In this document: piece after piece, positions 1-64,000 of the stretch
Numbering within the stretch: the first letter of the stretch is position 1
How the letters are laid out: the number at the start of each line of letters is the position of its first letter
Origin: Candidatus Daviesbacteria bacterium
GTDB lineage: Bacteria; Patescibacteriota; Microgenomatia; Daviesbacterales; UBA10151
Length of the DNA: 64,000 nt
Assembly: GCA_016176335.1 (NCBI GenBank)
Contig: JACOXI010000003.1
Coordinates: 6,920 to 70,919, forward strand
Direction: 5' to 3'
Translations under genes and position numbers: made by a program
Notes under the pieces: model-generated
Told to the model about the DNA's origin: nothing
Database searches by the model: none
What the model saw: only the letters and a program-made list of their open reading frames with translations

Positions 1-826
1 AGGACTGTTTTTGGCAAATTTCTTTGGTGTTTTGAAACTCTCTTCCTATATTCCGGCGCTTTCCTTTCTGCCCACACAGAAGGATTTCCAAACTGTCACA
101 AAGGTCGGAGATAAAAAGATTACGGGCCGGGATTTTGATCAACAATTCAAGGCAACGCTGGGTTTGTATGCTCAAAAAGAAGCAAGCAATGACAAGTTGA
201 AAGAAAAGATTTTTAACAGTTTAGTTGAGAAAGAAATCGTCAAACTGGAAGCGGCAAAACTTGGCATTAGCGTCTCGCCGGAGGAGATCGAGAAAATATA
301 TCAGGAACGAGTTAAACAGACAGGAGGACAGGAAAAATACAATGATATTCTTAAAACCAATGGTTGGACAATTGATGAGCAAAAGGAGAAAATTCAAGAC
401 GAGCTCCTGAAAGAAAAAGTTGAGGATCAGGTGGTTGCCTGGCGGCTGGTTGAAGGAGCAAGTTTGTTCAAAGACACATCATCTTCTGACTTTGCAGTTC
501 AAAAGAAAAAAGCCCAAGACAGCCTGGAAAAGGTGCGGGCAGGTATGCTGGCAGGTAAAACACCAAAGGATGCTATAGAGGAGGCAAAAAAGGGTGGTTC
601 TGATAAGCTGATTCGCTATAATGAGCCTGTAAGGGTTATCAAAAGCGATAATTGGGACCCTGAGTTTATCCAAGCCTTTTTTGGGCTGACCAAAGGATCA
701 ATAAGTACGGTTATTAGCTCTGCCGGTGGCTCGTTTATGGTTGTTAAGATTGTTGATGCAAATGATGCTCCATACGCTTCTTACCAAGATTGGCTTGACA
801 GCGTGAAAAAAGACTACTTAAAGTAA
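1..826 (+). CDS. SurA/PrsA-like peptidyl-prolyl isomerase chaperone, 5' partial (reading frame is open to the window edge)
   Basis: The frame is open from nt 2, and the track start at 11 is a TTG. The N-terminal part resembles a SurA_N-like chaperone domain. The C-terminal part is parvulin-like ('GGSFMVVKIVDA'). The assignment rests on motifs only. Confidence 0.4.
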   Translation, partial: GLFLANFFGVLKLSSYIPALSFLPTQKDFQTVTKVGDKKITGRDFDQQFKATLGLYAQKEASNDKLKEKIFNSLVEKEIVKLEAAKLGISVSPEEIEKIYQERVKQTGGQEKYNDILKTNGWTIDEQKEKIQDELLKEKVEDQVVAWRLVEGASLFKDTSSSDFAVQKKKAQDSLEKVRAGMLAGKTPKDAIEEAKKGGSDKLIRYNEPVRVIKSDNWDPEFIQAFFGLTKGSISTVISSAGGSFMVVKIVDANDAPYASYQDWLDSVKKDYLK

Positions 827-898
827 TAAATATCTTGTATCTTGCTTTTTAACCTAATATATGGTATGAATAACTTATAGTTATTTTAGGAAGTACTT

Positions 899-1774
899 AT
901 GTTAGAGCAAGAACCAGGATTACAGACCAGAAGAGATTTTCTCATCAGGCTAGGCAGACTAGGCCTGGCAGGTGCAGGAGCAGCTCTGGCTGCCTCCATT
1001 CCCGGAAACATAGCCAGAGGAGATGGTTCTCCCACTCCCCCAAGCCCAATTCAATCAGGTCTGCTGTGTGAGGATCCGCGTTTTAAAGACAATCCAGAAG
1101 TCAAAATTAGCCATACCCATCTTTTGGGAAAGATAGTGGTCTTCCCTGATGAGCCGGAAGGGATCTTAGCAGTGGAAAAGGATGATTTTTATCATGATGG
1201 ACTGAAAAGACAGCTGGCCACAGCCCAGGGATTTTTTGAAAGGTTCATGGATATTAAGATTACTTCTGAAGTCCAGACAGATCCCAGGTATCTGATGTCT
1301 AAAATCCCTTACAGAGAATACATTGAAAGACGGTTCCAGGGTATTTCGCTAATTGATGTAGATTTGCCTAGGATCTACTATGATGGAACAACATACCCCA
1401 TATTTATTTTGATGTATATGGCTACTCCTGATCCCGGTGATAACCTGGAGTATCCCGGAACAAGAGGTTCTTACATAAGTTTTAATAATTCCAGGCGGGA
1501 CAGAGCAGGCACAGTGAGTATCCCCTGGCTTTTAGCAGAGAGATATGGACAGGCAGAACTCTTGTGGCACGAAATAGGCCATGCTTTTGGCATGGATCAT
1601 AACCCACACAATCCCAAAAGTATTATGGCTGTAGGTACAAATGTATCGCGATTGATATATGGTGTTGAGGAACCGGTTCTTGATAGCTACGATCTTGGCG
1701 GTATGTGCCCTTCATACAGGCCTTATGGCTACAAAATCCTCATACCTGCAGCTGCCAAGAACTACCAGCCTTAA
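899..1774 (+). CDS. Tat-secreted zinc metalloprotease (metzincin/matrixin-like)
   Basis: It has a twin-arginine signal ('RRDFLIRLGRLGLAGAGAALAAS'). It carries the HExxHxxGxxH zinc-binding motif ('HEIGHAFGMDH'). Confidence 0.7.
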   Translation: MLEQEPGLQTRRDFLIRLGRLGLAGAGAALAASIPGNIARGDGSPTPPSPIQSGLLCEDPRFKDNPEVKISHTHLLGKIVVFPDEPEGILAVEKDDFYHDGLKRQLATAQGFFERFMDIKITSEVQTDPRYLMSKIPYREYIERRFQGISLIDVDLPRIYYDGTTYPIFILMYMATPDPGDNLEYPGTRGSYISFNNSRRDRAGTVSIPWLLAERYGQAELLWHEIGHAFGMDHNPHNPKSIMAVGTNVSRLIYGVEEPVLDSYDLGGMCPSYRPYGYKILIPAAAKNYQP

Positions 1775-1785
1775 CTAATTAGTAT

Positions 1786-1832
1786 TTCCCGGAGGTTCAC
1801 CTTCCAGGAGTCAAAGCCCACCTGGAAGGTGG
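1786..1832 (+). terminator. Hairpin downstream of the metalloprotease gene (11-bp stem, no clear T-run)
   Basis: 'caccttccagg' pairs with 'cctggaaggtg' across a 12-nt loop. It may be a terminator or a regulatory hairpin. A TTGACA-N17-CATACT promoter-like element follows at 1842-1870. Confidence 0.3.
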
Positions 1833-1877
1833 CAGAAGTTATTGACAGATTGCTAAAAAATCTCCATACTGAGGATA

Positions 1878-3896
1878 GTGAAAAATCTGCTGCTGTTGGT
1901 GGTGACTGTGCTTTTTTTGGGTGCTACTTGGCAGTTTTCTGCCAAAGAAGCTTGTGCTGCTCTGTGGGGAGGAGGATGTAGCCCGCCTGTTGCCTCTGAT
2001 CATCAAACCTGCCCTCTTTCAGGTGTCAGAGACGGAAGATGCGTCAGCTCAGTTGATTTGGTAGCCAACATTAACAGTAGAGGCAGTATGGCTCCCAATA
2101 CCACCATTAGTTTGAGTGTTTGGGATAATGACGGGTCCACTACTACTACTTCTGCCTGCTCTGATGTGTCCTGCCTGATGAGAGCGGACAATGAGTCAAC
2201 TGTTTGGGGAGGGGGAGAAGTAAGTACTTCAATCGCTTTGGATACCATAGGATGCAGTGCAGGAGATTGTGTGGATGCCAACGGCCAAGATTTATTTACG
2301 GTTTCCTTAACTTCCAATGACACAAATTGCACTAATCCCCCCATGCAGACAGTGGATCTATACAGTAGGAACGGACAAACAGTCACCAGAGACTTTACTT
2401 TCATATGTGCAAGGCCCCCGGCTCAAACCTGTACCATTCAAGGCTACAAAGTGATAATGCCGGGCAATCAACCAATTGAACCTGCTGCTTCGCAAACAGT
2501 GACTGTCAGCGGCAAAGGGTCGAGCACTGCTAACCCGTATTCTTTCTCAGACCTCGGTGCAGGAAATTATACTATTTCCACCACCACTCCCACAGGCTAT
2601 ATTCTAAACGGCTATACTCTTTGTACCAATGCCGCCAATTGCCACAACAACACCCCCACTGCCGGAAATTCTGTGACTGCCAACTGCCCTGCAGGCGGAT
2701 ATTTGGATCTCTGGTGGCACTACAGCCCCCAAAACCAGTTTGCAACTGTGGGCGGGCGGGCTACCAACAGCAATACCGGAGCAGGGATAGCGAGCGTGCA
2801 GTTGACTGTTTATAACTCTACTACCCAAACCTACAGATATCCTTTGACCAATTCTAACGGCTATTTCACAGTTACAGACCTTGTCAGGACAGGAGATTAC
2901 TATGCAGTGAGAGCACCCTTAACCACCGGCAGCGGAGGTTTTATTCTTAGTCCGGAGGTAAGTTATGAGAACCAGCGCCAGGGTACCGGGGATTGCGGGA
3001 CAAATTGTAACTTTACCTATAGGCCGGTCTCTGTAGGGGTGGACCTGAAGGCAAATGGATCAGATACTACAGTCAATATTGCCAGCGGAGAAACAGCCAC
3101 ACTGTCTTGGACTACCACCAATGCTTCCTCCTGCACAGCCTCAAGCTCGCCTTCAGACTCTACCTGGAGCGGTACCAAAACAACCGCAAACACCGCCGGA
3201 CAGAGAACCAGCGCTCTGACAGGTCCCAATACCTACACCTACACTCTGCGTTGCAGCAATGCCAGCGGCACTGTCTCCGCCCAAGACTCGGTATCGGTTA
3301 ACGTGGCCGCACCAGTTGCCTGTAACACTTTTTATGTCAGTCCCACTGCCGCAAGCTTAACCATCGGCGGCTCTTCCATGGGAGTTTTTGCCAATGGTCG
3401 TGACGGCACTGTCAGTTGGTCAACTGCCAACTCCTCAATTGCCCGAGTCAGCCCAACCAGCGGCAGCAGCACCCAAATCTCCCCCGGCACCACTTCTGGC
3501 ACCACCACCATCACTGCCACTGACGCAGGCACGGCCAGTTGCAGCGGAGAAACAGGCACTATCTCGGTAACGGTCTCCGCCCCTCTAAGCGGGGCACCTG
3601 TTAACCAACCCATACCGAGTGCTGCTCCAGGCGTAACCACCTATATAATAGAGGGTGTGGTTTTCCTTGACAGCAATAGAAATAGAATCAGAGATGCCAT
3701 AGAGGTCTGTTACCAGGGCCCTGTGCGTATTTCTTTGGGGACTACTTCTATCAATCACCTCCAGGATAGAGATTGCACCAATAAGTACAGGTTTTCCGGG
3801 ATACCTGTAGGGACTTACTCTCTTATTATGGATCCTGTAAATGATTGGGAGTCAACAATGTTGCCGCCGTGGACAGTAATATTTACAGTACCTTAA
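1878..3896 (+). CDS. Secreted Thr/Ser/Gly-rich cell-surface protein with a bacterial Ig-like (Big_2-like) segment
   Basis: The N-terminus is hydrophobic and signal-like. The composition is very Thr/Ser/Asn-rich. A Big_2-like stretch is present ('VSPTSGSSTQISPGTTSGTTTITATDAGTASCSGETGTISVTV'). The exact start is uncertain because the GTG at 1878 sits too close to the 'gaggat' SD-like motif. Confidence 0.5.
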   Translation: MKNLLLLVVTVLFLGATWQFSAKEACAALWGGGCSPPVASDHQTCPLSGVRDGRCVSSVDLVANINSRGSMAPNTTISLSVWDNDGSTTTTSACSDVSCLMRADNESTVWGGGEVSTSIALDTIGCSAGDCVDANGQDLFTVSLTSNDTNCTNPPMQTVDLYSRNGQTVTRDFTFICARPPAQTCTIQGYKVIMPGNQPIEPAASQTVTVSGKGSSTANPYSFSDLGAGNYTISTTTPTGYILNGYTLCTNAANCHNNTPTAGNSVTANCPAGGYLDLWWHYSPQNQFATVGGRATNSNTGAGIASVQLTVYNSTTQTYRYPLTNSNGYFTVTDLVRTGDYYAVRAPLTTGSGGFILSPEVSYENQRQGTGDCGTNCNFTYRPVSVGVDLKANGSDTTVNIASGETATLSWTTTNASSCTASSSPSDSTWSGTKTTANTAGQRTSALTGPNTYTYTLRCSNASGTVSAQDSVSVNVAAPVACNTFYVSPTAASLTIGGSSMGVFANGRDGTVSWSTANSSIARVSPTSGSSTQISPGTTSGTTTITATDAGTASCSGETGTISVTVSAPLSGAPVNQPIPSAAPGVTTYIIEGVVFLDSNRNRIRDAIEVCYQGPVRISLGTTSINHLQDRDCTNKYRFSGIPVGTYSLIMDPVNDWESTMLPPWTVIFTVP

Positions 3897-3899
3897 GAT

Positions 3900-4145
3900 A
3901 TGAAAAAGAAAAAAAGCCAACGCAGGCTACATCCTCTATTTTTGATATTATTTTTTTTGGTAATGGGTCTTTTGCTGCTAATCTTTTTACGAAGAAGTTT
4001 TGTAACAGAGAAGGAGCAGCAAAAGGTCATAGATATCTCTTTACCGATCATTCCCAAAACAGTTGAGTCTGCTCCAGCAAGCGCCAGTAGCGTCCAAGCC
4101 CCTAAGGCAGTGCCGGTTGAACAATCTTTCGGGAGGGAGTTTTAA
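3900..4145 (+). CDS. Small membrane-anchored protein (single N-terminal TM)
   Basis: The sequence is a 'KKKKSQRR' segment followed by a hydrophobic helix. It lies inside the secreted-protein cluster. Confidence 0.3.
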   Translation: MKKKKSQRRLHPLFLILFFLVMGLLLLIFLRRSFVTEKEQQKVIDISLPIIPKTVESAPASASSVQAPKAVPVEQSFGREF

Positions 4146-4148
4146 GAT

Positions 4149-4604
4149 ATGCGGAAAATAACACCATTTTTAAAGGAAAATCTGTTTCTTTTAGTGGTGA
4201 TTTCGGTACTGGTAGCTTTGAGTACAATTTTTATTATTTGGAACAAGACTGTCTTTTTCTCCACCAAAACCGTGACGCCACCTCAAATTCCTCTGGCAAA
4301 CCCACCAATCCAAACACAAAGCCAGCTGCCTTTGACACCTCTACCACCAGCAGCGGAGGCCAACAAGACAGAAGTTTTTTTGGAAAAAGTGCGTGAGGCT
4401 ATATCTGCAGTTGTATTTAGAGGATTGGGAAAGAGTGTTGAGCCAACCCCTACCCCAGGGGTAAGTTCGCAAGGCAGTCCTACGGCAAATGAAGCAGGAA
4501 GCGTTCCCCTGGGCACAAAACCCTCCCAAGACAGTGTAGATACAGCTTCTACAGCAACTGAACCTAAGAGTGCATTTTCACCAAAGCCTGTGAGAATACC
4601 ATGA
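4149..4604 (+). CDS. Membrane-anchored Pro-rich protein
   Basis: It has an N-terminal TM helix followed by a Pro/Thr/Gln-rich extended region. It is translationally coupled to the downstream gene by an ATGA overlap. Confidence 0.3.
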   Translation: MRKITPFLKENLFLLVVISVLVALSTIFIIWNKTVFFSTKTVTPPQIPLANPPIQTQSQLPLTPLPPAAEANKTEVFLEKVREAISAVVFRGLGKSVEPTPTPGVSSQGSPTANEAGSVPLGTKPSQDSVDTASTATEPKSAFSPKPVRIP

Positions 4605-5902
4605 TGATTTCCAAAAAGTTTCTTCCACTATCACTGGCAATTTTCTTTATTTTGTTCCTGTTTGCTTTATTCGCTTTTCCAAAAAGCAGTCCAGCTTATG
4701 CTGCTGCCCAGTGTGACCCATCTTTTGAGAAAAGCTGTGCCGGCGGTTGTATAGGAGCAAATGATATTTGCTGCGGCAGTGGTTATTGCACATTAGGGAA
4801 TCAGTGCGCCACTATTAACGGCAGGGCAGGTTGTATTCCTACCGGTTCGTCTGTCTGCGGCAACGGTTATTGTGAGCAGGGTTTAAACTGTGTCAGCACT
4901 ACCGCCGGATATCGCTGTGTGGAACCAGGCAGACAGCAATGCGGCAGCGGAAACTATTTTTGTTATGCAGGTAACACTTGTGTTAATGCCAGCATACCTC
5001 TTTGTTGTGGAAGTGGTCAGGTTCAATGCGGAACCGGTTGTGTACCGTCAGGGGTAAGCTGTTGTAATTTGCCTGGGACAAGTTACTATTGCCCTACCCC
5101 AGGTGATGTCTGCACAAATACCAATAATACTGTTGCCGGACTTTCTTGCATACCGCCAGGTTGGACTTCTTGCGGAGGAGGTTATGCTTGCCCGCTTAAC
5201 ACCTCTTGCAGTGGAAGTGGAAACACTGCTACTTGCTACGGATCTTTGGTTTTTCCTGTGCCCGGCAATGGTGAGATGCTTGACCAGCGGCAAGTTGTGT
5301 TTGATGCTGTGTTTGCGGAATCAGCGGACAGCCGTGCTACTGGCCAGACTTTTACACCCGCAGTTACCGGTTATCTAAAAAGAATAGTATTTGCTGTATG
5401 GGACATAAGCGGAAATCCTTCTGGTTTAGGGATACAAATAGTTAAAATCCAAGGTAGCTCATGGATAGGAACAGCAGAGGTGATTTCCAGGGAAATAGTA
5501 AAGAATGTAAGTCAATACAGCTTTGTTCAAGCAGAGTTTGCTGAAGGAGAGAGGCCGTTTTTACAGGCCGGAGGTTATTATGCAGTGGTAATCCGCAGTA
5601 CAGGAGGCAGTGGTTATTACAACTTAGCTATGTACGGCCCACATGCTTCTTCCCAGGGATATACCCGCGGAGACCTTTGTGGGTTTAATCTTAGTGGCAG
5701 CACTCCGACCCAAATTGCGCCTAGCTCTTGCTACGTTGGCGAGTATTTCCAGGTCCGTGATTTGGCCTTTTCAACTTATATGCTCCCTTCAAGAGAAACT
5801 GACTTAGGAGTCGCACCGCCTCCTGCTTTAGACCCCTGGATTCAGACCACCGGCGGGGATGTTCATTCCAATACCGGAATAAATACCCCGGGAGGACCAT
5901 GA
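4601..5902 (+). CDS. Secreted cysteine-rich repeat protein (novel CGxGxxC repeat modules plus a C-terminal globular domain)
   Basis: It has a signal peptide. About 170 aa then carry repeated 'CGSG..C..G..C(V/A)' modules with more than 40 Cys. I recognise no known family. Confidence 0.45.
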   Translation: MMISKKFLPLSLAIFFILFLFALFAFPKSSPAYAAAQCDPSFEKSCAGGCIGANDICCGSGYCTLGNQCATINGRAGCIPTGSSVCGNGYCEQGLNCVSTTAGYRCVEPGRQQCGSGNYFCYAGNTCVNASIPLCCGSGQVQCGTGCVPSGVSCCNLPGTSYYCPTPGDVCTNTNNTVAGLSCIPPGWTSCGGGYACPLNTSCSGSGNTATCYGSLVFPVPGNGEMLDQRQVVFDAVFAESADSRATGQTFTPAVTGYLKRIVFAVWDISGNPSGLGIQIVKIQGSSWIGTAEVISREIVKNVSQYSFVQAEFAEGERPFLQAGGYYAVVIRSTGGSGYYNLAMYGPHASSQGYTRGDLCGFNLSGSTPTQIAPSSCYVGEYFQVRDLAFSTYMLPSRETDLGVAPPPALDPWIQTTGGDVHSNTGINTPGGP

Positions 5903-6705
5903 GAGAATTTAGAATTAAGGTTTTTTTAAATTGCTTTTTATTAGCTTTATTCTTGATTCTTGTCGCTTTATTCTACCATCCTACTTTTGCCCAAACCTCA
6001 ACATGTGGTGGTGGAACCGGGGACCGGGCCACTGGGCTGGTCTCTACTCCCCAACTTATGTCTGGTTCTAAATTTGGTACCACAACAGGAGCTTGTATAA
6101 TTGACCCCAAAACAGCTTTTGTCCCCTTTAAAATCCCAAGCTATGAAGATTTAAAATCACTTTATTATACCCAATCCAAAGCTACTAAAATAGATGCTAC
6201 ACCTGCCTCTGGTACGGCTAATCAAGGTACCATCAGATCTGCTTTGAACAGTTCTGATATCATACTGATCAGAGGAGATCTGAACCTCAACGGTAACTTG
6301 GGAGGAAGCCCAAAAACCGCTGTCATTTTGGTTGAAGGTAACCTGAATTTTGGAGGTAGCAATTTTACATTCGGTGATAACAACACGGGTGTTGTCTTTG
6401 TAGTAAGCGGTAATGTTAATATTGACCCAACGGTTACTCAAATAGATGCAATTATTATTGCCGGCGGAATAATTTGTACAGCTTCTGGCGGTTCTGTTTG
6501 TCCAACTGCTAATGTCCCGAACTCACAACCACTTGTGATTAATGGCAGCTTAATATCTTTAAATGAGTTAGCCTCTATTAAATTCAGGCGTTCGCTCGCT
6601 GATAATAGACGGCCAGCTGAAAAAATCAATCATCAAATCAAATATCTGGTAATTTTAAGAGATCTTTTGTCCGATACTTATCAAAAATGGTCAGAAATAC
6701 CCTAA
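5899..6705 (+). CDS. Secreted hypothetical protein with beta-strand repeat (GNLN/GNVN) segment
   Basis: It has a signal peptide. It carries repeats 'GDLNLNGNLGG...VEGNLNFGGSNFTFGDNNTGVVFVVSGNVNIDP' suggestive of a beta-helix or solenoid. Confidence 0.35.
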   Translation: MREFRIKVFLNCFLLALFLILVALFYHPTFAQTSTCGGGTGDRATGLVSTPQLMSGSKFGTTTGACIIDPKTAFVPFKIPSYEDLKSLYYTQSKATKIDATPASGTANQGTIRSALNSSDIILIRGDLNLNGNLGGSPKTAVILVEGNLNFGGSNFTFGDNNTGVVFVVSGNVNIDPTVTQIDAIIIAGGIICTASGGSVCPTANVPNSQPLVINGSLISLNELASIKFRRSLADNRRPAEKINHQIKYLVILRDLLSDTYQKWSEIP

Positions 6706-6739
6706 AGAGTCATCAGCTATCAGACGTCAGTCGTCAGAC

Positions 6740-7129
6740 ATGAATACACATAAATTTAGAAAACTGAAAGTTTGGCAAAGATCAATTCAATTTGTAACTT
6801 TAATCTATAAAATTACTACTAAGTTTCCGAAAGAAGAAAAATATGGACTAGTAGATCAAATAAGAAGGGCTGCTGTGAGTATTTGTCTAAATATTGCCGA
6901 AGGCTCGGGATCAGGCTCTGATGCAGAATTTGTTAGGTTCTTAAGAATAGCACAGCGATCAGCTTATGAAGTAATTGCTGCATTAGAAATTACAATTAAT
7001 CTTAAAATGACGAACAAATCGGCATTAGATGGTGCTATAGTGGAGGTAGACCAGTTAAGCGCCATGCTTACTGGACTTATTAAAAGTCTGAAAGCTGACA
7101 GGTCCGATGTTAAATCGGACCGATACTGA
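6740..7129 (+). CDS. Four-helix-bundle protein (TIGR02436, '23S rRNA intervening sequence protein' family)
   Basis: 'KLKVWQRSIQFVTLIYKITTKFPKEEKYGLVDQIRRAAVSICLNIAEGSG...' is characteristic of this family. The ORF is flanked by inverted GTCAGTCGTCAG motifs. Confidence 0.75.
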   Translation: MNTHKFRKLKVWQRSIQFVTLIYKITTKFPKEEKYGLVDQIRRAAVSICLNIAEGSGSGSDAEFVRFLRIAQRSAYEVIAALEITINLKMTNKSALDGAIVEVDQLSAMLTGLIKSLKADRSDVKSDRY

Positions 7130-7145
7130 CGACTGAAGACTATTT

Positions 7146-8111
7146 ATGAAAAAAGGCTTCACCCTAATAGAGCTGCTTGTTGCTGTTTCGATTTTAGCAA
7201 TACTATCCACTATTGGTATTACTGCCTTCCAGGGAACTCAATCCAAGGCAAGAGATACTGTCAGAAAAAATGACCTGAATGTCCTGGCCACAGCTTTGGA
7301 GATATATCGTGAGCAAAATGGAAAATATATTGTTAACAGTGACGGAACAAATATTACCACCTGCCCTTCCTCATCTGACACCACTTCTCCATTTTATACA
7401 CAAATTGCAGCTAATTTATCCACCCCTGCCCCAAAAGACCCTAAAACAGGATCTTTCTACTGTTACATTTCAGTTAGCAATGGTCAATCCTTCAGGCTTT
7501 TTGCCGGGCTGGAAAATTGTAGTGGTTCAGGCGGTAATTTATGTGAATATACTAACTACAACTATACTGTTATTTCAGAAGATATAAGCTTAGCTTCTGC
7601 CCCGTCAGATTCGCTGATTGCAAGCGCACCAACTCCTACTCCTTCCCCTTCCCCAACTCCCACAGCCACAACTTCTCCCTCTCCTTCAGCCTCTCCCACA
7701 GCTTCCCCTTCCCCTTCCCCAACTCCTACTCCTACAGCTACCTATACCTATATTCAAACCAACGTGGGTTGTAGTACTCCTTTGGGTTTGACTCCTGACC
7801 AACTCTGCCAAAGAGAGGTTTCTTCTACCTCTCGCTCCCAAGCAGTGCCTGGCAGCAGTACCATAATGGCCAAGGGTTACTGGTGGCAAGAATGCGGCGG
7901 GGCTTCGGTAAGTGACTGTGTAGGGCTGGATTGCACAGTCAATCAGCTTGATTGTACCAATACTCCAGGGTTTTGGGGTACACAAATACCTTATCCCTCT
8001 CATTACCTAAAAACAGGTAATAACATCACAGTCTTTGATCCTGATTCTCTTGGTTGGAGTTGCGATGGTTTTAGTCCCGGTTGGACTATGAGGGTGTATT
8101 GCTCCCGTTAA
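7146..8111 (+). CDS. Type IV pilin-like protein (prepilin N-terminal methylation motif) with PT-rich linker and Cys-rich C-terminal domain
   Basis: 'MKKGFTLIELLVAVSILAILSTIGITAFQG' is a class III signal with a conserved Glu5. A long (P/T/S)n linker follows, then a C-terminal domain with about 9 Cys. Confidence 0.75.
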   Translation: MKKGFTLIELLVAVSILAILSTIGITAFQGTQSKARDTVRKNDLNVLATALEIYREQNGKYIVNSDGTNITTCPSSSDTTSPFYTQIAANLSTPAPKDPKTGSFYCYISVSNGQSFRLFAGLENCSGSGGNLCEYTNYNYTVISEDISLASAPSDSLIASAPTPTPSPSPTPTATTSPSPSASPTASPSPSPTPTPTATYTYIQTNVGCSTPLGLTPDQLCQREVSSTSRSQAVPGSSTIMAKGYWWQECGGASVSDCVGLDCTVNQLDCTNTPGFWGTQIPYPSHYLKTGNNITVFDPDSLGWSCDGFSPGWTMRVYCSR

Positions 8112-8136
8112 AGCTATTGATACTGAAGACTGACAA

Positions 8137-8847
8137 CTATTTCCCAAAATTGCGCTTTTGATTCTGATACCAAACAACGGCCTTTTTAAATTCATTCTCA
8201 TCAAAATCCGGCCATAGGGTTTTGGTAAAATAAAACTCGCTGTAGGCTGTTTGCCAAAGTAAAAAATTGGAAAGTCTACTTCTGCCTCCGGTTCTAATCA
8301 AAAGCTCCGGATCTCTCTGTCCATTGGTATATAAATGCCTTTCCACTATCTCCTCATTAATCTTTTTAACTTCAATCCCCTTTTTAACAATCTCTTTGAT
8401 AGCGGAAAGCAGTTCTTTTTTACCTCCATAATTTAAAGCTATATTTAATTTGATGGACTCATTTTTAAGATATGCCTTTCTAATTCTATCGATAATTTTT
8501 ATAATAGTTTGGGGCAAGCCTTGCACCTCACCTAAAATTGTCACCCTGACTCCTTTTTTTATCATCTTCTTTAATCTGCTGTGATAACCTTTTCGGAATA
8601 GATTGAACAATCCCAGTACCTCTCTTTTGGCCCTTTCCTTAATATTCTCTGTTGATAGCGCATAAACTGTAATGGTTTTAACTCCTAATTTTTCTGATTC
8701 ATCAACAATTTTTTCCAACACTTCTGCTCCTTTCTCATGACCTTTCATGTCAGACAGACCCTTGGATCTGGCCCACCGTCTGTTACCATCCATGATTATT
8801 GCTATGTGACTTGGTATGTTTTTAGTACTTAAGTTTTTTTTATCCAT
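8137..8847 (-). CDS. uppS: Undecaprenyl diphosphate synthase (isoprenyl transferase)
   Basis: 'IAIIMDGNRRWA' is the UPP synthase hallmark. The length fits. Confidence 0.9.
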   Translation of the reverse strand: MDKKNLSTKNIPSHIAIIMDGNRRWARSKGLSDMKGHEKGAEVLEKIVDESEKLGVKTITVYALSTENIKERAKREVLGLFNLFRKGYHSRLKKMIKKGVRVTILGEVQGLPQTIIKIIDRIRKAYLKNESIKLNIALNYGGKKELLSAIKEIVKKGIEVKKINEEIVERHLYTNGQRDPELLIRTGGRSRLSNFLLWQTAYSEFYFTKTLWPDFDENEFKKAVVWYQNQKRNFGK

Positions 8848-8921
8848 GTTTCAAATAGATTTATGATTTATGAGATATGAGTTATGATTAAATTCATAAA
8901 TCTTAAATCATTGTTCATAAA

Positions 8922-9830
8922 TCACTTTTCCCTTTCCACCATATATTGCACCATTTCCGAAAATAACTTTCTCATTTTGGCATCAGAAGTAATCTTTGGT
9001 ATTACTCTTTTTGCTCTAAAAGCATATTTTAACGCTTTGGCCTCTGCCTTGTCCACTGATTCTACTTCCCCATCCAAAATATCATCTCTAATCTGAAAAG
9101 CAATCCCTGCATTCTCCCCGAATTCTTTTATCCCGCGAAGCCTTGGCGAAGTGGGACCTGCTCCTGCCAGAATTGCTCCGAGTTTAAGAGGGCCTGAAAT
9201 AGTATATCTGGCTGTTTTAAGTTTAGCTGTAAGCTTCGGGTCAGCATGGGCAACATCAAGCATTTGTCCTATGGCAGTATCCAGCATTGTTTGGGAAAAA
9301 AATCTTAAGGCCTGGTTTTTTAATTTATCTTCAAAGTTGCTTTCAGTAATAATTTTTATTGCCAGAAAAAAGCCTGCATCTGCCAAAGTGATGGCCTGCT
9401 CCACTCCTACGCGCTTATACAAGGAGGGCTGACCACGTCTTTTGGGACTTTGATCAATTATGTCGTCATGGGCCAAAATGGCAGCATGAAATATCTCATA
9501 AGCTGCAGCAATTTTAATAATAGAGCTTTCAGCTGTCAGTATCGCTTCGCCCGCCTTTGGCGTGGCTTCGCTGTCAGCTTTCAGACTTTTTTTGTCTTTG
9601 TCTGATTGCTGATAGCTGATAGCTGATGACTCTTTTGCAATCTCATATCCCAACACCACCAAAGTTCCCCTGATTCTCTTGCCTCCCTTGCAGGCTTTGA
9701 TGAATTTGTCAACCAAAGGCAATAGACTTCCGGAAGTCTTGCCAACCCCATTCCTCCATTCTTTTAACAATCTCTTTAACTCTTTATCAATGTGTTCAAC
9801 TGTTTTTTGACTAAATATCTTAAAATCCAT
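8922..9830 (-). CDS. Polyprenyl (geranylgeranyl/farnesyl) diphosphate synthase; carries an in-frame repeat insertion
   Basis: The first Asp-rich motif is 'AHDDIIDQSPKRRG'. A ~95-bp repeat-derived insert encodes 'SYQQSDKDKKSLKADSEATPKAGEA'. Confidence 0.85.
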   Translation of the reverse strand: MDFKIFSQKTVEHIDKELKRLLKEWRNGVGKTSGSLLPLVDKFIKACKGGKRIRGTLVVLGYEIAKESSAISYQQSDKDKKSLKADSEATPKAGEAILTAESSIIKIAAAYEIFHAAILAHDDIIDQSPKRRGQPSLYKRVGVEQAITLADAGFFLAIKIITESNFEDKLKNQALRFFSQTMLDTAIGQMLDVAHADPKLTAKLKTARYTISGPLKLGAILAGAGPTSPRLRGIKEFGENAGIAFQIRDDILDGEVESVDKAEAKALKYAFRAKRVIPKITSDAKMRKLFSEMVQYMVEREK

Positions 9831-9856
9831 TGCCTAAATTTACCATATCCTTGGAT

Positions 9857-10788
9857 CTAGTGCACTTTTTTAGTAGAATTTCTTGACTCGATAACTCTTT
9901 TTGCCATAGGGATAATAATGCTTTTCCTCATCAAAACACCATCTCTACAAGAAATGTTATTTTCGAATTTAATACCCAGTGTTTGTGTAAGTAGTGTCTT
10001 AGAGGGTTCATCCACTACAACAAAAGTGTTTTTTATTTTTTCTGTATCAATAAGTGAGAGGAAAATCAAATCTAAGTTTTTTTCTTTTTTTATTTTAGTA
10101 AGTACTTTTTGTATTTCTTCTTTGTTTTTATTGACAAAATCATCAGTATTAACAATTTCTAATTGTGCAATTCCTAACTGTTTAGAACGAAATTCGAAAG
10201 TTGCAAAGTCATCACAGAATACTTCTTTTAAGGGTTTTTTAAATACTGACTTTGCCACAAACATTTTATGGACATAGTTTTCAGGTGAATCAAATTGTTT
10301 TACCAACCAATCATACATTTTCTTGTCCCTATCTGTAGTTACATTCGCTTGGAAATTAACGGTATTTGAGATGATCGCTGAGTAAAGCAGGGCTGCGGAG
10401 GAAGAAGTTATAATTATTTTTTCTTTAAAGAATTTTTCAGCAATTAAGGTTGCACAGGACCCAACCAATTCAATCTGTATTTTTGCATTAGGAAATTTAT
10501 CTGCTTGATTACTTGCTTTGGGTCAATTAAGTTTGAGATACCGCGTAAATCACTTGCATCCACAAGGATTAACCTGTCTTTCTGATTGAGAATGTTTTCT
10601 GCTTGAGCAGGTTTATCAATATCAAAGGTTTTAAAGACAAATTGTGCCTCACTGTGAGGTGTACCAAAAAGCGCAGCAATTGCATTCTTACCTTTTTTTT
10701 TAAGTAACTCTGCATATGCTATCGCAGAGGCAGTACCATCCAAGTCAGGATTGGAATAACCAGTAACAATAATACGTGATTGAGACAT
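9857..10788 (-). pseudogene. DHH-family phosphoesterase (family II inorganic pyrophosphatase-like), frameshifted and lacking the DHH motif
   Basis: Two overlapping ORFs (10444..10788 and 9857..10468, the second from a TTG) match the PpaC N- and C-parts ('YSNPDLDGTASAIAYAELL...ILVDASD', then 'GSCATLIAEKF'). The motifs are DHN->DAS and DHH->KQI. Confidence 0.45.
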
Positions 10789-10913
10789 AAGTTTTTAACA
10801 ACAATATGAGCATCTGGGAGAAGTTATTAATAACCTCGTTCCTGGAGACCTCCTTGCTTTTTCAAAAACAATTTCTTCTGAACCAACCCTCATTTGCCTA
10901 GTAACAATTTCAA

Positions 10914-11354
10914 TCATCCTTCCTCTGTAGGCAATAACTTCATCTCCAATTGGTACTGGAATAGTACTTCCCTGCATATGTTCTTCTGCTTCTTGCCTTG
11001 ACATGTGTCAAATATATAATAAGTATGTTGATAGAACCTTGGATCGAGAGATTCTGTGTAGTCTGTTCTTTGCGGTAACTCTTTTTGCCCAATCCAGAAG
11101 ATACCGCACAAGTTACCATTTTCATCTACCCTATCCGTAAGAGCATAAATAGTCCGACCTTTTTGTCTCCAGATCTCATACTTCTCCGGTGACATAAAAC
11201 GACCTTCATCACCATCCAGGTTAATAGGGTCTTTTTCAATTTGAGTGAATATGATAAGTTGGTTTACCTGATGTAGAGTTATACCGAAATGGATATAAAA
11301 AGATTCTTGCGTCTGCTCTGCAATAACTTCTTTAAGAACTTCATGCGTATTCAT
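10914..11354 (-). CDS. Hypothetical protein
   Basis: The ORF is 146 aa with no recognisable motifs. A 69-aa ORF (10795..11004) overlaps its 3' end in another frame, so it may be frameshifted. Confidence 0.3.
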   Translation of the reverse strand: MNTHEVLKEVIAEQTQESFYIHFGITLHQVNQLIIFTQIEKDPINLDGDEGRFMSPEKYEIWRQKGRTIYALTDRVDENGNLCGIFWIGQKELPQRTDYTESLDPRFYQHTYYIFDTCQGKKQKNICREVLFQYQLEMKLLPTEEG

Positions 11355-11401
11355 TATAGAGTATTATACTACTTGGTTTCTAGCCCTGTTATAATCACAG
11401 T

Positions 11402-12022
11402 ATGATAAAAGCTGTATTTTTCGATATCAATGACACTTTAACTAATCACTCTCGCGCACAAGAAGTCGCCATTAAGAAAATGGCCGTCTTTTTATCTAAA
11501 CATGATGAAACAGAATTTATCAAAGTTTGGAAAGAGACAGCCAAAAAATATTGGGAGCTTTTTGAGAAAAGGAAAATAACCTTTGAGGAGCAGCGCCTAC
11601 AGAGAGTAGAGTCCGTCTGGAATCATTTTAAAGCTAAATTGACACCTGAGCAGATTAACCAATATGCCAATTATTATGTTAGTTATTATGAGCAAGTATT
11701 AAGTATAAACCCCACTCTTAAAGTTTTTCTTGAATTATTACAAACAAACCACATTCCAGCGGGTATTATATCCAATGGACATGGACACATACAAAGGAGG
11801 AGATTAAAAGTTATCGGAATTGAGCCACACTTGACTAACAGGCTGGTCTTTATTTCTGAGGAGATTGGCATTGCTAAACCGGATGAAAAAATATTCATAC
11901 AAGCAGAAAAAGCTGTTGGTGTTTCCTCTTCAGATATCCTTTTCTTTGGAGATGACCTTAAAAACGATATTGAACCAGCTAAAAAAAGAGGTTGGAGAAC
12001 TGTACTGATAACACCTCCGTAG
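11402..12022 (+). CDS. HAD-superfamily hydrolase (subfamily IA)
   Basis: 'FFDINDTL' is the DxDxT motif I. The C-terminal 'FFGDDLKNDIEPAKKRG' is motif IV. Confidence 0.75.
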   Translation: MIKAVFFDINDTLTNHSRAQEVAIKKMAVFLSKHDETEFIKVWKETAKKYWELFEKRKITFEEQRLQRVESVWNHFKAKLTPEQINQYANYYVSYYEQVLSINPTLKVFLELLQTNHIPAGIISNGHGHIQRRRLKVIGIEPHLTNRLVFISEEIGIAKPDEKIFIQAEKAVGVSSSDILFFGDDLKNDIEPAKKRGWRTVLITPP

Positions 12023-12063
12023 TTTGCTTCTTGTGGATGCTTTTTGATGTGACGAGCCGATTA

Positions 12064-13233
12064 ATGGTAGAATTGCCTTTCATGAAAAGCAAACTTTCTC
12101 TTCGCGACTTTCCTTCCGCTCAAAAAAGACGCCAGTTTTTAGAAAAAGAGTTAAAACTAGACTTGGACAGTCTTGGTAGTTTCACTTTTTCAGAGGAAGA
12201 AGTCACCGGTAGAAATATAGAAAATCTAATTGGAGCAACACATATTCCTTTGGGTATCGCTGGTCCACTCAAAATCATAAATCATAAATCATCAATCATA
12301 AATCACTTTATACCATTGGCCACTACCGAAGGAGCATTGGTAGCTTCTTTATCCCGCGGCTGCAAGGCCATCACAGAAAGTGGCGGGACAGAAGTTTTGG
12401 TGGAAAATATCGGTATCACCCGCGGCCCGGTATTTAGGACTGAAAGCTTGCAGCATGGACAACAAATCAAAAAGTGGGTGGAGCAAAACTTCACCAAGTT
12501 GGCCAAGGTATCAAAAAGTACTTCTTCCCATCTGAAATTACTGAAAGTAGAACCAGCCATGGTGGGACGTAATTTGTGGCTTCGTTTCTATTTTGATACT
12601 GAAGATGCCATGGGCATGAATATGGCAACAATTGCCACAGATGAGGCAGTGAAACTAATTGAAAAGGAAACAAAAGCTAAGTGTATATCTTTGGCAGGAA
12701 ATTATGACATTGACAAAAAGCCCTCTTGGCTGAATTTCATTTCCGGGCGGGGTAAAAAGGTCTGGGCAGAAGCTGTCTTACCCAAAAAAGTGGTCAGGGA
12801 AGTGCTTAAAACTACGCCGGAAAAGATGGCCGAGGTAGTCTATAGAAAATGCTTGCTGGGTTCAGCAGTCAGCGGTTCATTGGGCTTTAATGCTCATTTT
12901 GCCAATATACTCTCCGCCATCTTTCTGGCCACCGGCCAAGATCCCGCTCATGTGGTGGAAGGCAGTTTGGGAGTGACCACTGCCGAGGTTATGCCCAATG
13001 GCAACTTATATTTCTCCGTCTATCTGCCATCTTTGGTGGTGGGAGTAGTTGGCGGAGGAACACATCTGCCTACCCAAAAAAAAGCCTTAGAAATTATGCA
13101 GGTGAACAATGTGCTAGAATATACTCGGGCTGTGGGAGCAGCTGTTATTTCTGGTGAAATTTCATTAATTGCCTCTCTTTCGGAAGGAAGTTTGGCAAAA
13201 GCACACCGGAAACTGGGTAGAAAAGGAAAATAG
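12064..13233 (+). CDS. hmgA: Hydroxymethylglutaryl-CoA reductase (class I, archaeal/eukaryotic type)
   Basis: 'ENLIGATHIPLGIAGPLKI...TTEGALVASLSRGCKAI' matches. The track ORF starts at 11992 inside the upstream gene, and an in-frame ATG at 12064 is the more likely start. It contains an in-frame 'atcataa' tandem repeat that encodes 'IINHKSSIINH'. Confidence 0.85.
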   Translation: MVELPFMKSKLSLRDFPSAQKRRQFLEKELKLDLDSLGSFTFSEEEVTGRNIENLIGATHIPLGIAGPLKIINHKSSIINHFIPLATTEGALVASLSRGCKAITESGGTEVLVENIGITRGPVFRTESLQHGQQIKKWVEQNFTKLAKVSKSTSSHLKLLKVEPAMVGRNLWLRFYFDTEDAMGMNMATIATDEAVKLIEKETKAKCISLAGNYDIDKKPSWLNFISGRGKKVWAEAVLPKKVVREVLKTTPEKMAEVVYRKCLLGSAVSGSLGFNAHFANILSAIFLATGQDPAHVVEGSLGVTTAEVMPNGNLYFSVYLPSLVVGVVGGGTHLPTQKKALEIMQVNNVLEYTRAVGAAVISGEISLIASLSEGSLAKAHRKLGRKGK

Positions 13234-13383
13234 GAGCGAAGTCACAAGTAATCAAAAAATGTAGTGCAGTTGAGCGCACCACTTATTCAATGTTTCGAAA
13301 CCAGAATCTGGCGCGAAACAAACACCAAGTGAGCGATCCGGTCGCGCGAACGGTTTTTTGTACTGTGACGAGCGACAAACATT
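13234..13383 (+). repeat. ~145-bp dispersed repeat element, copy 1 (fills the hmgA / HMG-CoA synthase intergenic region)
   Basis: It is near-identical to 26611..26759 and 57806..57960. It shares 'agcgaagtca...caaaaaatgt.gtgcagttgagc...ggcgcgaaac...gcgagcgacctggtcgcgcgagcggttttttg...tgacgagc'. Confidence 0.8.
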
Positions 13384-14427
13384 ATGATAGGCATTGTTTC
13401 TTACGGAGTTTATATACCAATATTTAGGATCAAACCATCGCAAATTGCTCAAGCTTGGGGTAAAGGGTTTGGGGAAATTGAAAAATCTTTGGGGGTATAT
13501 GAGAAGACAGTTGCCTCATATGATGAGGATGCTATAACTTTGGCAGTTGAAGCCTCATACCAAGCTTTAGTAAACGCCCAAATCAAACCACAACAAATAG
13601 ATGCCATCACAGTTGGTTCAGAGTCCCATCCGTACGCTGTAAAACCATCCTCAACTACAGTGGCAGGAATTTTGGGGTTACCAGAAGAATTGCTGGCAGT
13701 AGATTTGGAATTTGCCTGCAAAGCAGGAACAGCAGGGATTCAACTACTTGCCGACTTTTCCCAGGCAGGTCATGCCAAATACTGCTTGGCAGTGGGATCT
13801 GATGTTGCTCAATCGCGTCCATCCGATGTTTTGGAATACACCGCCTCATCCGCCGCCGCAGCCTTTATTTTGGGTAAAAGTAATATCATTGCCAATATAG
13901 TAGATTTCACGTCTTTCTCTTCTGATACTCCTGATTTTTGGAGAAGAGACAGCGAAAAATTTCCCTCTCATGCAGGCAGATTTACAGGCTCCCCTGCTTA
14001 CTTTGCCCACGTATTAGGTGCATCAGAAAGGATGTTTGAGAAAACTAAAATGAAGCCTCAAGATTTTGATTATGCTGTTTTCCATATGCCCAATGCCAAA
14101 TTTCCCAAAGAGGCCGCCAAAAAATTGGGATTTACTCCCAAACAACTTGAGGCAGGATTTATTGTTCCCCAAATAGGCAACCCCTATTCTGCCTCATCAA
14201 TGATCGGTTTGGCTGCCATCTTGGATGTGGCAAAGGCAGGAGATAAAATTTTTATGTGCTCATATGGATCGGGAGCCGGTTCAGATGCTTTCATGTTTGA
14301 GGTAACAAAAGAAATTACAGCTCATCAAAAAAGAAATCAGGAAACTGTAACAAAACAAATTAAAGATAAAGAGTATATAGATTACTCACTAATTGCTAAA
14401 AATATTTTGACAAAGTACAGGATCTAG
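13384..14427 (+). CDS. Hydroxymethylglutaryl-CoA synthase (archaeal type)
   Basis: 'MIGIVSYGVYIPIFRI' is the archaeal HMGCS N-terminus. It sits in the mevalonate operon with thiolase and DUF35. Confidence 0.85.
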   Translation: MIGIVSYGVYIPIFRIKPSQIAQAWGKGFGEIEKSLGVYEKTVASYDEDAITLAVEASYQALVNAQIKPQQIDAITVGSESHPYAVKPSSTTVAGILGLPEELLAVDLEFACKAGTAGIQLLADFSQAGHAKYCLAVGSDVAQSRPSDVLEYTASSAAAAFILGKSNIIANIVDFTSFSSDTPDFWRRDSEKFPSHAGRFTGSPAYFAHVLGASERMFEKTKMKPQDFDYAVFHMPNAKFPKEAAKKLGFTPKQLEAGFIVPQIGNPYSASSMIGLAAILDVAKAGDKIFMCSYGSGAGSDAFMFEVTKEITAHQKRNQETVTKQIKDKEYIDYSLIAKNILTKYRI

Positions 14428-14538
14428 AGGAATGTAGAATTCAGAGTTTAGAGTTCAGAATGGTGTAGAATTTAGAATTCTTAAATTGATTATAAATTCT
14501 AAATTTAATTCTGAATTATGAATTCTTAATTATAAATT

Positions 14539-15672
14539 ATGAAAGTAAAAGTATTAGGAACAGGTCTTACTAAGTTTGGAGAGCATTGGGACAAAAGTCT
14601 TAAAGATTTGGCTTTTGCTGCTGCTAAAGAAGCCATTGAGGACTCAGGACTTGACACTGACAAAATAGATGCTGTCTTTGTTGCTAACATGCTCCATGGA
14701 AAGCTCACGGGACAGGATCATCTGGGAGCTTTAGTTGCTTCAAATTTAGGAATTGTTGGCGGAGCTTTTAGGGTGGAAGCAGCTTGCGCTTCAGGGGGAA
14801 TCGCCATACATTTGGCCATCCAATCTCTCATGTCTGGAACCTATAAAAATGTACTGGTGGTGGGAGCTGAAAAAATGACCGATGCAGGAGCCTCCGAGAT
14901 TTCATCAGCTTTAATGGGTGCAGGTAGTGAGGATGAAAGAAAAGCTGGGCTGACCTTTCCTGCTTTATATGCCCTGATGGCCAAAGCCCACATGCAAAAA
15001 TATGGCACCACAAGATCGCATTTAGCCTCTGTTTCTGTTAAAAATCATTATCATGCTTCCTTAAATGAAAAAGCTCAATTCCCATATGAAGTAACTTTAG
15101 AAAAAGTCTTAGAAAGCCCAATCATCTCCTCTCCTTTTACTCTTTTTGATGTCTGTCCTGTTACTGATGGGGCAGGTGCTGTAGTCTTAAGTTCAGATTC
15201 CACCCAACCTGGAGTTTTTATTACTGGCTCTGCTGTGGCCACAGATACTGTAGATCTTTCCCAAAGAAGTAGCCTAATAGAAATTGCCGCCACCAGGCAG
15301 GCTGCAAAAGAAGCTCTAAAACAGGCTGGGGTCAAAATAAGTGACATCAAAGTGGCAGAAGTTCATGACTGTTTCACCATTGCAGAAATTTTGGCCATGG
15401 AAGATTTGGGCTTTTGCCAAAAAGGCGAAGGTGGAAAGTTCATCCAAAAAGGCTCAACTAAACTTGGAGGAAGCTGTCCTGTCAATACTTCTGGAGGACT
15501 TAAGGCTTGCGGTCATCCTGTGGCAGCAACAGGAGTAAAACAAATTATAGAAATTACCCGTCAGCTACAAGGAAGGGTGGGTAAAAGACAAGTTGCAAAT
15601 GCAGATGTTGGTTTAACACACAATGTAGGAGGAACTGGAGGAACAGTGGTGGTACATGTATTACAAACTTAA
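14539..15672 (+). CDS. Acetyl-CoA acetyltransferase (archaeal-type thiolase)
   Basis: 'MKVKVLGTGLTKFGEHWDKS' is the thiolase N-terminus. It has the C-terminal 'GHPVAATG' motif. Confidence 0.85.
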   Translation: MKVKVLGTGLTKFGEHWDKSLKDLAFAAAKEAIEDSGLDTDKIDAVFVANMLHGKLTGQDHLGALVASNLGIVGGAFRVEAACASGGIAIHLAIQSLMSGTYKNVLVVGAEKMTDAGASEISSALMGAGSEDERKAGLTFPALYALMAKAHMQKYGTTRSHLASVSVKNHYHASLNEKAQFPYEVTLEKVLESPIISSPFTLFDVCPVTDGAGAVVLSSDSTQPGVFITGSAVATDTVDLSQRSSLIEIAATRQAAKEALKQAGVKISDIKVAEVHDCFTIAEILAMEDLGFCQKGEGGKFIQKGSTKLGGSCPVNTSGGLKACGHPVAATGVKQIIEITRQLQGRVGKRQVANADVGLTHNVGGTGGTVVVHVLQT

Positions 15673-15773
15673 AACTCAAATGTCAAAACTCAAAACTACA
15701 ACTATAATCTCAAAAGTTTTAAGATTTAAGATGCAGATTTGCAATTTGAGATCTAAGATTTGAGATAAATATT

Positions 15774-16094
15774 ATGAATAGTAGTCCTGTACAAATTTGG
15801 AGAAAACATAAAAATTTACATAATTACCTGGGTAAAACAGGTAGGCTTTTGGTTTGGACTAAGATCTTTGTGGCCCCAACCGGTTTTGAGCACCAAACCC
15901 CCTATATTGTAGGCATTGTACAATTTGAAGACCCTTCGACAAGTTCAGGGCAAGTTAGATTGCCTGCGCAAGTTGTAGATTGTCCTGAAGAATCCCTAAA
16001 AGTAAACCAAAAGGTACAAGTAGTGATCCGAAAAATAGGTAAAGCAAAAGCTGAAGATGTTATTGAATATGGAATAAAGGTAAAACCTTTATGA
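15774..16094 (+). CDS. DUF35 OB-fold/Zn-ribbon protein (partner of archaeal thiolase/HMGCS complex)
   Basis: It is a small protein immediately downstream of the thiolase. That is the conserved archaeal arrangement. Confidence 0.65.
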   Translation: MNSSPVQIWRKHKNLHNYLGKTGRLLVWTKIFVAPTGFEHQTPYIVGIVQFEDPSTSSGQVRLPAQVVDCPEESLKVNQKVQVVIRKIGKAKAEDVIEYGIKVKPL

Positions 16095-16996
16095 TTTCGT
16101 TTTCGGCTCCAGGCAAAATTCATCTGCTTGGCGAGCATGCTGTAGTGTATGGTAAACCTGCTGTGCTTGCTGCCATAGACCTTAGAGTCCATGTCAAAAT
16201 TTCTCCCTCTCGTCATGCTGATCTCAACAAAGAATCTGATTCTCTAAAAAAAATCATTGAGCCTATTGTTAAAAAAGAGCTTAAGATTAAAAAAATTCCA
16301 CCTTATGATCTTAAGATTTTATCGGAAATACCCGTAGGCTCTGGTTTAGGCTCATCAGCTGCTGTATCATCTGCCTACATTGCCGCTATCCTCTCTTTTT
16401 TAAATGTTAAATGGAATTTGGAGCTTGTGAACAATCTGGCTTATGAAGCAGAAAAAGTCTTTCATGGCAATCCTTCAGGGGCAGACAACTTCGTGGTGGT
16501 ATATGGAGGGGTTGTTTGGTTCCACAAACAAACAGAGCCGGTTAAACTGTCCTCTCAAATTAAACAATTTATGCTGATTGATTCCGGCAAACCAGTGGAA
16601 TCAACCAAGGAAATGGTGGAGAAAGTCAGAATCAAGCTACAAGAATCAAGAATTGAGGTTCAAAAGATTTTTGATGATCAGGAAAGGTTGGTCAAAGAAC
16701 TGGTAGTAGCCTTAAAAGATGGGAACCAAAACCAATTAATCAGCATTATCAGGCAGGGAGAAAAGAATTTGGAAAGTTTAGGTGTGGTGGGTAGAAAGGC
16801 CCAAAATATCATCCGGCTGGTGGAAAAGACAGGCGGGGTAGCCAAAATCAGCGGAGCAGGCGGAGTAAAGAGCGGTTCCGGTATGCTGCTTTGCTATCAC
16901 CCACACCCCAAAACTTTGCTTAGCTTCACCAAGACCCATTATCTGCCGACCCTCTCCATTGCACTGGGAGAGAAGGGTTTACTTCTTTGTCGATAA
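16091..16996 (+). CDS. mvk: Mevalonate kinase (GHMP kinase)
   Basis: 'SAPGKIHLLGEHAVVYG' and 'PVGSGLGSSAA' are GHMP motifs. Confidence 0.8.
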   Translation: MISFSAPGKIHLLGEHAVVYGKPAVLAAIDLRVHVKISPSRHADLNKESDSLKKIIEPIVKKELKIKKIPPYDLKILSEIPVGSGLGSSAAVSSAYIAAILSFLNVKWNLELVNNLAYEAEKVFHGNPSGADNFVVVYGGVVWFHKQTEPVKLSSQIKQFMLIDSGKPVESTKEMVEKVRIKLQESRIEVQKIFDDQERLVKELVVALKDGNQNQLISIIRQGEKNLESLGVVGRKAQNIIRLVEKTGGVAKISGAGGVKSGSGMLLCYHPHPKTLLSFTKTHYLPTLSIALGEKGLLLCR

Positions 16997-17499
16997 AATA
17001 ACGAGTTTGGCTGGGTTAAGCATCTGTCCACTGCAAAACCAATCTGCTGCAATAATATCCTGGCTCCCTCCCCATTCGCCACAATTGCCTCTTGTCCAAA
17101 CTCCGCTCGAGCGGGCTGGGGATAAACAACAGAATAACCCCGGCTTTTACCCTGCTGCCCTCCCAAATAGTCCACATCCTTCCAGATTTTGAATCTCCTA
17201 CCTCCTAATATTTCTACTCTAGTGAGGTTAGCCTCAACCGAATTCCCTAACTCATCCCATTTGACCAACAGGCGGCTGATTAAAACAGTACCATGCTCAT
17301 CCTTACTATCTGTTCCCATCACAATCCCCAGATTAATTATTTCTGTTTCTGACTCGCTTGCTGTCTGCAGTCGCATCCCGAGTCTGGTAGCCGGCACCCC
17401 TTTGTCTTGATCTTCCTTACGAAGGTCCATAGCCTGAGCATCGTGTACGACTCTTTCAATGCGAGCGCGAATATTTTCTGCCTGCTCTCGTAGCGGCAC
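16939..17499 (-). CDS. Hypothetical protein encoded antisense within the mevalonate operon (GC-rich insert; possibly frameshifted with 17337..17579)
   Basis: The 186-aa ORF has no recognisable motifs. Its composition is distinct from the flanking sequence. An overlapping 80-aa ORF could be its displaced N-terminus. Confidence 0.3.
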   Translation of the reverse strand: MPLREQAENIRARIERVVHDAQAMDLRKEDQDKGVPATRLGMRLQTASESETEIINLGIVMGTDSKDEHGTVLISRLLVKWDELGNSVEANLTRVEILGGRRFKIWKDVDYLGGQQGKSRGYSVVYPQPARAEFGQEAIVANGEGARILLQQIGFAVDRCLTQPNSLFYRQRSKPFSPSAMERVGR

Positions 17500-17655
17500 C
17501 TCTGGAAATTCACTCCTTTGACCCCTTCTAACTTCTCCCCTAAGTTGTCTAATATTTCTCTTTCGGTAAATTTCGTCATATTGTAAGAATTCTAAACGTT
17601 AGTCATGCCAAAATCAAGCATAGCTTTCCTAATTTAGGTAATATATAATCCAGCC

Positions 17656-18639
17656 ATGATCAAACAAGTGCAGGTGTCTGCACCGGGAAAATTAATGTTA
17701 TTTGGGGAACATGCTGTTTTATATGGCAGGCCCTGCATTGTCACAGCTGTGGGACAAAGAATGAAAGCTACAGTTACACTCACTGATGAGCCTATTTTTG
17801 AGCTTAATGCTCCTGATGTAGCGGTTGTACACTACCAAAAACTCATGCACGAGCTTGGCCGGGGAGAAATCCCCAAGGGAGCAAAATTTGTAGAAATGGC
17901 TGTGTATAATTTTTATAATAATTATAAAAGCTATATTAAAGAGTCCGGAATTCAAGTTACCACTACTTCTGACTTTTCCTCCCAGTTTGGCTTTGGCTCC
18001 TCCTCTGCTGCTACTGTTTGCGTGATCAAAGCTTTATCCCAGTTAACCGGATCCAAACTTTCCAACAAAGCTATTTTTGATTTATCCTACCTGACAGTTT
18101 TGGATATTCAAGGCAAAGGTTCCGGCTTTGATGTGGCAGCAGCTGTATATGGTGGAACTTTGTACTTTGTGATTGGAGGCAAGGTGATTAAACCATTAAA
18201 CCTCCCTTATTTACCTCTCATAGTGGGTTATTCAGGGATTAAGGCTGATACAGTAGATCTTATAAATCAGGTTTCCCGGAAAGCTGCCAAATTTCCAAAA
18301 GTAATAGATGACATCTATACTTCCATCGGGGAATTAGTTCTTCAGGCTAAAAAAGCTATCCTAAAACAGGATTGGGAAACTTTAGGAGAACTGATGTATT
18401 TAAACCAGGGATATTTGTCTGCTTTAGGAGTAAGCAGTGGCAAATTGGAATCCATGATCCATGCTGCCAGAGAAGCTGGAGCATATGGAGCTAAATTATC
18501 CGGAGCAGGAGGCGGAGACTGTATGATAGCCTTGGCTCCTTCTAAATCCAAAAATGGTGTTGAGGAGGCCATAAACAAAGCTGGTGGACAAACAATAGAT
18601 GTCAAAACAAATGTTCCCGGTGTTAGAATAGAAAAATGA
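17656..18639 (+). CDS. GHMP kinase, mevalonate-kinase paralog (candidate phosphomevalonate kinase)
   Basis: 'SAPGKLMLFGEHAVLYG', 'FGFGSSSAA' and 'KLSGAGGGDCMIAL' are GHMP motifs. Confidence 0.7.
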   Translation: MIKQVQVSAPGKLMLFGEHAVLYGRPCIVTAVGQRMKATVTLTDEPIFELNAPDVAVVHYQKLMHELGRGEIPKGAKFVEMAVYNFYNNYKSYIKESGIQVTTTSDFSSQFGFGSSSAATVCVIKALSQLTGSKLSNKAIFDLSYLTVLDIQGKGSGFDVAAAVYGGTLYFVIGGKVIKPLNLPYLPLIVGYSGIKADTVDLINQVSRKAAKFPKVIDDIYTSIGELVLQAKKAILKQDWETLGELMYLNQGYLSALGVSSGKLESMIHAAREAGAYGAKLSGAGGGDCMIALAPSKSKNGVEEAINKAGGQTIDVKTNVPGVRIEK

Positions 18640-19625
18640 AAGCCACAGCCATAGCACCATCAAATATAGCCTTTACCAAGTACTGGGGCAGAAAAGATGA
18701 AGAATTAAGACTACCAGAAAATGGATCAGTGTCCATGAGCCTGTCTAATTTATTGACCACCACCACTGTAGAGTTTTCTGATAAATACAATAAAGATGAA
18801 ATCACAATCAATGGCGGTGGGGTGGAAGAAGGAGAAACTAACAGAGTCATTAAACACTTGGAAAGAGTCAGAAAAATGGCAGGTCCGGCAATAGCCGGAT
18901 TAAAAGCTAAGGTAGTTTCTAAAAATAACTTCCCTATTGGGACCGGACTTTCATCTTCTGCTTCAGGTTTTGCCGCACTAACTTTAGCTGCTTCCAAAGC
19001 AGCTGGGTTAGATTTATCGGAAAAAGAGCTGTCAATTTTAGCACGCCAAGGATCTGGCTCTGCCTGTCGTTCTGTCCCTTCCGGCTTTGTGGAATGGCTA
19101 GATGGAGATACATCTGATACATCTTATGCAGTTCAGATTTTTCCTCCTGACTTTTGGGATATAGCAGATGTGATAGCTATTGTTTCAGAGAGTAAAAAAG
19201 CAGTCTCAACTTCTCAAGGTCAACAATCAGCTCAATCTTCCCCTTTTATGGGGGTCCGGCTAAGCCGGATGAAAGAAAAAAATGAAAGGGTTAAAAAGTT
19301 AATTGAAGAAAGAAATTTTAAACAGTTTGGGGAGCTAATTGAGGCAGAAGCTTTGGAATTACATACTATCATGCTTACTCAAACCCCTCCCCTAATTTAC
19401 TGGACTCCAGGAACCTTACAGATTATGAAACTTACTTCCCGCTGGAGAGCGCAGGGTTTACCTGTTTATTTCACCATCAACACCGGCCAAGATATTCATT
19501 TAATTTGCGAACAAAAAAATGTTAAAAAAGTTGTGGCCAAATTAAAAGAGCTGTATTTTGTCAAAGATATTATTGTTAATACTCCAGGAGAAGGAACCAG
19601 GCTTTCAGAAAACCATTTATTTTAA
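18636..19625 (+). CDS. mvaD: Diphosphomevalonate decarboxylase
   Basis: 'APSNIAFTKYWGRKDEELRLPENGSVSMSL' is the MVD N-terminal signature. Confidence 0.85.
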   Translation: MKATAIAPSNIAFTKYWGRKDEELRLPENGSVSMSLSNLLTTTTVEFSDKYNKDEITINGGGVEEGETNRVIKHLERVRKMAGPAIAGLKAKVVSKNNFPIGTGLSSSASGFAALTLAASKAAGLDLSEKELSILARQGSGSACRSVPSGFVEWLDGDTSDTSYAVQIFPPDFWDIADVIAIVSESKKAVSTSQGQQSAQSSPFMGVRLSRMKEKNERVKKLIEERNFKQFGELIEAEALELHTIMLTQTPPLIYWTPGTLQIMKLTSRWRAQGLPVYFTINTGQDIHLICEQKNVKKVVAKLKELYFVKDIIVNTPGEGTRLSENHLF

Positions 19626-20155
19626 TTAAAAAATCCTGCTTCTTTTAACACCTTTACCCCCTCCACTGCCCAAGGGGCATATTTTTGAGGATTGGCTTCT
19701 ATGTCTTGTAAAAACTCTTTTTTGTTGACCCATTTATACTCATACCCAACATCAGGGTTCATCTTCACCTCTCCATTATATTCCCCCACCAATAGACAGC
19801 AATGCTCGTTCTCACAAAAATCTCCATCTTTGGCAAAATAATTAAATTCTCCCATTCTTTTTAGACTGATGTTTTCTATATCATACTCATTCTTAAGAGC
19901 TCTAAATGTAGCCTCTTCAAAGGTCTCATCTGTACTATCAGCCTGATGTAAAGGATGAGTTGAAGCTGTCAAATCCCATAAATTATCAAAAATTTGATGT
20001 TTTCTCCTTTGTAGTAGAAATTGCCCCGTGGAATTATACAAAAGGACTGTAATTGCCAAGTGTCTTTTACCCTCTCCAGTATGGCCTAATTCTTTTGGGA
20101 TATATTTTAAGAATTTTCCATTGTCATCTACTGCCAAAATTATTTGTTGATCCAT
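19622..20155 (-). CDS. idi: Isopentenyl-diphosphate delta-isomerase, type 1 (Nudix)
   Basis: It is a Nudix-like IDI-1 of 177 aa at the end of the MVA operon. Confidence 0.8.
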   Translation of the reverse strand: MDQQIILAVDDNGKFLKYIPKELGHTGEGKRHLAITVLLYNSTGQFLLQRRKHQIFDNLWDLTASTHPLHQADSTDETFEEATFRALKNEYDIENISLKRMGEFNYFAKDGDFCENEHCCLLVGEYNGEVKMNPDVGYEYKWVNKKEFLQDIEANPQKYAPWAVEGVKVLKEAGFFN

Positions 20156-20940
20156 TAAACTCCTTCAAGCAGAGTGATCGCCATCCAAATAGCTGCCACT
20201 CCCAAAAGAAGCATAATACTTTCCCAAAAAGCCACTTTTTTATTCTCTTGTGAGTGGATTTCTGGGATTAAATTGGCTGAGGCAATATAGATGAAAAACC
20301 CTGCAGTTAAGGCTAAAGCTACCGGCAGCAAAGCTTCAATGGAATCTTTGGCCAGATAAGTTAATATAGCACCAGCTAGGCTAGCTAAGGCAGACAAAAA
20401 ATTAATTTTTAACACTCTGCCCCTGGCCATACCTTTGTGAAGCATTAAGCCAAAATCTCCAATTTCTTGTGGTATTTCATGGGCGGCCACAGCCAAAGAG
20501 GTCACTATCCCTAAGGGAATACTGACCAAAAATGTGGCAGCTATGGCTACCCCATCAATGAAATTATGAACTGTATCCCCCACCACAATCAAAGGTACAA
20601 CAGATCTTTTTGCCTCCGGTTGATCGCCATGACCATGATGATGTATAAAGCGCTCCAAAAGGAAAAAGACCAAGATGCCTAAAATAGCCCAAAAAAAGAT
20701 GTTTACCTCCCCTGCACTCTCAGATGCCTCAGGCATTAGATCCAAAAAAGCTGTACCAAGCAAAGTCCCGGCAGCAAAAGCTGTTAGAAAATGAGAAATT
20801 TTCAGAGCAAATTTCTCTTTAATTAACAGTAATAATCCTCCAATTAAAGAGATGATACTACCGAGCAGTGTAAAAATTAGAATATATCCTAAAATATCCA
20901 TATTAATTCTTATTCTAACAAGAAAATTGCCCTTCCCCAC
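20155..20940 (-). CDS. ZIP-family metal (zinc) transporter
   Basis: 'HEIPQEIGDFGLML' is the ZIP signature. It has multiple TM helices and a His-rich loop ('HHHGHGD'). Confidence 0.8.
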   Translation of the reverse strand: MGKGNFLVRIRINMDILGYILIFTLLGSIISLIGGLLLLIKEKFALKISHFLTAFAAGTLLGTAFLDLMPEASESAGEVNIFFWAILGILVFFLLERFIHHHGHGDQPEAKRSVVPLIVVGDTVHNFIDGVAIAATFLVSIPLGIVTSLAVAAHEIPQEIGDFGLMLHKGMARGRVLKINFLSALASLAGAILTYLAKDSIEALLPVALALTAGFFIYIASANLIPEIHSQENKKVAFWESIMLLLGVAAIWMAITLLEGV

Positions 20941-21544
20941 AAGGTGATGGTAATTCTTTTGTCTTGGGGGTTCCGGGTTCTTTGCCTGGAAAAATATAAT
21001 CTTGGGGTTTTGTCAGATTCCACTCATGCTCATGATTCCAAAGAGTCCAAAAATACCTCCATTCGTTCCAACCAATCCCCAAATGTTTAACAAAAATACC
21101 ATTTTCCGCCAAAGCTAAGCCAATTTTTCTGCCTGTCATACAGGGCATGCTATAACAGTAAACAATTATCTCCCTATCTTTTGGTAACTGCCTAAACTGG
21201 TTTATTATCCTTTCTTTTTCTTCGTAAGCTGAAGTGTCCGGGTCTTTATAAGCAGGAATATTAACAGCCCCGATAATATGTTCTTTTTCATATTCCTGGG
21301 TACTTCTTAAATCAACCAGGGTATAACTATTATCTCCCTTATCCATCATTCTTCGCAAACTATGAGGGCTGACATAAACTGCATTTTCCGTTGCATAAAA
21401 ATCATAGATTAACTGGTCAGCAGTTTTTTTAACCTCTTTTTTGGAAAATAAAATAGTATAACTGACACTTCCTCCTATTATCGCCCCCACTATTGCTGAT
21501 AAAATTACTGTCTTTAAAAGATGCTTACTCATTACTTTTTTCAA
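20915..21544 (-). CDS. Membrane-anchored rhodanese-domain sulfurtransferase
   Basis: It has an N-terminal TM helix. The rhodanese fold shows the active-site loop 'VYCYSMPCMTGRK'. Confidence 0.6.
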   Translation of the reverse strand: MKKVMSKHLLKTVILSAIVGAIIGGSVSYTILFSKKEVKKTADQLIYDFYATENAVYVSPHSLRRMMDKGDNSYTLVDLRSTQEYEKEHIIGAVNIPAYKDPDTSAYEEKERIINQFRQLPKDREIIVYCYSMPCMTGRKIGLALAENGIFVKHLGIGWNEWRYFWTLWNHEHEWNLTKPQDYIFPGKEPGTPKTKELPSPCGEGQFSC

Positions 21545-22184
21545 TTCCTTTTTGTATTATACTCTTAAATTCCTCCAAATTCTTCGGGTTTTGTATTTTC
21601 TGGCCATTTATAAAAAATGTTGGTGTGGCATTTACTCCTGCTTTTACTGCGCTTTGGTAGTCTTTTTCCACTTCATCTCTTACCTGGTTAGACTCTAAAT
21701 CTTTCTTAAACTGTGCTAAATCCAATCCCAAATTTTGGGCATATTTTTCAAAAAGACTCCTAGGGTCTTGTACCTTTGCCCATTCTTCTTGTAAGTCAAA
21801 CAATAAATCATGCATCTGCCAAAACTTGCCTTGTTTGCCTGCAGCTTCTAATGCTTGGGAGGCAAGTTGAGAATTGAAATGAATTGATCTTAGAGGAAAA
21901 TGACGGTAGGCAAAAGTTATGGAGTCGTCAAATTCTTCAACTATTCTCTTTACCAGGGGATAATAAACTTTACAGGCAGGACATTGCAAATCAGAATACT
22001 CAATTAAGGATACCCTAGCCTCTCTTTTCCCTTTGATCCAGTCAGAATCTGAAACAAGATCAACTTGTGTAGTTACTAAGTTTTTATTTTCCTTTTCCTG
22101 TTCCACAGATTTAAGGAAAAGAACTGCCAGAGCTATCGTAGAAACAATAATAATACCCAGAATAATGGCTAATTTAGTTTTCAC
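21525..22184 (-). CDS. DsbA-like thioredoxin-fold thiol:disulfide oxidoreductase
   Basis: It has a signal/TM anchor. The CxxC motif is 'CPAC'. Confidence 0.7.
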   Translation of the reverse strand: MKTKLAIILGIIIVSTIALAVLFLKSVEQEKENKNLVTTQVDLVSDSDWIKGKREARVSLIEYSDLQCPACKVYYPLVKRIVEEFDDSITFAYRHFPLRSIHFNSQLASQALEAAGKQGKFWQMHDLLFDLQEEWAKVQDPRSLFEKYAQNLGLDLAQFKKDLESNQVRDEVEKDYQSAVKAGVNATPTFFINGQKIQNPKNLEEFKSIIQKGIEKSNE

Positions 22185-22807
22185 TATTGCTCCACGGTCT
22201 TTTCAGGACCCTGGTTTAGATGAGTATCTATAAACTTTTCTATCCTAGAAGCGTCAAACTGATCAAATTTATCAATATAAGTCCAGGCTGTTAAAGCAAT
22301 TCTTACATCCATATTTGGTCTGGGAATAACAATCAATTTCTTTTTGCCCTTTTTCTCATATACTGAAATTAACTGATCTACCAATTTATGGCAATCAGCG
22401 GATCTAAAAGCAGCAGATAAGGTGGCAGAAGGACTGGACTCTGAAGCTGATGACGTGGCTTCCTCCTCTATCCCATGAGCATAAACTGTTCCCTGTAACC
22501 TGTACCCTGTACCCTGTTTCTCGCAGTTATACGACATAATCACATATCCATGTTCCAAAGAGTGAATCAAATTTCCATCTTCTTTGGGGGCCTCATATAT
22601 CCCGCTTCTTACCCAATCTGCATAATGAGAACCTGATGTAGGTGGATTGGAATTATAATCTACTTTTTCTGAAGCTGGCACATGTTTTCTGCCTAAATCC
22701 GCTACTTTAATACCTGGTAAAGGTTTTGATGAAGCTATAAACAACCAAACCAAGAACCCTCCAAAAGCTAAAATTGCTACAGTGATTAAAATATATTTAT
22801 TATCCAT
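22184..22807 (-). CDS. DUF3105-domain protein, membrane-anchored
   Basis: 'HSLEHGYVIMSY' is the motif. It contains a coding 'gtaccctg' tandem repeat at about 22484-22512. Confidence 0.5.
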   Translation of the reverse strand: MDNKYILITVAILAFGGFLVWLFIASSKPLPGIKVADLGRKHVPASEKVDYNSNPPTSGSHYADWVRSGIYEAPKEDGNLIHSLEHGYVIMSYNCEKQGTGYRLQGTVYAHGIEEEATSSASESSPSATLSAAFRSADCHKLVDQLISVYEKKGKKKLIVIPRPNMDVRIALTAWTYIDKFDQFDASRIEKFIDTHLNQGPEKTVEQ

Positions 22808-22817
22808 GAAAACTTCC

Positions 22818-23564
22818 TTATCGAAATTCTAGCACAAAAGCGGAAGATCCCAAAATACCCAGAAAATACCTTGATAAAAAAGTATAATATCCTGTAATGA
22901 GTAAAACACCGATTAGTATTATCAGAACCCCGGTAATTTTTTGAATTTGTGGCAAGTATTTATTAAGCCTTGATAGCTGGGGGGTAAGTTTATCAAAAAG
23001 TAAGGCAATCAAAAGAAACGGCGTGGCCAGACCAATTCCAAAGACCGCCATCAAGATAACAGCCGACAGAATATTTTGACCTAAAGAGGAAAGCACCAGA
23101 ATTGTTGCCAGAACCGGGCCAATACAGGGAGTCCAGGCAAAGCCAAAAATAAGCCCCATTAAAAATCCGGATATTGGTTTTCCGCCTTTTACCCTACCTA
23201 AATGAAAACCTCTTTCTTTGGATAAAAAAGGCACTTTTAAAACATTTAAAAAGTATAGTCCCAAAATTATTACCATCACTCCCCCCACTTTATCTATATA
23301 ACTTCTATAAGGACCCAGCATCCTGGCCAAGCTGTTAACAGTTAATCCCAATAACATAAAAACACCGACAAATCCCGCCACAAAAAATAAACCATTAAAA
23401 AAGGCTTTAAATCTGGCAACTTCCAAACGGCGCAGACTATCAATACTCACTCCTGAAAGATATCCTAAATAAACAGGCACAATGGGAGCTACACAGCCGG
23501 CAAAAAAAGTTAAAACACCTGCCAGAAAGGCAATTAAAAGATTTAATAGATTTATCTCAACCAT
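22818..23564 (-). CDS. ccdA: Cytochrome c-type biogenesis / disulfide-reductant transfer protein CcdA (DsbD-like)
   Basis: It is a polytopic membrane protein. The conserved Cys are in TM1 ('FFAGCVAPIVP') and a later TM ('AWTPCIGP'). Confidence 0.75.
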   Translation of the reverse strand: MVEINLLNLLIAFLAGVLTFFAGCVAPIVPVYLGYLSGVSIDSLRRLEVARFKAFFNGLFFVAGFVGVFMLLGLTVNSLARMLGPYRSYIDKVGGVMVIILGLYFLNVLKVPFLSKERGFHLGRVKGGKPISGFLMGLIFGFAWTPCIGPVLATILVLSSLGQNILSAVILMAVFGIGLATPFLLIALLFDKLTPQLSRLNKYLPQIQKITGVLIILIGVLLITGYYTFLSRYFLGILGSSAFVLEFR

Positions 23565-23569
23565 GTAAA

Positions 23570-24301
23570 TTAAGACTGAAGAAGAGAATCTATGGCGGGC
23601 TTGAGTTGTTCAAATGGCACTGCCCCGGGAACAGCTATGGTTTTGCCGGACTTAGTATCCAGTAGAATATTACCAGGAGTACCGGTCACACCAGCTTTGA
23701 TACCTGATTGGTAATCTTCTTCAACATGAGCTGCGTATTTACCAGAATCCAAACAAGCCTTGAATTTATTTTGATCCAAACCTACTTGAGCAGCTAATTT
23801 TGGCAAATCATCCAAATTTAAACCATTATTAGAGGGAGTCACTTCAAAAATTTTATCTGTCATCTTCCAAAAACCATCATTACCCGAAAGTTCTGCTGCA
23901 CATTCTGTGGCCTCCGCTTCTTTGTCAGCTTTGGAATGAATTTGATCCAGAGGGAAATGTCTGTAGACCCAAGCCACCTGGCCTTTGTATTCCGAAACTG
24001 CTTGTTGAGCTGTTGGGTGAAATCTTTTGCAAAATGGACATTCCAGATCTGAATATTCAATCAGAAGTATGCGGGCATTTTTATTGCCGCGAATATGATC
24101 ATCGGCTCTTAATTTTTCCACCTCTACCTTGGTAGGCTCTGCTGGTTGAGCTACTTGAGGGGGTTGGGCAGGAGCAGCAGTTCCTGTTGTGACCTTCCCC
24201 ACTTTAATTATTCCCCCATGCAAAAGGATAGCAACTGCTATTACCAAACAGCCCAGAAGGATTGCTAAAGGGGTGGTTAAGAAGGAATTTTTATCTGTCA
24301 T
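23570..24301 (-). CDS. DsbA-like thioredoxin-fold thiol:disulfide oxidoreductase (second copy)
   Basis: It has a TM anchor. The CxxC motif is 'CPFC'. Confidence 0.7.
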   Translation of the reverse strand: MTDKNSFLTTPLAILLGCLVIAVAILLHGGIIKVGKVTTGTAAPAQPPQVAQPAEPTKVEVEKLRADDHIRGNKNARILLIEYSDLECPFCKRFHPTAQQAVSEYKGQVAWVYRHFPLDQIHSKADKEAEATECAAELSGNDGFWKMTDKIFEVTPSNNGLNLDDLPKLAAQVGLDQNKFKACLDSGKYAAHVEEDYQSGIKAGVTGTPGNILLDTKSGKTIAVPGAVPFEQLKPAIDSLLQS

Positions 24302-24351
24302 GGTTAACTCAGTCTAAAGGGAAAAATTAACTATGTCAATACTCGAAAATT

Positions 24352-24963
24352 TCAATTAAACTGATTTTGGGCTTTTTCCAAGCCCTGTTCCAAAAGAATA
24401 TCTAAAGCTTTAACAGCCTGTTTTATCATATGTTTTACTTTTGATTTTTCAGAATGCCTGAATGGTTCCAATACAAACTTATTTGTATCAACATGAGCGT
24501 GTTTATGTTCTGAACTTTGAGTTCGTAAATTGCCGATACCTAATCTTACTCTGATAAATTTATCTGTACCTAAAGAATTAATTATGGATTCCACTCCATG
24601 ATGTCCTGCTGCTGCTCCTCCCAATCTGACTTTAATTTTTCCCAAAGGTAAATCCAAATCATCATGAATCACAATTAGATCGGTAGTCGACTCGCCTCGC
24701 GAAGCGGGTAGTTTGTAGTATGTAGTAAGGAGTTTTACAGCTATCCCAGAGTTATTCATATAGGTTTGAGGTTTTACAAGGGTTAAGCGGGAAGCGTTAA
24801 GGGTGAAGTCTAAAATTTCAGACTTAAATTTTTCTTCATATTTCCAACTTTCCCCTTGCCCCTTTACCCTTTTCCCTAACTCCTCCACCACCATAAACCC
24901 CAAATTGTGCCTGACTTTGGTATATTTTTCCCCTGGATTTCCCAAACCAACTATTAATTTCAC
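24352..24963 (-). CDS. pth: Peptidyl-tRNA hydrolase; carries an in-frame GC-rich insert
   Basis: 'MKLIVGLGNPGEKYTKVRHNLGF' matches. An insert 'LPASRGESTTDLIV' comes from the 'tcgcctcgcgaagcggg' motif. Confidence 0.9.
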   Translation of the reverse strand: MKLIVGLGNPGEKYTKVRHNLGFMVVEELGKRVKGQGESWKYEEKFKSEILDFTLNASRLTLVKPQTYMNNSGIAVKLLTTYYKLPASRGESTTDLIVIHDDLDLPLGKIKVRLGGAAAGHHGVESIINSLGTDKFIRVRLGIGNLRTQSSEHKHAHVDTNKFVLEPFRHSEKSKVKHMIKQAVKALDILLEQGLEKAQNQFN

Positions 24964-25787
24964 CCTCTTAATGCCTCCAAGATTTGCTCATGGATTAACC
25001 CATTAGAAGCTACTATATTTACTCTTTCCTTAGTCCAATCAGGCTCCTTACCTTCAAAATCTGTCACCATCCCACCTGCTTCCCTAACAATCACTGTCCC
25101 AGCCACAAAATCCCAAGGATATGCATAATTTACATGTAGATCTAAGATACCTTCTGCCACCATACTCAATGAAGCTACAGCTGATCCAAAAGAATAAATA
25201 TAACCTATTTTTGTAATTAACTTGTTCACATATAGATTCAGTTTATGCTGCCTTTTTAGGTTGTGGCCAAAATCTAATACCCCAACTGATGCAGTCAAAC
25301 CTTTTTTCTTGCTAACTTGAATGGCTTTCCCATTCAAATAAGCAGAGCTTGCCTTTCCTTCTGACAGGAAAGACCCCTGTCCTTTTTGTGCCCAATATAA
25401 ATTGTTAAAACTGACGTTATATATTACGCCTAAAATTGGTTTTCCCTCCCCTAAAAGACCAATGGATACAGAAAAATATGGGATACCTGAACCGAATGAG
25501 ATGCTACCATCTAAAGGATCTACAACCCAAGTAAATTTAGATTTTTTATCTATTTTTGCTTCCTCTTCAGATATTAAGTTATGGTCGGGAAAACTAGAAG
25601 TTAATATCTTTACTATGATTTTTTCAGCTTCAAGGTCTGCCTCAGTTGCATAATCTGTGGGATCTTCATGCTTAACATTTTTATGTTGATCCTTACCAGA
25701 ATATTTTTTTATTATCTTCCCAGCCTCCAAAGCAGCTTGTTTGGCAACTTTTAAAAATTGATTATCCATGTTTTTAAATCTTTTCAA
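24960..25787 (-). CDS. Inositol monophosphatase family protein
   Basis: 'WVVDPLDGSISF' is the IMPase motif. It is a paralog of the next gene. Confidence 0.8.
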   Translation of the reverse strand: MKRFKNMDNQFLKVAKQAALEAGKIIKKYSGKDQHKNVKHEDPTDYATEADLEAEKIIVKILTSSFPDHNLISEEEAKIDKKSKFTWVVDPLDGSISFGSGIPYFSVSIGLLGEGKPILGVIYNVSFNNLYWAQKGQGSFLSEGKASSAYLNGKAIQVSKKKGLTASVGVLDFGHNLKRQHKLNLYVNKLITKIGYIYSFGSAVASLSMVAEGILDLHVNYAYPWDFVAGTVIVREAGGMVTDFEGKEPDWTKERVNIVASNGLIHEQILEALRG

Positions 25788-25800
25788 AAAGACAAAGTCC

Positions 25801-26607
25801 TTATGTTTTTAAAACATCTAAGATTTGGTTGTGCAAGACACCATTTGATGCCACAATTTCTAATCTTTTTTTTGACCAGTTAATTTTTGCTCCTTTGCTA
25901 TCTGTTACTTTACCACCTGCCTCAGTCACAATAATTGCCCCTGCGATACAATTCCAAATATTAGCTTCATTTGCAAACCCGTCAAAAGAACCTCTGCCTA
26001 TTAATGCCATCATTAATACATCCCCTCCCAAAGCAAATGGGTAACGGATTTTATCAATCAAAGGCAAAATATACTTTTGAGTTTTACTCATCCTTTTTTC
26101 ACGGTGGGCAAAATCTATTCCCAAAATTGCCCCATCCAATTTTTTTGTTTGAGAGACCTTTATCTTCTTACCATTTAGATATGCACCTTTACCTATAGCA
26201 GCATGGTAAAGATCTTTCGGTACAACATGATAAATAACACCCAAGATAGGATTATTTTTGTGTAATAAACCAATGGAAACTGTATATGTTGGTAAACCCA
26301 CTGAAAAGGCAATTGTCCCGTCCAAAGGATCAATAACCCATGTGTAGTCTGATCCTAAATCTGAGATACCTTTTTCTTCGGCAATATAGTTAAATTTGGG
26401 ATAGTTTTTGTGCAGAATCTTTAAAATTGCCTTCTCTGATTCTAAATCTGCTGCTGTTACAAAATTACTGTGATCACCATTTTTATTTTTTTTATCTAAG
26501 TCTTCACCAAGATATTTAGAAATTATTTTCCCTGCCTCAAGTGCAGCCTGTTTTGCTACTTTCAAAAATTTTAGATCGTTAGATCGCAAGCTTTGCTTAT
26601 CATTCAT
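25801..26607 (-). CDS. Inositol monophosphatase family protein (tandem paralog)
   Basis: 'WVIDPLDGTIAF' is the IMPase motif. The track start (GTG at 26631) lies inside the repeat element. The internal ATG ('MNDKQSL...FLKVAKQAALEAGKII') aligns with the paralog N-terminus. Confidence 0.75.
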   Translation of the reverse strand: MNDKQSLRSNDLKFLKVAKQAALEAGKIISKYLGEDLDKKNKNGDHSNFVTAADLESEKAILKILHKNYPKFNYIAEEKGISDLGSDYTWVIDPLDGTIAFSVGLPTYTVSIGLLHKNNPILGVIYHVVPKDLYHAAIGKGAYLNGKKIKVSQTKKLDGAILGIDFAHREKRMSKTQKYILPLIDKIRYPFALGGDVLMMALIGRGSFDGFANEANIWNCIAGAIIVTEAGGKVTDSKGAKINWSKKRLEIVASNGVLHNQILDVLKT

Positions 26608-26610
26608 ATT

Positions 26611-26759
26611 AAGTAAAGATAGCGAAGTCACAAGCAGTCAAAAAATGTTGTGCAGTTGAGCATACCACTTTATTCATGACCGATTCCATTCCATGGCGCG
26701 AAACGAACACAAGCGAGCGACCTGGTCGCGCGAGCGCTTTTTTGCGCTGTGACGAGCTA
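26611..26759 (+). repeat. ~145-bp dispersed repeat element, copy 2 (fills the PRTase/IMPase intergenic region)
   Basis: It aligns end-to-end with copies at 13234..13383 and 57806..57960. Its 'tgacgagctag' end supplies the PRTase stop codon. Confidence 0.8.
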
Positions 26760-27398
26760 GCTTGTCAATAATTGTACCACCTCTTCATCTGATACAGGCT
26801 CAAATTTGTGATAAAACTGGCCAACTGCCTGGAAATACTCAGGTGTTTCCAAAACCACTACCTCCCCGAACTCTCCTAACTCCCTGATGATTTTCTCTAC
26901 TGGTTCTTTACTTGCCACAGGTATGGCCAAGATTATTTTTTTAGCTTCATGCCTTTTTAAATACCTGACAGCAGAAAGTGTTGTTGCACCTGTGGCAATC
27001 CCATCATCAACAAGGATTACAGTTTTACCTCCGACATTAAGAGGTTTTTTTTCTCGCCTATATAAATCCTCTCTCCTTGTTATCTCTTCTACCTCATTTT
27101 TCACTGTTTCCTTCAAATCATAAATCGTTGATCCTAAATCATCAATCAAATTCTGATCCCACACCACCTCACCATCCGGATCTACTGCTCCCAAAGCCAA
27201 TTCAGGCTGGGTCAGGGCACCTATTTTTCTGGTCACAATAATATCCAAGGGTAAGTTTAATGATTCTGCTACTGCGGATGCCACCACCACTCCTCCTCTG
27301 GGAATACCAAGTACCAGGACATTATCTTTACCTTTGTAGTGTTTAAGATGTTTTGCGAGCAATTTCCCGGCTGATTGTCTATCTTTAAAAATCTTCAT
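26757..27398 (-). CDS. Phosphoribosyltransferase (type I PRTase fold)
   Basis: 'VILVDDGIATGATTLSAV' is the PRPP-binding motif. Confidence 0.7.
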   Translation of the reverse strand: MKIFKDRQSAGKLLAKHLKHYKGKDNVLVLGIPRGGVVVASAVAESLNLPLDIIVTRKIGALTQPELALGAVDPDGEVVWDQNLIDDLGSTIYDLKETVKNEVEEITRREDLYRREKKPLNVGGKTVILVDDGIATGATTLSAVRYLKRHEAKKIILAIPVASKEPVEKIIRELGEFGEVVVLETPEYFQAVGQFYHKFEPVSDEEVVQLLTS

Positions 27399-27474
27399 TA
27401 AAATTTAAAGTGTTTTGGGAATTTTTACATTTTAATATGTCATTTTTATTTTTGATATTTACATTCTACATTTA

Positions 27475-28845
27475 CTAATCGAACAACCCCAATTGTGGGG
27501 CTTGATCTTCCTTCTTTTCTTCGGCTCCGTCCTCTCTCTCGTTCCATATCTTCACCACCCCATATACTCCATCATAGCCCGGATCAATCACCAAATCTGC
27601 CTGTCGCACTTTTCCCACTCCTTCTGCAATCTTGGGGCCTGATATTTTGGCTATTTCATCTAAAGATGTTTTGGTCAAAACCTTTATCTCTCCTCCCAGA
27701 TTAGTCACTAACTTTTTATACTCTAAAATCACCTTTTGGGTTGTTGGAGCAGTATGAAAACTTTCAGCAATAATTTGTATTAAAGGCACCAGCATTCTAT
27801 ATCCCGGCCTAGTTGGAAAAGTTTTGCTTTTTATTACTCCTCCTTCATTGTCCATTGTCAATTGTCCATTGTTTCGCGAAGCGAGAACTTCCACCCTCTC
27901 CATTACCCCCACAGTCAAACCTCTACCGCATTTAGGGCAGATCGTACCTTTGGTCTTGGTCTCTTCCGGAGTATACTTTATATTACAATTTCTATGCCCT
28001 GTGTAATGATACTTTCCTTCTTCAGGATAAAATTCTATAGTTCCTGCAATTTTTTGCTCTTTTATTGTCATAAATAACCCTGAATAACCCTCACTTATCT
28101 CCCCATCAAATACTGTTGCTTCTCTGCCTAAATTTGGTAAGGAGTGGGCATCTGAAAAAGAGATAATTGATCTGTTGTCAAGCTCTTTTATCCTCCAGTT
28201 CATGGCCGGGTCAGAACTTAATCCTGTTTCTATTCCATAAATATACTGTGTTAGATCCTCAAAACATTCTTTCAGAGAATCATAGCCTGACTCGGAACCA
28301 AAAATTCCAAACCAAGGAGTCCAAGCATGAGCCGGAATAAAAAGAGCTTTTTCCGATGCCTGCAAGGCCAAAGACAGTAAGTCTTTTGAAGGTATTCCCA
28401 CAATAGGCCTGCCATCAGAACCTAAAGTTGCTCTTCTTGATAAAAGCTCCTTTTGAAATCTCTCCGCGGAAACAAAATCAGGCATAAAAACCAGATTATG
28501 TACTCTTCTTCCCCTACCTTTCTGGGAATACATTGAAGCAATTTCCACAGTTAAAACAAATCTTACCCCCCGCCTTTGGCGAGGCTCGCTCGCCTCGTGG
28601 CGAAGCAACGGGCCTTCGGCAGCTTCACCTTTTCCGCTTTCCCCTTTCATACTTAAAAATCCAGACCCATCCTCTGTCAAATCTTTTTTAAGCTCCGCAA
28701 ACCAAAGTGGGTGCAAAAAATCCCCTGTACCCAAAACATCAATGCCTTTATACTTTGCCCATTCAACCAAATTTGGAACATTTAATTGGGGGGAGCAGGC
28801 CCGGGAGTATTTGGAGTGAATATGCAAATCAGCCACATATGCCAT
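27475..28845 (-). CDS. PHP-domain nuclease, endonuclease Q (EndoQ)-like; carries two in-frame repeat inserts
   Basis: The N-terminus has the PHP motif 'VADLHIHSKYSRA'. A Zn-finger 'CPKCGRG' follows. This architecture matches archaeal EndoQ. The inserts are 'KGESGKGEAAEGPLLRHEASEPRQRRG' and 'ASRNNGQLTMDNEGG'. Confidence 0.55.
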   Translation of the reverse strand: MAYVADLHIHSKYSRACSPQLNVPNLVEWAKYKGIDVLGTGDFLHPLWFAELKKDLTEDGSGFLSMKGESGKGEAAEGPLLRHEASEPRQRRGVRFVLTVEIASMYSQKGRGRRVHNLVFMPDFVSAERFQKELLSRRATLGSDGRPIVGIPSKDLLSLALQASEKALFIPAHAWTPWFGIFGSESGYDSLKECFEDLTQYIYGIETGLSSDPAMNWRIKELDNRSIISFSDAHSLPNLGREATVFDGEISEGYSGLFMTIKEQKIAGTIEFYPEEGKYHYTGHRNCNIKYTPEETKTKGTICPKCGRGLTVGVMERVEVLASRNNGQLTMDNEGGVIKSKTFPTRPGYRMLVPLIQIIAESFHTAPTTQKVILEYKKLVTNLGGEIKVLTKTSLDEIAKISGPKIAEGVGKVRQADLVIDPGYDGVYGVVKIWNEREDGAEEKKEDQAPQLGLFD

Positions 28846-28849
28846 GAGG

Positions 28850-29383
28850 CTATTTTAGCATACCTTGTCTTTTGGCTAATCTTTTCTTGAATAGATTTTC
28901 TCTAAAACCACCTTCCCTCACAAATTTTTCTTCTAACCACCTCAGTTTTTGGTCAAGCAAACGGTTGGTTTGGTTAATGAGGCAGATAATGGCATTAGCT
29001 GCTTGTTCTGGGTTTTCAATATAATTTTTATAATCGTTATAACTATTATAATTGTTATAAACTAAGCTTCTTACTTTTTTAGCCTCTGGGGAATCCTTTT
29101 CCCAAAGTTTTAACCCCCTCTGCCTTAAAAAATCCAAATAATCATTTAAAAGTTCTTCTAAACTTCCCCTTGCTACTCCTAAAAGTTTAATTCTTCCTTC
29201 CAGGCTTTTTTGCAGATAACCTTCAGGAATATTTTGTTTTCCGGATCTGGCAGCCTGTTCCATCTGATCTTTAGTCCTGGATTTATAATCAATGTATCTT
29301 TTAACAAACTCAACAGTGAAGTCATAAATAATCTCAGCTTGTTTGAAGAAAGGAAGAGATTTGTAACCACCGGTTTGATTCAT
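28850..29383 (-). CDS. Four-helix-bundle protein (TIGR02436 family, long form)
   Basis: 'LPFFKQAEIIYDFTVEFVKRY' opens the protein. It has the C-terminal four-helix-bundle suffix region. An N/Y-rich segment comes from a 'ttataa' repeat duplicated upstream. Confidence 0.7.
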   Translation of the reverse strand: MNQTGGYKSLPFFKQAEIIYDFTVEFVKRYIDYKSRTKDQMEQAARSGKQNIPEGYLQKSLEGRIKLLGVARGSLEELLNDYLDFLRQRGLKLWEKDSPEAKKVRSLVYNNYNSYNDYKNYIENPEQAANAIICLINQTNRLLDQKLRWLEEKFVREGGFRENLFKKRLAKRQGMLK

Positions 29384-29424
29384 ATAACCGTTATAATTTT
29401 TATAATTATTATAACTTTTATATT

Positions 29425-31158
29425 CTACTTTCTAAACTGCAGTTTGTACATTTCCATCAGCTCTTTCAGGGTGGTGGCATCTTCGGCCTTCTTGTCTGCT
29501 TCCCTAAATTTGACCAATCTGGGAAAACGCAGGGCCAGACCGGCCGTATGAAGCGGGCTTTTAGTGATCTCATCTGCCAGAACCTCAATCACAATCTTTG
29601 GTTCCACCCACACACTGGGAGTAATCAATGACCTTACTCTGGCTGGTTTACTTTTAACCTTCAACTTCTCACCTTTAACTTTTATCTCTCTCCACTCTTC
29701 ATCTGTCAACCCTGTCCCAATTTTGGAAACTGTTACAAACTCATCTTTGTCCTGATCATAAACTCCCACGAGGAGCGCTCCTGCTCCAAAAGCAGATCTT
29801 TTACCTTTACCAAAAATATATCCTAAAATCACACAATCTATGGTATCTTTTAACTCTCCGTCAGAGTGTCTTTTTAACTTGACCCAGTTAAAATTCCTGG
29901 CCCCTGCCTCATACTTGGAAGTAGGCCTTTTGACAATTAACCCTTCCAAACCCTTAGTCAGTGCGTCATCAAAAAGCTCCTGTATCCTTTCCACTGAATC
30001 TGTGATCTCTCCTGGCTGCGGAATTAAAACTTCGTGTCCCTTAATTCTTGATTCTAACTGCTTGATTCTTACTTTAAGAGGCAAATCCATTAAAGATTGG
30101 TCATCCAAATACATCACATCAAATACAAATGCCTTAAGCGGTAATTTTACAGCCATCTCCTCTATTCCGTACTTACGACGCCTTTTGGTGGTTTCCTGAA
30201 AAGGTAAAAACTCTTCAGACTGCGGATTAAAAGCCAAAGCTTCTGAATCTAAAATTGCAGTTTTTGCCGATACCTGAGATAAAACTCCTTTAATAATATC
30301 CGGAAACATAGGAGTTGTTTCTTCTAAATTTCTGGAAAAAAGTCTGACCTTGCTACCGTCTTTATGAATTTGTACCCTGAACCCATCGAATTTTTGTTGG
30401 ACATGGGCTTTCCCTCCATATTTTTCCAAAATGGTTTTGGCATCAGGTAATCTTTCTGCAAGTTGTGATCTAATTGGCCTTCCCACAGTTACATCCAAAC
30501 CTTGAACTCCCCGAAGTCCCTGACTCCACAAAACCTCCCCAATCAAACCTAAATCAGACACTTTATTATATGCACCTTCCAAAAGCTTTCTTTTACTTTT
30601 ATCACCCAATTTAGACTTGGCAAAAGCATCCATAATAGTGGGATCACCAATTCCTAACCTTGAGGTTCCCAAAGGGATTCGTACCAGGTGTTTGGCAGAA
30701 ACTCCATCCACTTTATTCAAAAGACTAGAAAGAGCTGTAACCTTCTTTTCAACAGCCCCTTCCCCTGTGGTTTTGGCAATTTCTGTTAAAGTTTTAAAGA
30801 CTTCTGCAACTGACAGAGATCCTTCGACTCTCCCTCGACTAGCTCGGGATCGCTCAGGATGGCTCGCAAATTTGCTCGCCACTATCCCCAAATCCCCTAA
30901 CCTCCCATACTCTTTCAGTACTTGCTCACGTTCTACCCCATAAGCCCGGGCCATTGCTTGAGCAACTAATTTTTCGCTCATCCCAATCTCAATTGGTTCA
31001 TAAAAAGGGGCCACCCGTCCTTGCAGTAAATAAACAACCTCCGCTATTTCACGAGACTTTACTTCATCAAAAAGCTTGGACATGATATCAATAAGCGTAA
31101 GGCGGGAAGAGGTTGATTCTAAATTTTCAAAATACTGCGCCAGTTTACCAAATGTCAT
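29425..31158 (-). CDS. lig: ATP-dependent DNA ligase (archaeal/eukaryotic LigI-like)
   Basis: 'KFDGFRVQIH' is the KxDG adenylation motif I. The length and OB/ligase domains fit. It carries an in-frame insert 'ASHPERSRASRGRVEGS'. Confidence 0.9.
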   Translation of the reverse strand: MTFGKLAQYFENLESTSSRLTLIDIMSKLFDEVKSREIAEVVYLLQGRVAPFYEPIEIGMSEKLVAQAMARAYGVEREQVLKEYGRLGDLGIVASKFASHPERSRASRGRVEGSLSVAEVFKTLTEIAKTTGEGAVEKKVTALSSLLNKVDGVSAKHLVRIPLGTSRLGIGDPTIMDAFAKSKLGDKSKRKLLEGAYNKVSDLGLIGEVLWSQGLRGVQGLDVTVGRPIRSQLAERLPDAKTILEKYGGKAHVQQKFDGFRVQIHKDGSKVRLFSRNLEETTPMFPDIIKGVLSQVSAKTAILDSEALAFNPQSEEFLPFQETTKRRRKYGIEEMAVKLPLKAFVFDVMYLDDQSLMDLPLKVRIKQLESRIKGHEVLIPQPGEITDSVERIQELFDDALTKGLEGLIVKRPTSKYEAGARNFNWVKLKRHSDGELKDTIDCVILGYIFGKGKRSAFGAGALLVGVYDQDKDEFVTVSKIGTGLTDEEWREIKVKGEKLKVKSKPARVRSLITPSVWVEPKIVIEVLADEITKSPLHTAGLALRFPRLVKFREADKKAEDATTLKELMEMYKLQFRK

Positions 31159-31180
31159 ATTTGGATTGTAGTAGATTCAG

Positions 31181-31708
31181 ATGATCTTGACAAGCAGAAT
31201 TGCTCTTGTAAAATTACCCTCTATGCTTTATCCTGAGGGAGAGATGGAACAGACACCAAAACAACCTCCCACAGCTGAGGGGCCTAAACTTCCTCAAACT
31301 GAAGAAGAGCTGAATCAAATACTTAATACTGCCCGTAGAGCAGGTGCCATAGCGGCTATTAACTCCATACACGAGGAGATAGCACAAACACTTAGCACTA
31401 ATACAGGATATATGGAACTAATTCAATTGGGGTTAGCTAGGGCTGCTGCAACTGGAGGTTTTACTCGGCAAAACTTTAGACCGATACTTCAGTATCTTGA
31501 GGAAATCTTGAATGCTGGAAAAAAAGAAGTAACAATCCTCTTAAAATATAAACAAGCGGCAGTAGAGGGGAGAATCAATTTTGCTGAAATTGGTAGTGAT
31601 CCACAAAGTAGATTACAGGTTTTGGATATTCATCCCCAGGTTCAACCATCGTCAACAACTCAAGATGTTTCACCAGCGAATCCTAGCTCTCCTTTAACAC
31701 ATAAATAG
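31181..31708 (+). CDS. Hypothetical protein
   Basis: No motifs are recognised. Its 3' end overlaps the first 46-bp direct repeat. Confidence 0.3.
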   Translation: MILTSRIALVKLPSMLYPEGEMEQTPKQPPTAEGPKLPQTEEELNQILNTARRAGAIAAINSIHEEIAQTLSTNTGYMELIQLGLARAAATGGFTRQNFRPILQYLEEILNAGKKEVTILLKYKQAAVEGRINFAEIGSDPQSRLQVLDIHPQVQPSSTTQDVSPANPSSPLTHK

Positions 31709-31738
31709 CTTTTTTGGTGCCGCCGGACTTTTTAACCA
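31693..31738 (+). repeat. 46-bp direct repeat, left copy, flanking the BrnTA cassette
   Basis: It is 45/46 identical to 32331..32376, which encodes the Fic C-terminus. Confidence 0.8.
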
Positions 31739-31739
31739 T

Positions 31740-32063
31740 TTATTTAGGCTTTTGATTTTTTAAATTCTCCTGCAGTTTTTCCATTAACCACATACGGGCT
31801 AAAGTGGAGAGGTTTAAACCCATGCTTCTGGCAAATTTATCCAAACTCTCTTTAACTTGTTTTTGTACTCTTAAAACAATAGCTTCGTCCCTAGGTTTAT
31901 TGAGTTCAAAAATAATGTCTACATCTTTAAACTCATCCCAGTAATCTCCCAAATCATGCGTATCCCACCAGTTTGCTTCTTCTTTGTAAGTCATTTTATT
32001 GAAATCAGGCAATCTGCTTTTTTTCTTTTTCATAAATTTTTCTCCTTTCTTTTTTAGCTGCAT
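31740..32063 (-). CDS. brnA: BrnA-like antitoxin (RHH/CopG-type)
   Basis: It is a small protein downstream of and overlapping a BrnT-like gene. Its C-terminus is RHH-like ('NLSTLARMWLMEKL'). Confidence 0.6.
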   Translation of the reverse strand: MQLKKKGEKFMKKKKSRLPDFNKMTYKEEANWWDTHDLGDYWDEFKDVDIIFELNKPRDEAIVLRVQKQVKESLDKFARSMGLNLSTLARMWLMEKLQENLKNQKPK

Positions 32064-32292
32064 CTCTCGCAGTTACCGGATAATAAATTCCAGTTTCTTT
32101 TCTATTTATAATTACAGTTAAAATTCTTGATCCAACCCTACCAATTATTAAATATCTCCCCTGTTTAGTACCCTCATGAGCTATTACATTTTTAGATACA
32201 TCTTCAATCTCTTGTTGAGAAACATTATGTTTTTTAATATGCTCTCTATTCCACTCATCCCAAATCAGTTTCCTAACAATGATTCTAGTCAT
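32005..32292 (-). CDS. brnT: BrnT-like toxin (DUF497 ribonuclease toxin family)
   Basis: 'KLIWDEWNREHIKKHNVSQQEIEDV...LIIGRVGSRILTVII' matches the BrnT fold signature. Confidence 0.65.
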   Translation of the reverse strand: MTRIIVRKLIWDEWNREHIKKHNVSQQEIEDVSKNVIAHEGTKQGRYLIIGRVGSRILTVIINRKETGIYYPVTARDAAKKERRKIYEKEKKQIA

Positions 32293-32326
32293 TATTGTAT
32301 TACACTATTATACATTTGTCAACTGC

Positions 32327-33403
32327 TTACTTTAACACATAAATCGCTTTTTTGGTGCCGCCGGACTTTTTAACCAAACCCTTTTGACGCAAAAATTTAA
32401 GTTCCCGCAGCACTGTATCATCAGAATGATCCGGGAAAATTTTCCTAAAATCCTTATTGGACATTCCCTTGTGCCTGTGGATATATTCCATAATCATCAT
32501 CTGCCTCTCATTTAAGGCCACCTGCTCCCCCAGCTTATCTTTAATCCTGGCATCAGTGGAAATTCTTTGAACCTTTTCCTTAACTCTGTTTAACTCTATT
32601 GCCACACCCTGGGTAAAATACTCCAGCCAGGGAGTTAAATCCCTCTCATGTGTATCTAGTACAAGCTGGTTTGATACAGCTTGTAATGTTAAGTAATAGT
32701 CCATAGGGTTTTCATCAAAATACTCTTCAAATGAGAAAAATTTTCTAATGTCGTAATTATCCAAAAACATCACCAGTGTGGCAACTGCTCTTGCCACTCT
32801 GCCGTTTCCATCAACAAAAGGGTGAATCCTGGCAATTTCATAATGAATAATTCCTGCTTTAATGACCGGGTGGGTACTTTTTCCCTCATCAGAGTTGATC
32901 CAATTAACCACATCCTCAATTTGATATGGCACCTCAACTGCCGGAGGAGGCGTGTAAGATACTTGTCCGGTTTTGGTATTGCGGATTACTACCTGACGCA
33001 GCCTAAACTTACCGCATGACTCCGGAGGCAAGATTTTGTCTGTTGTCAGCTTGTGAATTTCCAAAATTGTTTCAAGTGTAAAATTATATGCACCGGAAGT
33101 GCCGATTTGGGCTTGCACCGCATCAATAAATTTTAAGACATTTCTGTAATTTATTATCTCCCAAACATCTCTATCCCGGGCAATTACTTCTTGTCCGTCT
33201 AAAACATCCCTAACTTCTTCCTCTGACAGCGGATTTCCTTCAAGATGAGTTCCGTGGTGAACTGTCCGCTCTATGGCCTCTTTTCTAAATTTTGCCTCCC
33301 AGGCAGGTATCAGCGGAGCATTCATAATAACTTCTCTCGCAGCCTCAACAATACCTATGTCTTTGAGGATTTTATTGGTAATTGTATACTTGGGAATAAA
33401 CAT
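32327..33403 (-). CDS. fic: Fic/DOC family protein with C-terminal wHTH
   Basis: 'HPFVDGNGRVARAVATL' is the Fic motif HPFx[DE]GNGR. Confidence 0.85.
   Translation of the reverse strand: MFIPKYTITNKILKDIGIVEAAREVIMNAPLIPAWEAKFRKEAIERTVHHGTHLEGNPLSEEEVRDVLDGQEVIARDRDVWEIINYRNVLKFIDAVQAQIGTSGAYNFTLETILEIHKLTTDKILPPESCGKFRLRQVVIRNTKTGQVSYTPPPAVEVPYQIEDVVNWINSDEGKSTHPVIKAGIIHYEIARIHPFVDGNGRVARAVATLVMFLDNYDIRKFFSFEEYFDENPMDYYLTLQAVSNQLVLDTHERDLTPWLEYFTQGVAIELNRVKEKVQRISTDARIKDKLGEQVALNERQMMIMEYIHRHKGMSNKDFRKIFPDHSDDTVLRELKFLRQKGLVKKSGGTKKAIYVLK
32331..32376 (+). repeat. 46-bp direct repeat, right copy (= 3' end of fic coding sequence)
   Basis: It encodes '...VKKSGGTKKAIYVLK*' of Fic on the minus strand. 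Confidence 0.8.
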
Positions 33404-33485
33404 GATTATAGCTATCAGTCTTCAGCTATCAGCTTTCAGACTGTACCTAAAAATGTCTGACGACTGACGACTGAAAGCCGACGAC
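33404..33485 (+). repeat. Palindromic 'CAGCTATCAG...GTCTGACGACTGACGACTGA' element (copy A)
   Basis: It matches copies at 42343..42422 and 56706..56785. Confidence 0.7.
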
Positions 33486-33521
33486 TACTTCAATTTTCGC
33501 ATATTTCCCGCAAAATTCCAA

Positions 33522-36500
33522 CTAAGGAATGACATATTCATCCCAACTTTTGATCTGTAAATCTGCTATTTTTTTGGAAGACAAACTTGATACTAATAAT
33601 TCTGCAGCTTGAAGATTGGTGATAAGCGGAATTCCCAAATCAATACAATGCCTTCTTATCACAAATCCATCCGTTTCTCCTTTGGAAGATCCTCCCACGG
33701 AGATATTGATGGCAAGATCAATATGACCTGCTTTCAGTAAGTCCAAAACCGACGGATGTTTTTTCTCTGAAATTTTGTAAACTCTTATACTACTTATTCT
33801 ATGCTGTTTTAAAAACTGATGTGTGTGTTCTGTGGCATAAATTTTAAATCCTAAACCGAAGAGCAGTTTGGCAGATTCCAGAAAATCCAGCTTATTTTTC
33901 TCTCCCCCAAGTCCCAAAAATACACTTTTCTTTGGCATTTTAAAGCCGGTTGCCAGCAGTGCTTTAAGATAGCCTTCCTCTAAGTCATCACCAAAACAGG
34001 CCACCTCACCGGTTGAGGACATCTCTACTCTTAACCTGGGATCTGCTCCTTTTATTCTGTTAAAAGAAAATTGAGGAGCCTTAACTGCTACATAATCCAA
34101 ATCTATAGTTTTAAAATCTCCCTGAATGTCCTCTCCAAGCATGACTTTTGTTGCCATCTCCACCAAGTTGTAACCGGTAACTTTGGAGACAAACGGGAAG
34201 GACCTCGAGGCTCTTAAATTAAGCTCGATCACTTTAATCTCATTATCTTTGGCTATAAATTGAATGTTGAACGGACCACAAATCTTAAGTTCTCTTAGAA
34301 TCTTTTTTGTAGCCTCTTTGATCTGTCTGACAGTTTCAAGGTAGAGTTTTTGCGGAGGCAAAACCAGCGTTGCATCACCGGAGTGAACCCCGGCATTTTC
34401 AACATGCTCTGATATGGCATAAATTAAAAGATTCCCGTTTACTCCTACTCCGTCAATTTCAATCTCTTTGGCGCCCTCCACAAATTTGGAGATAACAACA
34501 GGATGCTCACTTAAAATATCCGCTGCCTGTTTTAGATATTTTTTAAGCTCAGAAGAAGAGTAAGCAACATTCATGGCAGAGCCTGACAAAACATATGAGG
34601 GTCTGATCAAAACAGGGTAGCCAATTTTTCTTGCAAACTCTAGAGCATCACCCAAACTTTTAAGACTCATCCAGGCAGGTTGTTCAATGTTTAACTTATC
34701 CAAAATTTTGGAGAATTTATGCCTATCTTCTGCTCTGTCTATAGAAATAGGTGAGGTGCCGATAATTTTGTAGCCTGCTTTGTAACATTTTAAAGCTAGG
34801 TTGTTTGGAACTTGTCCACCAAAGCCCAAAACTAAACTGCCTTTTTCAATATCATAAATATCGGACACTCTCTCGAAAGTTAATTCTTCAAAGTATAATT
34901 TATCGGCCAAATCATAATCTGTGGAAACAGTTTCCGGGTTACAATTTATGATGATTGTTTCCAAACCTCTCTGCCTTAAGGTTTGTGCAGCGGTAACGCA
35001 GCACCAATCAAACTCCACTGACGAACCAATACTGTATGGTCCGGAACCTAAAACAATCGCTTGGTCCTTGAGTAGCTTAGGTGACTTAAGTGACTTAATA
35101 TTTGCCTCTGACTCTTCACCATGATAGGTCAAATATAAATAATTGGTCTTTGCCGGAAATTCTGCTGCCAAAGTATCTATGTGCTTGACCTTTGGGATAA
35201 TGCCATGTTTTTTTCTAAATTTCCTGACCTGTTCTTCTGTTGTGTTAAAAGCTTTTGCAATCACTCTATCTGAAAAACCCAGCTTCTTTGCTTTTGCAAT
35301 CGTCTGATTGCTCGCCTCGCTGAAGCTCTGGCGAAGCGGGCTGAAAGCTGAAGGCTGAAGGCTATCTTCAAACTCCGCCATCTCTTTAATTTGATGCAAA
35401 AACCAGGGATCAATGCCTGTTTCCTGATAAATTTTCTCGACACCCTCTCCTTTTGAAAACTCTTTGGCAATTGAGAAAAGTCTTTGTGATGTGGGAAGGA
35501 GTGTGCTACTATCAACTCCGTTTGATAAGCCGTCTTGCCCTATCTCCAGCATTCTAATAGCTTTTTGCAAGGCCTCCGGAAAAGACCTGCCTATTGCCAT
35601 GACCTCCCCCACACTTTTCATCTCCGATCCGATAGCCTCATACGCCCCCACAAATTTTTGTAAATCCCATCTGGGAATTTTAACCACAATATAATCCAAA
35701 GCAGGCTCAAAAAAAGCAGAAGTTGATAGGGTGATCCTGTTTTTTAAGTTGGGTAAGTTGTAACCCAAAGCTATTTTGGCAGCGATATATGCTAAAGGGT
35801 AACCAGTTGCTTTTGAGGCTAAAGCCGATGAGCGGGATAGCCTGGCATTAACTTCAATTACCCGGTAATCATTATTTCGGGGATTTAGGGCAAATTGAAT
35901 ATTACACTCCCCCAAGATCCCCAAATGCTCAATAACCTGCAAAGACAGTCTTCTTAAGAAGTGGTACTGATAATTGTTTAAGGTTTGTGATGGTGCAACA
36001 ACTATACTTTCACCGGTGTGAACCCCCATTGGATCCAAGTTCTCCATATTACAAACAGTAATCTTGTTTCCATTGTTATCTCGGACAACCTCATATTCAA
36101 TCTCTTTCCAGTGTTTTAAATACTCTTCAACAGTAATTTGGGGGACATGTTTTAAGGTGATTGACACCATTTTTACTAAATCTTCCTTATTACTCACCAC
36201 CCCTGATCCCAAACCTCCCAAGGAAAAACCTGATCTGACAAGAAGGGGGAACCCCAAATTTTCAGCAATTTCTTCTGCTTCTTTGACGGTTTTTGCAAAT
36301 CCACCTTTTGGAACTTTAACAGCAATTTTTGAAAGTGCTTTTGCAAACAATTCCCTATCTTCGGTTACTTCAATACTTCTAATCGGTGTTCCTAAAACTT
36401 TTACACCGTATTTTTTAAATATATCTTTTTTATCTAAAGCAAGGCCGCAATTTAAAGCAGTCTGTCCCCCGAATGAAAGGAAAATTCCATCAGGTTTTTC

Positions 36501-36722
36501 TTTTTCAATGACCTTTGTCACAAAATATGGAGTAACAGGCAGAAAGTAGATTTTATTGGCTAGACTTTTAGAAGTTTGGATGGTGGCAATATTAGGGTTG
36601 ATTAGTACAGCCTCCACACTCTCTTCTTTTAAAGCTTTTAAAGCTTGTGAACCGGAGTAATCAAATTCTCCGGCCTCACCGATTTTTAATGCCCCAGAGC
36701 CCAAAATAAGAATCTTTTTCAT
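33522..36722 (-). CDS. carB: Carbamoyl-phosphate synthase large subunit; carries an in-frame repeat insert
   Basis: It is 1066 aa with duplicated ATP-grasp halves and an MGS-like C-terminus. The insert 'SLQPSAFSPLRQSFSEASNQ' lies at 35308-35370. Confidence 0.95.
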   Translation of the reverse strand: MKKILILGSGALKIGEAGEFDYSGSQALKALKEESVEAVLINPNIATIQTSKSLANKIYFLPVTPYFVTKVIEKEKPDGIFLSFGGQTALNCGLALDKKDIFKKYGVKVLGTPIRSIEVTEDRELFAKALSKIAVKVPKGGFAKTVKEAEEIAENLGFPLLVRSGFSLGGLGSGVVSNKEDLVKMVSITLKHVPQITVEEYLKHWKEIEYEVVRDNNGNKITVCNMENLDPMGVHTGESIVVAPSQTLNNYQYHFLRRLSLQVIEHLGILGECNIQFALNPRNNDYRVIEVNARLSRSSALASKATGYPLAYIAAKIALGYNLPNLKNRITLSTSAFFEPALDYIVVKIPRWDLQKFVGAYEAIGSEMKSVGEVMAIGRSFPEALQKAIRMLEIGQDGLSNGVDSSTLLPTSQRLFSIAKEFSKGEGVEKIYQETGIDPWFLHQIKEMAEFEDSLQPSAFSPLRQSFSEASNQTIAKAKKLGFSDRVIAKAFNTTEEQVRKFRKKHGIIPKVKHIDTLAAEFPAKTNYLYLTYHGEESEANIKSLKSPKLLKDQAIVLGSGPYSIGSSVEFDWCCVTAAQTLRQRGLETIIINCNPETVSTDYDLADKLYFEELTFERVSDIYDIEKGSLVLGFGGQVPNNLALKCYKAGYKIIGTSPISIDRAEDRHKFSKILDKLNIEQPAWMSLKSLGDALEFARKIGYPVLIRPSYVLSGSAMNVAYSSSELKKYLKQAADILSEHPVVISKFVEGAKEIEIDGVGVNGNLLIYAISEHVENAGVHSGDATLVLPPQKLYLETVRQIKEATKKILRELKICGPFNIQFIAKDNEIKVIELNLRASRSFPFVSKVTGYNLVEMATKVMLGEDIQGDFKTIDLDYVAVKAPQFSFNRIKGADPRLRVEMSSTGEVACFGDDLEEGYLKALLATGFKMPKKSVFLGLGGEKNKLDFLESAKLLFGLGFKIYATEHTHQFLKQHRISSIRVYKISEKKHPSVLDLLKAGHIDLAINISVGGSSKGETDGFVIRRHCIDLGIPLITNLQAAELLVSSLSSKKIADLQIKSWDEYVIP

Positions 36723-36725
36723 AAG

Positions 36726-37781
36726 TTACTTAAGACACTTAATAAATTCATCAAATAAATAACCACCGTCAAATGGACCCGGGTTTGCCTCCGGGTGAAA
36801 TTGAACGGCCATAAATGGCTTTGTTTGATGTTTAATTCCCTCATTTGTCCCATCATTGAGATTGATAAACCATTCACTCCAATCCCGACCTAAACTTTTC
36901 ATATCCACTGCAAAACCATGATTTTGAGCGGTTTGTATAGCAATTTTCCTAGTTTGATCTAGTACAGGCTGATTTTGACCCCTGTGACCATATTTTAACT
37001 TATAGGTGTTTCCGCCGGCTGCCAAAGATAAGATCTGGCTACCCAAACAGATACCAAAGATGGGAATGTTCTTTTTGAGGATTTTTCTGACATTTCCAAC
37101 AGTTTCTTTTGCCTGTTTTGGATCCCCGGGCCCATTTGAAATAAAAACTCCATCGAATTCTATTCCGGAGGTGATTGGATTAAAATCCCAGGGAACTTTT
37201 GTCACCTTAACTCCCCTTTTAACCAAGCTTCTGACAATATTTTCCTTAACCCCGCAATCAATCAGCACAATATTCTTTCTGCCGTCTCCATAAACTTCCA
37301 CTTTATCGCAACTGACGTATGGAAGCATGTTCTCTGAATTCGGATCATAGATGCTTAATTCTTTATTCTTGCTGCTTGATTCTAATTCTATTCTCCCCAA
37401 CATCACCCCGTGCTCTCTTAATTTTGCAGTTAAAGCTCTGGTATCAATCCCCTGCAAGGCCGGAATTTTCTCCTGCTTGAGCCACTCCCCCAAAGTTTTT
37501 TTCGACTCAAAATGAGAAGGATTTTCTATATAATTTTGCACAATCAATCCTTTAACCTGAATTTTTTTTGATTCCCAAAATTGCCTTTTTGGTACTCCGT
37601 AATTACCCTGCAGCGGATAAGTTAAACTTAAAATCTGTCCAAAATATGAAGGATCTGTCAAAGATTCCGGGTATCCTACCATACCGGTATTAAAAACCAC
37701 CTCTCCTGAGGTGGTAACCTCTGATCCAAAACTTTGCCCTAAAAAAACTGTCCCATCGGACAGAGCCAGTCTTCCCTGCAT
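36726..37781 (-). CDS. carA: Carbamoyl-phosphate synthase small subunit (glutamine amidotransferase)
   Basis: It has a CPSase small N-domain and a GATase with a Cys-His ('GICLGSQIL', 'HPE'). Confidence 0.9.
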   Translation of the reverse strand: MQGRLALSDGTVFLGQSFGSEVTTSGEVVFNTGMVGYPESLTDPSYFGQILSLTYPLQGNYGVPKRQFWESKKIQVKGLIVQNYIENPSHFESKKTLGEWLKQEKIPALQGIDTRALTAKLREHGVMLGRIELESSSKNKELSIYDPNSENMLPYVSCDKVEVYGDGRKNIVLIDCGVKENIVRSLVKRGVKVTKVPWDFNPITSGIEFDGVFISNGPGDPKQAKETVGNVRKILKKNIPIFGICLGSQILSLAAGGNTYKLKYGHRGQNQPVLDQTRKIAIQTAQNHGFAVDMKSLGRDWSEWFINLNDGTNEGIKHQTKPFMAVQFHPEANPGPFDGGYLFDEFIKCLK

Positions 37782-37800
37782 TGTTGCTCCTTTCTAATTT

Positions 37801-38730
37801 TTAAATCCTGCCAAGTATTAATGTCAACAGTGCCTCCCTAATATAAAGCCCATTTCTGGCTTGTTCAAAATAAATTGCGTTGGGGTGAGCGTCCAAAACA
37901 GAATCAATCTCGTTGACTCTAGGAAGCGGATGCATTAATTTCACTCCTCTATCCAGATATTTTTTAAAAGATGCATCCAAAATAAACTTATCTTTGATTT
38001 TTTTATACTCATTTAAATCCTTGAACCGTTCTTTTTGAATCCTGGTTTGATAAACAAAATCAGCTTTCAAATCTTCAGGAAGAACATCAAACTCTTCATA
38101 TTCAACTCCTCTCTTGTCCAAGACTTGCAAAAATTCATCCGGCATTCGAAGTGTAGGGTGCGAAATAAAAATTTGCTTAACTTTAAAATGAGACAGGGCC
38201 AAGGAAAGGGCATGAACAGTCCTGCCGTATTTTAAATCCCCCATCAGAGCAACGATGATTCCATCAAGTTTTCCTGCCTCTTTCATCATGGTGTAAAGGT
38301 CTAATATGGTTTGAGTGGGATGTTGGTTAGGACCATCCCCAGCATTAATAACTGGAATTTGCGCCAGATCTGCTGCCTCTTTAGCGGAACCTACTTTTGG
38401 GTGTCTTATGATTAGTACATCAGCATATGCATCCATAATTCTGATGGTGTCTGAAAAACTTTCTCCCTTGTGAATTGAAGTTGAATGCGGATCATTAAAG
38501 CCGATTATGCCCATGCCAATTTTTTGGGCTGCGGATTTAAAGGATTGCTCGGTGCGAGTGGACTGTTCAAAAAACAAAGTAGCGGCAATTTTCCCTTGTG
38601 CTATAGTGTAGTTAGATCTGTCTTTTTTGGCAAAAGCAGGGTCAAATTTTTTGGCAGATTTTAGAATATATAACAATTCCTCTTTGGAGAAATCATTTAT
38701 ATCTATTATGTCCCTTCCCTTAAAGTCCAT
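37801..38730 (-). CDS. pyrB: Aspartate carbamoyltransferase catalytic subunit
   Basis: 'STRTEQSF', 'HPTQ' and 'HPLPRVNEI' are ATCase motifs. Confidence 0.8.
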   Translation of the reverse strand: MDFKGRDIIDINDFSKEELLYILKSAKKFDPAFAKKDRSNYTIAQGKIAATLFFEQSTRTEQSFKSAAQKIGMGIIGFNDPHSTSIHKGESFSDTIRIMDAYADVLIIRHPKVGSAKEAADLAQIPVINAGDGPNQHPTQTILDLYTMMKEAGKLDGIIVALMGDLKYGRTVHALSLALSHFKVKQIFISHPTLRMPDEFLQVLDKRGVEYEEFDVLPEDLKADFVYQTRIQKERFKDLNEYKKIKDKFILDASFKKYLDRGVKLMHPLPRVNEIDSVLDAHPNAIYFEQARNGLYIREALLTLILGRI

Positions 38731-38755
38731 ATTGTTCCTCCGATTTAATCGGAGT

Positions 38756-38784
38756 TCAAAAAAAATCCGCCCCCTGGCGGATAA
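38756..38784 (-). terminator. Rho-independent terminator after argF (minus strand)
   Basis: On the minus strand the hairpin 'uccgcc agggg ggcgga' is followed by a U8 run. Confidence 0.55.
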
Positions 38785-38811
38785 ACTAATACTTCAGATT
38801 TAATTCAAAAA

Positions 38812-39804
38812 TCATTCTTTTTTGCATATACTTATCGAATCTCCGCCTAGTTTAACGTTAGAAATCCTTTCTGTCAATCCCTCAAATATCCATATTAAAA
38901 GAGCTTTTTGAACATGAAGTCTGTTTTCTGCTTGTCTAAATACTACTGATTGAGGTCCATCAATCACCTCAGCTGATACTTCATTTCCCCTGTATGCTGG
39001 CAAATCATGCATAAAAATAGCATCCTTTTTAGCTAAAATCATTAAACTTTGATTAACCTGGAAGGGTTGAAAGATTTTTAGCCGTTTGTTTCTATCGGTA
39101 TCCCCCATGCTAAGCCAGGTATCTGTATAAACTACATCAGTACCCTTAACTGCTTCTTTAGGATTATCAGTTTCAAGAATTTGTGCTCCTGAATTTAGGG
39201 CAAGTTGCCTGGCTTTGTTAACAATATCTTTATTCATCCAAAAGCCATCGGGCGCAGCACACTTAAAATTGATGCCTAAAAGTGCACAACCTAAACTCAA
39301 TGAGTGAGAAACATTGTTCTCCCCATCTCCAATATAAGTTAAGGTTAGACTTTTAAGCTTTCTTTTGATTTCCCATATTGTCATAAGATCGGCTAATACC
39401 TGACAAGGATGCTCTATATCGGATAAAGCATTAATTACCGGTACTCTTGAATTTTGGGACAAGCTTTCTAAATCTTGGTGACTAAAAACCCTGGCAACAA
39501 TTAAATCAGCCATGCTTGAGATGACTTTGGAAACGTCTGCAATAGATTCTCTTTTACCTAAACCTACTTCCTTTGGACCAAAGTACACCGCATGTCCGCC
39601 CAACTGACTGATGGCGATATCAAAACTTAATTTAGTCCTCAAACTCGGCTTTTCAAAAAGCATGACCATTTGTTTGTCAATTAATTGAGGTTTATTCTTC
39701 CCCTTAGTTTTTAGCTCAATTTTGAGCTTTTTTGCCCATATTAAAACCTGCCAAATTTCTTTGGCCGAAAGATCGGTTATTGATAAAAAGTCTCTTTTGA
39801 TCAT
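38812..39804 (-). CDS. argF: Ornithine carbamoyltransferase
   Basis: 'SLRTKLSF', 'HPCQ' and 'DTWLSMG' are OTCase motifs. Confidence 0.85.
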   Translation of the reverse strand: MIKRDFLSITDLSAKEIWQVLIWAKKLKIELKTKGKNKPQLIDKQMVMLFEKPSLRTKLSFDIAISQLGGHAVYFGPKEVGLGKRESIADVSKVISSMADLIVARVFSHQDLESLSQNSRVPVINALSDIEHPCQVLADLMTIWEIKRKLKSLTLTYIGDGENNVSHSLSLGCALLGINFKCAAPDGFWMNKDIVNKARQLALNSGAQILETDNPKEAVKGTDVVYTDTWLSMGDTDRNKRLKIFQPFQVNQSLMILAKKDAIFMHDLPAYRGNEVSAEVIDGPQSVVFRQAENRLHVQKALLIWIFEGLTERISNVKLGGDSISICKKE

Positions 39805-41072
39805 ACTTTCTCTGTCTTCTTCCCTACCTGACTTGCCAGCTTCATTTGTAAGGAATAGATTTCAATAAACCCGGCACTTGTATTAGTGTTAAAGTCGTAT
39901 CCTTCCGCGTTGTTAAACGAAGCAAAAGCTAGCGCATACGGTGATTCAATAGCCACCACAGTTGCTTGACCCTTAAATAGTTTTACTGTTACCTCTCCTG
40001 TAACTTTCTCATTAACCTGATCGTTAAAAGCATTTATAGCCTCCATGCTTGGATCAAACCATAAAGCTCCATAACACAAGTAACCCCACTTAATATCCAT
40101 TTGCTCTTTTAACTCATTAAGCTGTCTTGTTGACACATACTTTTCCAAATTTTTATGAGCCTCCACAATCACATGGGCTGCCGGATGTTCATAAACACCC
40201 CTGTTTTTAAGTCCAACTAACCTGTCTTCCAAAATATGGAAAGTACCTACTCCATGTTTGCCAACAATTTGATTTAGCTTCTTAATTAGCTTGGCTAAAC
40301 TTAACTTTTCCCCATTAATGGAAATTGGTAAGCCTTCCTTAAATCCCAATTTAAGCAGTTCAGCCTTATCAGGAGCGTTTTCTGGTAATGTATAGGTAGT
40401 TAAGAACTTCTCCACAGGAACAATTAATGAGGGGTCGGTAATCTCTCCACCTTCCCAGGTAATTCCCCACATATTGTCATCATCAGAATAGGGCACATCT
40501 ACTGAAGCAGGAATTGGTATCCCGTGCATCTCCGCATATTTAATCTCTTCATTTCTATCCATGGCCCATTCCCGAACTGGAGCCAAAATTTTCATTTTTG
40601 GATCATGAGTTAAGATATACCCATCCAACCTGACCTGATCGTTTCCTTTACCTGTACACCCATGAGCTATGGCATCACAACCATACTTTTTAGCTAATTT
40701 CACAGCATTCTTACCCAAAACTGCCCTTCCCATTGGAGTTGAGAGATGATAATCACCTTGATATGAAGCATTAGCTTTAATACCTTTAGCAATATACTCC
40801 TTTGCAAATTCCTCCTCAAGATCTAAAACAATTGCCTCTTTTGCACCAAATTTCAGGGCTTTTTGTTTTATAACTCTCAAATCATCATGTTGTTGACCCA
40901 AATCTGCAGTTAAAGTGACCACCTGACATTTGTACTGATCTTGAATCCACTTCAGCATCACCGATGTATCAAGCCCTCCGGAATAAAGGAGCAATACCTT
41001 TTTAATTTCTCCTATCTTCCCTTCGTAAGATGCTACTTTTATATAATCAGTCGTCTTTTTCATTAGTATCAC
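39801..41072 (-). CDS. argG: Argininosuccinate synthase
   Basis: 'LLYSGGLDTSV' is the PP-loop. The length fits. Confidence 0.9.
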   Translation of the reverse strand: MILMKKTTDYIKVASYEGKIGEIKKVLLLYSGGLDTSVMLKWIQDQYKCQVVTLTADLGQQHDDLRVIKQKALKFGAKEAIVLDLEEEFAKEYIAKGIKANASYQGDYHLSTPMGRAVLGKNAVKLAKKYGCDAIAHGCTGKGNDQVRLDGYILTHDPKMKILAPVREWAMDRNEEIKYAEMHGIPIPASVDVPYSDDDNMWGITWEGGEITDPSLIVPVEKFLTTYTLPENAPDKAELLKLGFKEGLPISINGEKLSLAKLIKKLNQIVGKHGVGTFHILEDRLVGLKNRGVYEHPAAHVIVEAHKNLEKYVSTRQLNELKEQMDIKWGYLCYGALWFDPSMEAINAFNDQVNEKVTGEVTVKLFKGQATVVAIESPYALAFASFNNAEGYDFNTNTSAGFIEIYSLQMKLASQVGKKTEKV

Positions 41073-42288
41073 CTCCTTTCAAATATTTTTTACCCACCTG
41101 TTTGTATGCATCTCTAAAAGTTTCCCCTTTTAGAACCTGTTTCAAAACTTCCTCTGTGGCAAAAAGATCTTCTGTCATAGCAGCTTCTAACTTCTCTTTA
41201 TTAGGAGTTAAATTTTCTAGCAAAATCTTGGTTACCATAAGAGTTTCTAGGGTAATTTCTAAACTTTCTATCAAAGGTTTTTTGCTATCTTGCAAATCCC
41301 TGTTATAACCGGAGATTAAATTGCTCGAAAGGCTAACCATCTGAATATAATTTCCTAAAACAAGATGTACCTTTGATCTTAAAAGTTCTGCTAGATCAAC
41401 GTTTTTCTTTTGCGGCATGATGCTGCTGCCTGTAGTAATTTTACCTGTGGCTTTAAAAAAGCTAAATTCCGAAGTAGTAAAAAGCAGCACATCTGAGGCG
41501 AATTTATTGATTGTTTGCAAAACAGAAATCAAAGCGGCTATTATACTAGCCTCAATTTTTCCTCTGGAGTTTTGGCAATACAACGGGTTTTGTTGGACCC
41601 TGGTAAATCCTAAGAGCTTAGCTGAATACTCCCTATCTAATTTAATTGGCACACCATACCCTGCTCCTGAACCTAAAGGAGATTGGTTATTTAATTTATA
41701 AACGATTTTCAAAAGTGTCAGGTCGTTCTCTAAAGAATCAATAAAACTCCCTGCCCATAATCCAATCGATGAAGGCATGGCTTTTTGCATATGGGTATAA
41801 CCGGCCATTTGTATATAGCCATATTCTTTAGAAAAGCCTTTGAAACTTTTTGTTAAATTGGTAAGCTCGAGTTCAATACTTTCTAGTGCGTTCTTGCTAT
41901 ACAGCCGGATAGCAGTTAATACTTGATCGTTTCTTGACCTACCGGTGTGGATTTTTTTACCTATGTCACCATATTTTTCCGTTATATAGTTTTCAATTTT
42001 GGTATGCATATCTTCGTCTCCTATTTTCAGATCAAACTCACCCTTTTTATAAAGGTTTAATATTTCCTCAAAACCCTTCAGCAACTTCTTTAGTTCCGGC
42101 TCAGATATGATACCAATCAAAAATAATTTATTAAGCGTCTTCACATGAGCTATAGAAGCTAAGATATCATACTCAATTAGTTTTTGATCCATTAAAAGAT
42201 CCCCCTTTGTTTCAAAGGCTTCCACCACTGGGTCTAATTTTTTATTATTTTTCTGCCAAAGTTTTTTCATATTTCCTTTCCGGGCCAT
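41047..42288 (-). CDS. argH: Argininosuccinate lyase
   Basis: It belongs to the fumarate-lyase family. The 'GSSIMPQKKN' signature is present. Confidence 0.9.
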   Translation of the reverse strand: MARKGNMKKLWQKNNKKLDPVVEAFETKGDLLMDQKLIEYDILASIAHVKTLNKLFLIGIISEPELKKLLKGFEEILNLYKKGEFDLKIGDEDMHTKIENYITEKYGDIGKKIHTGRSRNDQVLTAIRLYSKNALESIELELTNLTKSFKGFSKEYGYIQMAGYTHMQKAMPSSIGLWAGSFIDSLENDLTLLKIVYKLNNQSPLGSGAGYGVPIKLDREYSAKLLGFTRVQQNPLYCQNSRGKIEASIIAALISVLQTINKFASDVLLFTTSEFSFFKATGKITTGSSIMPQKKNVDLAELLRSKVHLVLGNYIQMVSLSSNLISGYNRDLQDSKKPLIESLEITLETLMVTKILLENLTPNKEKLEAAMTEDLFATEEVLKQVLKGETFRDAYKQVGKKYLKGGDTNEKDD

Positions 42289-42346
42289 TAAAAAAGCCCT
42301 TGCAAGTTCCCAAAGATTAACTTTAGAAACTTACAAGGGCCTTATT
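42289..42346 (-). terminator. Terminator/attenuator-like hairpin immediately upstream of argH RBS (minus strand)
   Basis: On the minus strand 'aaggcccuuguaaguu' pairs with 'aacuugcaagggcuu' and is followed by 'uuuuuuaa'. It lies between the leader region and the argH SD. Confidence 0.45.
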
Positions 42347-42422
42347 TCAGCTTTCAGACTTCAGCTATCAGCTTTCAGACTTTTGTAATTGTCTGATGAC
42401 TGACGCCTGACGACTGATGACT
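42343..42422 (+). repeat. Palindromic CAGCTATCAG/GACTGA element (copy B) in the argH leader
   Basis: The sequence is 'cagctttcagacttcagctatcagctttcagactt...gtctgatgactgacgcctgacgactgatgact'. Confidence 0.7.
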
Positions 42423-42457
42423 AATCAAGACGGTGCCACCTTGCTTAAATTTTGCTA

Positions 42458-42643
42458 CAAAAAATCCTCCATTTCGGAGGATCACTGTAGAAAATTTATC
42501 TCTTACAGCGCTCCGTTGCCGACACGCTTGTTGAATTTTACAGTTCAACTTCTGTCATACTCTATCCTAAGACTTTGCTTGGGACTGACGTATGCTGCTT
42601 GCCCGCTGCGGCGGACTCAAACGCATTTAAAATATTAAATTGT
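42458..42643 (-). ncRNA. Candidate small RNA / argH leader RNA with consensus sigma70 promoter and intrinsic terminator
   Basis: On the minus strand the promoter is TTGACA(42678-42673)-N17-TATAAT(42655-42650). A GC-rich, structured ~190 nt follows. It ends in the hairpin 'uccuccgaaauggagga' plus U6 (42481-42458). The 73-aa + strand ORF here has no coding support. Confidence 0.4.
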
Positions 42644-42649
42644 AGATAC

Positions 42650-42678
42650 ATTATATCTAAAGAAAACTTATTTGTCAA
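42650..42678 (-). promoter_or_regulatory. Consensus sigma70-type promoter (TTGACA-17-TATAAT) driving the candidate sRNA/arg leader
   Basis: Both hexamers match exactly with 17-bp spacing. I read this directly from the minus strand. Confidence 0.5.
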
Positions 42679-42706
42679 ATCAATTAATGTTTGTTAAAGT
42701 GTAATT

Positions 42707-42967
42707 ATGGCGAAACAAAATCAGACCTCTTTCCGAAAAGAGCTAATCCAGCAACTTATCACCCTCTCCACCTCTGCCTTTGGTTTGGCAGCTGCTTTGG
42801 CCTGGAATGATACTATCCAGCAAACAGTCAAGGAATTTATCGAGCCAAGAATTCCAGGCTCAGGGATTTTCTCCAGATTTATATATGCCGGTATAGTCAC
42901 AATTTTAGGTGTAATTATCACTATCCAGCTGTCCCGTCTGGCCTCCCGTTGGGGACTAAAGAGGTAA
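42707..42967 (+). CDS. Small membrane protein (two predicted TM helices)
   Basis: It is 86 aa with hydrophobic segments 'LITLSTSAFGLAAALAW' and 'FIYAGIVTILGVIITI'. Confidence 0.35.
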   Translation: MAKQNQTSFRKELIQQLITLSTSAFGLAAALAWNDTIQQTVKEFIEPRIPGSGIFSRFIYAGIVTILGVIITIQLSRLASRWGLKR

Positions 42968-44054
42968 TCTTTCCATTCTCTACCCTCAAAATCCTGGAAG
43001 AATCCAAAAAGGTCTTGGGGATGTTTTCCAGCTCCACCGTGGCAATGATGGTCTGTTGTTTTCCCACCACTTCCACTACATGAGCTCTGTGCATAGCATC
43101 CAGTTCGGAAAAAACATCATCCAGCAAAAGTATTGGTCTTTTGCCTAAAATTTTGGCCATGTATTCAAGTTGAGCTAATTTAAACGCTAAAGTGGCTGTT
43201 CTTTGTTCACCACGGGAGCCAAAACGAGCCAAATTCCGATCTTCCAGTAAGATTTCAAAATCATCCCGATGAGGCCCAATCAAAGTGGCAGCTGCAGCCA
43301 CTTCCCGACCATTTGTTTCCATCAACCGCTCAACTGTCACTGCGCTTTGTTTATACTCAAACCTAAACTCACCTAAAGGTTTTTCCAAACCATTAATAAA
43401 ATTAAAAAAAACTTTTCTTTTTTCACTGATCACTGATCCCTTTTTTACCAACTCATCTGTCCAATAACTTAACTCGTCTGCTTTTCCATAGCCTTCTCTA
43501 ATTCTTTTTAGGATCCTGTTTCTGGAAGTTAAAAACTGCTCATATGAAGTCAGTGTCTTTTTATATTCAGGATCAATTTGTGCCAACCCCAAGTCCAAAT
43601 GCCAGCGGCGAAGACTTGGTGCACCTGCTACCATATTTATATCCTGGGGATAAAAAATTACGGCAGGCAAATTGCCGATAAAATCCAAAACTCTTCTTGG
43701 AACCCCGTTTACCAAAGCCTTTTTTCTAAAACTCACTTCATCGGATACCTTGTTGATAATCACTAAAAGCTCTGTTTCTATTTCCCCTTCTTTTAGAAAA
43801 CCCTCTACTCTGGTAAAACTTTCATTATCGTAAATCAGCTCGTCTTCAGTCCCAACCCTTAAAGACTTGGTGGTGGAAAGAAGATAGATTGACTCCAGCA
43901 AGTTTGACTTGCCCGCAGCATTATTCCCCACTAGGATGGTTGGCCGGGCATCGAATCGTAATTCGAGTTGTGCATAATTTCTGAAGTTAGTCAAATTAAT
44001 TTGCTTAAGAAACACGATGATGCCTAGAATAAAGAATAAAGAATCAAGAATCAA
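42921..44054 (-). CDS. recF: DNA replication and repair protein RecF
   Basis: 'LTNFRNYAQLELRFDARPTILVGNNAAGKSNLLESIYLLS' contains the Walker A motif. The SMC-like signature is present. Confidence 0.85.
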   Translation of the reverse strand: MILDSLFFILGIIVFLKQINLTNFRNYAQLELRFDARPTILVGNNAAGKSNLLESIYLLSTTKSLRVGTEDELIYDNESFTRVEGFLKEGEIETELLVIINKVSDEVSFRKKALVNGVPRRVLDFIGNLPAVIFYPQDINMVAGAPSLRRWHLDLGLAQIDPEYKKTLTSYEQFLTSRNRILKRIREGYGKADELSYWTDELVKKGSVISEKRKVFFNFINGLEKPLGEFRFEYKQSAVTVERLMETNGREVAAAATLIGPHRDDFEILLEDRNLARFGSRGEQRTATLAFKLAQLEYMAKILGKRPILLLDDVFSELDAMHRAHVVEVVGKQQTIIATVELENIPKTFLDSSRILRVENGKITSLVPNGRPDGTAG

Positions 44055-44098
44055 GCATGAGTTACTGTCTATTAAGCTTCATTCATAATTCTTACAGC

Positions 44099-45475
44099 TT
44101 AATTCTTGCCCTCCCAGTGTCCCAGTCCCAAAAACTCCCTGACATGTAACGGCAAGGATTTTTTGGAAAAAAACAGGCTGGGCTTCAGACCAAATAACCC
44201 AATCAATAAAATTGCCCCACCCAGTCCGATAAAGATTGGTGTTGTTCCAAAGATATCTGCCAAAACCCCTGAAATAAGTACAGGTATTAAAGATAATCCA
44301 GACATAACCGCCCCTAATACAGAAAAGACCTTACCTCTATCTGTTTCAGAGGTATTTTCCTGTAAGACTGTTTGAGATGGAACTAATATAGAGACCATGG
44401 CCATACCCATCAAAAATGATCCAACCACCAGTATTTTAGATAAAGGCGGCTGATAGAAAAAGGGCAGGGGTCTAGGATGCGGTAGATAGGCAATAGCAGG
44501 TGAAATAATTGGGGCAATTCCCACCAGGAAAAATAATAATCCGGCAAAAATAATTGCTCGGGAAACCAATTTCCTTTTGATCAATTTATTACCAAATCTG
44601 CCTAACATGATTCCCCCTGCAATAATTCCTAATCCCAGCGGAATGATTAAAACATAAGATGCGTCTGTGGCTTTAATTTGTAGAGATTTTTCCAAAAAAG
44701 AGGGCACCAGCACAGCCAAAGTTCCAATTACCATCTGCACTCCTGCCAAAATCATAATTGATGTAAGAACCGACAACTTCCCTCTAATCAACTTGATAGT
44801 CTCAAAAATCTCAAACAGACCAATTTCTTTGATATCAGCATATTTCCTCTTTCTTAATGCCACAATCAATCTCTCTCCCTGCTCATCAGCTTTTGTCACA
44901 ATAGATGGAAAAGCAAGAGCTAATAAAAAGGCGCCAAAAAGTAGCACCCCACCAAGTCCAAAAACAAAGTTTATTCCCAAATGATTAATTAAGGGACCTG
45001 CCAAACCAAAGCCTAAAAGAAAGCAGGAATAAAGGGTGGCAGAAAAAAGAGAGTTGGCAGTGATTAATTGATTTCTTCTGACAACCAAAGGAATTGCTGA
45101 AGCCTCGGCTGGGCCATAAAATTGGCCTAAGGCATTAACAAAAAAGGCAACCATAAGGATTGCCGGAAAACTGCCTTTGAAAAATATTAAGCTGAAAAAA
45201 GACAAACTCAAGAAAAGATCTATCATCATAATGATCTTTTTTCTGTCAATTAAATCTACCAATACTCCTGAAAAAAGTCCTAAGATTACTGCCGGCAGAT
45301 ATATGGCAAAAAGAAGAGCTGAAACTGCTAAGGACGAGTCAGTTAACTTAAAAACCCAAATAATTAAAGCAAAATTGAGGGCGTTATAGGAAAGCTGAAC
45401 TAAAATTTGATTTATCCAAAGGTTTAAAAATCCCCTGTTTTGTAAAACATGGGTGATAGATGTCTTCTCAACCAT
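44099..45475 (-). CDS. MFS transporter
   Basis: It has 12-14 predicted TM helices and an MFS-like loop 'GRFGNKL'. Confidence 0.8.
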   Translation of the reverse strand: MVEKTSITHVLQNRGFLNLWINQILVQLSYNALNFALIIWVFKLTDSSLAVSALLFAIYLPAVILGLFSGVLVDLIDRKKIIMMIDLFLSLSFFSLIFFKGSFPAILMVAFFVNALGQFYGPAEASAIPLVVRRNQLITANSLFSATLYSCFLLGFGLAGPLINHLGINFVFGLGGVLLFGAFLLALAFPSIVTKADEQGERLIVALRKRKYADIKEIGLFEIFETIKLIRGKLSVLTSIMILAGVQMVIGTLAVLVPSFLEKSLQIKATDASYVLIIPLGLGIIAGGIMLGRFGNKLIKRKLVSRAIIFAGLLFFLVGIAPIISPAIAYLPHPRPLPFFYQPPLSKILVVGSFLMGMAMVSILVPSQTVLQENTSETDRGKVFSVLGAVMSGLSLIPVLISGVLADIFGTTPIFIGLGGAILLIGLFGLKPSLFFSKKSLPLHVREFLGLGHWEGKN

Positions 45476-45488
45476 AATATTTCCTGAA

Positions 45489-46385
45489 TTATTCTACACT
45501 CTTTTGACACTTTGGGCAAAAGTATGTGCCGCGGTTTCCAAGTTGTATCTTTCTGATATTTGTTTTGCATACCTTACATTTGTGTCTGTCTCTGCCATAA
45601 ACGTATGCATAGTCTAAAAAATAGCCTTTATGGCCTTCTGCATCCACAAAATGAGCCTTGGTTGATCCACCGTGCTTTATCCCATCATTTAATGACTGCA
45701 CGATACCATGGTGTAGTTTTTTAATTTGCTCATCAGACAGTTGGGAAACTTTAGTTCTCGGGTCAATTCCAGCATCAAAACAGCCCTCATTAGCATAGAT
45801 ATTGCCTACTCCGGAAACTACACTCTGATCCATAATTGCCACCTTAACAGGCATGCTTTGGTGTTTTAGAAGATTATTTTTTAAAACTGCCCAGGTAAAA
45901 TCCTTTGCCAACGGCTCTGGCCCCAAACTATTTAAGGATTTGTCAATTGTCAATTGTCCATTGTCAATTACTCTTACCCACCCAAACCTCCTTTGGTCAT
46001 TAAAATATAAATGTGAACCATCAGAAAAGCTAAAGATAACTCTAGTATGGTTATTCGGTAATGGTCCAACCATATCTTCAGTGGGATGACCACCAATAAA
46101 TCTTCCCCCTTTACCCTTTCCGCTTTCCCCTTTCCATACCAATTGACCAGTCATCTTCAGGTGAAAAAGTAATGATATCCGATAATCGATATCCGATATA
46201 CCTCCTAAATCTATCCCTAGATATTTAGCTTTTCTCCAAACATTGAACACTTTTTTACCCTGAACTAAATTTGGATTTCCAATGAAAGATTTAGAAGAAA
46301 GTATTTGGATTTTGATAATTTTTAATCCAATTATCCTTTTTTGTAATCCATTTTTAATGGTTTCTACTTCTGGCAACTCCGGCAT
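45489..46385 (-). CDS. fpg: Formamidopyrimidine-DNA glycosylase; carries two or three in-frame repeat inserts
   Basis: 'MPELPEVETI' is the N-terminal catalytic Pro2/Glu3. The C-terminus has a CxxC...CxxC zinc finger. The inserts are 'VIDNGQLTIDKSLN', 'WKGESGKGKGGRFIGG' and the tandem 'GISDIDYRIS'. Confidence 0.85.
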   Translation of the reverse strand: MPELPEVETIKNGLQKRIIGLKIIKIQILSSKSFIGNPNLVQGKKVFNVWRKAKYLGIDLGGISDIDYRISLLFHLKMTGQLVWKGESGKGKGGRFIGGHPTEDMVGPLPNNHTRVIFSFSDGSHLYFNDQRRFGWVRVIDNGQLTIDKSLNSLGPEPLAKDFTWAVLKNNLLKHQSMPVKVAIMDQSVVSGVGNIYANEGCFDAGIDPRTKVSQLSDEQIKKLHHGIVQSLNDGIKHGGSTKAHFVDAEGHKGYFLDYAYVYGRDRHKCKVCKTNIRKIQLGNRGTYFCPKCQKSVE

Positions 46386-46397
46386 GCGATTATTTTA

Positions 46398-47261
46398 CTA
46401 CACACTAAATATAGACAGCAGCACAATACCAATTAAGGTAGTAACAATTCCTGCAATTTGTTGTCTGGTAATAGGGTCTTTAAAGATTAAAAAGGCTAAA
46501 ATAACAAATAAGGTGGGATTTGCTCCTGCAATAGGGGCAACTACTGTAACCAGTCCCTTGCTGATCCCAAGATTGTAACTTAACTCTGCCATACGAACTA
46601 AAACTGTAGCAACAATAAGAAAAATTAAAGCATTATTTTTAGTTGGTGCCTCAAGTTTTATTTTTCTAAACCTCATATAAAGGTAAAATACGGGAAAGAT
46701 CAAAAAAGTAATATAATTTGGCCAAAACCAGCCAATTTCTTTGACTGGAATCTTAATAAACGCAAAATATAATCCCCAAGTAAACATAGTGAGGGTTGCA
46801 AACAGTATTCCTTTGTTCATTAAAGACTTATTTTTGATCTTTGTCAGATTAAATACAGATAAAAATAAACCTAAAAAAATAATTGCTATTGCCGCTCCTT
46901 GCTGAGCGGATATTTTTTCATTCAGGAAAAGCACTGACAAAATAACTGTCACTGCCGGAAATGATGAGGCTATAGCTCCTACAAGAGCACGATTTGATAT
47001 TTTTAAGGCCTCATAATAAAACACAGTTCCAAAGGAAATACCAACAAATGATATGAAAAGTATGAGAATTAAAAGTTCCCAAGTCAGGTTTTTAAGGTCT
47101 CCTATTGAAAAAGGAGTGTAAAAGCTAAGAATAAGTGTGGTTATTATGTATCCCCAAATTACCAGTGAGAATGAATTTAGTTTTCTGGCAACAATTGCCT
47201 CAAAAAATACTCCTGTCCCCCAAGAAAAATATGAAATTAAGGCAAAAATGATGGCTTCCAT
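46398..47261 (-). CDS. EamA/DMT-family transporter
   Basis: It has 10 TM helices in two EamA-like halves. Confidence 0.75.
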   Translation of the reverse strand: MEAIIFALISYFSWGTGVFFEAIVARKLNSFSLVIWGYIITTLILSFYTPFSIGDLKNLTWELLILILFISFVGISFGTVFYYEALKISNRALVGAIASSFPAVTVILSVLFLNEKISAQQGAAIAIIFLGLFLSVFNLTKIKNKSLMNKGILFATLTMFTWGLYFAFIKIPVKEIGWFWPNYITFLIFPVFYLYMRFRKIKLEAPTKNNALIFLIVATVLVRMAELSYNLGISKGLVTVVAPIAGANPTLFVILAFLIFKDPITRQQIAGIVTTLIGIVLLSIFSV

Positions 47262-47349
47262 TAAATAACCTTAACAAGCTTTCCGCTTTTTAAAACATGC
47301 CTTAATGTAAAGCCAAACAGGGCAACTGAGAGGGCAAGATAGACCAAAT

Positions 47350-48042
47350 TCAAGAGTAAAGCTGCCAAAATTGTTCTTGCATAAATTGTCCTGTTTGCAA
47401 AACGCCTCTCATGCCCTCAAATACATAAGAGATGGGAATCAAGTAAGCAATTTTTTGAAAAATAGGCGGTAAAATACTAACAGGATAAAATACAGCAGCA
47501 AAAGGTTGGACCAAAAATGGTAAAATCCAAGTTAATGGTCCAATTGAATGACCGAATCTTAAAACTAAAGAAACATTAAAAATGCCAAAAGCAGTGGCAA
47601 AAATAAAAAGATTGAGGGCAAATAGGGCAAGGGCTAGTCCTAAAGAAGTAATTTGGAAATTGTAAAAAATTGAAGCAATAACCCACATAGAAAGGAAAGT
47701 CACCATAATTTTTACTAAACTAACAACAATTAACCCTGTGATATACTCCAAAAAAGTAATTGGGGTGGATAAAACATTAATCAAATTCCTATCCCAAATT
47801 TCAAACATAAAGTCTACTCCAATATTGGTGGAGACTTTTTCAAAAATCACCCACAAAATTACTCCTCCCAAAAGAAAAGCTGCCAATAGAGAAATTTGTA
47901 CAGAAGCCACATACCTACTTAAAAAACCAATTAACAACACCATCAGAACTGGAGAAATCAACATATCAAAAAATCTCTCCAGTTGATGGATTGATAAAAA
48001 GTAATGTCTTAAAATAATTGCCAAAACTCTATTTAAATTCAT
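47350..48042 (-). CDS. ABC-2 type transporter permease
   Basis: It is a 6-TM permease translationally coupled to the ATPase. Confidence 0.7.
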   Translation of the reverse strand: MNLNRVLAIILRHYFLSIHQLERFFDMLISPVLMVLLIGFLSRYVASVQISLLAAFLLGGVILWVIFEKVSTNIGVDFMFEIWDRNLINVLSTPITFLEYITGLIVVSLVKIMVTFLSMWVIASIFYNFQITSLGLALALFALNLFIFATAFGIFNVSLVLRFGHSIGPLTWILPFLVQPFAAVFYPVSILPPIFQKIAYLIPISYVFEGMRGVLQTGQFMQEQFWQLYS

Positions 48043-48790
48043 CTCTTTTGACCCTTGATAATTGTATAAATACCTCTCTTAAATTTGGTTCATCTGATTC
48101 TAACTGCAAAACTTGTTTGGTTAATTCAAGTGGTGACCCTTGAGCAATAATTTTCCCATGTTTAATAAATACTACATGATTTGCTACCTGCTCTATCTCC
48201 CACATGTTGTGTGAGGTGTAAAGGATACTGATCTTTTCCTCTTTTTGAATTTGCTTGATTAAATTAATCCCCTTATCTACAACATCAGGATCCATAGAAG
48301 CCATTGGCTCATCAAGAAGAAGAATCTTTGGTTTATTTAACAATGCTTTCACTAAATTTCCCCTGGCCCTTTGTCCGAAAGATAACTCTCTGATGTGTTT
48401 ATTTTTTAGGTGACTAATTTCAAAAATTTCCAAAAGCTCATCTATTCTTTTGTTAATATTTTTAACCTCATACAATTTTCCAAACACAAATAAACATTCC
48501 CAAAGTTTTAAATTCCAGGGCAGATGAAATTCGGCTGAAGCATAATTTACTTGTTTTAAAATTTCTGATCTTGCTTTTTTAATATCTTTGCCAAAGATAC
48601 TAATTTGCCCAAAATCAGGATCGATTAAGCCTAAAAGACAATAGATAGTGGTGGATTTGCCTGCACCATTTGGACCTAAAAAGCCCAAGATCTTGCCTTC
48701 TCCCAAAGAAAAAGAGATATCATCAATGGCTAAAAAGTCACCAAAACTCTTCCTTAAATTTTTCACCTCTAAAATAATGTTTTGACTCAT
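48029..48790 (-). CDS. ABC transporter ATP-binding protein
   Basis: 'GPNGAGKSTT' is Walker A. 'LSFGQRARGNL' is the signature. 'LLLDEP' is Walker B. Confidence 0.85.
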   Translation of the reverse strand: MSQNIILEVKNLRKSFGDFLAIDDISFSLGEGKILGFLGPNGAGKSTTIYCLLGLIDPDFGQISIFGKDIKKARSEILKQVNYASAEFHLPWNLKLWECLFVFGKLYEVKNINKRIDELLEIFEISHLKNKHIRELSFGQRARGNLVKALLNKPKILLLDEPMASMDPDVVDKGINLIKQIQKEEKISILYTSHNMWEIEQVANHVVFIKHGKIIAQGSPLELTKQVLQLESDEPNLREVFIQLSRVKRDEFK

Positions 48791-48827
48791 AGAAGATTAT
48801 TGTAGTCCAACCGAGGCTGAATTCCAA

Positions 48828-49847
48828 TCAGGAGAGTTTGCCTTGGCGGGCAAGAGAGACTTTTTTTGTAACTTCCAGGAAAGCTTTTTGGGCAGCAGGA
48901 ACATTTTTCTCTTTCCCAGCTCGCCTCGCTCCGCGGGCGGAGCGGGCCCAAATTTCCAAAGCCTCGCCTTGTAAGGCTCTGGCAAAAGAGAAAGATAATT
49001 GCCATGGCCCGCCTATGTTATTTATTGCCTGCAGATTATCTGTTGCCATATCAGCAGACTGACCTCCGGATAAAAATACCACTCCCGGAAGCTCTTTTGG
49101 CACTGATTCCAAAAGCGCATCAACTGTTGCCTTTGCCACCTCATCTGCTGTTGCCTGTTTGGGGTTGTCCTCACCGGCTGTGGCCATATTGGTTTTCAAC
49201 AGCAATCCTTCCAAGGCTACTTTATGAACATTAATCCTTTCAAAAACAGCCTTCAGAGTTTGAGCTGTAACTTGTGCGCACTTTTCCAAAGTGTGAGAAC
49301 CGCCTCTTATTACTTCCGGCTCAATAATTGGTACCAGTCCTGCATTTTGAGTGATGGCTGCATAACGGGCTAAAACCTCTGCATTTGCCTCCAAACAAGT
49401 CTGTGTTGGGATTTCCTCCCCTATGGTTATCACGGCTCTCCATTTGGCAAACTTGGCACCCATTTGGGCATATTCTTCCAACCTTCCTCGCAATCCATCC
49501 AATCCCTCGGTAATTTTTTCTGCCGGAAAATTAGCAAAATCTACCACTCCTTTATCCACTTTTATTCCAGGGATAATTCCTTTATTTTCCAGATATTTTG
49601 GCACAGATACTCCCTCAATCTCCTGTCTGATTGTTTCATCATAGAGGATTACTCCTGATAGAAATTGTTCCACCCCGGGAGTAGTAAAAAGCATGCTTCT
49701 GTAAGCTAAATTGGTTTGGGGGGTTGAGGTTAAGCCAATCTTATCAAACCTTTTTTGGATGGTTTTGGATGACTCATCAGCTGCCAGAATACCTTTGGTT
49801 GGATTAAGTAAAGCAGAAACTGTTTGTTTTAATTGGTTAATATCCAT
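48828..49847 (-). CDS. fba: Fructose-bisphosphate aldolase, class I; C-terminal in-frame GC-rich insert
   Basis: 'GILAADESSKTIQKRFDKIGL' is the class I FBA N-terminus. The insert is 'ARSARGARRAGKEKN'. Confidence 0.8.
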   Translation of the reverse strand: MDINQLKQTVSALLNPTKGILAADESSKTIQKRFDKIGLTSTPQTNLAYRSMLFTTPGVEQFLSGVILYDETIRQEIEGVSVPKYLENKGIIPGIKVDKGVVDFANFPAEKITEGLDGLRGRLEEYAQMGAKFAKWRAVITIGEEIPTQTCLEANAEVLARYAAITQNAGLVPIIEPEVIRGGSHTLEKCAQVTAQTLKAVFERINVHKVALEGLLLKTNMATAGEDNPKQATADEVAKATVDALLESVPKELPGVVFLSGGQSADMATDNLQAINNIGGPWQLSFSFARALQGEALEIWARSARGARRAGKEKNVPAAQKAFLEVTKKVSLARQGKLS

Positions 49848-50935
49848 TAATGATGTAATCGCTTTTCTATCTTTACACCACTCTGATCTACAGTCAAGGT
49901 AGTAACTTCATGCCCCCCTATAGTCCTGAGCGAAGTCGTACTTCGATTCCACTCAGTACGACCTCTTCGAGCCTGAGCGGCCTCAGAGCCGAAGGCCTGA
50001 GTATTAATCGAATGGGTCGAAGGATTTACCCTTACCCCTTTTAAATCAAACCATTTATCGTGAGTTATGGCAGAAATTGACACCAAACAATCTTCTACTT
50101 TTCCGGAAACCACATCACAAACATCCCAAATTTTTGTATATCTTTTGGCAATCCGGCTATCGCCGGACCAACCTCTTGTTTCACAAGCAGCTCCCAGTGC
50201 TTTTGCGGCAACAACTGCCATCACTCCTTCCTCAAATCCTCCAATACCCATGAGAATATGGATGCCTTTTTGATGGTTTTTGGGGGCCATGCACGATAAA
50301 ATTGAGGGCATAAAATCTCCGGCCTTAATTAAAATCAAATTCACTCCAAACTTTTGGCAACCATTTATATAGTGAGCATTTCTGTCCCTATCCATCGCCA
50401 CCACATTAATCTGGTGAGGCTCCACCTTAAATGTGTCCGCCACCTTTGCCAGATTTTCTTCCACGCTTTTGTTAAGAGAAATTTTCCCTTTGAGTTGAGG
50501 CGGGCCAAAAAGTTTGTCCATATAATCAATATCTGAAGGTGTTCCCATCAGGCCATTTTCTGACCCAACTGCAATCACAGAAACAGCTCCCGCAGAATTA
50601 AGTTTGGCAGCTTTTGAACCCTCAACAACATCATTTACGCAGTCTAGTTTTAAATCCCCCTTACCAAACACCCCTTCCAAAGTAGGCAATTTTTCTCCGT
50701 ATTGGTGGATATGTTTCCTTCCCTCACTGCCTACCACCCTTAAAACAAATTGTACATCCACCAAAGCTGTATACATGGCATCTGCACCTGCTTGATCAAT
50801 TAACCTTTCTCTTTTGATAGATTCCTCTTCAGTTAAAAGATCATCTTTGGAAAATCCTTGTTCATAAATAAGTTTGGAAACTGAAATTGCAGTTAATTCT
50901 GTGGCACGGGTGATGTATTTTTTAACCTGATCCAT
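49847..50935 (-). CDS. glpX: Fructose-1,6-bisphosphatase class II (GlpX-type); carries a ~120-bp in-frame insert
   Basis: It is GlpX-like ('GIGGFEEGVMAVVAAKALG'). The insert 'STHSINTQAFGSEAAQARRGRTEWNRSTTSLRTIGG' lies at 49915-50035. Confidence 0.7.
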   Translation of the reverse strand: MDQVKKYITRATELTAISVSKLIYEQGFSKDDLLTEEESIKRERLIDQAGADAMYTALVDVQFVLRVVGSEGRKHIHQYGEKLPTLEGVFGKGDLKLDCVNDVVEGSKAAKLNSAGAVSVIAVGSENGLMGTPSDIDYMDKLFGPPQLKGKISLNKSVEENLAKVADTFKVEPHQINVVAMDRDRNAHYINGCQKFGVNLILIKAGDFMPSILSCMAPKNHQKGIHILMGIGGFEEGVMAVVAAKALGAACETRGWSGDSRIAKRYTKIWDVCDVVSGKVEDCLVSISAITHDKWFDLKGVRVNPSTHSINTQAFGSEAAQARRGRTEWNRSTTSLRTIGGHEVTTLTVDQSGVKIEKRLHH

Positions 50936-51068
50936 GAGGTGAGACTACACTATCTTAACTCTTATTTTTTGTCAAACACAAATTCTTCGTGTATGGTGTC
51001 CAGGACGCTGTCTTAGAGTATAGTTTCAATGGAAAAGTTTTGACAACAGGTTAAAAGAATTTGTCAAT

Positions 51069-51809
51069 TTACATAGTTTTTGGAGAAGAGGAAGGTGGTT
51101 CAGTTTTTCGGCTGGCTCTTTCCATAATTTGGTTAGCAAATGCCTCTGAATCCCCTAATGGTTGTTCAAAACCCGTTATTCCAGCTTGAAAGTGGAACCA
51201 ACCTACTAATGTTTGTCTGGTTATTCTTTGTAGCTCTTTCTCTGGCACTACTCTTGGTTTTTTCAAAACCTCATACATTACCTGACCTTGGGCATTTTCT
51301 TCCCGCGCACCATGAAAATCTCTACGGTTTAAAACTGGAGTCATTTTAGCTAAAAATAAAAGCGGTATTAAATCGTTCCCAGCCCAGCCTGCTGCTGGTT
51401 GTTCACCAGAAGACGGGGCCAACCCACTGAGTGCTAATAATTTCATTATTACTCCTTCTCTAACTCTACCCCTAACACCTTCGAATTCTTCCCAAGCTCT
51501 TTTGATGTCTTCAGGAGGGTTTTCTGTTACCTGTAATAAAGCTACATCTAATCTTTTCTCAGCTTCTTGTAATGGTTGTGAATACTCTCTAGTTAATCTG
51601 TCCGATTCATTATCATTCCTCTCTTCTACAAGTTTACTGTATTTCGCTACTCCCCTGCCCAAATCTTCCATTATATGAGGTAGCTCTGCCATATCAGCAA
51701 TTTTTTCAGCTTGCGCTTGAGCCACAGATTTACCTTCAGCAATTCTTCTTGCTTCTTCAATTATATTTAGTCCACTGTCACCTTGAGGTTGATCTTCTTC
51801 TCCAGCCAT
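51069..51809 (-). CDS. Hypothetical protein (acidic, Glu/Arg-rich)
   Basis: It is 246 aa with no motifs. It is paired with an upstream XRE HTH gene. Confidence 0.3.
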   Translation of the reverse strand: MAGEEDQPQGDSGLNIIEEARRIAEGKSVAQAQAEKIADMAELPHIMEDLGRGVAKYSKLVEERNDNESDRLTREYSQPLQEAEKRLDVALLQVTENPPEDIKRAWEEFEGVRGRVREGVIMKLLALSGLAPSSGEQPAAGWAGNDLIPLLFLAKMTPVLNRRDFHGAREENAQGQVMYEVLKKPRVVPEKELQRITRQTLVGWFHFQAGITGFEQPLGDSEAFANQIMERASRKTEPPSSSPKTM

Positions 51810-51855
51810 AATTATGTACTAATCCATTATGGGATACTAGAACAGGGATGTCAAA

Positions 51856-52224
51856 TTATATGTGGGCTGGTTTTGATGAATCTAGGGGTACAATCCTTAT
51901 TTCCAGCCTGGCTTTTAAGGCTTTGGTAATTTTTTCCAGAGTCTTCCAGGTATAACTTGTATAATCTGCAGACTCAATCCTGGCGATATTGGATTGCTTG
52001 GTGTGGATCAGTTTTGCCAGCTGAGTCTGGGTTAATCCAGCTTTTTTTCTAAGATCATAGACCTGAAAAGCAATATCCCAAGCTTGATCTGCCTTTTCAA
52101 ACTCCTCCTTTAAGGAAGGATTTTTTTTAAGTAGTTTCTCTGTCAGTCTATCTAAATCATCTTTTTTTCTTCTCATATTAACTCTCCCCTCTTTCCAACT
52201 CTTCCAAATAAAAAATAATCTCAA
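51856..52224 (-). CDS. XRE-family helix-turn-helix transcriptional regulator
   Basis: 'LRKKAGLTQTQLAKLIHTKQSNIARIES' is an HTH_XRE motif. Confidence 0.6.
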   Translation of the reverse strand: MRLFFIWKSWKEGRVNMRRKKDDLDRLTEKLLKKNPSLKEEFEKADQAWDIAFQVYDLRKKAGLTQTQLAKLIHTKQSNIARIESADYTSYTWKTLEKITKALKARLEIRIVPLDSSKPAHI

Positions 52225-52236
52225 AATCCATTTTAA

Positions 52237-53466
52237 TTATATCAAATTTGATATATTAGTCAAGTGGAGGATTTTCTTTTTAAATCTCTCTTTAGAAAAA
52301 TTTTGGGCATTTTTTCGCAAAGTTTCTGGATCAAACTGGCTTGGATCAAATTTTTGTAGAGCATCTACTAAAGCATCCACAGTTACCATCCCTGGCCCAC
52401 CATATAAAATACCAGTTGCCACTCGTCCTGAGCTCTTCGAGTCTGAGCCTGAGGGTTCATCCCTCAGAGTCGAATGACCTGTCGAAGGATCAATAACTGT
52501 TTCCAAAAAACCACCCGAAGCAGGAGCAATCACCGGAGTACCGGCAGCTTGAGCCTCAATTGAGGTGATGCCAAAATCCTCATCCTCTGCTGCCACAATT
52601 AGAGCCTTGGCATTTTGCAACAGCTTAACTCTTTCTTCATCACTCACCCATCCTAAGAAGGTGGTAGTTGGTAGGCCTTCAGCTCTGAGGCTCAGGCTCG
52701 AAGAGTTGTAGGTTGTAGCAAGCTTTTTAAGATTTTCCATCTCCGGGCCACTGCCTGCCACTTTTAATGGTAATCGCAATCTTCCACATGCTTCCACTAC
52801 CACATCTACTCCTTTCCCTCTTACTAATCTGCTTAATACTAAAAAGTAATCTTTTTCCCCTTTATACTTTATACTTGATACTTGATACTCTTTCAGATTC
52901 ACTGGCGGATAAATCACCACTGAGTCTCTTCTGTAGAACTTCTTGATCCTTGCCTGGACATTTTTGGAATTGGCCACCAAAATATCAGGGCGTTGCGAAA
53001 CTTCATAATCATAAATCCTCATAAAATGGTTAATTATCTCTCCTCCGATCCTAGTCCACCAATGCTTTTTATAGTTAAAAGAAGTCACATAGCCATATAA
53101 AAATCTGGGTGGGGTATGGATATAGCTGATATGTAAAGTTTCAGGTTTGGTAATGACCGCTTTGGCAAGATGGGTGGCTGATGAGGAAGAGATAACCACC
53201 TCATACTGTGATAAATCAAAGCTTTCAAACATCAACGGCCCAAAAATTCTAAAAGGAGAAAGAAGCTGATCAGCAAACGGGAATTTTTGAAACCAAGAAG
53301 GTCTAATATCCCAATCTTTGAATCTTTTCCCATTCTCCCCCATGGCAGAAAGATTCACATAAGCAGTATAGACAGGAGCATTGGGAAAAATTTCATGCAA
53401 GGCTTCCAGTACTCTCTCAGCACCCCCATATTCCTTCAAATAATCATGAGCTAAAGCAACTTTCAC
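52237..53466 (-). CDS. Glycosyltransferase family 4; carries two inverted copies of a GC-rich in-frame insert
   Basis: It has a GT4 fold ('EDFGITSIEAQAAGTPVIA'). The inserts 'DEPSGSDSKSSGRVATG' and 'SSSLSLRAEGLP' come from 'ctcttcgag.ctgagcctgag' motifs at 52425-52495 and 52672-52722. Confidence 0.8.
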   Translation of the reverse strand: MKVALAHDYLKEYGGAERVLEALHEIFPNAPVYTAYVNLSAMGENGKRFKDWDIRPSWFQKFPFADQLLSPFRIFGPLMFESFDLSQYEVVISSSSATHLAKAVITKPETLHISYIHTPPRFLYGYVTSFNYKKHWWTRIGGEIINHFMRIYDYEVSQRPDILVANSKNVQARIKKFYRRDSVVIYPPVNLKEYQVSSIKYKGEKDYFLVLSRLVRGKGVDVVVEACGRLRLPLKVAGSGPEMENLKKLATTYNSSSLSLRAEGLPTTTFLGWVSDEERVKLLQNAKALIVAAEDEDFGITSIEAQAAGTPVIAPASGGFLETVIDPSTGHSTLRDEPSGSDSKSSGRVATGILYGGPGMVTVDALVDALQKFDPSQFDPETLRKNAQNFSKERFKKKILHLTNISNLI

Positions 53467-53487
53467 CCTTAAATTGTAGCAGATTGG

Positions 53488-53655
53488 CTATTTGTTTTGC
53501 CCAACTTGTTTTTTAAGTAGCTCTAGAGTATTTTTTTTAGCTTCTTCAATGCTTTGGCCAGAGGCTTTGGAAGCTTCATCAAAAGTTTTATTGGTGATAT
53601 TTTTGGGATTTCCCATATCATCATCAGGCATTCCACAACCGCAGTTGTAACACAT
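53488..53655 (-). CDS. Small Cys-rich protein (CxxCxC N-terminus), 55 aa, not in the ORF track
   Basis: The ATG sits 8 nt after a strong SD 'aaaggaggtg'. The protein is 'MCYNCGCGMPDDDMGNPKNITNKTFDEASKASGQSIEEAKKNTLELLKKQVGQNK'. Confidence 0.4.
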   Translation of the reverse strand: MCYNCGCGMPDDDMGNPKNITNKTFDEASKASGQSIEEAKKNTLELLKKQVGQNK

Positions 53656-53678
53656 AAATTAACACCTCCTTTCAAATA

Positions 53679-54488
53679 TCAGACTGCTTTGGCTACCTTT
53701 ATCAATTGCCCAAAGCTTAATTTTGTTTGTCTTGCGTCAGGAGCTGCGGATGAGCCACAAAGTACCATATGATGGGATTGGTGTAAATACCAGGAAGCAG
53801 CAGGATCAATCTCTTTGGCCTTTTCATAGATTGGAGTTAAATCCAAAGTTTGGGATGGAGTGAAATATTGAACTGATTTGTATTTGGGATGGTAGATTAA
53901 AAACAAATCTCCACCCATCCTTTTGCAAAAAGGTCTGTCTATTGTTTCTGAATTTAGCGCGTAAGATTTGCCGAATTTGGATTCAAACTCAATCCTTCCT
54001 TCCCAATCCTTAATAGACTGTTGTTTCTTTTGCAATCCCTTCAAAATCCTATCTAAAATATCAGTACCCAAAATAACATCTTTTAAAGAACCCCTTTCTG
54101 TTGTATCTTTGCTTCTTATGAATGCCGGAACAGAAAATTCATCATATGCTTCAATTGGAATTGTTCCCGTATCAATTTTTTTATTCCAGTCCACCATTTC
54201 TGCCAAAGCCGGAGCAGTGATCTCATCCTTGGGCAGTAAATTTTCTTTTTTAAGATAGTCAAAAACCAGGCTGCCTGCGCAAGTGTTTAAACCTTCTTTG
54301 TGCTCATCAAACTTTCCCCCGCCTGTTCCCACAAAAACCCGGTCCTCTGTCTCCTGATCCGCCAGATTATGGGTAGCGGAAATAAATTCAATTTTTGCGC
54401 CAGCATATTTGGGATCATATTTTTTCAAAAGCCAAATGGCAAAAATATCATCCAAATGCGGGTTGATGTGTGTGACTAAGTTTTTCAT
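53679..54488 (-). CDS. MYG1/UPF0160-like metal-dependent hydrolase
   Basis: 'THINPHLDDIFAIW' resembles the MYG1 'THNGTFHCDEALA'. 'GGGKFDEHKEG' resembles 'YDHHQ'. Confidence 0.5.
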   Translation of the reverse strand: MKNLVTHINPHLDDIFAIWLLKKYDPKYAGAKIEFISATHNLADQETEDRVFVGTGGGKFDEHKEGLNTCAGSLVFDYLKKENLLPKDEITAPALAEMVDWNKKIDTGTIPIEAYDEFSVPAFIRSKDTTERGSLKDVILGTDILDRILKGLQKKQQSIKDWEGRIEFESKFGKSYALNSETIDRPFCKRMGGDLFLIYHPKYKSVQYFTPSQTLDLTPIYEKAKEIDPAASWYLHQSHHMVLCGSSAAPDARQTKLSFGQLIKVAKAV

Positions 54489-54579
54489 AACAAGTGATTT
54501 ATGAACAATGATTTAAGATTATGAATTTTATCATAAATACAATCTTCTAAATCATAGATCAATTCTGTACTATGATAGT

Positions 54580-55464
54580 ATGGTTTATATTAAAAAGCTA
54601 GTCTTTGCCCCGCTTTTTCTTATTGTTTTTGCTTTTTTGATTTACCAGTCTGCACCTATTTTAAAATCTTATGAGGCCATATTTGCCCTTTCAACAACCG
54701 TCTTAATCAATTTAATCCTCATTTCAAGCTTAATTTGCCTTTCCAGCCTATCTTTTGTCATTTTCGCAACATTTGCCAATAACTGGAAATTTTCTTTGCC
54801 TATTGCCATATCAGCCTCATTCATGCCTATAATTTTGATAAATCAGCTTGCGGGGTTAATACTTTCTGTGGGATTTTTAGTAAGCTTTCTTATTACTCTT
54901 GTGATCCTGGACTCTTCTTTAAAAAAATATCTTGACTTTCAACCTGCATCTATTTTGGGGCCCCCCATAAAACAGTTGGCTGGACTCTTAATCATCTCCA
55001 TATCTTTGACCTATTTTGTCTCTGTCAACACCATCATCCAGCAACAAGGCTTTCAAATTCCTGATTCTCTGATTGATACTGCCTTAAAGTTTTCTGCTCC
55101 AACTACCCCTAATTCCCCCGACCTCCCACAGCTGTCCATCCCACCTGATCAATTAGAACTTTTAAAACAATCCGGATTGGATCCCAGTATTTTGGATAAT
55201 TTGAACTCCCCAAAAACCCAAAATACCCCAAACGACCTACTTAAACAAACAGTAAAAGACCAATTGCAAGGCTTGATAAAACCATATCAAGCTTTTGTAC
55301 CGGCAATTTTGGCAGTACTACTTTTCCTGACTCTCCAATCTCTAACCTCAATTCTCAATCTTCTCACTTATCCTCTGCTATGGCTCACTTTTTTTATTTT
55401 AGAAAAAAGTGGGTTTGTTAAATTTGTAACCGAACAAAGACCAGTTAAAAAACTGATGGTTTAA
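54580..55464 (+). CDS. Integral membrane protein, hypothetical
   Basis: It has multiple TM helices and a Pro/Gln-rich extracellular segment. Confidence 0.35.
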   Translation: MVYIKKLVFAPLFLIVFAFLIYQSAPILKSYEAIFALSTTVLINLILISSLICLSSLSFVIFATFANNWKFSLPIAISASFMPIILINQLAGLILSVGFLVSFLITLVILDSSLKKYLDFQPASILGPPIKQLAGLLIISISLTYFVSVNTIIQQQGFQIPDSLIDTALKFSAPTTPNSPDLPQLSIPPDQLELLKQSGLDPSILDNLNSPKTQNTPNDLLKQTVKDQLQGLIKPYQAFVPAILAVLLFLTLQSLTSILNLLTYPLLWLTFFILEKSGFVKFVTEQRPVKKLMV

Positions 55465-55469
55465 AGCTA

Positions 55470-56525
55470 CTAGTTACCTGTTAAGGTAAAATCACTTCTT
55501 GCAAACTGTGGTATTTTTGGTTGAATTCTCATTAGGTAATTTAATCTCCATCTATTACATAAAGTGTCAGCAAAATAATTTGTATGGCCTGGGTTAGGCT
55601 GTAAAACAGCTAGATTCTGAAAGGCTGAAAATATTTGACCCATATCTGGGACAAATGGATAATCCGTAGGAGCATCTTTCTTATACTGAAAATAATATTT
55701 AACTCGTTCCTCCCACATACTCCACCCAATAGGACGCCAGAGCCAGTCAGCTATATTTGATAGATAAATAACATTATTAGAATCTTTTAGTCCAGGCAGT
55801 CTACTAATGATTTCTAACAATGCAGGATCGAGAAAATCCTGTTGGACTACTGCAATATTGCCTTCTTGAGCCAACTTAACTAGCATATCGTGATATTTAT
55901 CCATAACTAATTCTGTGTCTACTTGTCTTTCTCCATTTCCATAAGCGCATTCGTAGTATTTACTAATTTTTTCACCTGAATACAACCTAGCTATCATCCC
56001 AACAGATCTACCGTATGAATCGAACGTTACTGATGAACCGCTCTTAACTACCTCTACAAAGTTTCTGGCATTTTTAACAGCTTCGGGGTCTGTATTTACC
56101 AATACAATCCCTTTCGGAGGAGAATCTTTTGGGAAAGTATCTAGAAGGGAGAAGATGTTTGACACCCCAACTCCTATTAAATAACCATTGGGAGGTAAAT
56201 CTGAAAGCATAACTGTTTCTAGTGTTCTGGGATCAATTCGTTCATTAGTGCTTGTAAACCCACTTGCTCCTTGTGACTCAAATTCCGGAGGCTTTAACCC
56301 CTTTCTGGCAATCTCTTCATCTATAAACTCTGCTATTCCAGACTGCTTAGGATATTCTTGCTCAGCAGATTGATCAGCAAGTGTTATTTTCTCTTCAGAG
56401 TGAGCTACTGTAGCCCTTTTTCTAAATTTATCTCTTATTCCTTCTAGAAAGTTCCTAAATCTTTGAGGTCTGTAGTTTGGTATTTGAGAAGCAGAACTAA
56501 TACCTTTACCAGCGGATGACTCCAT
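55470..56525 (-). CDS. Hypothetical protein
   Basis: It is 351 aa with no motifs recognised. Confidence 0.3.
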   Translation of the reverse strand: MESSAGKGISSASQIPNYRPQRFRNFLEGIRDKFRKRATVAHSEEKITLADQSAEQEYPKQSGIAEFIDEEIARKGLKPPEFESQGASGFTSTNERIDPRTLETVMLSDLPPNGYLIGVGVSNIFSLLDTFPKDSPPKGIVLVNTDPEAVKNARNFVEVVKSGSSVTFDSYGRSVGMIARLYSGEKISKYYECAYGNGERQVDTELVMDKYHDMLVKLAQEGNIAVVQQDFLDPALLEIISRLPGLKDSNNVIYLSNIADWLWRPIGWSMWEERVKYYFQYKKDAPTDYPFVPDMGQIFSAFQNLAVLQPNPGHTNYFADTLCNRWRLNYLMRIQPKIPQFARSDFTLTGN

Positions 56526-56532
56526 AACTAAA

Positions 56533-58830
56533 TCATAACACTAATAACTTCATCTCTCCCCAATTGGGGCCTACTTTTAGATCCACCACTACTGGTACAG
56601 ATAATTTTAGGGCATTTTCCATTTTATCTTTGACCATTTGGGCAATTTCTTTAACGCTCTTGGGGTCACACTCAAACAACAATTCATCATGAACCTGGAG
56701 GATGAGTCGGCAGCTATCAGATCGTTCGCTGCGCTCACTGTCAGCTTTCAGACTGTCTGACGACTGATGACTGATGACTGATAACTCCTTATCAATTTCC
56801 ACCATGGCCTTTTTGATCATATCTGCTGCTGTTCCTTGAACCGGATGATTGATGGCTGCTCTCTCACCAGCTGCTTTGATGGCGTGATTTGAGGCTGTAA
56901 GTTCAGGGATATATCTTTTCCTGCCCCAAAGAGTTTCAACATACCCCCTTTCATATCCAAAGGCTAAAGTCTTTTGCATCCACTGGGAAACTTTGGGGAA
57001 TTGTGCAAAATATTCCGCAATATATGTTCGCGCCACCTCATATTCCACCCCTAACTGACGGGACAAGGCATGGGGGCCCTGACCATATAACGTTGCAAAG
57101 TTCATGGTTTTACCTACATTTCTTTGCTGTTTTGTAATTTTATCAATTGGCATTTTGAAAATTTTACTGGCAGTTGCTACATGAATGTCTAATCCTTCTC
57201 TGAAGGACTTTCTTAATCCCGGATCATCTGCCAAATGAGCCATAATCCTAAGCTCGATTTGTGAATAATCAGCTGCCAAAAGTACCTTGCCTTTGGGAGC
57301 AATGAAGGCGCGTCTTATTTCTCCACCCTCCTCACCTTTAATTGGGATATTTTGCATGTTTGGGTTTTGAGAAGACAGCCTGCCTGTGGCAGCTCCTTCC
57401 ACATTAAAAGTGGAGTGAATCCTGCCATCTAATCCTACAGATTTAGGCAAGGCATCTATGTAGGTTGATACCAGTTTGAAAAGCTGGCGATACTCTAAAA
57501 GTAATGGCACTACAGGATGAGCTGCTACCAACTCATGAAGGGTGGCCTCATCTGTTGATCTACCAGTTTTGGTCTTTCTCACCACTGGTAATTTAAGTTC
57601 GTCAAACAGAATCTGCGACAGTTGCTTTGGGCTGTTCGGATTAAACTCATGTCCTATTTTTGAGTAAATTTCTTTTTCTAATTTAATTAATCTACCTTTT
57701 AAGGCTTTCCCAAGTCTCTCTAAAAACCTTAAATCTATTAGTACACCAGTTTTGGACATCCTTTCTAAAACTGGCTGTACAGCTAAATCCAAATCCGTGG
57801 TATTTATGGAGTTAGCGAAGTCAGAGGTAGCCAAAAAATGTGGCGCAGTTGAGCGCACATCCTTATCCATGCTTGAATTACCTACTTGGCGCGAAACAAG
57901 TCCCAAGCGAGCGACCTGGTCGCGCGAGCGGTTTTTTGCATCCTGACGAGCTACTCCCACACCTGGAATCCTACCAATCAAACTTTTAAACTCCAATTCT
58001 TCAAACAATTTAACTACTTTTTCTTTATCAAAATCATGAACCTCACACTTCTTCAAATCTAACTTAATTGGGGCTTTGCCATCTAAGGTGGCTAGTTTTT
58101 TACTCATTACAGCATCTTCTGCACCTTCTGCCAACAGCTTTTGCATTCTTTGCGGTAAAGTTTTTAAATTCTTGGGACGGTAAATTTCTTCAATCGTGCC
58201 AAACTGGTGTATTAATTTTGTCGCAGATACATCCCCTATTCCAGAAACTCCCGGGATATTATCCGATGCATCTCCTGCCAGCGCCTTATAATCAACCAAA
58301 AGTTTGGGTGCAAATCCATATCTTGCCACAAACTCTTCCTCCCCATACAGCCCCACATCCGCAAGGGTTTTTTTAGGCATAAAAACTTTCACTTTTCCAT
58401 TAATCAGCTGCATGATATCCCGATCACCTGTCACAATAATAATTTCTAATTTCAAATTTTTAATTTTTAATGCTTGGCTTGCCAGTGTGGCAATCAGATC
58501 ATCTGCCTCATAACCTGATAAGCTAAATTGCGGCATGTTAAATGCCCTGATGACCTCATGCACTCTGTGATATTGATTACCCAATGCCTGATCCAGCTCA
58601 CGTCTTGTGGCTTTATATTGAGTATAAGCTTGATGTCTAAATGTCGGCCCCCTTTCATCCCAGGCAACGGCCAGAAATGTAGGTTTAAGCTCATTTAAAA
58701 CCTTCAGCATCATTGAGGAAAATCCATATACAGCATTGACCAGTTCTCCTTGGGAAGTAGTAAAAGGAGGAGTAGCATGATAAGCCCGATGCAGCAAAGC
58801 ATTACCATCAACTAAAACCAGTCGTTTCAT
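56533..58830 (-). CDS. polA: DNA polymerase I (5'-3' exonuclease + polymerase domains; no evident 3'-5' exonuclease domain); carries two in-frame repeat inserts
   Basis: The N-terminal 5' nuclease is 'MKRLVLVDGNALLHRAYHA'. The Pol A motifs 'DYSQIELRI' and 'QVHDELLFE' are present. Inserts lie at 57806-57960 (the 145-bp element) and 56706-56785. Confidence 0.9.
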   Translation of the reverse strand: MKRLVLVDGNALLHRAYHATPPFTTSQGELVNAVYGFSSMMLKVLNELKPTFLAVAWDERGPTFRHQAYTQYKATRRELDQALGNQYHRVHEVIRAFNMPQFSLSGYEADDLIATLASQALKIKNLKLEIIIVTGDRDIMQLINGKVKVFMPKKTLADVGLYGEEEFVARYGFAPKLLVDYKALAGDASDNIPGVSGIGDVSATKLIHQFGTIEEIYRPKNLKTLPQRMQKLLAEGAEDAVMSKKLATLDGKAPIKLDLKKCEVHDFDKEKVVKLFEELEFKSLIGRIPGVGVARQDAKNRSRDQVARLGLVSRQVGNSSMDKDVRSTAPHFLATSDFANSINTTDLDLAVQPVLERMSKTGVLIDLRFLERLGKALKGRLIKLEKEIYSKIGHEFNPNSPKQLSQILFDELKLPVVRKTKTGRSTDEATLHELVAAHPVVPLLLEYRQLFKLVSTYIDALPKSVGLDGRIHSTFNVEGAATGRLSSQNPNMQNIPIKGEEGGEIRRAFIAPKGKVLLAADYSQIELRIMAHLADDPGLRKSFREGLDIHVATASKIFKMPIDKITKQQRNVGKTMNFATLYGQGPHALSRQLGVEYEVARTYIAEYFAQFPKVSQWMQKTLAFGYERGYVETLWGRKRYIPELTASNHAIKAAGERAAINHPVQGTAADMIKKAMVEIDKELSVISHQSSDSLKADSERSERSDSCRLILQVHDELLFECDPKSVKEIAQMVKDKMENALKLSVPVVVDLKVGPNWGEMKLLVL
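56706..56785 (+). repeat. Palindromic CAGCTATCAG/GACTGA element (copy C) in-frame inside polA
   Basis: The sequence is 'cagctatcag...ctgtcagctttcagactgtctgacgactgatgactgatgactga'. It encodes 'SVISHQSSDSLKADSERSERSDS'. Confidence 0.7.
57806..57960 (+). repeat. ~145-bp dispersed repeat element, copy 3, in-frame inside polA (antisense to the gene)
   Basis: It aligns over its full length with the 13234..13383 and 26611..26759 copies. It is translated as 'ARQDAKNRSRDQVARLGLVSRQVGNSSMDKDVRSTAPHFLATSDFANSINT'. Confidence 0.8.
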
Positions 58831-58899
58831 ACCCGCATTTTAGCAGAAATTAAACAAAATATTTTACAGCCGGGGAATATGCTAAACTAACTTCATCGG

Positions 58900-59733
58900 A
58901 TGAACGGCAAATATTTCACCAGTTTTGACGGGACTAAAATTTATTATCATAAAAAGGAGAAAGATGAAGGTAAATGGTTAATATTTTTGCATGGGTTTGG
59001 CGGTGACCTGACAGCCTGGCAGAAAGAAAGAGATTATTTTGCCAAACTGGGCATATCCACCATTGCTATGGATTTAAGAGGCCATGGTTTGTCTGAGCGA
59101 AGTGACAGAAAACAGTTCTATAATTTGGAAAATTTTGCCAAAGATTTAGAGATGCTTTTGCAGCAGGAAGAAATCAAAAATTATGTAACTGTCGGCCACT
59201 GTTTTGGCGGCATGGTGGCTATTTTTTTCCAGGCTAAGTTACCTAATCAATCAAAGGGGTTGATTTTAATTGATACCAGTTATAAACCCCCCTTTATCGG
59301 TAACAGTCCCGTTTCGAAAATCTTACTCAGGTATATTTTTGATCTGTTTTCCCGCCTGCCTAATTTGCAGACCAAAGGACATGCTGATTTTAATCAATTT
59401 GTCGGTACCTCTGATTTGGATATCACAAGAATTTTGTCTGATATGCTGCATACTTCTTTAAAAAGCTACCTGACAATTTGTCAAACCCTGGCAGGACTGG
59501 ATGCTGAAAAACTGCTTGATCAAATTTCCGTGCCTACTTTGGTTGTGCAGGGCACAAAAGATACTATTTTCCCACCTGATGTTGCAAAGTATCTTCACAA
59601 AAGGATTAAAAAATCCGAACTTGATTTAATAGAAGGAGCAAATCATATTATTGTGATCAATAACCCAAAAGAGCTTGAAGCAAGCCTAGAAAAATTCCTC
59701 AAAAAGATCAATTTCCTCGGCAAAAATTTTTGA
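58900..59733 (+). CDS. Alpha/beta-fold hydrolase
   Basis: 'FLHGFGGDLTAWQ' and the nucleophile elbow 'VGHCFGGMVA' match. Confidence 0.75.
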   Translation: MNGKYFTSFDGTKIYYHKKEKDEGKWLIFLHGFGGDLTAWQKERDYFAKLGISTIAMDLRGHGLSERSDRKQFYNLENFAKDLEMLLQQEEIKNYVTVGHCFGGMVAIFFQAKLPNQSKGLILIDTSYKPPFIGNSPVSKILLRYIFDLFSRLPNLQTKGHADFNQFVGTSDLDITRILSDMLHTSLKSYLTICQTLAGLDAEKLLDQISVPTLVVQGTKDTIFPPDVAKYLHKRIKKSELDLIEGANHIIVINNPKELEASLEKFLKKINFLGKNF

Positions 59734-60894
59734 TTAAGCAGCTTGTTTTTGGAAAACCTGGCTAATAACTTTTTGAGGTTCAATTAAAACAGTTGAATGA
59801 AATCCATTTGGATCATCAATAACTTCCATTTGGGGGTTTACCTGTCTCAATCTTGCTTCTAATTCTTTATCACCTCTAAAAAGCTCGTAACTTCTGGTCA
59901 GGTTATCCTTCTGTCCTGAGTAAACAATGATACGCCCGCCTTCTCTCACTCTGACATTCTGCCATACTTGATACAAAGTACAAACTTTTTCCAGCATAAT
60001 TCTTGTTAAATTAGCCTTTAGATCGTTTTGCTCCATTTGACCTCTATTACTAAGCGTATATTTAGGCAGATTACGCGACAGTAAATTTCTAAGCTCATTA
60101 AGGATACCCAGATTTAAAGAATGTTCTGAAATATTTGCACTGGAAGCAGGATTTAAAAGTACAGCCCTCTCTACCCTTGCTCGATTCTTTGGATCGTTTA
60201 GAAATTCTGCAATAATTACAGCTCCTATTGAATGCCCCCATAACTCTACTTGATTATTTTCTCCTACTAAGGCATTAATCGCACCTTTAAAAAACTTCGT
60301 ATGAGGCCCAAATCCGGGAGTCTGGGAAACTGCTTCAGCAAATTCAGGCGTAATCCTGCCCATAATTGATTCAGGCATACCTACCACAATTACTTTTCTT
60401 CCCATATAGGCAATCTCCTGAGCTAAGGCGCCTACACAATCAATATCATTAGATAGACCAGGGATTAAAAAAATGGGAGGATTACTATACAGTACAGTAT
60501 TGGGAGTTTTTCTGGATTCAGGAGAAATCATTATTGTATATCTGGCAGACTGTTCTCCTAAGCCCGGAATATTTACTTTAACTTCTCCTTGAGTAAGATA
60601 CTGTTCGGCTATTTCATCCCGTGCATGAGCTTCCAATAAAATACTTATCCTAGCTTCCTTATCAGCTTTTGAAGTTGATTTAAACTCTTTCAACAGTTGT
60701 GCTCTGGTTGTCCTTATTGATAAAAATCGTTCTGATTGTACTTCTGACCTGTTAACTCCTTTAACGGTGGATCGATGAGTGACAAGCCTAAGCGCATACA
60801 GTAGTTTTTCCAAATTTGCAACTAGATTTTTTTCCGGTACAACCTTTTCTTGAATTGGAGGTGTTCTAATCACACCTGATTCAGCATTCCCCAT
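59734..60894 (-). CDS. Alpha/beta-hydrolase-like protein (lipase/esterase GHSxG motif)
   Basis: 'LWGHSIGAVIIAEF' is the motif. The rest is uncharacterised. Confidence 0.45.
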   Translation of the reverse strand: MGNAESGVIRTPPIQEKVVPEKNLVANLEKLLYALRLVTHRSTVKGVNRSEVQSERFLSIRTTRAQLLKEFKSTSKADKEARISILLEAHARDEIAEQYLTQGEVKVNIPGLGEQSARYTIMISPESRKTPNTVLYSNPPIFLIPGLSNDIDCVGALAQEIAYMGRKVIVVGMPESIMGRITPEFAEAVSQTPGFGPHTKFFKGAINALVGENNQVELWGHSIGAVIIAEFLNDPKNRARVERAVLLNPASSANISEHSLNLGILNELRNLLSRNLPKYTLSNRGQMEQNDLKANLTRIMLEKVCTLYQVWQNVRVREGGRIIVYSGQKDNLTRSYELFRGDKELEARLRQVNPQMEVIDDPNGFHSTVLIEPQKVISQVFQKQAA

Positions 60895-60918
60895 ACCCTA
60901 TCATGATATCATACTGAT

Positions 60919-61983
60919 TTACTTAAATACTTTTTTGGCATAATCTAGATACTGGGGATGACCCATTTTTTCCATAAAGTACCACCACTCAACTCCCCAA
61001 ATATAGGCTGTATCAAAGCCTGTTTTTTGGGCATAGGTGATATTTTTCCTAAATTCATCTACAGAGAAAAGTGAAAGTTGTTGAGCAATAGGCATATTTT
61101 TGAAATCATTGTTGGGGGACCAAGGCTCGGCTTGAAGTTCTGTAATGATGGTTTTTTGATTATTTTTGGCAAATATGGCCCGCACAATGGTTGATTTTAG
61201 ACTGTAGAAATATGGCGGGAGTGGATAGGTCACATATCCAAATGTTTTATCATAGACTTTACGATAAAGAGTGGTTCCGAAAATATCTGAAAGCTCCATA
61301 GGGGTAATCCAAAATCCCAATTCCCCTGAATCAGTCACAATAATTGATTTGCTATTTAGTTTACGGACCAGTTCCACCTCGGCTCTCAAGAAATCTTTAT
61401 CCGGAGGATCACAACCCTCACCAAAGGAAGCAAGCAGAGGCTCATTCTCCACCTGCCAGGCCCAAACAGCAGGATTATTTTGATACCTTTCAACAACTTT
61501 GGTGATAAATTGTAAAGTTTTTTCTTGTCTGTCTTTGACGCTCAACTTTTTGACCCAATCAGGTATGTGACACTCTGGCCAGCGTGGCTGGCGAGCCCCT
61601 AAAACCAAAATAACCTTAGCTTGTCTTCTGCCTGCTTCCGCAAGCATAAAATCAACCCCAGAATAGTCATCATTGCTCTCGTCTGCTTGTAAAACATCCC
61701 AGTAAGCAGGCAGCCTTAAATTTTTAACTTTGAGGTCATCTAAGATCTTAGGATAAATCTCCTGCCAATCCAGCTTTAAATCATTGGCAGACTTTGGGGA
61801 AAAAGTCACACCGTATTTTATCTTTGAAGGATATGGATATGCAACTTTAAAGATGGAATCTGCCAGAAAAATTAATGCCAGAAAGGCTACTAAAATTATT
61901 AAAATAACCTTCATACAACCATGATACCTTAAATTATCTTGGATTACCCATAAAAACAGGTTCTCTTTTGAGTTTATAGCCAT
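60919..61983 (-). CDS. Membrane-anchored TIM-barrel glycoside hydrolase-like protein
   Basis: It has an N-terminal TM helix. 'WQVENEP' is a catalytic-acid motif typical of GH5-like clan A hydrolases. Confidence 0.4.
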   Translation of the reverse strand: MAINSKENLFLWVIQDNLRYHGCMKVILIILVAFLALIFLADSIFKVAYPYPSKIKYGVTFSPKSANDLKLDWQEIYPKILDDLKVKNLRLPAYWDVLQADESNDDYSGVDFMLAEAGRRQAKVILVLGARQPRWPECHIPDWVKKLSVKDRQEKTLQFITKVVERYQNNPAVWAWQVENEPLLASFGEGCDPPDKDFLRAEVELVRKLNSKSIIVTDSGELGFWITPMELSDIFGTTLYRKVYDKTFGYVTYPLPPYFYSLKSTIVRAIFAKNNQKTIITELQAEPWSPNNDFKNMPIAQQLSLFSVDEFRKNITYAQKTGFDTAYIWGVEWWYFMEKMGHPQYLDYAKKVFK

Positions 61984-62653
61984 AAATAAATGTTTTTATA
62001 TAGGCAAGTATGCCGCTTAAGAGTCCTTGTTTAAATCTTCTGCCGGAAAAAATAACCGGTTTGTTGATGAATTTAATTCTGCCAAATTTTTTAACTCTTT
62101 GGGCTAAATCTGTATCCTCAAGTGCTTGAAGGTTTGGACTAAAACCACCAGATTTAATATAGACATCCTTTTTAATGGCAAAACTAAATCCGGCCAGCCA
62201 GTAATGGCCGAAGAATACTTTGTAAAGATAGGTTGCTGTGGGCTGTACAGAGTTAAATATGGCATCATTTATTGCACCCAAATCCAAAGTCTTACATGAA
62301 GTGGTGGTGGCAATTATCTCTCCATTAGCCAGTCCGCCTACCAAAGTATCTATCCATTCTGGATAAACTATGGCATCAGCATCAGTTGATAAAATTATTT
62401 CTCCTTTTGCTTCTTTAAATCCCCTGTACCTAGCTGCTCCCCTGCTCTGTTTTTTTTCATTTACCACCTTCAGATTAAATTTGTCTTTAAACTTTTCTGC
62501 TATTTGAACTGTAGTATCAGTTGAGTTGTTATCCACCACAATCACCTCATAATTTAGACTGGTCCTCTGTTCTACCAAAGACTTGAGACAATTCTCAATA
62601 TATTTCTCTTCATTGTAAGCAGGAATTACAATTGAAACATCTACTTTGCTCAT
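61934..62653 (-). CDS. Glycosyltransferase family 2
   Basis: 'VSIVIPAYNEEKYIENCLKSL' opens the protein. The 'DADAIV' DxD motif is present. Confidence 0.8.
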   Translation of the reverse strand: MSKVDVSIVIPAYNEEKYIENCLKSLVEQRTSLNYEVIVVDNNSTDTTVQIAEKFKDKFNLKVVNEKKQSRGAARYRGFKEAKGEIILSTDADAIVYPEWIDTLVGGLANGEIIATTTSCKTLDLGAINDAIFNSVQPTATYLYKVFFGHYWLAGFSFAIKKDVYIKSGGFSPNLQALEDTDLAQRVKKFGRIKFINKPVIFSGRRFKQGLLSGILAYIKTFIYGYKLKREPVFMGNPR

Positions 62654-62734
62654 ACTTATGAGTATTCTAACAGGATTTTGACAAAAACATAAATTTTGAC
62701 AATTCTTTTGTGCTTCTATATTATTTAATTTAAG

Positions 62735-63460
62735 ATGAATTTACCTATAAGCATCATCGTCCCTACTTTTAATGAGGGACTCTACCTTCCTAAACTACTG
62801 CAATCTTTACAAAATCAGACCAAAAAACCGACCCAAACTATAGTGGCCGATGCCTTCTCGCTTGATAATACCAGGCAAATTGCTAAATCTTTCGGTTGTA
62901 TGGTGGTAGATGGCGGATTACCCTCTGTTGCCAGAAACCGCGGAGTAAAATTTGCCACACAGCCAATCCTGCTTTTTTTGGATGCGGATGTAGACTTACC
63001 GCCCTATTTTTTAGAGCGGACTTTTACTGAAATGGTGACCAGAAACTTGGATATTGCCTCATGCTTCATCATTCCCAAATCTTCGCTGCGTGTTGATCAC
63101 CTTCTGCACTTGTTCGCCAACCATTACATGAAACTGACGCAAAGGTTCCACCCTCACGTCCCCGGATGTTGCATATTCGTTAAAAAAGATGTCCATCAAG
63201 CCATCGGAGGCTTTGATGAATCACTAATTCTTTCTGAAGATCATGACTACGTCAGACGCGCCAAAAAAGTGGGCAGGTTTGATTACCTAAAATCATACAA
63301 GATACCAGTTTCCGTCAGAAGATTATCAGCAGAAGGTCGGATCAAAATTGCACTCAAATATATTGCAATTGAGCTGCATCTAATTTTTATCGGTAACATC
63401 AGAAGAAATATTTTCAAATACCGTTTTGGGCACTACTACAAACTTTTCAAAGACGCATAG
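62735..63460 (+). CDS. Glycosyltransferase family 2
   Basis: 'ISIIVPTFNEGLYLPKLLQSL' opens the protein. The 'LDADVDL' DxD motif is present. Confidence 0.8.
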   Translation: MNLPISIIVPTFNEGLYLPKLLQSLQNQTKKPTQTIVADAFSLDNTRQIAKSFGCMVVDGGLPSVARNRGVKFATQPILLFLDADVDLPPYFLERTFTEMVTRNLDIASCFIIPKSSLRVDHLLHLFANHYMKLTQRFHPHVPGCCIFVKKDVHQAIGGFDESLILSEDHDYVRRAKKVGRFDYLKSYKIPVSVRRLSAEGRIKIALKYIAIELHLIFIGNIRRNIFKYRFGHYYKLFKDA

Positions 63461-63996
63461 CATTTTTGGGCGCGGCTAGTTAAAACTAGTTTCTCTACGT
63501 CATTTAAGGCAGAAGAGGTTGCTTCTTTGGCAAAAAAATCACAAACCGGCGCTCTTGCATCGCTTGGGATATCTTGCCTATCCGTCAGTCTGTTGAGGAC
63601 GTTTCTTACGGCCATTTTAGCTCTGGGGTTGGAAATTTGAGGGTAAACTTTTTCCAGAGTTTGAATATGAATCACCAAATTATTACTGATTTCTTTGGCA
63701 AAAAAACTCGCAGTTTTCAAATCTTTGGGAACCGGCAATGATGCTACAAGCACCCAATACCGATCCAGTGTTGGTTCTATCAAATCTTGTCTGTTTCCCG
63801 GGATAAGGCTTTTTACCTCCCGCAGCCTTCTTGTGGCAAATTCCAAGCTTCTGATGAGTTTAATGTTTGTGGTTTGGGCAAAGTGCATCTCCAAAGATTC
63901 CCTAACAGCTTTCAGAAAGTATAACGGCGAAGCAGGGTTAATTTGTGACTGACCAATATCATTCTCATAAGCTAAAGCGCTGTTACAACTTGCCAA
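63436..63996 (-). CDS. Hypothetical protein (start close to window end)
   Basis: It is 186 aa with no motifs. Confidence 0.25.
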   Translation of the reverse strand: MASCNSALAYENDIGQSQINPASPLYFLKAVRESLEMHFAQTTNIKLIRSLEFATRRLREVKSLIPGNRQDLIEPTLDRYWVLVASLPVPKDLKTASFFAKEISNNLVIHIQTLEKVYPQISNPRAKMAVRNVLNRLTDRQDIPSDARAPVCDFFAKEATSSALNDVEKLVLTSRAQKCYASLKSL

Positions 63997-64000
63997 AAAA

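Follow-up and report, generated by a model that had tools for sequence, protein, structure and literature searches.

A 591-bp brnT–brnA cassette, reaching from its promoter to its stop codon, is inserted two codons before the stop of fic, with duplication of the target, in the 64-kb stretch of Candidatus Daviesbacteria DNA analysed here (the window). The fic gene is now completed by the right copy of the duplicated segment together with a TAA stop borne by the cassette. The left copy represents the fic end as it originally stood, now displaced, and it still terminates a convergent open reading frame.

Insertion at the fic 3' end

Two 47-nt direct copies, identical at 46 of 47 positions, were located by repeat finding at 31692–31738 and 32330–32376, with a start-to-start spacing of 638 nt. 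Their sole mismatch (A at 31707, C at 32345) is synonymous. The original prediction of a 46-bp repeat with 45 matches thus identified a real pair, the left end of which lies one base further out, and the intervening segment measures 591 bp (31739–32329) and not 592 bp. A DNA search allowing up to three mismatches found the 47-mer only at these two places in the window, and none of 100 dinucleotide-preserving shuffles contained a match. In addition, a window-wide search for direct-repeat pairs revealed no repeat-bracketed cassette other than brnTA.

An empty site carrying a single copy of the 47-mer, which had been proposed as the check on the insertion, exists in related genomes. Nine syntenic Daviesbacteria/Patescibacteria arrangements without brnTA were recovered as thirteen contigs, namely the closest relative, L109, plus twelve further contigs with eight distinct arrangements; the set includes L001–L006 and L101–L104, and fic stands beside the ligase gene. 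Positions 1–825 of L109 align to 30913–31738 of the window, and positions 779–1303 align to 32330–32854. By blastn, the part of the window unmatched in L109 is exactly 31739–32329 plus one repeat. Because the same 47 nt of L109 (779–825) match both window copies, the arrangement is an insertion with target duplication, and the predicted integration of a minimal brnTA cassette at the fic 3' end is borne out. At the mismatch, the window allele shared with L109 is that of the left, host-side copy.

The fic gene (32327–33403, minus strand) encodes 358 residues with a Fic domain (Pfam Fic, 79 bits) and the HPFVDGNGRVAR motif. It has 3519 homologues at E ≤ 1e-100, which among the matches listed are 84–91% identical, and exact-sequence look-ups for the window Fic and BrnT gave no match. 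Orthologues in L001–L006 and L109 are syntenic at 76–94% nucleotide identity, and at all related loci examined fic adjoins the ATP-dependent ligase gene. The ligase–fic interval varies across relatives and holds GGDEF genes or various unknown ORFs. Accordingly, the proposed Fic plus BrnTA islet beside the ATP-ligase does not hold: fic is a conserved syntenic host gene, and only brnTA was inserted.

The right copy (32330–32376, minus strand) forms the live last 15 full codons of fic and encodes the Fic residues VKKSGGTKKAIYVLK, in agreement with the predicted C-terminus. The gene now ends in AIYVLK, and its TAA stop (32327–32329) belongs to the inserted DNA. The right copy carries a derived C at 32345, giving the Ala codon GCG; this codon is GCT in the left copy and in the empty-site relatives, except in L001, L101 and L015.

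In both L109 and L002, the single copy is collinear with the left window copy (31692–31738, minus strand). The left copy is followed by GAGAGCTAG, the tail encoding KES and a stop. Within this tail, GAG AGC TAG at 31683–31691 (minus strand) represents the original last two codons (E and S) and stop, now severed from fic; the L109 Fic still ends in AIYVLKES on the same sequence. Together, 31683–31691 and 31692–31739 form an 18-codon mini-ORF (MVKKSGGTKKAIYVLKES and a stop), the ATG of which directly follows the brnA stop. On the plus strand, the convergent ORF takes its last five codons and its TAG stop from the first 17 nt of the left copy, so that this copy, described earlier as a non-coding duplicate, has a coding role besides being the displaced fic end. 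The convergent ORF (ORF154, 31244–31708, plus strand) encodes 154 residues without a Pfam family; its longest open frame begins at 31181, and it has its own promoter-like site at 31187–31214 in the promoter scan. One identical and one 81% identical product are on record. The L109 homologue is 81% identical, has the same C-terminus and overlaps fic by 26 nt. By this comparison, ORF154 already overlapped the 3' end of fic before the insertion.

The brnT–brnA cassette

The inserted cassette (31739–32329, minus strand) consists of TAA, GCAG, a promoter-like site, brnT, brnA and 1 nt. Its GC content is approximately 0.31, compared with approximately 0.40 in the flanks. The sigma-70-like promoter site (32294–32322, minus strand; TTGACA, 17 nt, TACAAT) scored 11 of 12 matches in the promoter scan. 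Two TGTA(T)AATA direct repeats in and beside the promoter spacer are operator-like, and a single nucleotide separates the end of the -10 hexamer from the brnT ATG. Homologous cassettes in other loci keep the same promoter layout at their left edge.

Only two genes lie in the segment, brnT (32005–32292, minus strand), for a 95-residue ribonuclease-type toxin, and brnA (31740–32063, minus strand), for a 107-residue CopG/ribbon-helix-helix antitoxin, as predicted. The two genes overlap by 59 nt in one operon, toxin gene first, and brnA ends 1 nt short of the left repeat copy. BrnA matches Pfam CopG_antitoxin (PF12441) at 43.1 bits against a cut-off of 28, and BrnT matches BrnT_toxin (PF04365) at 35.9 bits against a cut-off of 34.5. 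All residues invariant among 115 BrnT homologues (H18, H22, H39, Y47, R56, Y70, Y71, R76, D77, E82 and R83) are present in the window BrnT. Sequence searches of the PDB with BrnT and BrnA were negative or non-significant (E 0.13 for the BrnT profile search), and the family of BrnT was settled by a fold search. The AlphaFold2 model (pLDDT 90.9) has as its best Foldseek match in the PDB the BrnT structure 3u97 (E 4.3e-5, probability 1.00, target-normalised TM 0.77). The BrnT/BrnA pair of Brucella abortus (PDB 3u97) shares the BrnT fold, the BrnT_toxin and CopG_antitoxin signatures and the toxin-first gene order, but is only 26% identical. Family signatures and the predicted fold thus assign brnTA to the BrnTA family of type II toxin-antitoxin systems. 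The inserted pair would be an ordinary type II addiction module, with BrnT as the predicted ribonuclease and BrnA as the ribbon-helix-helix antitoxin and autorepressor.

The neighbours of the insert are the ligase gene, ORF154, fic and a large carbamoyl-phosphate-synthase-like ORF. Neither the insert nor its immediate neighbours contain a transposase, integrase or other mobility gene, according to the ORF list and Pfam. Terminal inverted repeats in the window cassette and in L058 scored at the shuffle mean, and the cassette has no hairpin, with fold tests no better than shuffles. A DNA transposon or insertion sequence is rejected on the lack of terminal inverted repeats and on the duplication length, 47 nt here and 20–54 nt elsewhere, which is not fixed. 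An integron gene cassette is likewise rejected, the brnA stop being 1 nt from the repeat and an attC-like imperfect palindrome being absent at the cassette 3' end (junction fold z 0.07; the 47-mer folds worse than shuffles). The 47-mer itself lacks both a hairpin and inverted-repeat binding arms. A scan of viral contigs found no BrnT relatives, so that nothing in it points to transport by a phage.

Homologous cassettes at other gene ends

In 68 brnTA loci, the similarity between upstream and downstream flanks was compared with shifted controls from the same locus, and 16 loci exceeded the 99th percentile of these controls. About three quarters of the loci, for example L099, have no clear flanking repeat. 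Where copies exist, the downstream one starts between -4 and +10 nt from the brnA stop, and the upstream one ends just before the -35 box. The cassette is co-oriented with its target gene and packed against it. Cassettes at the fic 3' end occur in the window, L098 and L015, and those at the 3' end of a CoA-ligase/ATP-citrate-lyase-like gene in L007 and L016. Other targets are the 5' end of trmD, the 5' and 3' ends of class I Trp/Tyr-tRNA synthetase genes and the 3' end of a DUF763 gene. The duplication spans 20–54 nt across targets. By eye, the duplicated segments and junctions of different targets have only A-rich starts in common and no convincing core. Between the two options offered by the original prediction, target or att site, a gene-end segment serving as recombination site is favoured, and a fixed att sequence carried to all targets is disfavoured, because the duplicated sequence is a different one where homologous cassettes sit at other genes.

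In all three fic-site cassettes, an in-frame stop directly follows YVLK. Both fic ends of L098 encode KNAVYVLK and a stop, with five synonymous changes between the copies, and across 12 loci, not all of them independent, the codon differences between copies comprise 36 synonymous and 8 other changes. Mini-ORFs starting from an ATG after the brnA stop, such as that in the window, were considered as the reason for synonymous-only differences; L098 lacks this ATG, so this explanation is not general, and an imported orthologue fits better. In L015, two toxin-antitoxin pairs stand after fic, and no separate downstream fic remnant was found for its RHH-PIN pair. The right junction at the CoA-ligase site (ATGAAAATTG) equals the trmD start, a suggestive hint that this site may have been founded from a trmD-site cassette by microhomology.

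The trmD-site cassettes are 99.3–99.6% identical over 567 nt, and the downstream trmD is about 85–94% identical. Upstream of the repeat, L058 and L057 have no detectable homology. Both ends of the near-identical block lie within repeats, the start in the upstream one and the end in the downstream one, and its length approximates the repeat spacing of 636 nt. Host-type and cassette-type sequence switch at nt 18–24 in one repeat of L062 versus nt 30–51 in the other, and at the trmD site the switch points of L057 and L061 would fit a narrow window near nt 30–40. These comparisons indicate that the trmD-site cassettes moved horizontally, and recently, between diverged hosts. For the fic site, a near-identical donor cassette was not found, and the closest BrnT is 81% identical.

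Proposed route of integration and known systems

The transferable unit is probably the cassette plus one gene-end copy, integrating by recombination within the gene end; for the window cassette, this reading is extrapolated from homologous cassettes in relatives. The unit would enter by a reciprocal crossover (Campbell-type or an equivalent ends-in event) between its own gene-end copy and the resident gene end. Such a crossover would duplicate the segment, keep the target gene intact and leave mosaic repeats. The predicted circular form would run from the brnA end through the 47-mer into TAAGCAGTTGACA; neither this form nor a product of excision was observed. Since the cassette encodes no recombinase, the reaction must act in trans, and host homologous recombination after DNA uptake would be the most economical candidate. 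In model bacteria, homologous stretches of about 50 nt recombine inefficiently. The first colonisation of a new gene end would be a rarer, illegitimate event, of the kind termed "insertion with long target duplication". The window copies differ by a single SNP, and the imported gene end is therefore argued from the relatives and not from the window. Furthermore, the L062 switch points do not coincide, so that one clean reciprocal crossover cannot account for all cases; a double crossover replacing a cassette already in place, or gene conversion, would leave similar mosaics.

The alternatives differ in what they make of the repeats. It is rather unlikely, although worth some weight, that the cassette alone was joined into fic de novo by "insertion with long target duplication", with 47 nt duplicated in situ through illegitimate recombination or the repair of a staggered or two-chromatid break, and with the mismatch arising later. 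The 46/47 identity of the copies and the failure to find a donor with the same gene-end allele suit this route, and every new site must in any case have been founded by an event of this kind. Repeat lengths that vary from target to target (20–54 nt), without a motif common to targets, also match those of restriction-modification units (PMC2853133). However, the shared stop after YVLK looks as if a donor's natural fic stop had travelled, the L109 gene being extended by ES, and in situ duplication with neutral decay of a dead copy does not predict copy differences that are overwhelmingly synonymous. At the trmD site, cassettes enter diverged hosts together with part of the repeat.

Site-specific integration by a recombinase of the tyrosine or serine type encoded at another locus, with the 47-mer as att core and the cassette as a non-autonomous, cis-mobilisable (CIME-like) element, is improbable. 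Neither the cassette nor its neighbours encode such an enzyme. The segments duplicated at the fic, CoA-ligase, trmD and tRNA-synthetase genes vary in length and lack an evident core, and the 47-mer has neither inverted-repeat arms nor a hairpin. The repeated use of the same sites would suit a recombinase, and integrases targeting gene 3' ends typically have identity segments of about 47 bp; the narrow switch window of L057 and L061 also fits, but the L062 intervals do not coincide. The left copy reads as a fic 3' end, as it would if a fic–brnTA–fic' tandem duplication had lost all but the last 47 nt of its second fic, and contigs from short reads of the same strain end within the 47-nt repeat, as they might in a chance or assembly artefact. 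Such a relic or artefact is very improbable. The empty sites show the ancestral ORF154 converging directly on fic without brnTA, the left copy is collinear with this ancestral state including its ES and stop tail, and the same architecture occurs at unrelated genes in independently assembled genomes, e.g., L098 with its diverged copies. The shuffles count against chance, and contig breaks are expected where k-mer assemblers meet a true 47-nt repeat. The same strain is present in the Logan runs SRR12113424, SRR12113420, SRR4343430 and SRR12113384.

The closest precedent for the cassette comes from restriction-modification units that underwent "insertion with long target duplication" (Nobusato et al. 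2000, Gene 259:99; Furuta, Abe & Kobayashi 2010, PMC2853133). The repeats of these units often span translation starts or stops, and the Haemophilus influenzae cases include 46-bp repeats overlapping gene 3' ends (PMC2853133). Three of the features by which Nobusato and Furuta recognised such insertions are present here: repeats exceed 30 bp, the relative's single copy at the empty site aligns to both, and the insert and its immediate neighbours are free of mobility genes. Both are addiction-type units without transposase or integrase, with a GC content below that of the genome and with repeats at gene ends. In contrast, the unit here is a toxin-antitoxin pair of type II, and its host lineage belongs to the Candidate Phyla Radiation, with added evidence, from mosaic repeats and synonymous copy differences, that part of the repeat travels. 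A 2013 review ascribed this insertion mode only to restriction-modification units (PMC3874152), and literature searches on toxin-antitoxin cassettes, directed at target duplication or at the Candidate Phyla Radiation, did not yield a description of the pattern.

Three other kinds of element resemble the cassette in part. Prophages e14 and 21 in icd and the islands targeting tRNA or tmRNA genes are integrative elements that bring a replacement gene end, and the CIMEs of Streptococcus thermophilus are integrase-less derivatives of such elements. Gene-end direct repeats, an intact target, a displaced end at the far junction and mainly synonymous differences between element-borne and host copies are shared with them, but the brnTA cassette is only 591 bp and one operon, lacks an integrase and a fixed att common to targets, and uses 5' as well as 3' ends. 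In Neisseria, minimal mobile elements are swapped between conserved flanking genes by transformation and homologous recombination. They too are cassettes without mobility genes that depend on host recombination, and the ligase–fic interval is a similar variable slot; however, they use long flanking-gene arms without target duplication, whereas the homology here is 20–54 nt and is duplicated. Toxin-antitoxin integron cassettes are similarly small, promoter-bearing units, stacked in some genomes, as are the two pairs in L015. Compared with these, the brnTA cassettes have no attC-like palindrome, no integron integrase nearby and repeats that derive from the target.

The spread of chromosomal toxin-antitoxin pairs that are not on plasmids, phages or transposons has been poorly explained, and this locus and its relatives offer an answer for one family. 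The operon itself appears to be the mobile unit, landing in the first or last codons of conserved genes, where the duplicated gene end preserves the target and, in the window, the convergent neighbour as well. Part of the duplicated segment apparently travels between hosts with the cassette, and the mosaic repeats provide a handle on the mechanism. In practical terms, short-read assemblies break at such repeats, and the small pseudo-gene ends left behind are open to mis-annotation. Type II toxin-antitoxin systems, and Candidate Phyla Radiation bacteria as hosts, are thereby added to a mobility mode so far documented for restriction-modification units. More tentatively, the BrnTA cassettes of Microgenomates may constitute a distinct class of minimal mobile element, a promoter-to-stop operon without a recombinase, with a 20–90-nt copy of a conserved host gene's end as its sole "homing arm", repeated insertion in one orientation into the same gene end of diverged hosts and occasional jumps to new ends. 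If so, the long-unexplained "insertion with long target duplication" would become mechanistically tractable.

Organization of the brnTA cassette at the fic 3′ end

A 47-nt sequence occurs in exactly two copies in the 64-kb window, at 31692–31738 (left copy) and 32330–32376 (right copy), which are 46/47 identical with a start-to-start spacing of 638 nt; a match to the 47-mer was obtained in 0/100 dinucleotide-preserving shuffles. The original prediction of a repeat pair around a brnT–brnA toxin–antitoxin pair holds as to its existence, and its dimensions (46 bp, 45/46 identical, 592 bp between) are each corrected by one base, the intervening segment being 591 bp long (31739–32329). The GC content of this segment is ~0.31 versus ~0.40 in the surroundings, and no further cassette-like repeat pair is present in the 64-kb window. 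On the reverse strand, the right copy constitutes the last 15 full codons of fic (33403–32327, −). The fic end is followed by the TAA stop and GCAG, a sigma-70-like site TTGACA-17-TACAAT (32322–32294, −; 11/12 matches in the promoter scan), brnT (32292–32005, −; identified as an ORF and by Pfam), and brnA (32063–31740, −), which overlaps brnT by 59 nt. A single base, the left copy, and GAG AGC TAG lie 3′ of brnA. Neither a mobility gene nor a terminal inverted repeat, hairpin, or attC-like site was found in or at the window cassette, and the defining features tested do not fit a self-encoded site-specific element, a transposon, or an integron cassette.

BrnT scores 35.9 bits against Pfam BrnT_toxin (cut-off 34.5), BrnA scores 43.1 bits against CopG_antitoxin (cut-off 28), and the large protein belongs to the Fic family (Pfam). 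PDB sequence searches with the small proteins gave no significant match. When an AlphaFold2 model of BrnT built on 35 homologues (pLDDT 90.9) was compared with PDB folds, the top hit was Brucella BrnT (3u97; E 4.3e-5, probability 1.00). The window BrnT keeps every residue invariant among homologues, which number 115 and derive nearly all from Daviesbacteria/Microgenomates.

The −10 hexamer TACAAT ends 0–1 nt before the brnT ATG (one base in the window), also at the left edge of most homologous cassettes. Because a −10 element this close to the ATG would ordinarily place the transcription start within brnT, the promoter reading of the site is uncertain; the site may therefore give an antitoxin-biased, antitoxin-only, or leaderless transcript, with BrnT then translated from host-gene read-through. 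In addition, two TGTA(T)AATA direct repeats lie between the −35 and −10 elements (window 32290–32322, −; most homologous cassettes) and look like an operator for the ribbon-helix-helix antitoxin.

Empty sites and the displaced fic end

To find empty sites, representative genomes were searched with a degenerate motif based on the peptide at the Fic C-terminus. Six Daviesbacteria/Patescibacteria loci carry fic between a large ATP-grasp (carbamoyl-phosphate-synthase-like) gene and the ATP-dependent ligase gene (the latter where the contig extends there), each with a single-copy 47-mer homologue and without brnTA; brnTA is likewise missing from the loci of the two nearest Fic relatives (91% and 90% identical in amino-acid sequence). 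In the closest empty-site relative, L109, positions 1–825 align with window 30913–31738 (85%) and positions 779–1303 with window 32330–32854 (94%); therefore, one 47-nt stretch of L109 matches both window copies, and the extra DNA is the 591-bp cassette only. The Fic of L109 ends in AIYVLKES, encoded on sequence found 3′ of the left copy in the window, which places the insertion point two codons upstream of the original fic stop. The window fic now terminates after YVLK on an insert-derived TAA, and the left copy plus GAGAGCTAG represents the displaced original fic end. The core of the original prediction, brnTA integration at the fic 3′ end with duplication of a target that relatives hold as a single-copy empty site, is borne out, L109 being decisive for this insertion with a 47-nt target duplication.

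Two further elements of that prediction require revision. The left copy had been regarded as a non-coding duplicate, but it is not simply that: its first 17 nt carry the final five codons, with the TAG stop, of a convergent ORF (31244–31708, +; 154 aa), which has its own promoter-like site at 31187–31214. The L109 homologue of this ORF (81% identical) adjoins fic and overlaps the fic end by 26 nt. Given this overlap and the ORF end within the left copy, the duplication therefore kept the ends of two overlapping convergent genes. Likewise, a Fic + BrnTA islet had been proposed, but fic does not belong to such an islet; it is conserved beside the ligase gene in every related locus. The ligase–fic interval is, in Daviesbacteria, a variable slot occupied by GGDEF-domain genes or unrelated ORFs of 134–220 aa (L001–L006, L015, L098, L101–L104; window 31159–32326), almost all of which converge on fic, many of them overlapping its 3′ end.

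Several observations accompany this region. All four Logan contigs of the same strain (L105–L108) end inside the left copy, 21–29 nt past the convergent-ORF stop, a pattern consistent with short-read assembly being interrupted by a genuine 47-nt repeat or by population heterogeneity at the site. A CCTTCGACT...CGCTCAGG-like element within the variable insert of the ligase gene (30820–30870) also lies beside brnTA cassettes in L032 and L036 and may be a small dispersed repeat; the insert peptide HPERSRASRGRVEGS is absent from the L003 and L004 ligases. Meanwhile, a four-helix-bundle (23S rRNA IVP-like) gene at 28850–29383 contains 9-nt periodic TATAAYNNT repeats (29020–29059), which recur directly upstream of its ATG (29374–29422); a homologous IVP/bAvd-type gene lies between 28-nt direct repeats at L016 4595–5019 and may represent a further kind of small cassette.

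Recurrent use of gene ends and movement between genomes

Among 68 brnTA loci with usable flanks, comparison of the 160 nt upstream of brnT with the 160 nt downstream of brnA placed 16 above the 99th percentile of same-locus shifted controls, with weaker repeats in several more. The geometry is constant, with the start of the downstream copy at −4 to +10 nt relative to the brnA stop, the end of the upstream copy immediately ahead of the −35 box, and cassette and target gene in the same orientation. Gene ends are used recurrently, namely the fic 3′ end (window, L098, L015; 47 nt in the window), the 3′ end of a CoA-ligase/ATP-citrate-lyase-like gene (L007, L016; 38–42 nt), the trmD 5′ end (several loci; 20–54 nt), the 5′ end (L067, L032; 16–22 nt) and 3′ end (L036; 34 nt) of a class I Trp/Tyr-tRNA-synthetase gene, and the 3′ end of a DUF763 gene (L030; 26 nt). 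L007 shares one genome with an empty fic site (L002). BrnT clusters largely by site, with within-site identities of 77–80% (fic), 88% (CoA-ligase), and 61–99% (trmD); L099, at a different 3′ end without repeats, has a BrnT 77–79% identical to the fic group, an apparent case of at least one site switch.

L015 has no repeat directly after brnA and carries a 33-nt, 85% fic-end remnant ~540 nt downstream. This locus (3948–5810) holds a tandem toxin–antitoxin array 3′ of fic, comprising, in order, brnTA, ~500 nt of apparently non-coding DNA, a second fic-end remnant broken by the hairpin CCTGCCTGCCGGCAAGGCAGG, and an RHH-PIN pair whose promoter is laid out in the same way; insertions appear to have landed repeatedly at the fic 3′ end. 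An ATG overlaps or directly adjoins the stop of brnA (TAAATG, ATGA) in the window (31683–31739, −), L007 (4537–4594), and L016 (4537–4587), though not universally, being absent in L098. At 5′ sites this ATG starts the genuine downstream gene, and at 3′ sites it starts a mini-ORF encoding the C-terminal residues displaced from the target (in the window, MVKKSGGTKKAIYVLKES and a stop). At their right junction, the CoA-ligase-site cassettes (L016 4536–4550, L007 4536–4550) carry ATGAAAATTG, which matches the initial 10 nt of trmD exactly (L058 3529–3540); the host gene has ATCAAAATTG at the junction position. The match hints at founding of this site from a trmD-site cassette via microhomology.

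Four trmD-site cassettes (L058, L061, L057, L062) are 99.3–99.6% identical over 567 nt, and the downstream trmD is only ~85–94% identical. Upstream of the repeat, homology between L058 and L057 is undetectable, and L057 and L062 are only 68–70% identical. In the four-way alignment, near-identity starts within the upstream repeat (~nt 31 of the trmD copy), covers the trmD-like remnant, the promoter, and both genes, and stops within the downstream repeat (~nt 18–30), the outer portions of both repeats being host-specific; the block approximates the repeat spacing (636 nt) in length. Evidently, trmD-site cassettes move between genomes with part of the repeat, in a recent horizontal spread that leaves mosaic repeats. 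This pattern is exactly what would be expected if a unit comprising the cassette and one copy of the repeat recombined once with the gene end already in the host. Some mosaics may instead reflect gene conversion or the replacement of a cassette already in place, since in L062 the switch intervals in the two repeats do not coincide.

Origin of the repeats and relation to known insertions

If the segment had been duplicated in situ and the dead copy had then decayed neutrally, ~40% of the differences would be expected to be synonymous. The comparison of live copies with remnants gave 36 synonymous and 8 non-synonymous codon differences over 12 loci, not all of them independent, a result with a probability of ~2e-8 under such decay. 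The repeat copies instead differ the way orthologues do; in L098, both fic ends encode KNAVYVLK and a stop with five synonymous changes. In the window, the sole difference is synonymous (GCG versus GCT), and the allele common to L109 and most relatives is in the left, host-side copy. Furthermore, in each of the three fic-site cassettes YVLK is followed at once by an in-frame stop, as would be seen if the natural fic stop of a donor had been carried with the cassette; in the closest relative of the window, fic is instead extended by ES. For the window itself, one SNP and the stop-codon context would fit an imported gene end. Under this imported-gene-end model, a reciprocal crossover within the gene-end segment would join the cassette-borne copy and the resident gene. 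The reaction would be performed in trans, with host homologous recombination as the simplest candidate, and rarer illegitimate events would found new sites.

The cassette resembles Neisseria minimal mobile elements, as well as integrase-driven elements that bring a replacement gene end with them. The closest precedent is the "insertion with long target duplication" of restriction-modification units, recognised by comparing genomes of Helicobacter, Haemophilus, and others; its repeats include some of 46 bp that overlap the 3′ ends of genes and some that span starts/stops, and its mechanism has yet to be established (PMC2853133). A 2013 review ascribed this mode solely to restriction-modification units, not to classical toxin–antitoxin pairs (PMC3874152), and the literature searched contained no description of it for toxin–antitoxin cassettes or Candidate Phyla Radiation bacteria. 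The window locus is real and, taken alone, is one more small insertion; together with its relatives, it represents a recurrent, apparently undescribed route by which type II toxin–antitoxin operons colonise the ends of conserved genes.

Follow-up and report, generated by a model that had tools for sequence, protein, structure and literature searches.

The intervening sequences (IVSs) of rRNA genes that are associated with S23p/PF05635 proteins, which are known from Leptospira and Coxiella and also from rRNA genes of the CPR, consist of terminal inverted repeats that form a stem and of an ORF in the loop (PMC4990558; bioRxiv 10.1101/2024.02.27.582315). They also exist in ORF-less versions, have a sporadic, mobile-looking distribution and have been called selfish, and their protein was still functionally uncharacterised in 2024 (PMC4990558; bioRxiv 10.1101/2024.02.27.582315). 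Here, we analyzed a 64-kb stretch of DNA from Candidatus Daviesbacteria (the window), which contains a cassette of like layout: its arms close a stem, whereby an ORF of the PF05635 family, encoding a four-helix-bundle (4HB) protein, is located in the loop. Unlike the rRNA IVSs, copies of the repeat under study are found in intergenic DNA and in protein-coding genes and not at the tips of rRNA helices, the arms are made up of regularly mismatched tandem heptamers instead of a near-perfect stem of 28 bp, and the copies within genes appear to be translated and not excised.

Rickettsia palindromic elements (RPEs) in frame within genes were reportedly described by Ogata et al. in 2000. RPEs are in-frame inserts of ~100-150 bp in unrelated, often essential genes, to which they contribute a conserved peptide, and they occupy sites at which the fold tolerates them (PMC10969869). 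The repeat presented here is likewise a palindrome in frame within unrelated protein genes (12 of the 60 copies are located within ORFs), whereby this likeness is drawn from the published descriptions of RPEs. It is presumably unrelated to them in sequence and occurs in another phylum; furthermore, RPEs lack a heptamer build, no protein gene is known that has arms in common with them, and one polA loop is here occupied by at least eight different families.

Tandem heptamers were described as the STRR heptanucleotide repeats of cyanobacteria (Calothrix, Nostoc), reportedly by Mazel in 1990, and the SDR of Nostocaceae are said to have been found by Elhai et al. in 2008 to be hairpins of 21-27 nt that are nested in tandem heptamers and are also present inside genes. 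To our knowledge, there is no known mobility protein for SDR. Two nested mini-hairpins of the window (7100-7121 and 9543-9571) appear to be analogous to SDR, whereby sequences and hosts differ. In Xanthomonas, GGGAATC arrays are present as convergent, i.e., inverted, array pairs at 70-75 loci per genome (PMC4692102), and TAACTGA arrays occur in Beggiatoaceae, Cyanobacteria, and Bacteroidetes (PMC4679880). With these heptanucleotide repeats, the repeat of the window shares tandem 7-nt units, a mostly intergenic location abutting start and stop codons, and the property that each of the three frames of a forward array contains stop codons; the convergent pairs of Xanthomonas have the same hairpin layout, and the nnnCTGA unit resembles TAACTGA. 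It differs from them by its fixed composite order, its fixed termini, and its CPR host, and the reports on these arrays draw no link to PF05635 genes or to in-frame insertion into essential genes (PMC4692102; PMC4679880). Like MITEs and REP/BIME sequences, the repeat is short, abundant, hairpin-forming, and non-autonomous and can be transcribed within operons; unlike them, it has arms of unit arrays, neither a parent transposase nor a RAYT was detected in the loci analyzed, and the associated gene is that of the 4HB protein. The element is thus a new family of known kinds, which joins RPE-like in-frame palindromes, an IVS-like cassette, and heptamer arrays. We consider it probable that it constitutes a dispersed selfish, IVS-like/MITE-like hairpin repeat of Candidatus Daviesbacteria, comprising a 4HB cassette and ORF-less derivatives.

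Architecture and folding of the repeat

A preliminary description of the window had suggested a family of palindromic repeats that is located between genes, in the argH leader, and in frame within polA, ispA, and carB. All five reported copies were located in the window sequence, and their boundaries were refined (Table 1). The family is borne out as an intergenic repeat that is also present in frame in polA and ispA. The core motif CAGCTTTCAGAC at ≤1 mismatch yields 9 matches in the window vs 0.34 expected, a number that was reached in 0 of 100 shuffles, and GTCTGAYGACTGA at ≤1 mismatch yields 8 matches vs 0.05 expected. For carB, the in-frame heptamer array is present, but it consists of one arm only. 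In-phase runs of at least three CAGnnnn or CTGnnnn units occur 9 times in the window (0.36 in shuffles), and Tandem Repeats Finder detected a period of 7 at both sides of every window copy. In addition, the window as a whole has a period-7 excess, with 69 positions at lag 7 vs 0-3 at lags 4-12. This general excess, the build from 7-nt units, and the two arms that bracket a gene go beyond the preliminary description.

Table 1. Coordinates of the repeat copies, the 4HB cassette, and further heptamer arrays in the window
Feature	Position (strand)	Description
Left cassette arm	6707-6739 (+)	GAG-TCA-TCAG-CTA-TCAG-ACG-TCAG-TCG-TCAGAC
4HB gene	6740-7129 (+)	129 aa; PF05635 23S_rRNA_IVP / TIGR02436
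Right cassette arm	7086-7142 (+)	GTCTGA-AAG-CTGA-C, nested mini-hairpin AGGTCCGATGTTAAATCGGACC (7100-7121), ..CTGA-CGA-CTGA-AGA-CTA
Hairpin of a different family (GATTTAT / ATAAATC)	8853-8928	35-nt arms, 74% complementary, 6 nt apart
Copy D	9524-9632 (+)	Inside polyprenyl synthase (ispA-like) ORF 8922-9830 (minus strand)
Heptamer-array hairpin (GAATTCT / AGAATTC type)	14431-14538	Fills the gap of ORFs 13384-14427 and 14539-15672
Heptamer-array pair (AAACTCA, then AAGATTT)	15665-15766	Fills the gap of ORFs 14539-15672 and 15774-16094
Copy A, canonical ORF-less	33409-33487 (+)	Between fic start and carB end
Copy A left arm		TAG-CTA-TCAG-TCT-TCAG-CTA-TCAG-CTT-TCAGAC, then 13-nt loop
Copy A right arm		GTCTGA-CGA-CTGA-CGA-CTGA-AAG-CCGA-CGA-CTA
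carB one-armed array	35339-35363 (+)	3.6 heptamers (GGCTGAA); encodes SLQPSAFS; no inverted partner
Copy B	42344-42423 (+)	Upstream of argH (start codon 42288, minus strand); extended left arm, 5 units; loop 10 nt
Copy C	~56711-56786 (+)	Inside polA ORF 56533-58830 (minus strand)

The element is ~78 nt long and consists of two inverted heptamer arrays, TAG-(nnnTCAG)x4-AC and GT-(CTGAnnn)x4-CTA, which are separated by an A/T-rich loop of 4-16 nt. The alignment of 60 copies yielded the consensus TAG-CTt-TCAG-TCT-TCAG-CTa-TCAG-CTT-TCAGAC for the left arm and GTCTGA-CGA-CTGA-cGA-CTGA-WAG-CTGA-cGA-CTA for the right arm, whereby the loop is mostly T-rich as written. In the window, the element has a density of 6-7 copies per 64 kb. 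The arms had been supposed to pair, which holds for the TCAG/CTGA cores; however, they are not simple complements, since the 3-nt variable parts are systematically mismatched. The plain model of a hairpin parasite does not account for these mismatches.

The variable parts fall into two classes, CTx and TCx, each of which is present on both arms. Opposite positions carry opposite triplet classes in 330 of 430 pairs vs 184 expected, and perfectly complementary triplets face each other in 4 of the 430 pairs. Because the opposite triplets are of opposite class, every rung of the hairpin comprises a single C·A and a single G·U apposition, so that the RNAs of the two strands are not equivalent. An energy of -30 to -33 kcal/mol (z -4.9 to -5.7) is predicted for the strand antisense to the written element and one of -20 to -27 kcal/mol (z -2.3 to -4.0) for the written strand, and the 4HB-sense strand of the ORF-less copies is ~10 kcal/mol more stable than the other one. 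For copy A, the values are -33.1 kcal/mol (z -4.9) for the minus strand and -21.3 kcal/mol (z -2.9) for the plus strand, and the minus strand of copy B reaches -30.4 kcal/mol (z -5.7). Thus, in line with the palindromic nature that had been assigned to the copies, a hairpin is predicted for them with z-scores down to -5.7, and to -6.3 (-41.7 kcal/mol) for copy D, which contains a nested G+C-rich mini-hairpin at ~9543-9571. The stem is not followed by a T-run as in an intrinsic terminator, the right flanks being CTA and then mixed A/T, and a terminator scan of 42200-43000 flagged two other hairpins and not the element. An Rfam scan gave 0 family matches, so there is no rRNA in the window, and a tRNA scan of the window found none.

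Insertion sites and dispersal

About 80% of the copies are located between genes, where they span exactly the gap. The stop codon of the adjoining gene is often provided by the TAG at the end of the copy (or, on the other strand, by CTA), and the next start codon follows a few nt beyond the copy (2-3 nt in places). The distance of copy A is 5 nt to the start codon of fic (33403) and 35 nt to the stop codon of carB (33522). Copy B is flanked by terminator-like hairpins at 42483-42463 and 42340-42296 and has a sigma-70 consensus (12/12) upstream at 42678-42650 (minus strand), from which it is plausible that this copy is part of the argH leader, between promoter and argH.

The 12 copies inside ORFs (of 335-809 aa) are all antisense to the written orientation and use one frame, in which they encode ..SSVVSRQSSD(x)SLKADSEAS... 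This combination of orientation and frame is the sole one without stops. Canonical arms put TGA in all three frames, because CTGA recurs every 7 nt. In the coding copies, the arm encoding SLKAD has a 10-nt-longer module (AGCGAAGCGAG-like), which resets the phase after two CTGA units, so that there is no in-frame TGA. Copy C, which is read antisense to the written element, carries the extra module CGTTCGCTGCGCTCACTG, which keeps the frame open, and encodes LSVISHQSSDSLKADSERSERSDSC, whereas copy D encodes SSAISYQQSDKDKKSLKADSEATPKAGEAILTAES. The in-frame peptides that had been described before are indeed present, including KELSVISHQSSDSLKADSERSERSDSCR in polA and SLKADSEATPKAGEAILTAES in ispA. 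The loops of the polA copies are 1, 7, and 16 nt long and thus differ by multiples of 3. Since the frame is maintained, the in-gene copies are most likely translated and not spliced out. One gene contains three inserts (locus L020), and the ispA-like site is variable, whereby the ortholog in locus L005 is without the insert as such.

The site within polA (DNA polymerase I), a surface loop, turned out to be a hot spot. The segment from KKAMVEID to LILQVHDE comprises 44 aa in the window polA vs 22 aa in the shortest Daviesbacteria orthologs, and in 119 Daviesbacteria orthologs with 69-76% identity its length varies between 22 and 58 aa. Approximately 20 of these 119 orthologs have no insert, and the rest contain at least eight unrelated families of hairpin-derived peptides. 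The TCAG-type copy is common to 12 of the 119 orthologs, and the site is occupied in the loci L043, L047, and L048. On the DNA level, four of the insert families have one and the same design, in which an A-rich loop of 9-14 nt separates 3-5 heptamers from 3-5 inverted ones, with AAATTGA, CTAGGAN, AGAGTCA, and ACAGTNG as the respective units. The insert type does not go along with polA similarity, being shared by nearest polA neighbours in only 28 of 119 cases, although the tree is star-like. Either there was repeated insertion into this loop or a resident hairpin was replaced by the currently active family, and repeated hits as well as hairpin replacement point to structure- or site-directed turnover. 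Two more insert families (VIPAKAGI..SRIKSGMT and SVIASEAKQS) resemble other palindromic repeats, and half-elements and short remnants are also present at the loop.

The assumption that there are more copies outside of the window proved correct. A search of one-genome-per-species collections with the gapped pattern CAGCTTTCAGAC N1-31 GTCTGAYGACTGA led to the identification of 57 additional loci, which are distributed over more than 20 MAGs, mostly of Candidatus Daviesbacteria (CPR), whereby all compared genomes are MAGs. The other loci belong to a few Gottesmanbacteria or other Patescibacteria and to three Omnitrophota contigs. Several loci are located in MAGs labelled as "uncultured Gammaproteobacteria," a label that is doubtful because polA of those MAGs is 72% identical to that of the window. 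One MAG of 0.9 Mb contains 11 exact-pattern matches, and none of the viral contigs searched contains the element. Among the copies, 45 pairs are at least 88% and up to 97% identical, loop included, whereas their flanks are at background identity.

Polymorphism between genomes, which the preliminary description had regarded as a sign of mobility, was detected at orthologous sites as presence or absence of the element and as ORF-less or gene-filled states. In locus L009, a copy is located between two conserved genes, which follow each other without a spacer in L036, and the window has unrelated A/T-rich sequence instead of a copy at the equivalent site. The site behind the gene ending with ..KWSEI* is occupied by an ORF-less hairpin in L005 and L053 and by a 4HB-filled cassette in the window, L058, L066, and L068. 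The two forms have opposite internal orientation at this site and thus are not linked by a simple deletion. Copies can also persist for long, such as the one upstream of fic, which is common to the window and L036. Many copies are retained at their site in several species (fic upstream; polA), which is also compatible with a retained host function, and very recent bursts were not evident among the copies compared. Judged from these sequence comparisons, the element was dispersed in a copy-paste manner, with mobility over evolutionary time rather than in recent events. Its ends are (A)TAG...CTA(T) with A/T flanks, whereby a TA duplication is inseparable from the palindrome and the sole empty site (L036) is strongly diverged.

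It could also be that the hairpins are host-functional RNA signals, such as elements of intercistronic processing or stability, terminators, or translational regulators, which are kept by selection in the way of REP/BIME stem-loops or of the role proposed for TAACTGA arrays. The exact fit of the copies into intergenic gaps, which begins at the stop codon and leaves 2-3 nt up to the next start codon, the conservation of some sites across species, the position of copy B in the promoter-to-argH leader between two terminator-like hairpins, and the strong fold on one strand would agree with this, and translational regulation has been proposed for arrays of heptamers ending 1 nt upstream of start codons (MacGregor 2015, PMC4679880). 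However, the copies between co-directional genes occur 12 vs 14 times in the two orientations and thus without bias, despite the ~10 kcal/mol better fold of one strand, as would be expected for DNA parasites rather than for host RNA signals. Moreover, the same family is found within coding regions of essential genes, its sites are gained and lost between species, the missing T-run after the stem speaks against intrinsic terminators, and there is no match to an Rfam family, so that we regard a host signal as unlikely. Because an orientation bias is absent despite the unequal folding of the strands, we infer that most copies are neutral or parasitic, whereby individual copies may have been co-opted by the host.

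The four-helix-bundle cassette and heptamer arrays

In the cassette, the left arm begins 1 nt past the stop codon of ORF 5899-6705 and ends directly at the ATG of the 4HB gene, and a pilin-like gene starts 3 nt beyond the right arm, at 7146. The right arm encodes the C-terminus of the 4HB protein (..KSLKAD..) together with the TGA stop codon. Therefore, the SLKAD(S) of polA and ispA is encoded by the same DNA as the 4HB C-terminus. Nearly all close 4HB homologs (70-88% identity) end with GLIKSLKADS. Ten metagenomic 4HB genes of the Daviesbacteria type (at least 79% identity) have TCAG arms and are located in at least five genomic contexts, and in these genes as well as in the window cassette the final codons SLKADS* belong to the arm. 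In the MFE RNA fold of the whole cassette, 6707-6739 pairs with 7086-7142 across the ORF, with an arm duplex energy of -29.6 vs -14.4 +/- 3.5 in shuffles. When reversed in orientation, the inner three heptamer pairs of the ORF-less copies agree with the cassette arms, which means that the coding copies are read in the 4HB sense. We infer that the ORF-less copies are non-autonomous relatives that were derived from the 4HB cassette. The loops of the ORF-less copies were also inspected for traces of the 4HB gene and show A/T-rich similarities only (e.g., ..ATTAAAA before GTCTGA), which were judged unconvincing. A nested insertion of the 4HB cassette within an older hairpin was considered as well and is not needed, both forms having four rungs with a different order of rung types.

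The 4HB protein matches Pfam PF05635 over the full profile length (E 1.1e-36) and TIGR02436 (E 1.1e-36), has no match in PADLOC, and is identical to a deposited protein that is annotated as "four helix bundle protein." Its nearest solved relative is XCC0516 (PDB 2gsc, E 1e-18), and the solved relatives 2gsc and 2rld contain five chains each as deposited. The ~120-aa helical bundle shows no obvious catalytic site. The protein is distantly Avd-like (PHROG "Avd protein of DGR," E 3e-9), whereby the family scores are below threshold (Pfam bAvd 21 bits vs a cutoff of 40; NF033474 23.7 vs 80). XCC0516 and bAvd are homopentamers, and bAvd binds to its reverse transcriptase as well as to nucleic acid. 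Unlike the Avd of a DGR, the 4HB gene of the window has no RT and no TR/VR pair near, its neighbours encoding a protein of unknown family and the pilin-like protein, and the cassette is no DGR. From the five-chain relatives, the arms of 4-5 units, and the likeness to Avd, it may be speculated that the 4HB protein is a candidate array-binding factor. Within 0.52 Mb of element-rich loci, the 4HB gene is the sole gene between arms (arm pairs 200-3000 nt apart), and the remaining arm pairs at this distance represent independent neighbouring copies. A linkage of the arms to a transposase, a recombinase, or a reverse transcriptase was not detected in these loci.

An association of 4HB genes with heptamer arrays is also present outside of the TCAG family. 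The genome loci contain two other 4HB genes, which have inverted arrays at their flanks that are made up of AATTGAC (L029) and of a GATAGAAGG-type unit (L048). Out of 78 metagenomic 4HB genes with 42-88% identity, 58 have inverted repeats at their flanks above the 95th percentile of the control, and lag-7 periodicity was likewise found for 58 of 78. The heptamer unit follows the 4HB subfamily (TCAGnnn, GAGTTCG, GGACTAC, TAAGACn, AGGAACT, and others). In PLSDB, 26 plasmids encode a 4HB homolog, nearly all of them cyanobacterial, and heptamer arrays, mostly inverted, are located at the 4HB gene in all 12 plasmids inspected, which include plasmids of Nostoc, Calothrix, Anabaena, Pseudanabaena, Geminocystis, Picosynechococcus, Stanieria, and Leptolyngbya, as well as Gemmatirosa. 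Some of the plasmid 4HB genes lie within CRISPR-Cas operons, where genes of this type have been noted earlier without an explanation (PMC3936711). In the literature that could be searched, there is no link of PF05635/S23 proteins to heptamer repeats, and the consistent coupling of PF05635 genes to heptamer arrays is apparently unreported.

An ordinary MITE that is moved in trans by a classical transposase (e.g., of the IS630/Tc1 type with TA target duplication), with the 4HB gene as a passenger, would likewise be small, be present in many copies, and have terminal inverted repeats, the ends (A)TAG...CTA(T) of the element are compatible with TA duplication, and in-frame fusions are known for the MITE-like RPEs (PMC10969869). 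We nevertheless assign a low probability to this explanation, as the 0.52 Mb of element-rich DNA contains the 4HB gene and no transposase between arms, the arms are tandem heptamers and not a unique TIR, TA is indistinguishable from an extension of the palindrome, and the layout of a gene between heptamer arrays recurs with unrelated heptamers in other phyla, which argues against a chance passenger. Local polymerase slippage giving heptamer microsatellites, with a likeness of copies that is convergent simple-sequence composition, would fit the general period-7 excess of many different units in the window, the unit numbers differing between copies, and Mrazek's idea of heptamer slippage (cited in PMC4692102), but it is highly improbable given the ordered composite build (termini, unit order, the CTT-TCAGAC / GTCTGA-YGA junction, and even loop sequences), the identity of up to 97% between copies at unrelated sites, and the opposite-triplet rule, which is not expected from independent slippage in each arm.

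According to the selfish hairpin repeat that we favour, the ~80-bp elements would be the ORF-less form of the 4HB cassette and would relate to it as MITEs do to transposons, or as ORF-less do to ORF-bearing IVSs. Copies would have been pasted into many sites and would survive in two kinds of place, namely exactly between genes, where the element ends supply stop codons, and in permissive surface loops of proteins, where they would be inserted in the sole stop-free orientation and frame and translated into a hydrophilic Ser/Lys/Asp-rich peptide. As a working guess, insertion may be structure-directed, at hairpins or stop-codon-proximal sites, and may possibly be aided by the Avd-like 4HB protein binding to the heptamer arrays.

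More tentatively, and rather doubtful as a whole, it might be possible that array-bracketed 4HB genes constitute a widespread unrecognised mobile cassette, of which the rRNA IVS is a special case, with the heptamer repeats and the in-frame hairpins of the CPR as ORF-less progeny and the 4HB protein as recogniser and spreader. This cassette class would be present in CPR, Cyanobacteria, and Gemmatimonadota and probably in Xanthomonas and Bacteroidota. The rRNA IVSs would be cassettes that landed in rRNA helices, and STRR, GGGAATC, TAACTGA, and the in-frame CPR hairpins would all be ORF-less progeny. The arrays would be the target of a pentameric Avd-like 4HB protein, which would recognise one unit per subunit and would direct the spread into hairpin loops and gene ends, possibly with a reverse transcriptase like Avd in DGRs.

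Three long-standing puzzles may be one, namely the PF05635 protein, the origin of heptanucleotide repeats, which were described in 1990 and are still unexplained, and the in-frame palindromes in essential genes. In the window, a PF05635 gene, heptamer repeats, and in-frame palindromes are found within one system. The weight of the finding lies in the coupling of PF05635 genes to heptamer arrays and in the polA hot spot. Testable material is given by the 129-aa protein with a 4-5-unit array as candidate ligand, by an orthologous site in ORF-less and gene-filled states, and by a polymerase loop with at least eight hairpin families. In addition, hairpin inserts that go unnoticed introduce spurious segments of low complexity into CPR proteins and can shift annotated stop and start codons.

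Further heptamer arrays in the window belong to other families (Table 1). A CATTGTC array in ORF 27475-28845 was considered as an insertion and rejected, as there is no insertion relative to the orthologs. The hairpin with GATTTAT / ATAAATC units fills the gap from the stop codon of the ispA-like gene (8922-8924, inside the array) to the start of the next gene (8847). It is like the TCAG element in architecture and unlike it in sequence.

Nested and non-TCAG hairpins in the window

Several copies of the TCAG family, a ~78-nt hairpin element in which two inverted arrays of TCAGnnn heptamers flank an A/T-rich loop, carry in an arm or in the loop a ~22-nt mini-hairpin, (A)GGTCCGATGTTAAATCGGACC. 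Within the window, it makes the protein of the four-helix-bundle gene (4HB; PF05635) ~8 aa longer (..DRSDVKSDRY), and a G+C-rich mini-hairpin is nested at 9543-9571 in the copy in the ispA-like gene. These mini-hairpins are reminiscent of the small dispersed repeats of Nostoc, which are themselves nested in heptamers. The window also harbors heptamer hairpins that resemble the TCAG family in architecture but not in sequence; several of these non-TCAG intergenic hairpins exactly occupy the gaps between genes, and one such array contains the stop codon of the ispA-like gene.

A perfect sigma-70 consensus is present upstream of argH, where a TCAG copy (42344-42423) also lies, with a terminator-like hairpin on either side. 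The region 42296-42678, for which Rfam yielded no match, could be a leader or attenuator.

Features of the window and of compared loci (L) and polA orthologs (P)
Feature	Position or locus	Strand
Mini-hairpin (A)GGTCCGATGTTAAATCGGACC	7100-7121; also L058, L018 (~955-985), L001	
Sigma-70 consensus, TTGACA-17-TATAAT	42678-42650	minus
Terminator-like hairpins	42483-42463; 42340-42296 (20 bp plus T-run)	
GATTTAT hairpin, intergenic	8853-8928	
GAATTCT hairpin, intergenic	14431-14538	
AAACTCA/AAGATTT hairpin, intergenic	15665-15766	
AATCATA hairpin, intergenic	54502-54561	
9-mer TATAATnnT palindromes	29020-29060; 29382-29423	
polA with either loop peptide	P0122, P0124, P0127, P0142, P0162, P0184, P0220; P0138, P0163, P0174; others	
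4HB cassette, then pilin-like gene	window; L058, L065, L066, L077, L084-L086, L088	
4HB in CRISPR-Cas operons (L142, L149, L151)	cas6/cas4 interval; cmr2/cmr3 interval; beside cas4	
Inserts in L020 (6780-7140)	TCAG half-element; AGAGTCA array; full TCAG element	
"Uncultured Gammaproteobacteria" MAGs	L008, L011, L015, L018, L021, L025, L027, L029, L036, L048; others	

In-frame inserts in proteins

In other lineages, the same polA loop (between KKAMVEID and LILQVHDE) is occupied by the peptides VIPAKAGI..SRIKSGMT and SVIASEAKQS, both of which resemble translated copies of other palindromic repeats that are widespread. The minus-strand ORF 27475-28845 contains a G+C-rich in-frame insert at 28515-28611 (..GKGEAAEGPLLRHEASEPRQRRG..) that is missing from its orthologs in L009 and L036, the former having another insert (..ATLRQAQGKL..) elsewhere in the protein. 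In L020, one aminoacyl-tRNA-synthetase-like ORF holds three separate heptamer-derived inserts.

Neighbors and hosts

The 4HB cassette (the gene with its bracketing arms) is directly followed by a gene for a type IV pilin-like protein with an N_methyl motif (7146-8111 in the window), an order found in Daviesbacteria as well as in a distant lineage where GAGTTCG arrays accompany the 4HB genes. Immediately 3' of polA, two genomes carry a 4HB gene (L048, 5735-6092; L144, 2833-3195) that is accompanied by a further heptamer family. On three plasmids of cyanobacteria, CRISPR-Cas operons contain 4HB genes accompanied by heptamer arrays; these genes have the look of insertions, not of cas components.

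MAGs from binchicken assemblies entitled "uncultured Gammaproteobacteria" contain Daviesbacteria-like genes (72% identity to the window for polA, 91% for fic), and this title looks wrong. TCAG copies were also found on three Omnitrophota contigs (L031, L034, L035; about 52% G+C), which suggests either transfer between phyla or mis-binning.

Follow-up and report, generated by a model that had tools for sequence, protein, structure and literature searches.

What occupies the intergenic region that is bounded by argH, the first gene of an arginine-biosynthesis operon, and by a divergent DUF5654 gene (42707-42967, plus strand)? The first-pass annotation of the window, by which we mean the whole stretch of 64,000 nucleotides analysed here, offered two readings of the minus strand: an independent small RNA of ~190 nt, or a riboswitch or attenuation leader of the arg operon that had been split by a repeat element. 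The landmarks that frame the question are the following.

42678-42650, minus strand: sigma-70-type promoter, TTGACA-N17-TATAAT, with 12 of 12 consensus positions matched
41047-42279, minus strand: argH (TIGR00838, E 2e-90), including the Shine-Dalgarno sequence AAAGGA at ~42279-42274

The consensus promoter that had been called on the minus strand is borne out in full, and relatives carry a TTGACA/TATAxT promoter at the equivalent relative position; transcription would start at ~42643. The leader is ~350 nt long and runs on the minus strand from the promoter (42678-42650) to the end of a terminator at 42290. Its description as GC-rich and structured over ~190 nt also holds. GC content is 0.49 at 42475-42624, compared with ~0.32-0.43 in most nearby segments and up to 0.51 in the upstream coding sequence, and the 191-nt stretch folds with a z-score of -4.2 against shuffles. 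A plus-strand open reading frame at 42417-42638, dismissed earlier as not credible, indeed has no family match and overlies the conserved structured RNA. Downstream, argH is followed by argG, argF (ornithine carbamoyltransferase), a pyrB-like second carbamoyltransferase, carA, and carB, down to 33522; the assignments of the genes after argH come from Pfam matches, and the arg genes are intact. Homologues of argH begin with MKKLWQK, as does the frame from the ATG at 42270, which GGAAAGGAAAU precedes; the start codon is therefore probably this one, rather than the first ATG of the frame, at 42288.

Comparison of argH upstream regions in related genomes shows that the region is conserved. The leader is kept upstream of argH in many genomes, with nhmmer E-values ranging from 2e-40 to 1e-17. 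The closest argH loci in GTDB genomes share 60-71% identity, and their informatively named hosts are Candidatus Daviesbacteria, Levybacteria, and other Microgenomates (CPR). The set of related leaders comprises 37 members, i.e., 30 genome loci, which are the yield of a profile built from 24 leaders, and 7 metagenome loci. It should be noted that the pattern applied to metagenomes (the hairpin H4 described below plus the T-box sequence) was too loose, 113 of the 120 loci that it returned being chance matches and 7 true members. In relatives the conserved block is unbroken: it begins at the promoter, takes in the "first terminator" and the T-box motif, and reaches the second terminator, which abuts argH. 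In at least 42 of the 80 argH loci, the motif GGUGGYACC immediately precedes argH.

The 3' part of this block contains the elements on which the identification of the leader turns. What had been called a "T-box-like" motif at 42450-42431 is a true T-box sequence, the motif itself being AAGCAAGGUGGCACCG at 42446-42431 on the minus strand, and the second terminator, placed earlier at 42346-42289, was located at 42343-42290. The elements of this part are as follows.

42426-42446, minus strand: T-box sequence, consisting of AAG, the A1 5' strand CAAGG (42443-42439), the bulge UGGCACC (42438-42432), and the A2 5' strand GUCUUG (42431-42426)
42345-42425, minus strand: heptamer-palindrome repeat of 81 nt, inserted in the apical loop of the antiterminator
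42334-42344, minus strand: A2 3' strand UAAGGC and A1 3' strand CCUUG, common to the 5' strand of the terminator
42290-42343, minus strand: intrinsic terminator found by a terminator scan, with a stem of 20-23 bp, a 5-nt loop, and U6

At minimum energy, the segment 42446-42334 folds into exactly A1, an unpaired bulge of 7 nt, and A2. RNA that ends at 42334 folds into this antiterminator (-38.4 kcal/mol), and RNA extended to 42290 folds into a terminator of 23 bp (-68.3 kcal/mol); the antiterminator and the long terminator, whose 5' strand includes the 3' strands of the antiterminator, are mutually exclusive in the predicted folds. U6 follows the alternative helix, the end of which lies 10 nt short of the Shine-Dalgarno sequence; the latter stays unpaired, and the same is seen in relatives. 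A switch between an A1/bulge/A2 antiterminator and a terminator is the arrangement of T-boxes (PMC7583486, PMC7778990). The discriminator domain so defined, with A1, the bulge UGG(C/U)ACC, A2, and a strand-sharing terminator, is complete in essentially all members of the family: in nearly all leaders the 5 nt before UGGYACC and 5 nt further down form A1, as CAAGG/CCUUG or as AAGGG/CCCUU; covariation of A2 is seen across 36 leaders; and the terminator is conserved with covariation in relatives. Of the two first-pass readings, that of a riboswitch or attenuation leader of the arg operon is the correct one.

A T-box also requires a decoding module, and the 5' part of the leader, the supposed sRNA of ~190 nt, contains one, composed of the following elements.

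42617-42628, minus strand: conserved 5' flank AAAUGCGUUUGA, nearly invariant, resembling the Rfam T-box consensus gC-gaU-GA...GA-Gc
42601-42616, minus strand: short Stem I, GUCCGC/GCGGGC with the apical loop CGCA; 6 of 6 pairs kept, 5 of them changed on both sides
42556-42594, minus strand: Stem II, with the lower helix CAUAC/GUAUG, the internal loop GUCA/AGA, and an upper helix with its loop
42530-42555, minus strand: Stem IIA, ACAG/CUGU, with the F-box-like CUGUAAAA; pairing seen in the RNAalifold structure and in covariation
42534-42530, minus strand: UCAAC, which forms the IIB pseudoknot with the Stem IIA loop GUUGA
42508-42527, minus strand: hairpin H4, GCG-UGU-CG-GCAA-CG-GAG-CGC, whose outer stem covaries

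Stems I, II, and IIA and hairpin H4 were predicted by RNAalifold on 13 leaders. In this structure 96% of cells are paired, 17 of the 26 pairs have changed on both sides, and none of 500 shuffles is as good; slid controls reach only 27-41% paired. The lower helix of Stem II is paired in 100% of cases, with 4 of its 5 pairs changed on both sides. The sequence at the end of Stem IIA, CYGUAAAA, is similar to the F-box, and the loop of this stem pairs with 3-6 nt of the downstream linker. The register of this pseudoknot varies; therefore, column counting was replaced by a permutation test of cognate against non-cognate pairings. Across 35 leaders, cognate loops and linkers form 3.23 contiguous Watson-Crick pairs versus 2.40 for non-cognate combinations, a value as high being reached in 0 of 2000 permutations.

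Other features of the module are likenesses. At the foot of Stem I, AAAUGCGUUUGA and AAGCAG (42600-42595) together form what by resemblance only is a K-turn-like GA motif. The sequences on either side of the stem follow the pattern GC-GUUU-GA...(G/A)A-GC, resembling the K-turn of the Rfam consensus, and the flanking N4-N33 pair is standard in 14 of 20 regex-parsed leaders (~14 of 17 without the 3 that were judged misparsed), which is suggestive only. The internal loop of Stem II, GUCA/AGA in the window, is a purine-rich GAGAAA/AUUA in many relatives, and there it looks, again as a resemblance only, compatible with an S-turn (loop E) in which U replaces the bulged G. In H4, the inner block of U.G, G.A, and U.G pairs is invariant and the tip is variable; no counterpart of H4 was found in the T-box descriptions of PMC7583486 and PMC10482949. 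A helix between GCGUUUG of the 5' flank and CAAGCGU before H4 was also considered and was rejected, as the outer stem of H4 covaries alone (L032, L052) and the flank is constant.

The proposed specifier is the triplet CGC (Arg) at 42610-42608 on the minus strand, followed by the purine A at 42607; neither this specifier nor the short-Stem-I architecture appears in the first-pass annotation. Across leaders the GC of the triplet is invariant and its first C nearly so, with L020 (AGC in place of CGC) as an exception, and the triplet has the C that the "C rule" asks for at its third position (PMC7583486). CGC followed by A or G precedes arg genes (argH, argF, or GNAT plus argH) in ~30 loci. Four of the 7 metagenome members carry CGC as well, followed by arg genes or unknown small genes; these cases include argH in L141 and ornithine carbamoyltransferase in L137. 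Members of the family with other triplets are informative in this respect. The 7-nt loop of L132, CAUCCUA, presents CCU followed by A and precedes proB (glutamate 5-kinase, TIGR01027, E 4e-23), and the loops of L152 and L124 present UGG followed by a purine, with a tRNA-Trp(CCA) gene following in each. The latter two leaders also allow the variable base of the bulge to be compared with the discriminator of tRNA-Trp, and it matches in 2 of 2 testable cases, UGGC being found with G73 in L152 and UGGU with A73 in L124. The Pro case is thus a single locus and the Trp case two loci. The loop triplet, for Arg, Pro, and Trp, and the bulge base, in the two Trp leaders, follow T-box rules, and this is the strongest evidence for CGC in the window as an Arg specifier; the window's own match of CGC to Arg is a correlation only, and the identity of the tRNA-Arg isoacceptor is presumptive. 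There are no tRNA genes in the 64-kb window and no tRNA-Arg genes in the related loci; the discriminator expected for UGGC is G73.

The presentation of the codon deserves a comment. Formally, the Stem I loop of the window subtype is a CGCA tetraloop, the closing pair of which covaries (C-G in 8, U-A in 5); therefore, at least one pair must open to present the codon. With the top pair open, the loop in the window becomes the hexaloop C-CGC-A-G, and the loops of relatives have 7-10 nt. The AGA of the Stem II internal loop was considered as an alternative specifier in the window and was rejected, most relatives having AUUA or AUAA at this place.

These matches bear on the question of what the leader senses. 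A riboswitch for a small molecule such as arginine, or a leader-peptide attenuator, might be proposed in place of a tRNA sensor for an arginine-biosynthesis operon with a long structured leader and a terminator directly before its first gene. We consider such a device extremely improbable, given a complete T-box bulge and antiterminator and the recurrence of the same scaffold before proB and tRNA-Trp with matching triplets and with a bulge base that agrees with the discriminator. Moreover, no conserved leader open reading frame was found, a minus-strand frame of 57 aa has no family match, and Rfam returned no riboswitch match.

The two modules flank the hairpin followed by U6 that had been reported at 42481-42458 and taken for the end of a small RNA. 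A terminator scan finds it at 42483-42458, where it is nested in a covarying stem.

42486-42497, minus strand: Stem III 5' strand AAAUUUUCUACA, preceded by the purine-rich AAGAG
42458-42483, minus strand: GC hairpin GAUCCUCC-GAAAU-GGAGGAU followed by U6, found by the terminator scan
42447-42459, minus strand: Stem III 3' strand UGUAGCAAAAUUU, with AAG next

Over 28 leaders, cognate Stem III strands form duplexes with a mean of -10.6 kcal/mol, as against -5.3 kcal/mol for non-cognate strands; none of 5000 permutations is as good, and 24 of the 28 leaders rank in the top 3. The negative control, in which the strand after the U-run was combined with the 5' untranslated start, gave no cognate signal (3490 of 5000 permutations as good). 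By its position this helix is Stem III, which makes the GC hairpin and the U-run an apical extension of it. By resemblance only, the flanks of the helix recall the RRRNG-Stem III-AA motif given in PMC7778990. The nested hairpin and U-run are present in ~27-30 leaders; in the 27 that were compared, the stem has 5-9 bp, of which 4-5 are GC, most loops have 4 nt, and the U-run ranges from U4 to U8. Four leaders (L007, L020, L030, and L003) have a plain Stem III without the hairpin and U-run.

This geometry weighs on the proposal of an independent RNA, which would be a trans-acting species of ~185 nt made from the consensus promoter and ending at 42458, with the downstream T-box sequence and terminator being separate or decayed. 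The hairpin and U-run do have the features of an intrinsic terminator and are conserved in ~27-30 leaders, no cognate signal across leaders was found for an upstream anti-terminator competing with this hairpin, and some transcripts may end there. Nevertheless, the proposal is very unlikely, in our opinion. Strong covariation (0 of 5000 permutations) supports the pairing of the 13 nt after the U-run with the strand that precedes the hairpin, and the conserved unit reaches the second terminator; the T-box bulge and the antiterminator need the upstream decoding module; the four leaders devoid of the hairpin and U-run keep all else; and the element always directly precedes amino-acid genes that agree with the triplet in its loop.

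What the hairpin does is a separate matter. A conserved hairpin with U6 resembles a constitutive terminator, and the standard T-box mechanism does not explain it. Our best guess is that the U-run is kept as a pause or as a leaky early terminator. This would refine the T-box explanation into one with two checkpoints, in which the polymerase is held before the T-box sequence has been made, so that a short, platform-less Stem I gains time to capture its tRNA. Transcriptional T-boxes need fast tRNA capture, normally by way of the long Stem I platform (PMC7583486), and in 27 leaders a run of 4-8 U is kept beside stems of differing sequence, which a purely structural extension would not need. We nevertheless hold this refinement as wholly inferential and somewhat doubtful: several members of the family lack the hairpin, and the U-run, which partly overlaps the 3' strand of Stem III, may be merely structural.

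T-box riboswitches are a textbook case of RNA sensing RNA, and the preferred reading, to which we assign a probability of roughly 0.9, is that everything from the promoter at 42678 to the terminator at 42290 constitutes one cis-acting T-box, by which transcription of the arginine operon depends on uncharged tRNA-Arg. What the sections above show is that the leader is conserved and covaries, that it has two alternative folds, and that codon and downstream gene agree; from the T-box arrangement we infer tRNA binding and antitermination as follows. The 5' ~120 nt would fold into the decoding module, in which a K-turn-like base, Stem II, and the IIA/B pseudoknot accompany a short Stem I presenting CGC and a purine, and this module would bind the anticodon of tRNA-Arg. 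The 3' NCCA end of an uncharged tRNA would pair with UGGC in the 7-nt bulge and so stabilise the antiterminator (A1, CAAGG/CCUUG, and A2), leading to read-through into argH. A charged tRNA would be unable to pair, in which case the terminator of 20-23 bp would form and transcription would stop at 42290.

Covariance models do not recognise the leader: the Rfam search proposed in the first-pass annotation yields no T-box match in the window. At gathering thresholds, the whole window and 35 related loci gave no match for window-type leaders, and only L021 was identified as a T-box. At E<=10, the segment 42100-42900 gave no T-box match and no riboswitch family; the matches obtained (miRNA-family hairpins and a 19-bit His_leader) were rejected as hairpin-like chance. 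None of the 16 window-type loci scanned passes the RF00230 threshold of 93 bits, and the relative L004 scores only 18.3 bits. The threshold is missed because the model was built on members with a long Stem I, and the biology that defines T-boxes is not at fault. The argH leader of L021, in which the specifier was read as AGA followed by G, is a canonical Rfam T-box (97.8 bits against the threshold of 93); therefore, T-box control of argH exists in the clade in a recognised form.

Comparison with known T-boxes clarifies where the window leader belongs. With canonical Class I members (RF00230, of the Bacillus subtilis tyrS type, and L021) it shares the T-box sequence, the A1/bulge/A2 antiterminator opposed to a terminator, and transcription attenuation, as well as Stem II, the pseudoknot, a specifier in agreement with the amino-acid gene that is regulated, and, by resemblance, the K-turn-like GA motif. 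Unlike them, it has no long Stem I with an internal specifier loop, AG bulge, and distal loop platform; in its place stands a 6-bp hairpin with a loop of 4-6 nt and no platform motifs. AGA is the specifier read in the canonical-type argH leaders (in L021 and, by eye, in L037 and L066), whereas the window has CGC.

Class III T-boxes have a short Stem I without an elbow platform, present their specifier in an apical loop of five or six nucleotides, and require Stem II and the pseudoknot (PMC10482949; PMC7583486). The decoding half of the window leader has each of these properties: Stem I is short, the proposed specifier lies in its apical loop, and both Stem II and the pseudoknot are present. 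Likenesses to the ileS T-boxes of Nocardia farcinica and Mycobacterium tuberculosis (Sherwood et al. 2015, as cited in PMC7583486 and PMC10482949) extend further, to the lack of a double-T-loop platform on the short Stem I, the placement of the codon, with a purine after it, in a small apical loop, the pairing of the Stem IIA loop with 3-5 nt of linker, the F-box-like CYGUAA, Stem III, the UGGN bulge, and a tendency to insertions in Stem III and on top of A2. The differences lie in output, host, and added elements. The translational platform of Class III, a competition between an anti-sequestrator and a sequestrator of the Shine-Dalgarno sequence, is absent; the described examples sequester the Shine-Dalgarno sequence, whereas in the window an intrinsic terminator takes this place and the Shine-Dalgarno sequence is free. 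The host belongs to the CPR Microgenomates and is not an actinobacterium, the targets are arg/pro biosynthesis and tRNA-Trp instead of ileS, and the window adds the invariant hairpin H4 and the terminator-like hairpin and U-run inside Stem III. Class III members are said to "mostly regulate translation initiation" (PMC10482949) and transcriptional T-boxes to "generally require" a long Stem I (PMC7583486); a terminator-coupled T-box with a short Stem I is therefore unusual, although the literature allows for it. The description that fits the leader best is that of a Class III-like T-box, with a short Stem I, which acts through a transcription terminator; its new elements are H4, the nested hairpin and U-run, the targets (arg/pro biosynthesis and tRNA-Trp), and the host. 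A literature search of incomplete coverage found no publication linking T-boxes with CPR or Patescibacteria, a result that speaks only weakly for novelty.

The accepted view is that transcriptional T-boxes need a long Stem I platform and that forms with a short Stem I are mostly translational and found in Actinobacteria (PMC7583486, PMC10482949). The present family, which counts at least 37 related loci in CPR-like genomes and in metagenomes and covers at least three amino acids, joins a short Stem I to an intrinsic terminator. One might speculate that Microgenomates carry a distinct T-box class, in which a minimal decoding module of Class III type is combined with transcription termination and in which H4 and the Stem III hairpin and U-tract offset the missing platform: H4 would make a new tRNA or tertiary contact, and the hairpin and U-tract would pause or partly terminate the polymerase before the decision point. 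We regard a distinct class as a possibility on the unlikely side. If true, the class would also control tRNA-Trp genes, i.e., it would include T-boxes that regulate their own ligand. The short-Stem-I search of TBDB covered only Actinobacteria and matches of the same standard model (PMC7778990). Given this narrow scope, and given that the standard model misses the family, the number of T-boxes annotated in candidate phyla is probably too low, and reduced CPR genomes probably seem poorer in amino-acid regulation than they are.

There remains the palindromic repeat, a copy of which had been claimed at 42422-42343 and is located at 42425-42345. It does not split the leader, contrary to the first-pass annotation, since it sits in the apical loop of the antiterminator and A1 and A2 still form. 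The repeat is absent from the antiterminator loops of all relatives, which mostly have 0-16 nt, with longer, unrelated loops in L141 (26 nt) and L015 (46 nt). One may ask whether the T-box is dead in this genome, inactivated by the 81-nt insertion, with the operon being constitutively terminated or read through by other means. The insertion might impair switching here, as it is unique to the window and adds ~80 nt between the strands of A2 and A1. However, in the predicted fold the repeat forms a hairpin of its own on top of A2 and leaves A1, the bulge, and A2 intact, and the other conserved positions and the arg genes are also intact. Working T-boxes that carry an insertion on top of A2 have been described (PMC7583486), an example being stem Sa of staphylococcal glyS (PMC9177973). 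For these reasons, namely the intact A1, bulge, and A2 and the precedent for insertions at this point, the switch is probably still functional, and its inactivation seems unlikely. The leader family also offers natural test cases for two properties, the minimum T-box needed for co-transcriptional tRNA sensing and the tolerance of the antiterminator loop to an insertion of 81 nt.

Like the inserted repeat, stem Sa of staphylococcal glyS (PMC9177973) is a lineage-specific extra stem in the antiterminator/terminator domain that is compatible with function; the insert in the window differs in being a copy of a dispersed palindromic repeat and not a conserved functional stem. The family to which this copy belongs has four copies in the window. 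Rickettsia palindromic elements are short palindromes that insert in intergenic DNA, in the loops of structured RNAs, and in frame in protein-coding genes. Compared by description only, the repeat of the window uses the same kinds of insertion site, but it belongs to another sequence family and another host.

Both T-box designs occur before the same gene. Canonical T-boxes with a long Stem I and the specifier AGA precede orthologous argH in three related Microgenomates loci (L021, L037 and L066; L021 matches Rfam, and AGA in the other two was read by eye), whereas the specifier of the short-Stem-I type at argH is CGC. Apparently, at this one gene, both the T-box design and two tRNA-Arg isoacceptors have been swapped.

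An unusual arrangement is found in two metagenomic members of the short-Stem-I family to which the leader in the window belongs (L152 and L124), in which the gene for the T-box's own ligand lies downstream of that T-box. In both, the specifier is UGG and a tRNA-Trp(CCA) gene follows. In L152, this gene begins 12 nt downstream of the terminator, and next comes an Asp/Glu-type racemase; in L124, a 106-aa ORF comes first, then tRNA-Trp(CCA), then a 386-aa protein for which no family match was found. The regions concerned are:

L021 584-789, canonical argH T-box
L152 2172-2452, region of the short-Stem-I T-box associated with tRNA-Trp
L124 about 905-1835, region of the short-Stem-I T-box associated with tRNA-Trp

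Small genes follow the leader in several relatives. In L001, L007, L010 and L023, one separates argH from the Arg T-box; in L137, L177 and L180, one comes after the leader. That of L007 is a GNAT acetyltransferase, and that of L023 is weakly GNAT; this acetyltransferase may be an N-acetylglutamate synthase. The other small genes (L001, L010, L137, L177 and L180; 67–180 aa) gave no family match. In the window, argH was called mechanically from the first ATG, at 42288 (MARKGNMKK...), just 3′ of the terminator U-run; because homologues begin MKKLWQK, the true start is probably 42270.

One inserted hairpin module (..CCCACUUCGCU...AGCUACG.GGG..) recurs in some leaders, at differing sites:

L026 about 3594-3640, 5′ of Stem I
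L048 about 99-145, 5′ of Stem I
L124 about 1010-1040, within the IIA/B linker

The palindrome in the antiterminator loop of the Arg T-box belongs to a heptamer-based repeat family (GTCAGCTTTCAGAC...GTCTGAYGACTGA) with four copies in the window, two of them in frame within real genes:

9568-9635, in frame inside the polyprenyl synthetase gene
33405-33490, carB/Fic spacer
42345-42425, T-box antiterminator loop
56735-56790, in frame inside the DNA polymerase I gene

The in-frame copies encode residues 66–88 of the polyprenyl synthetase (KESSAISYQQSDKDKKSLKADSE; ORF 8922-9830, minus strand) and residues 681–699 of DNA polymerase I (KELSVISHQSSDSLKADSE; ORF 56533-58830, minus strand). We take these palindromes to resemble the Rickettsia-type selfish palindromic elements.

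Another element, of ~145 nt, is present in the window in three copies that are 60–82% identical:

13231-13376, ~145-nt element
26617-26760, ~145-nt element
57810-57954, ~145-nt element

Two copies are intergenic. The remaining one, at residues 293–341 of DNA polymerase I, lies in frame within the linker of that protein. The element had no match in Rfam, even at E<=10. It folds as a single long hairpin with the ends AGCGAAGTCAC...GTGACGAGC, and encloses a GC hairpin followed by T6. It may be a mobile hairpin element; alternatively, it may be a structured RNA.
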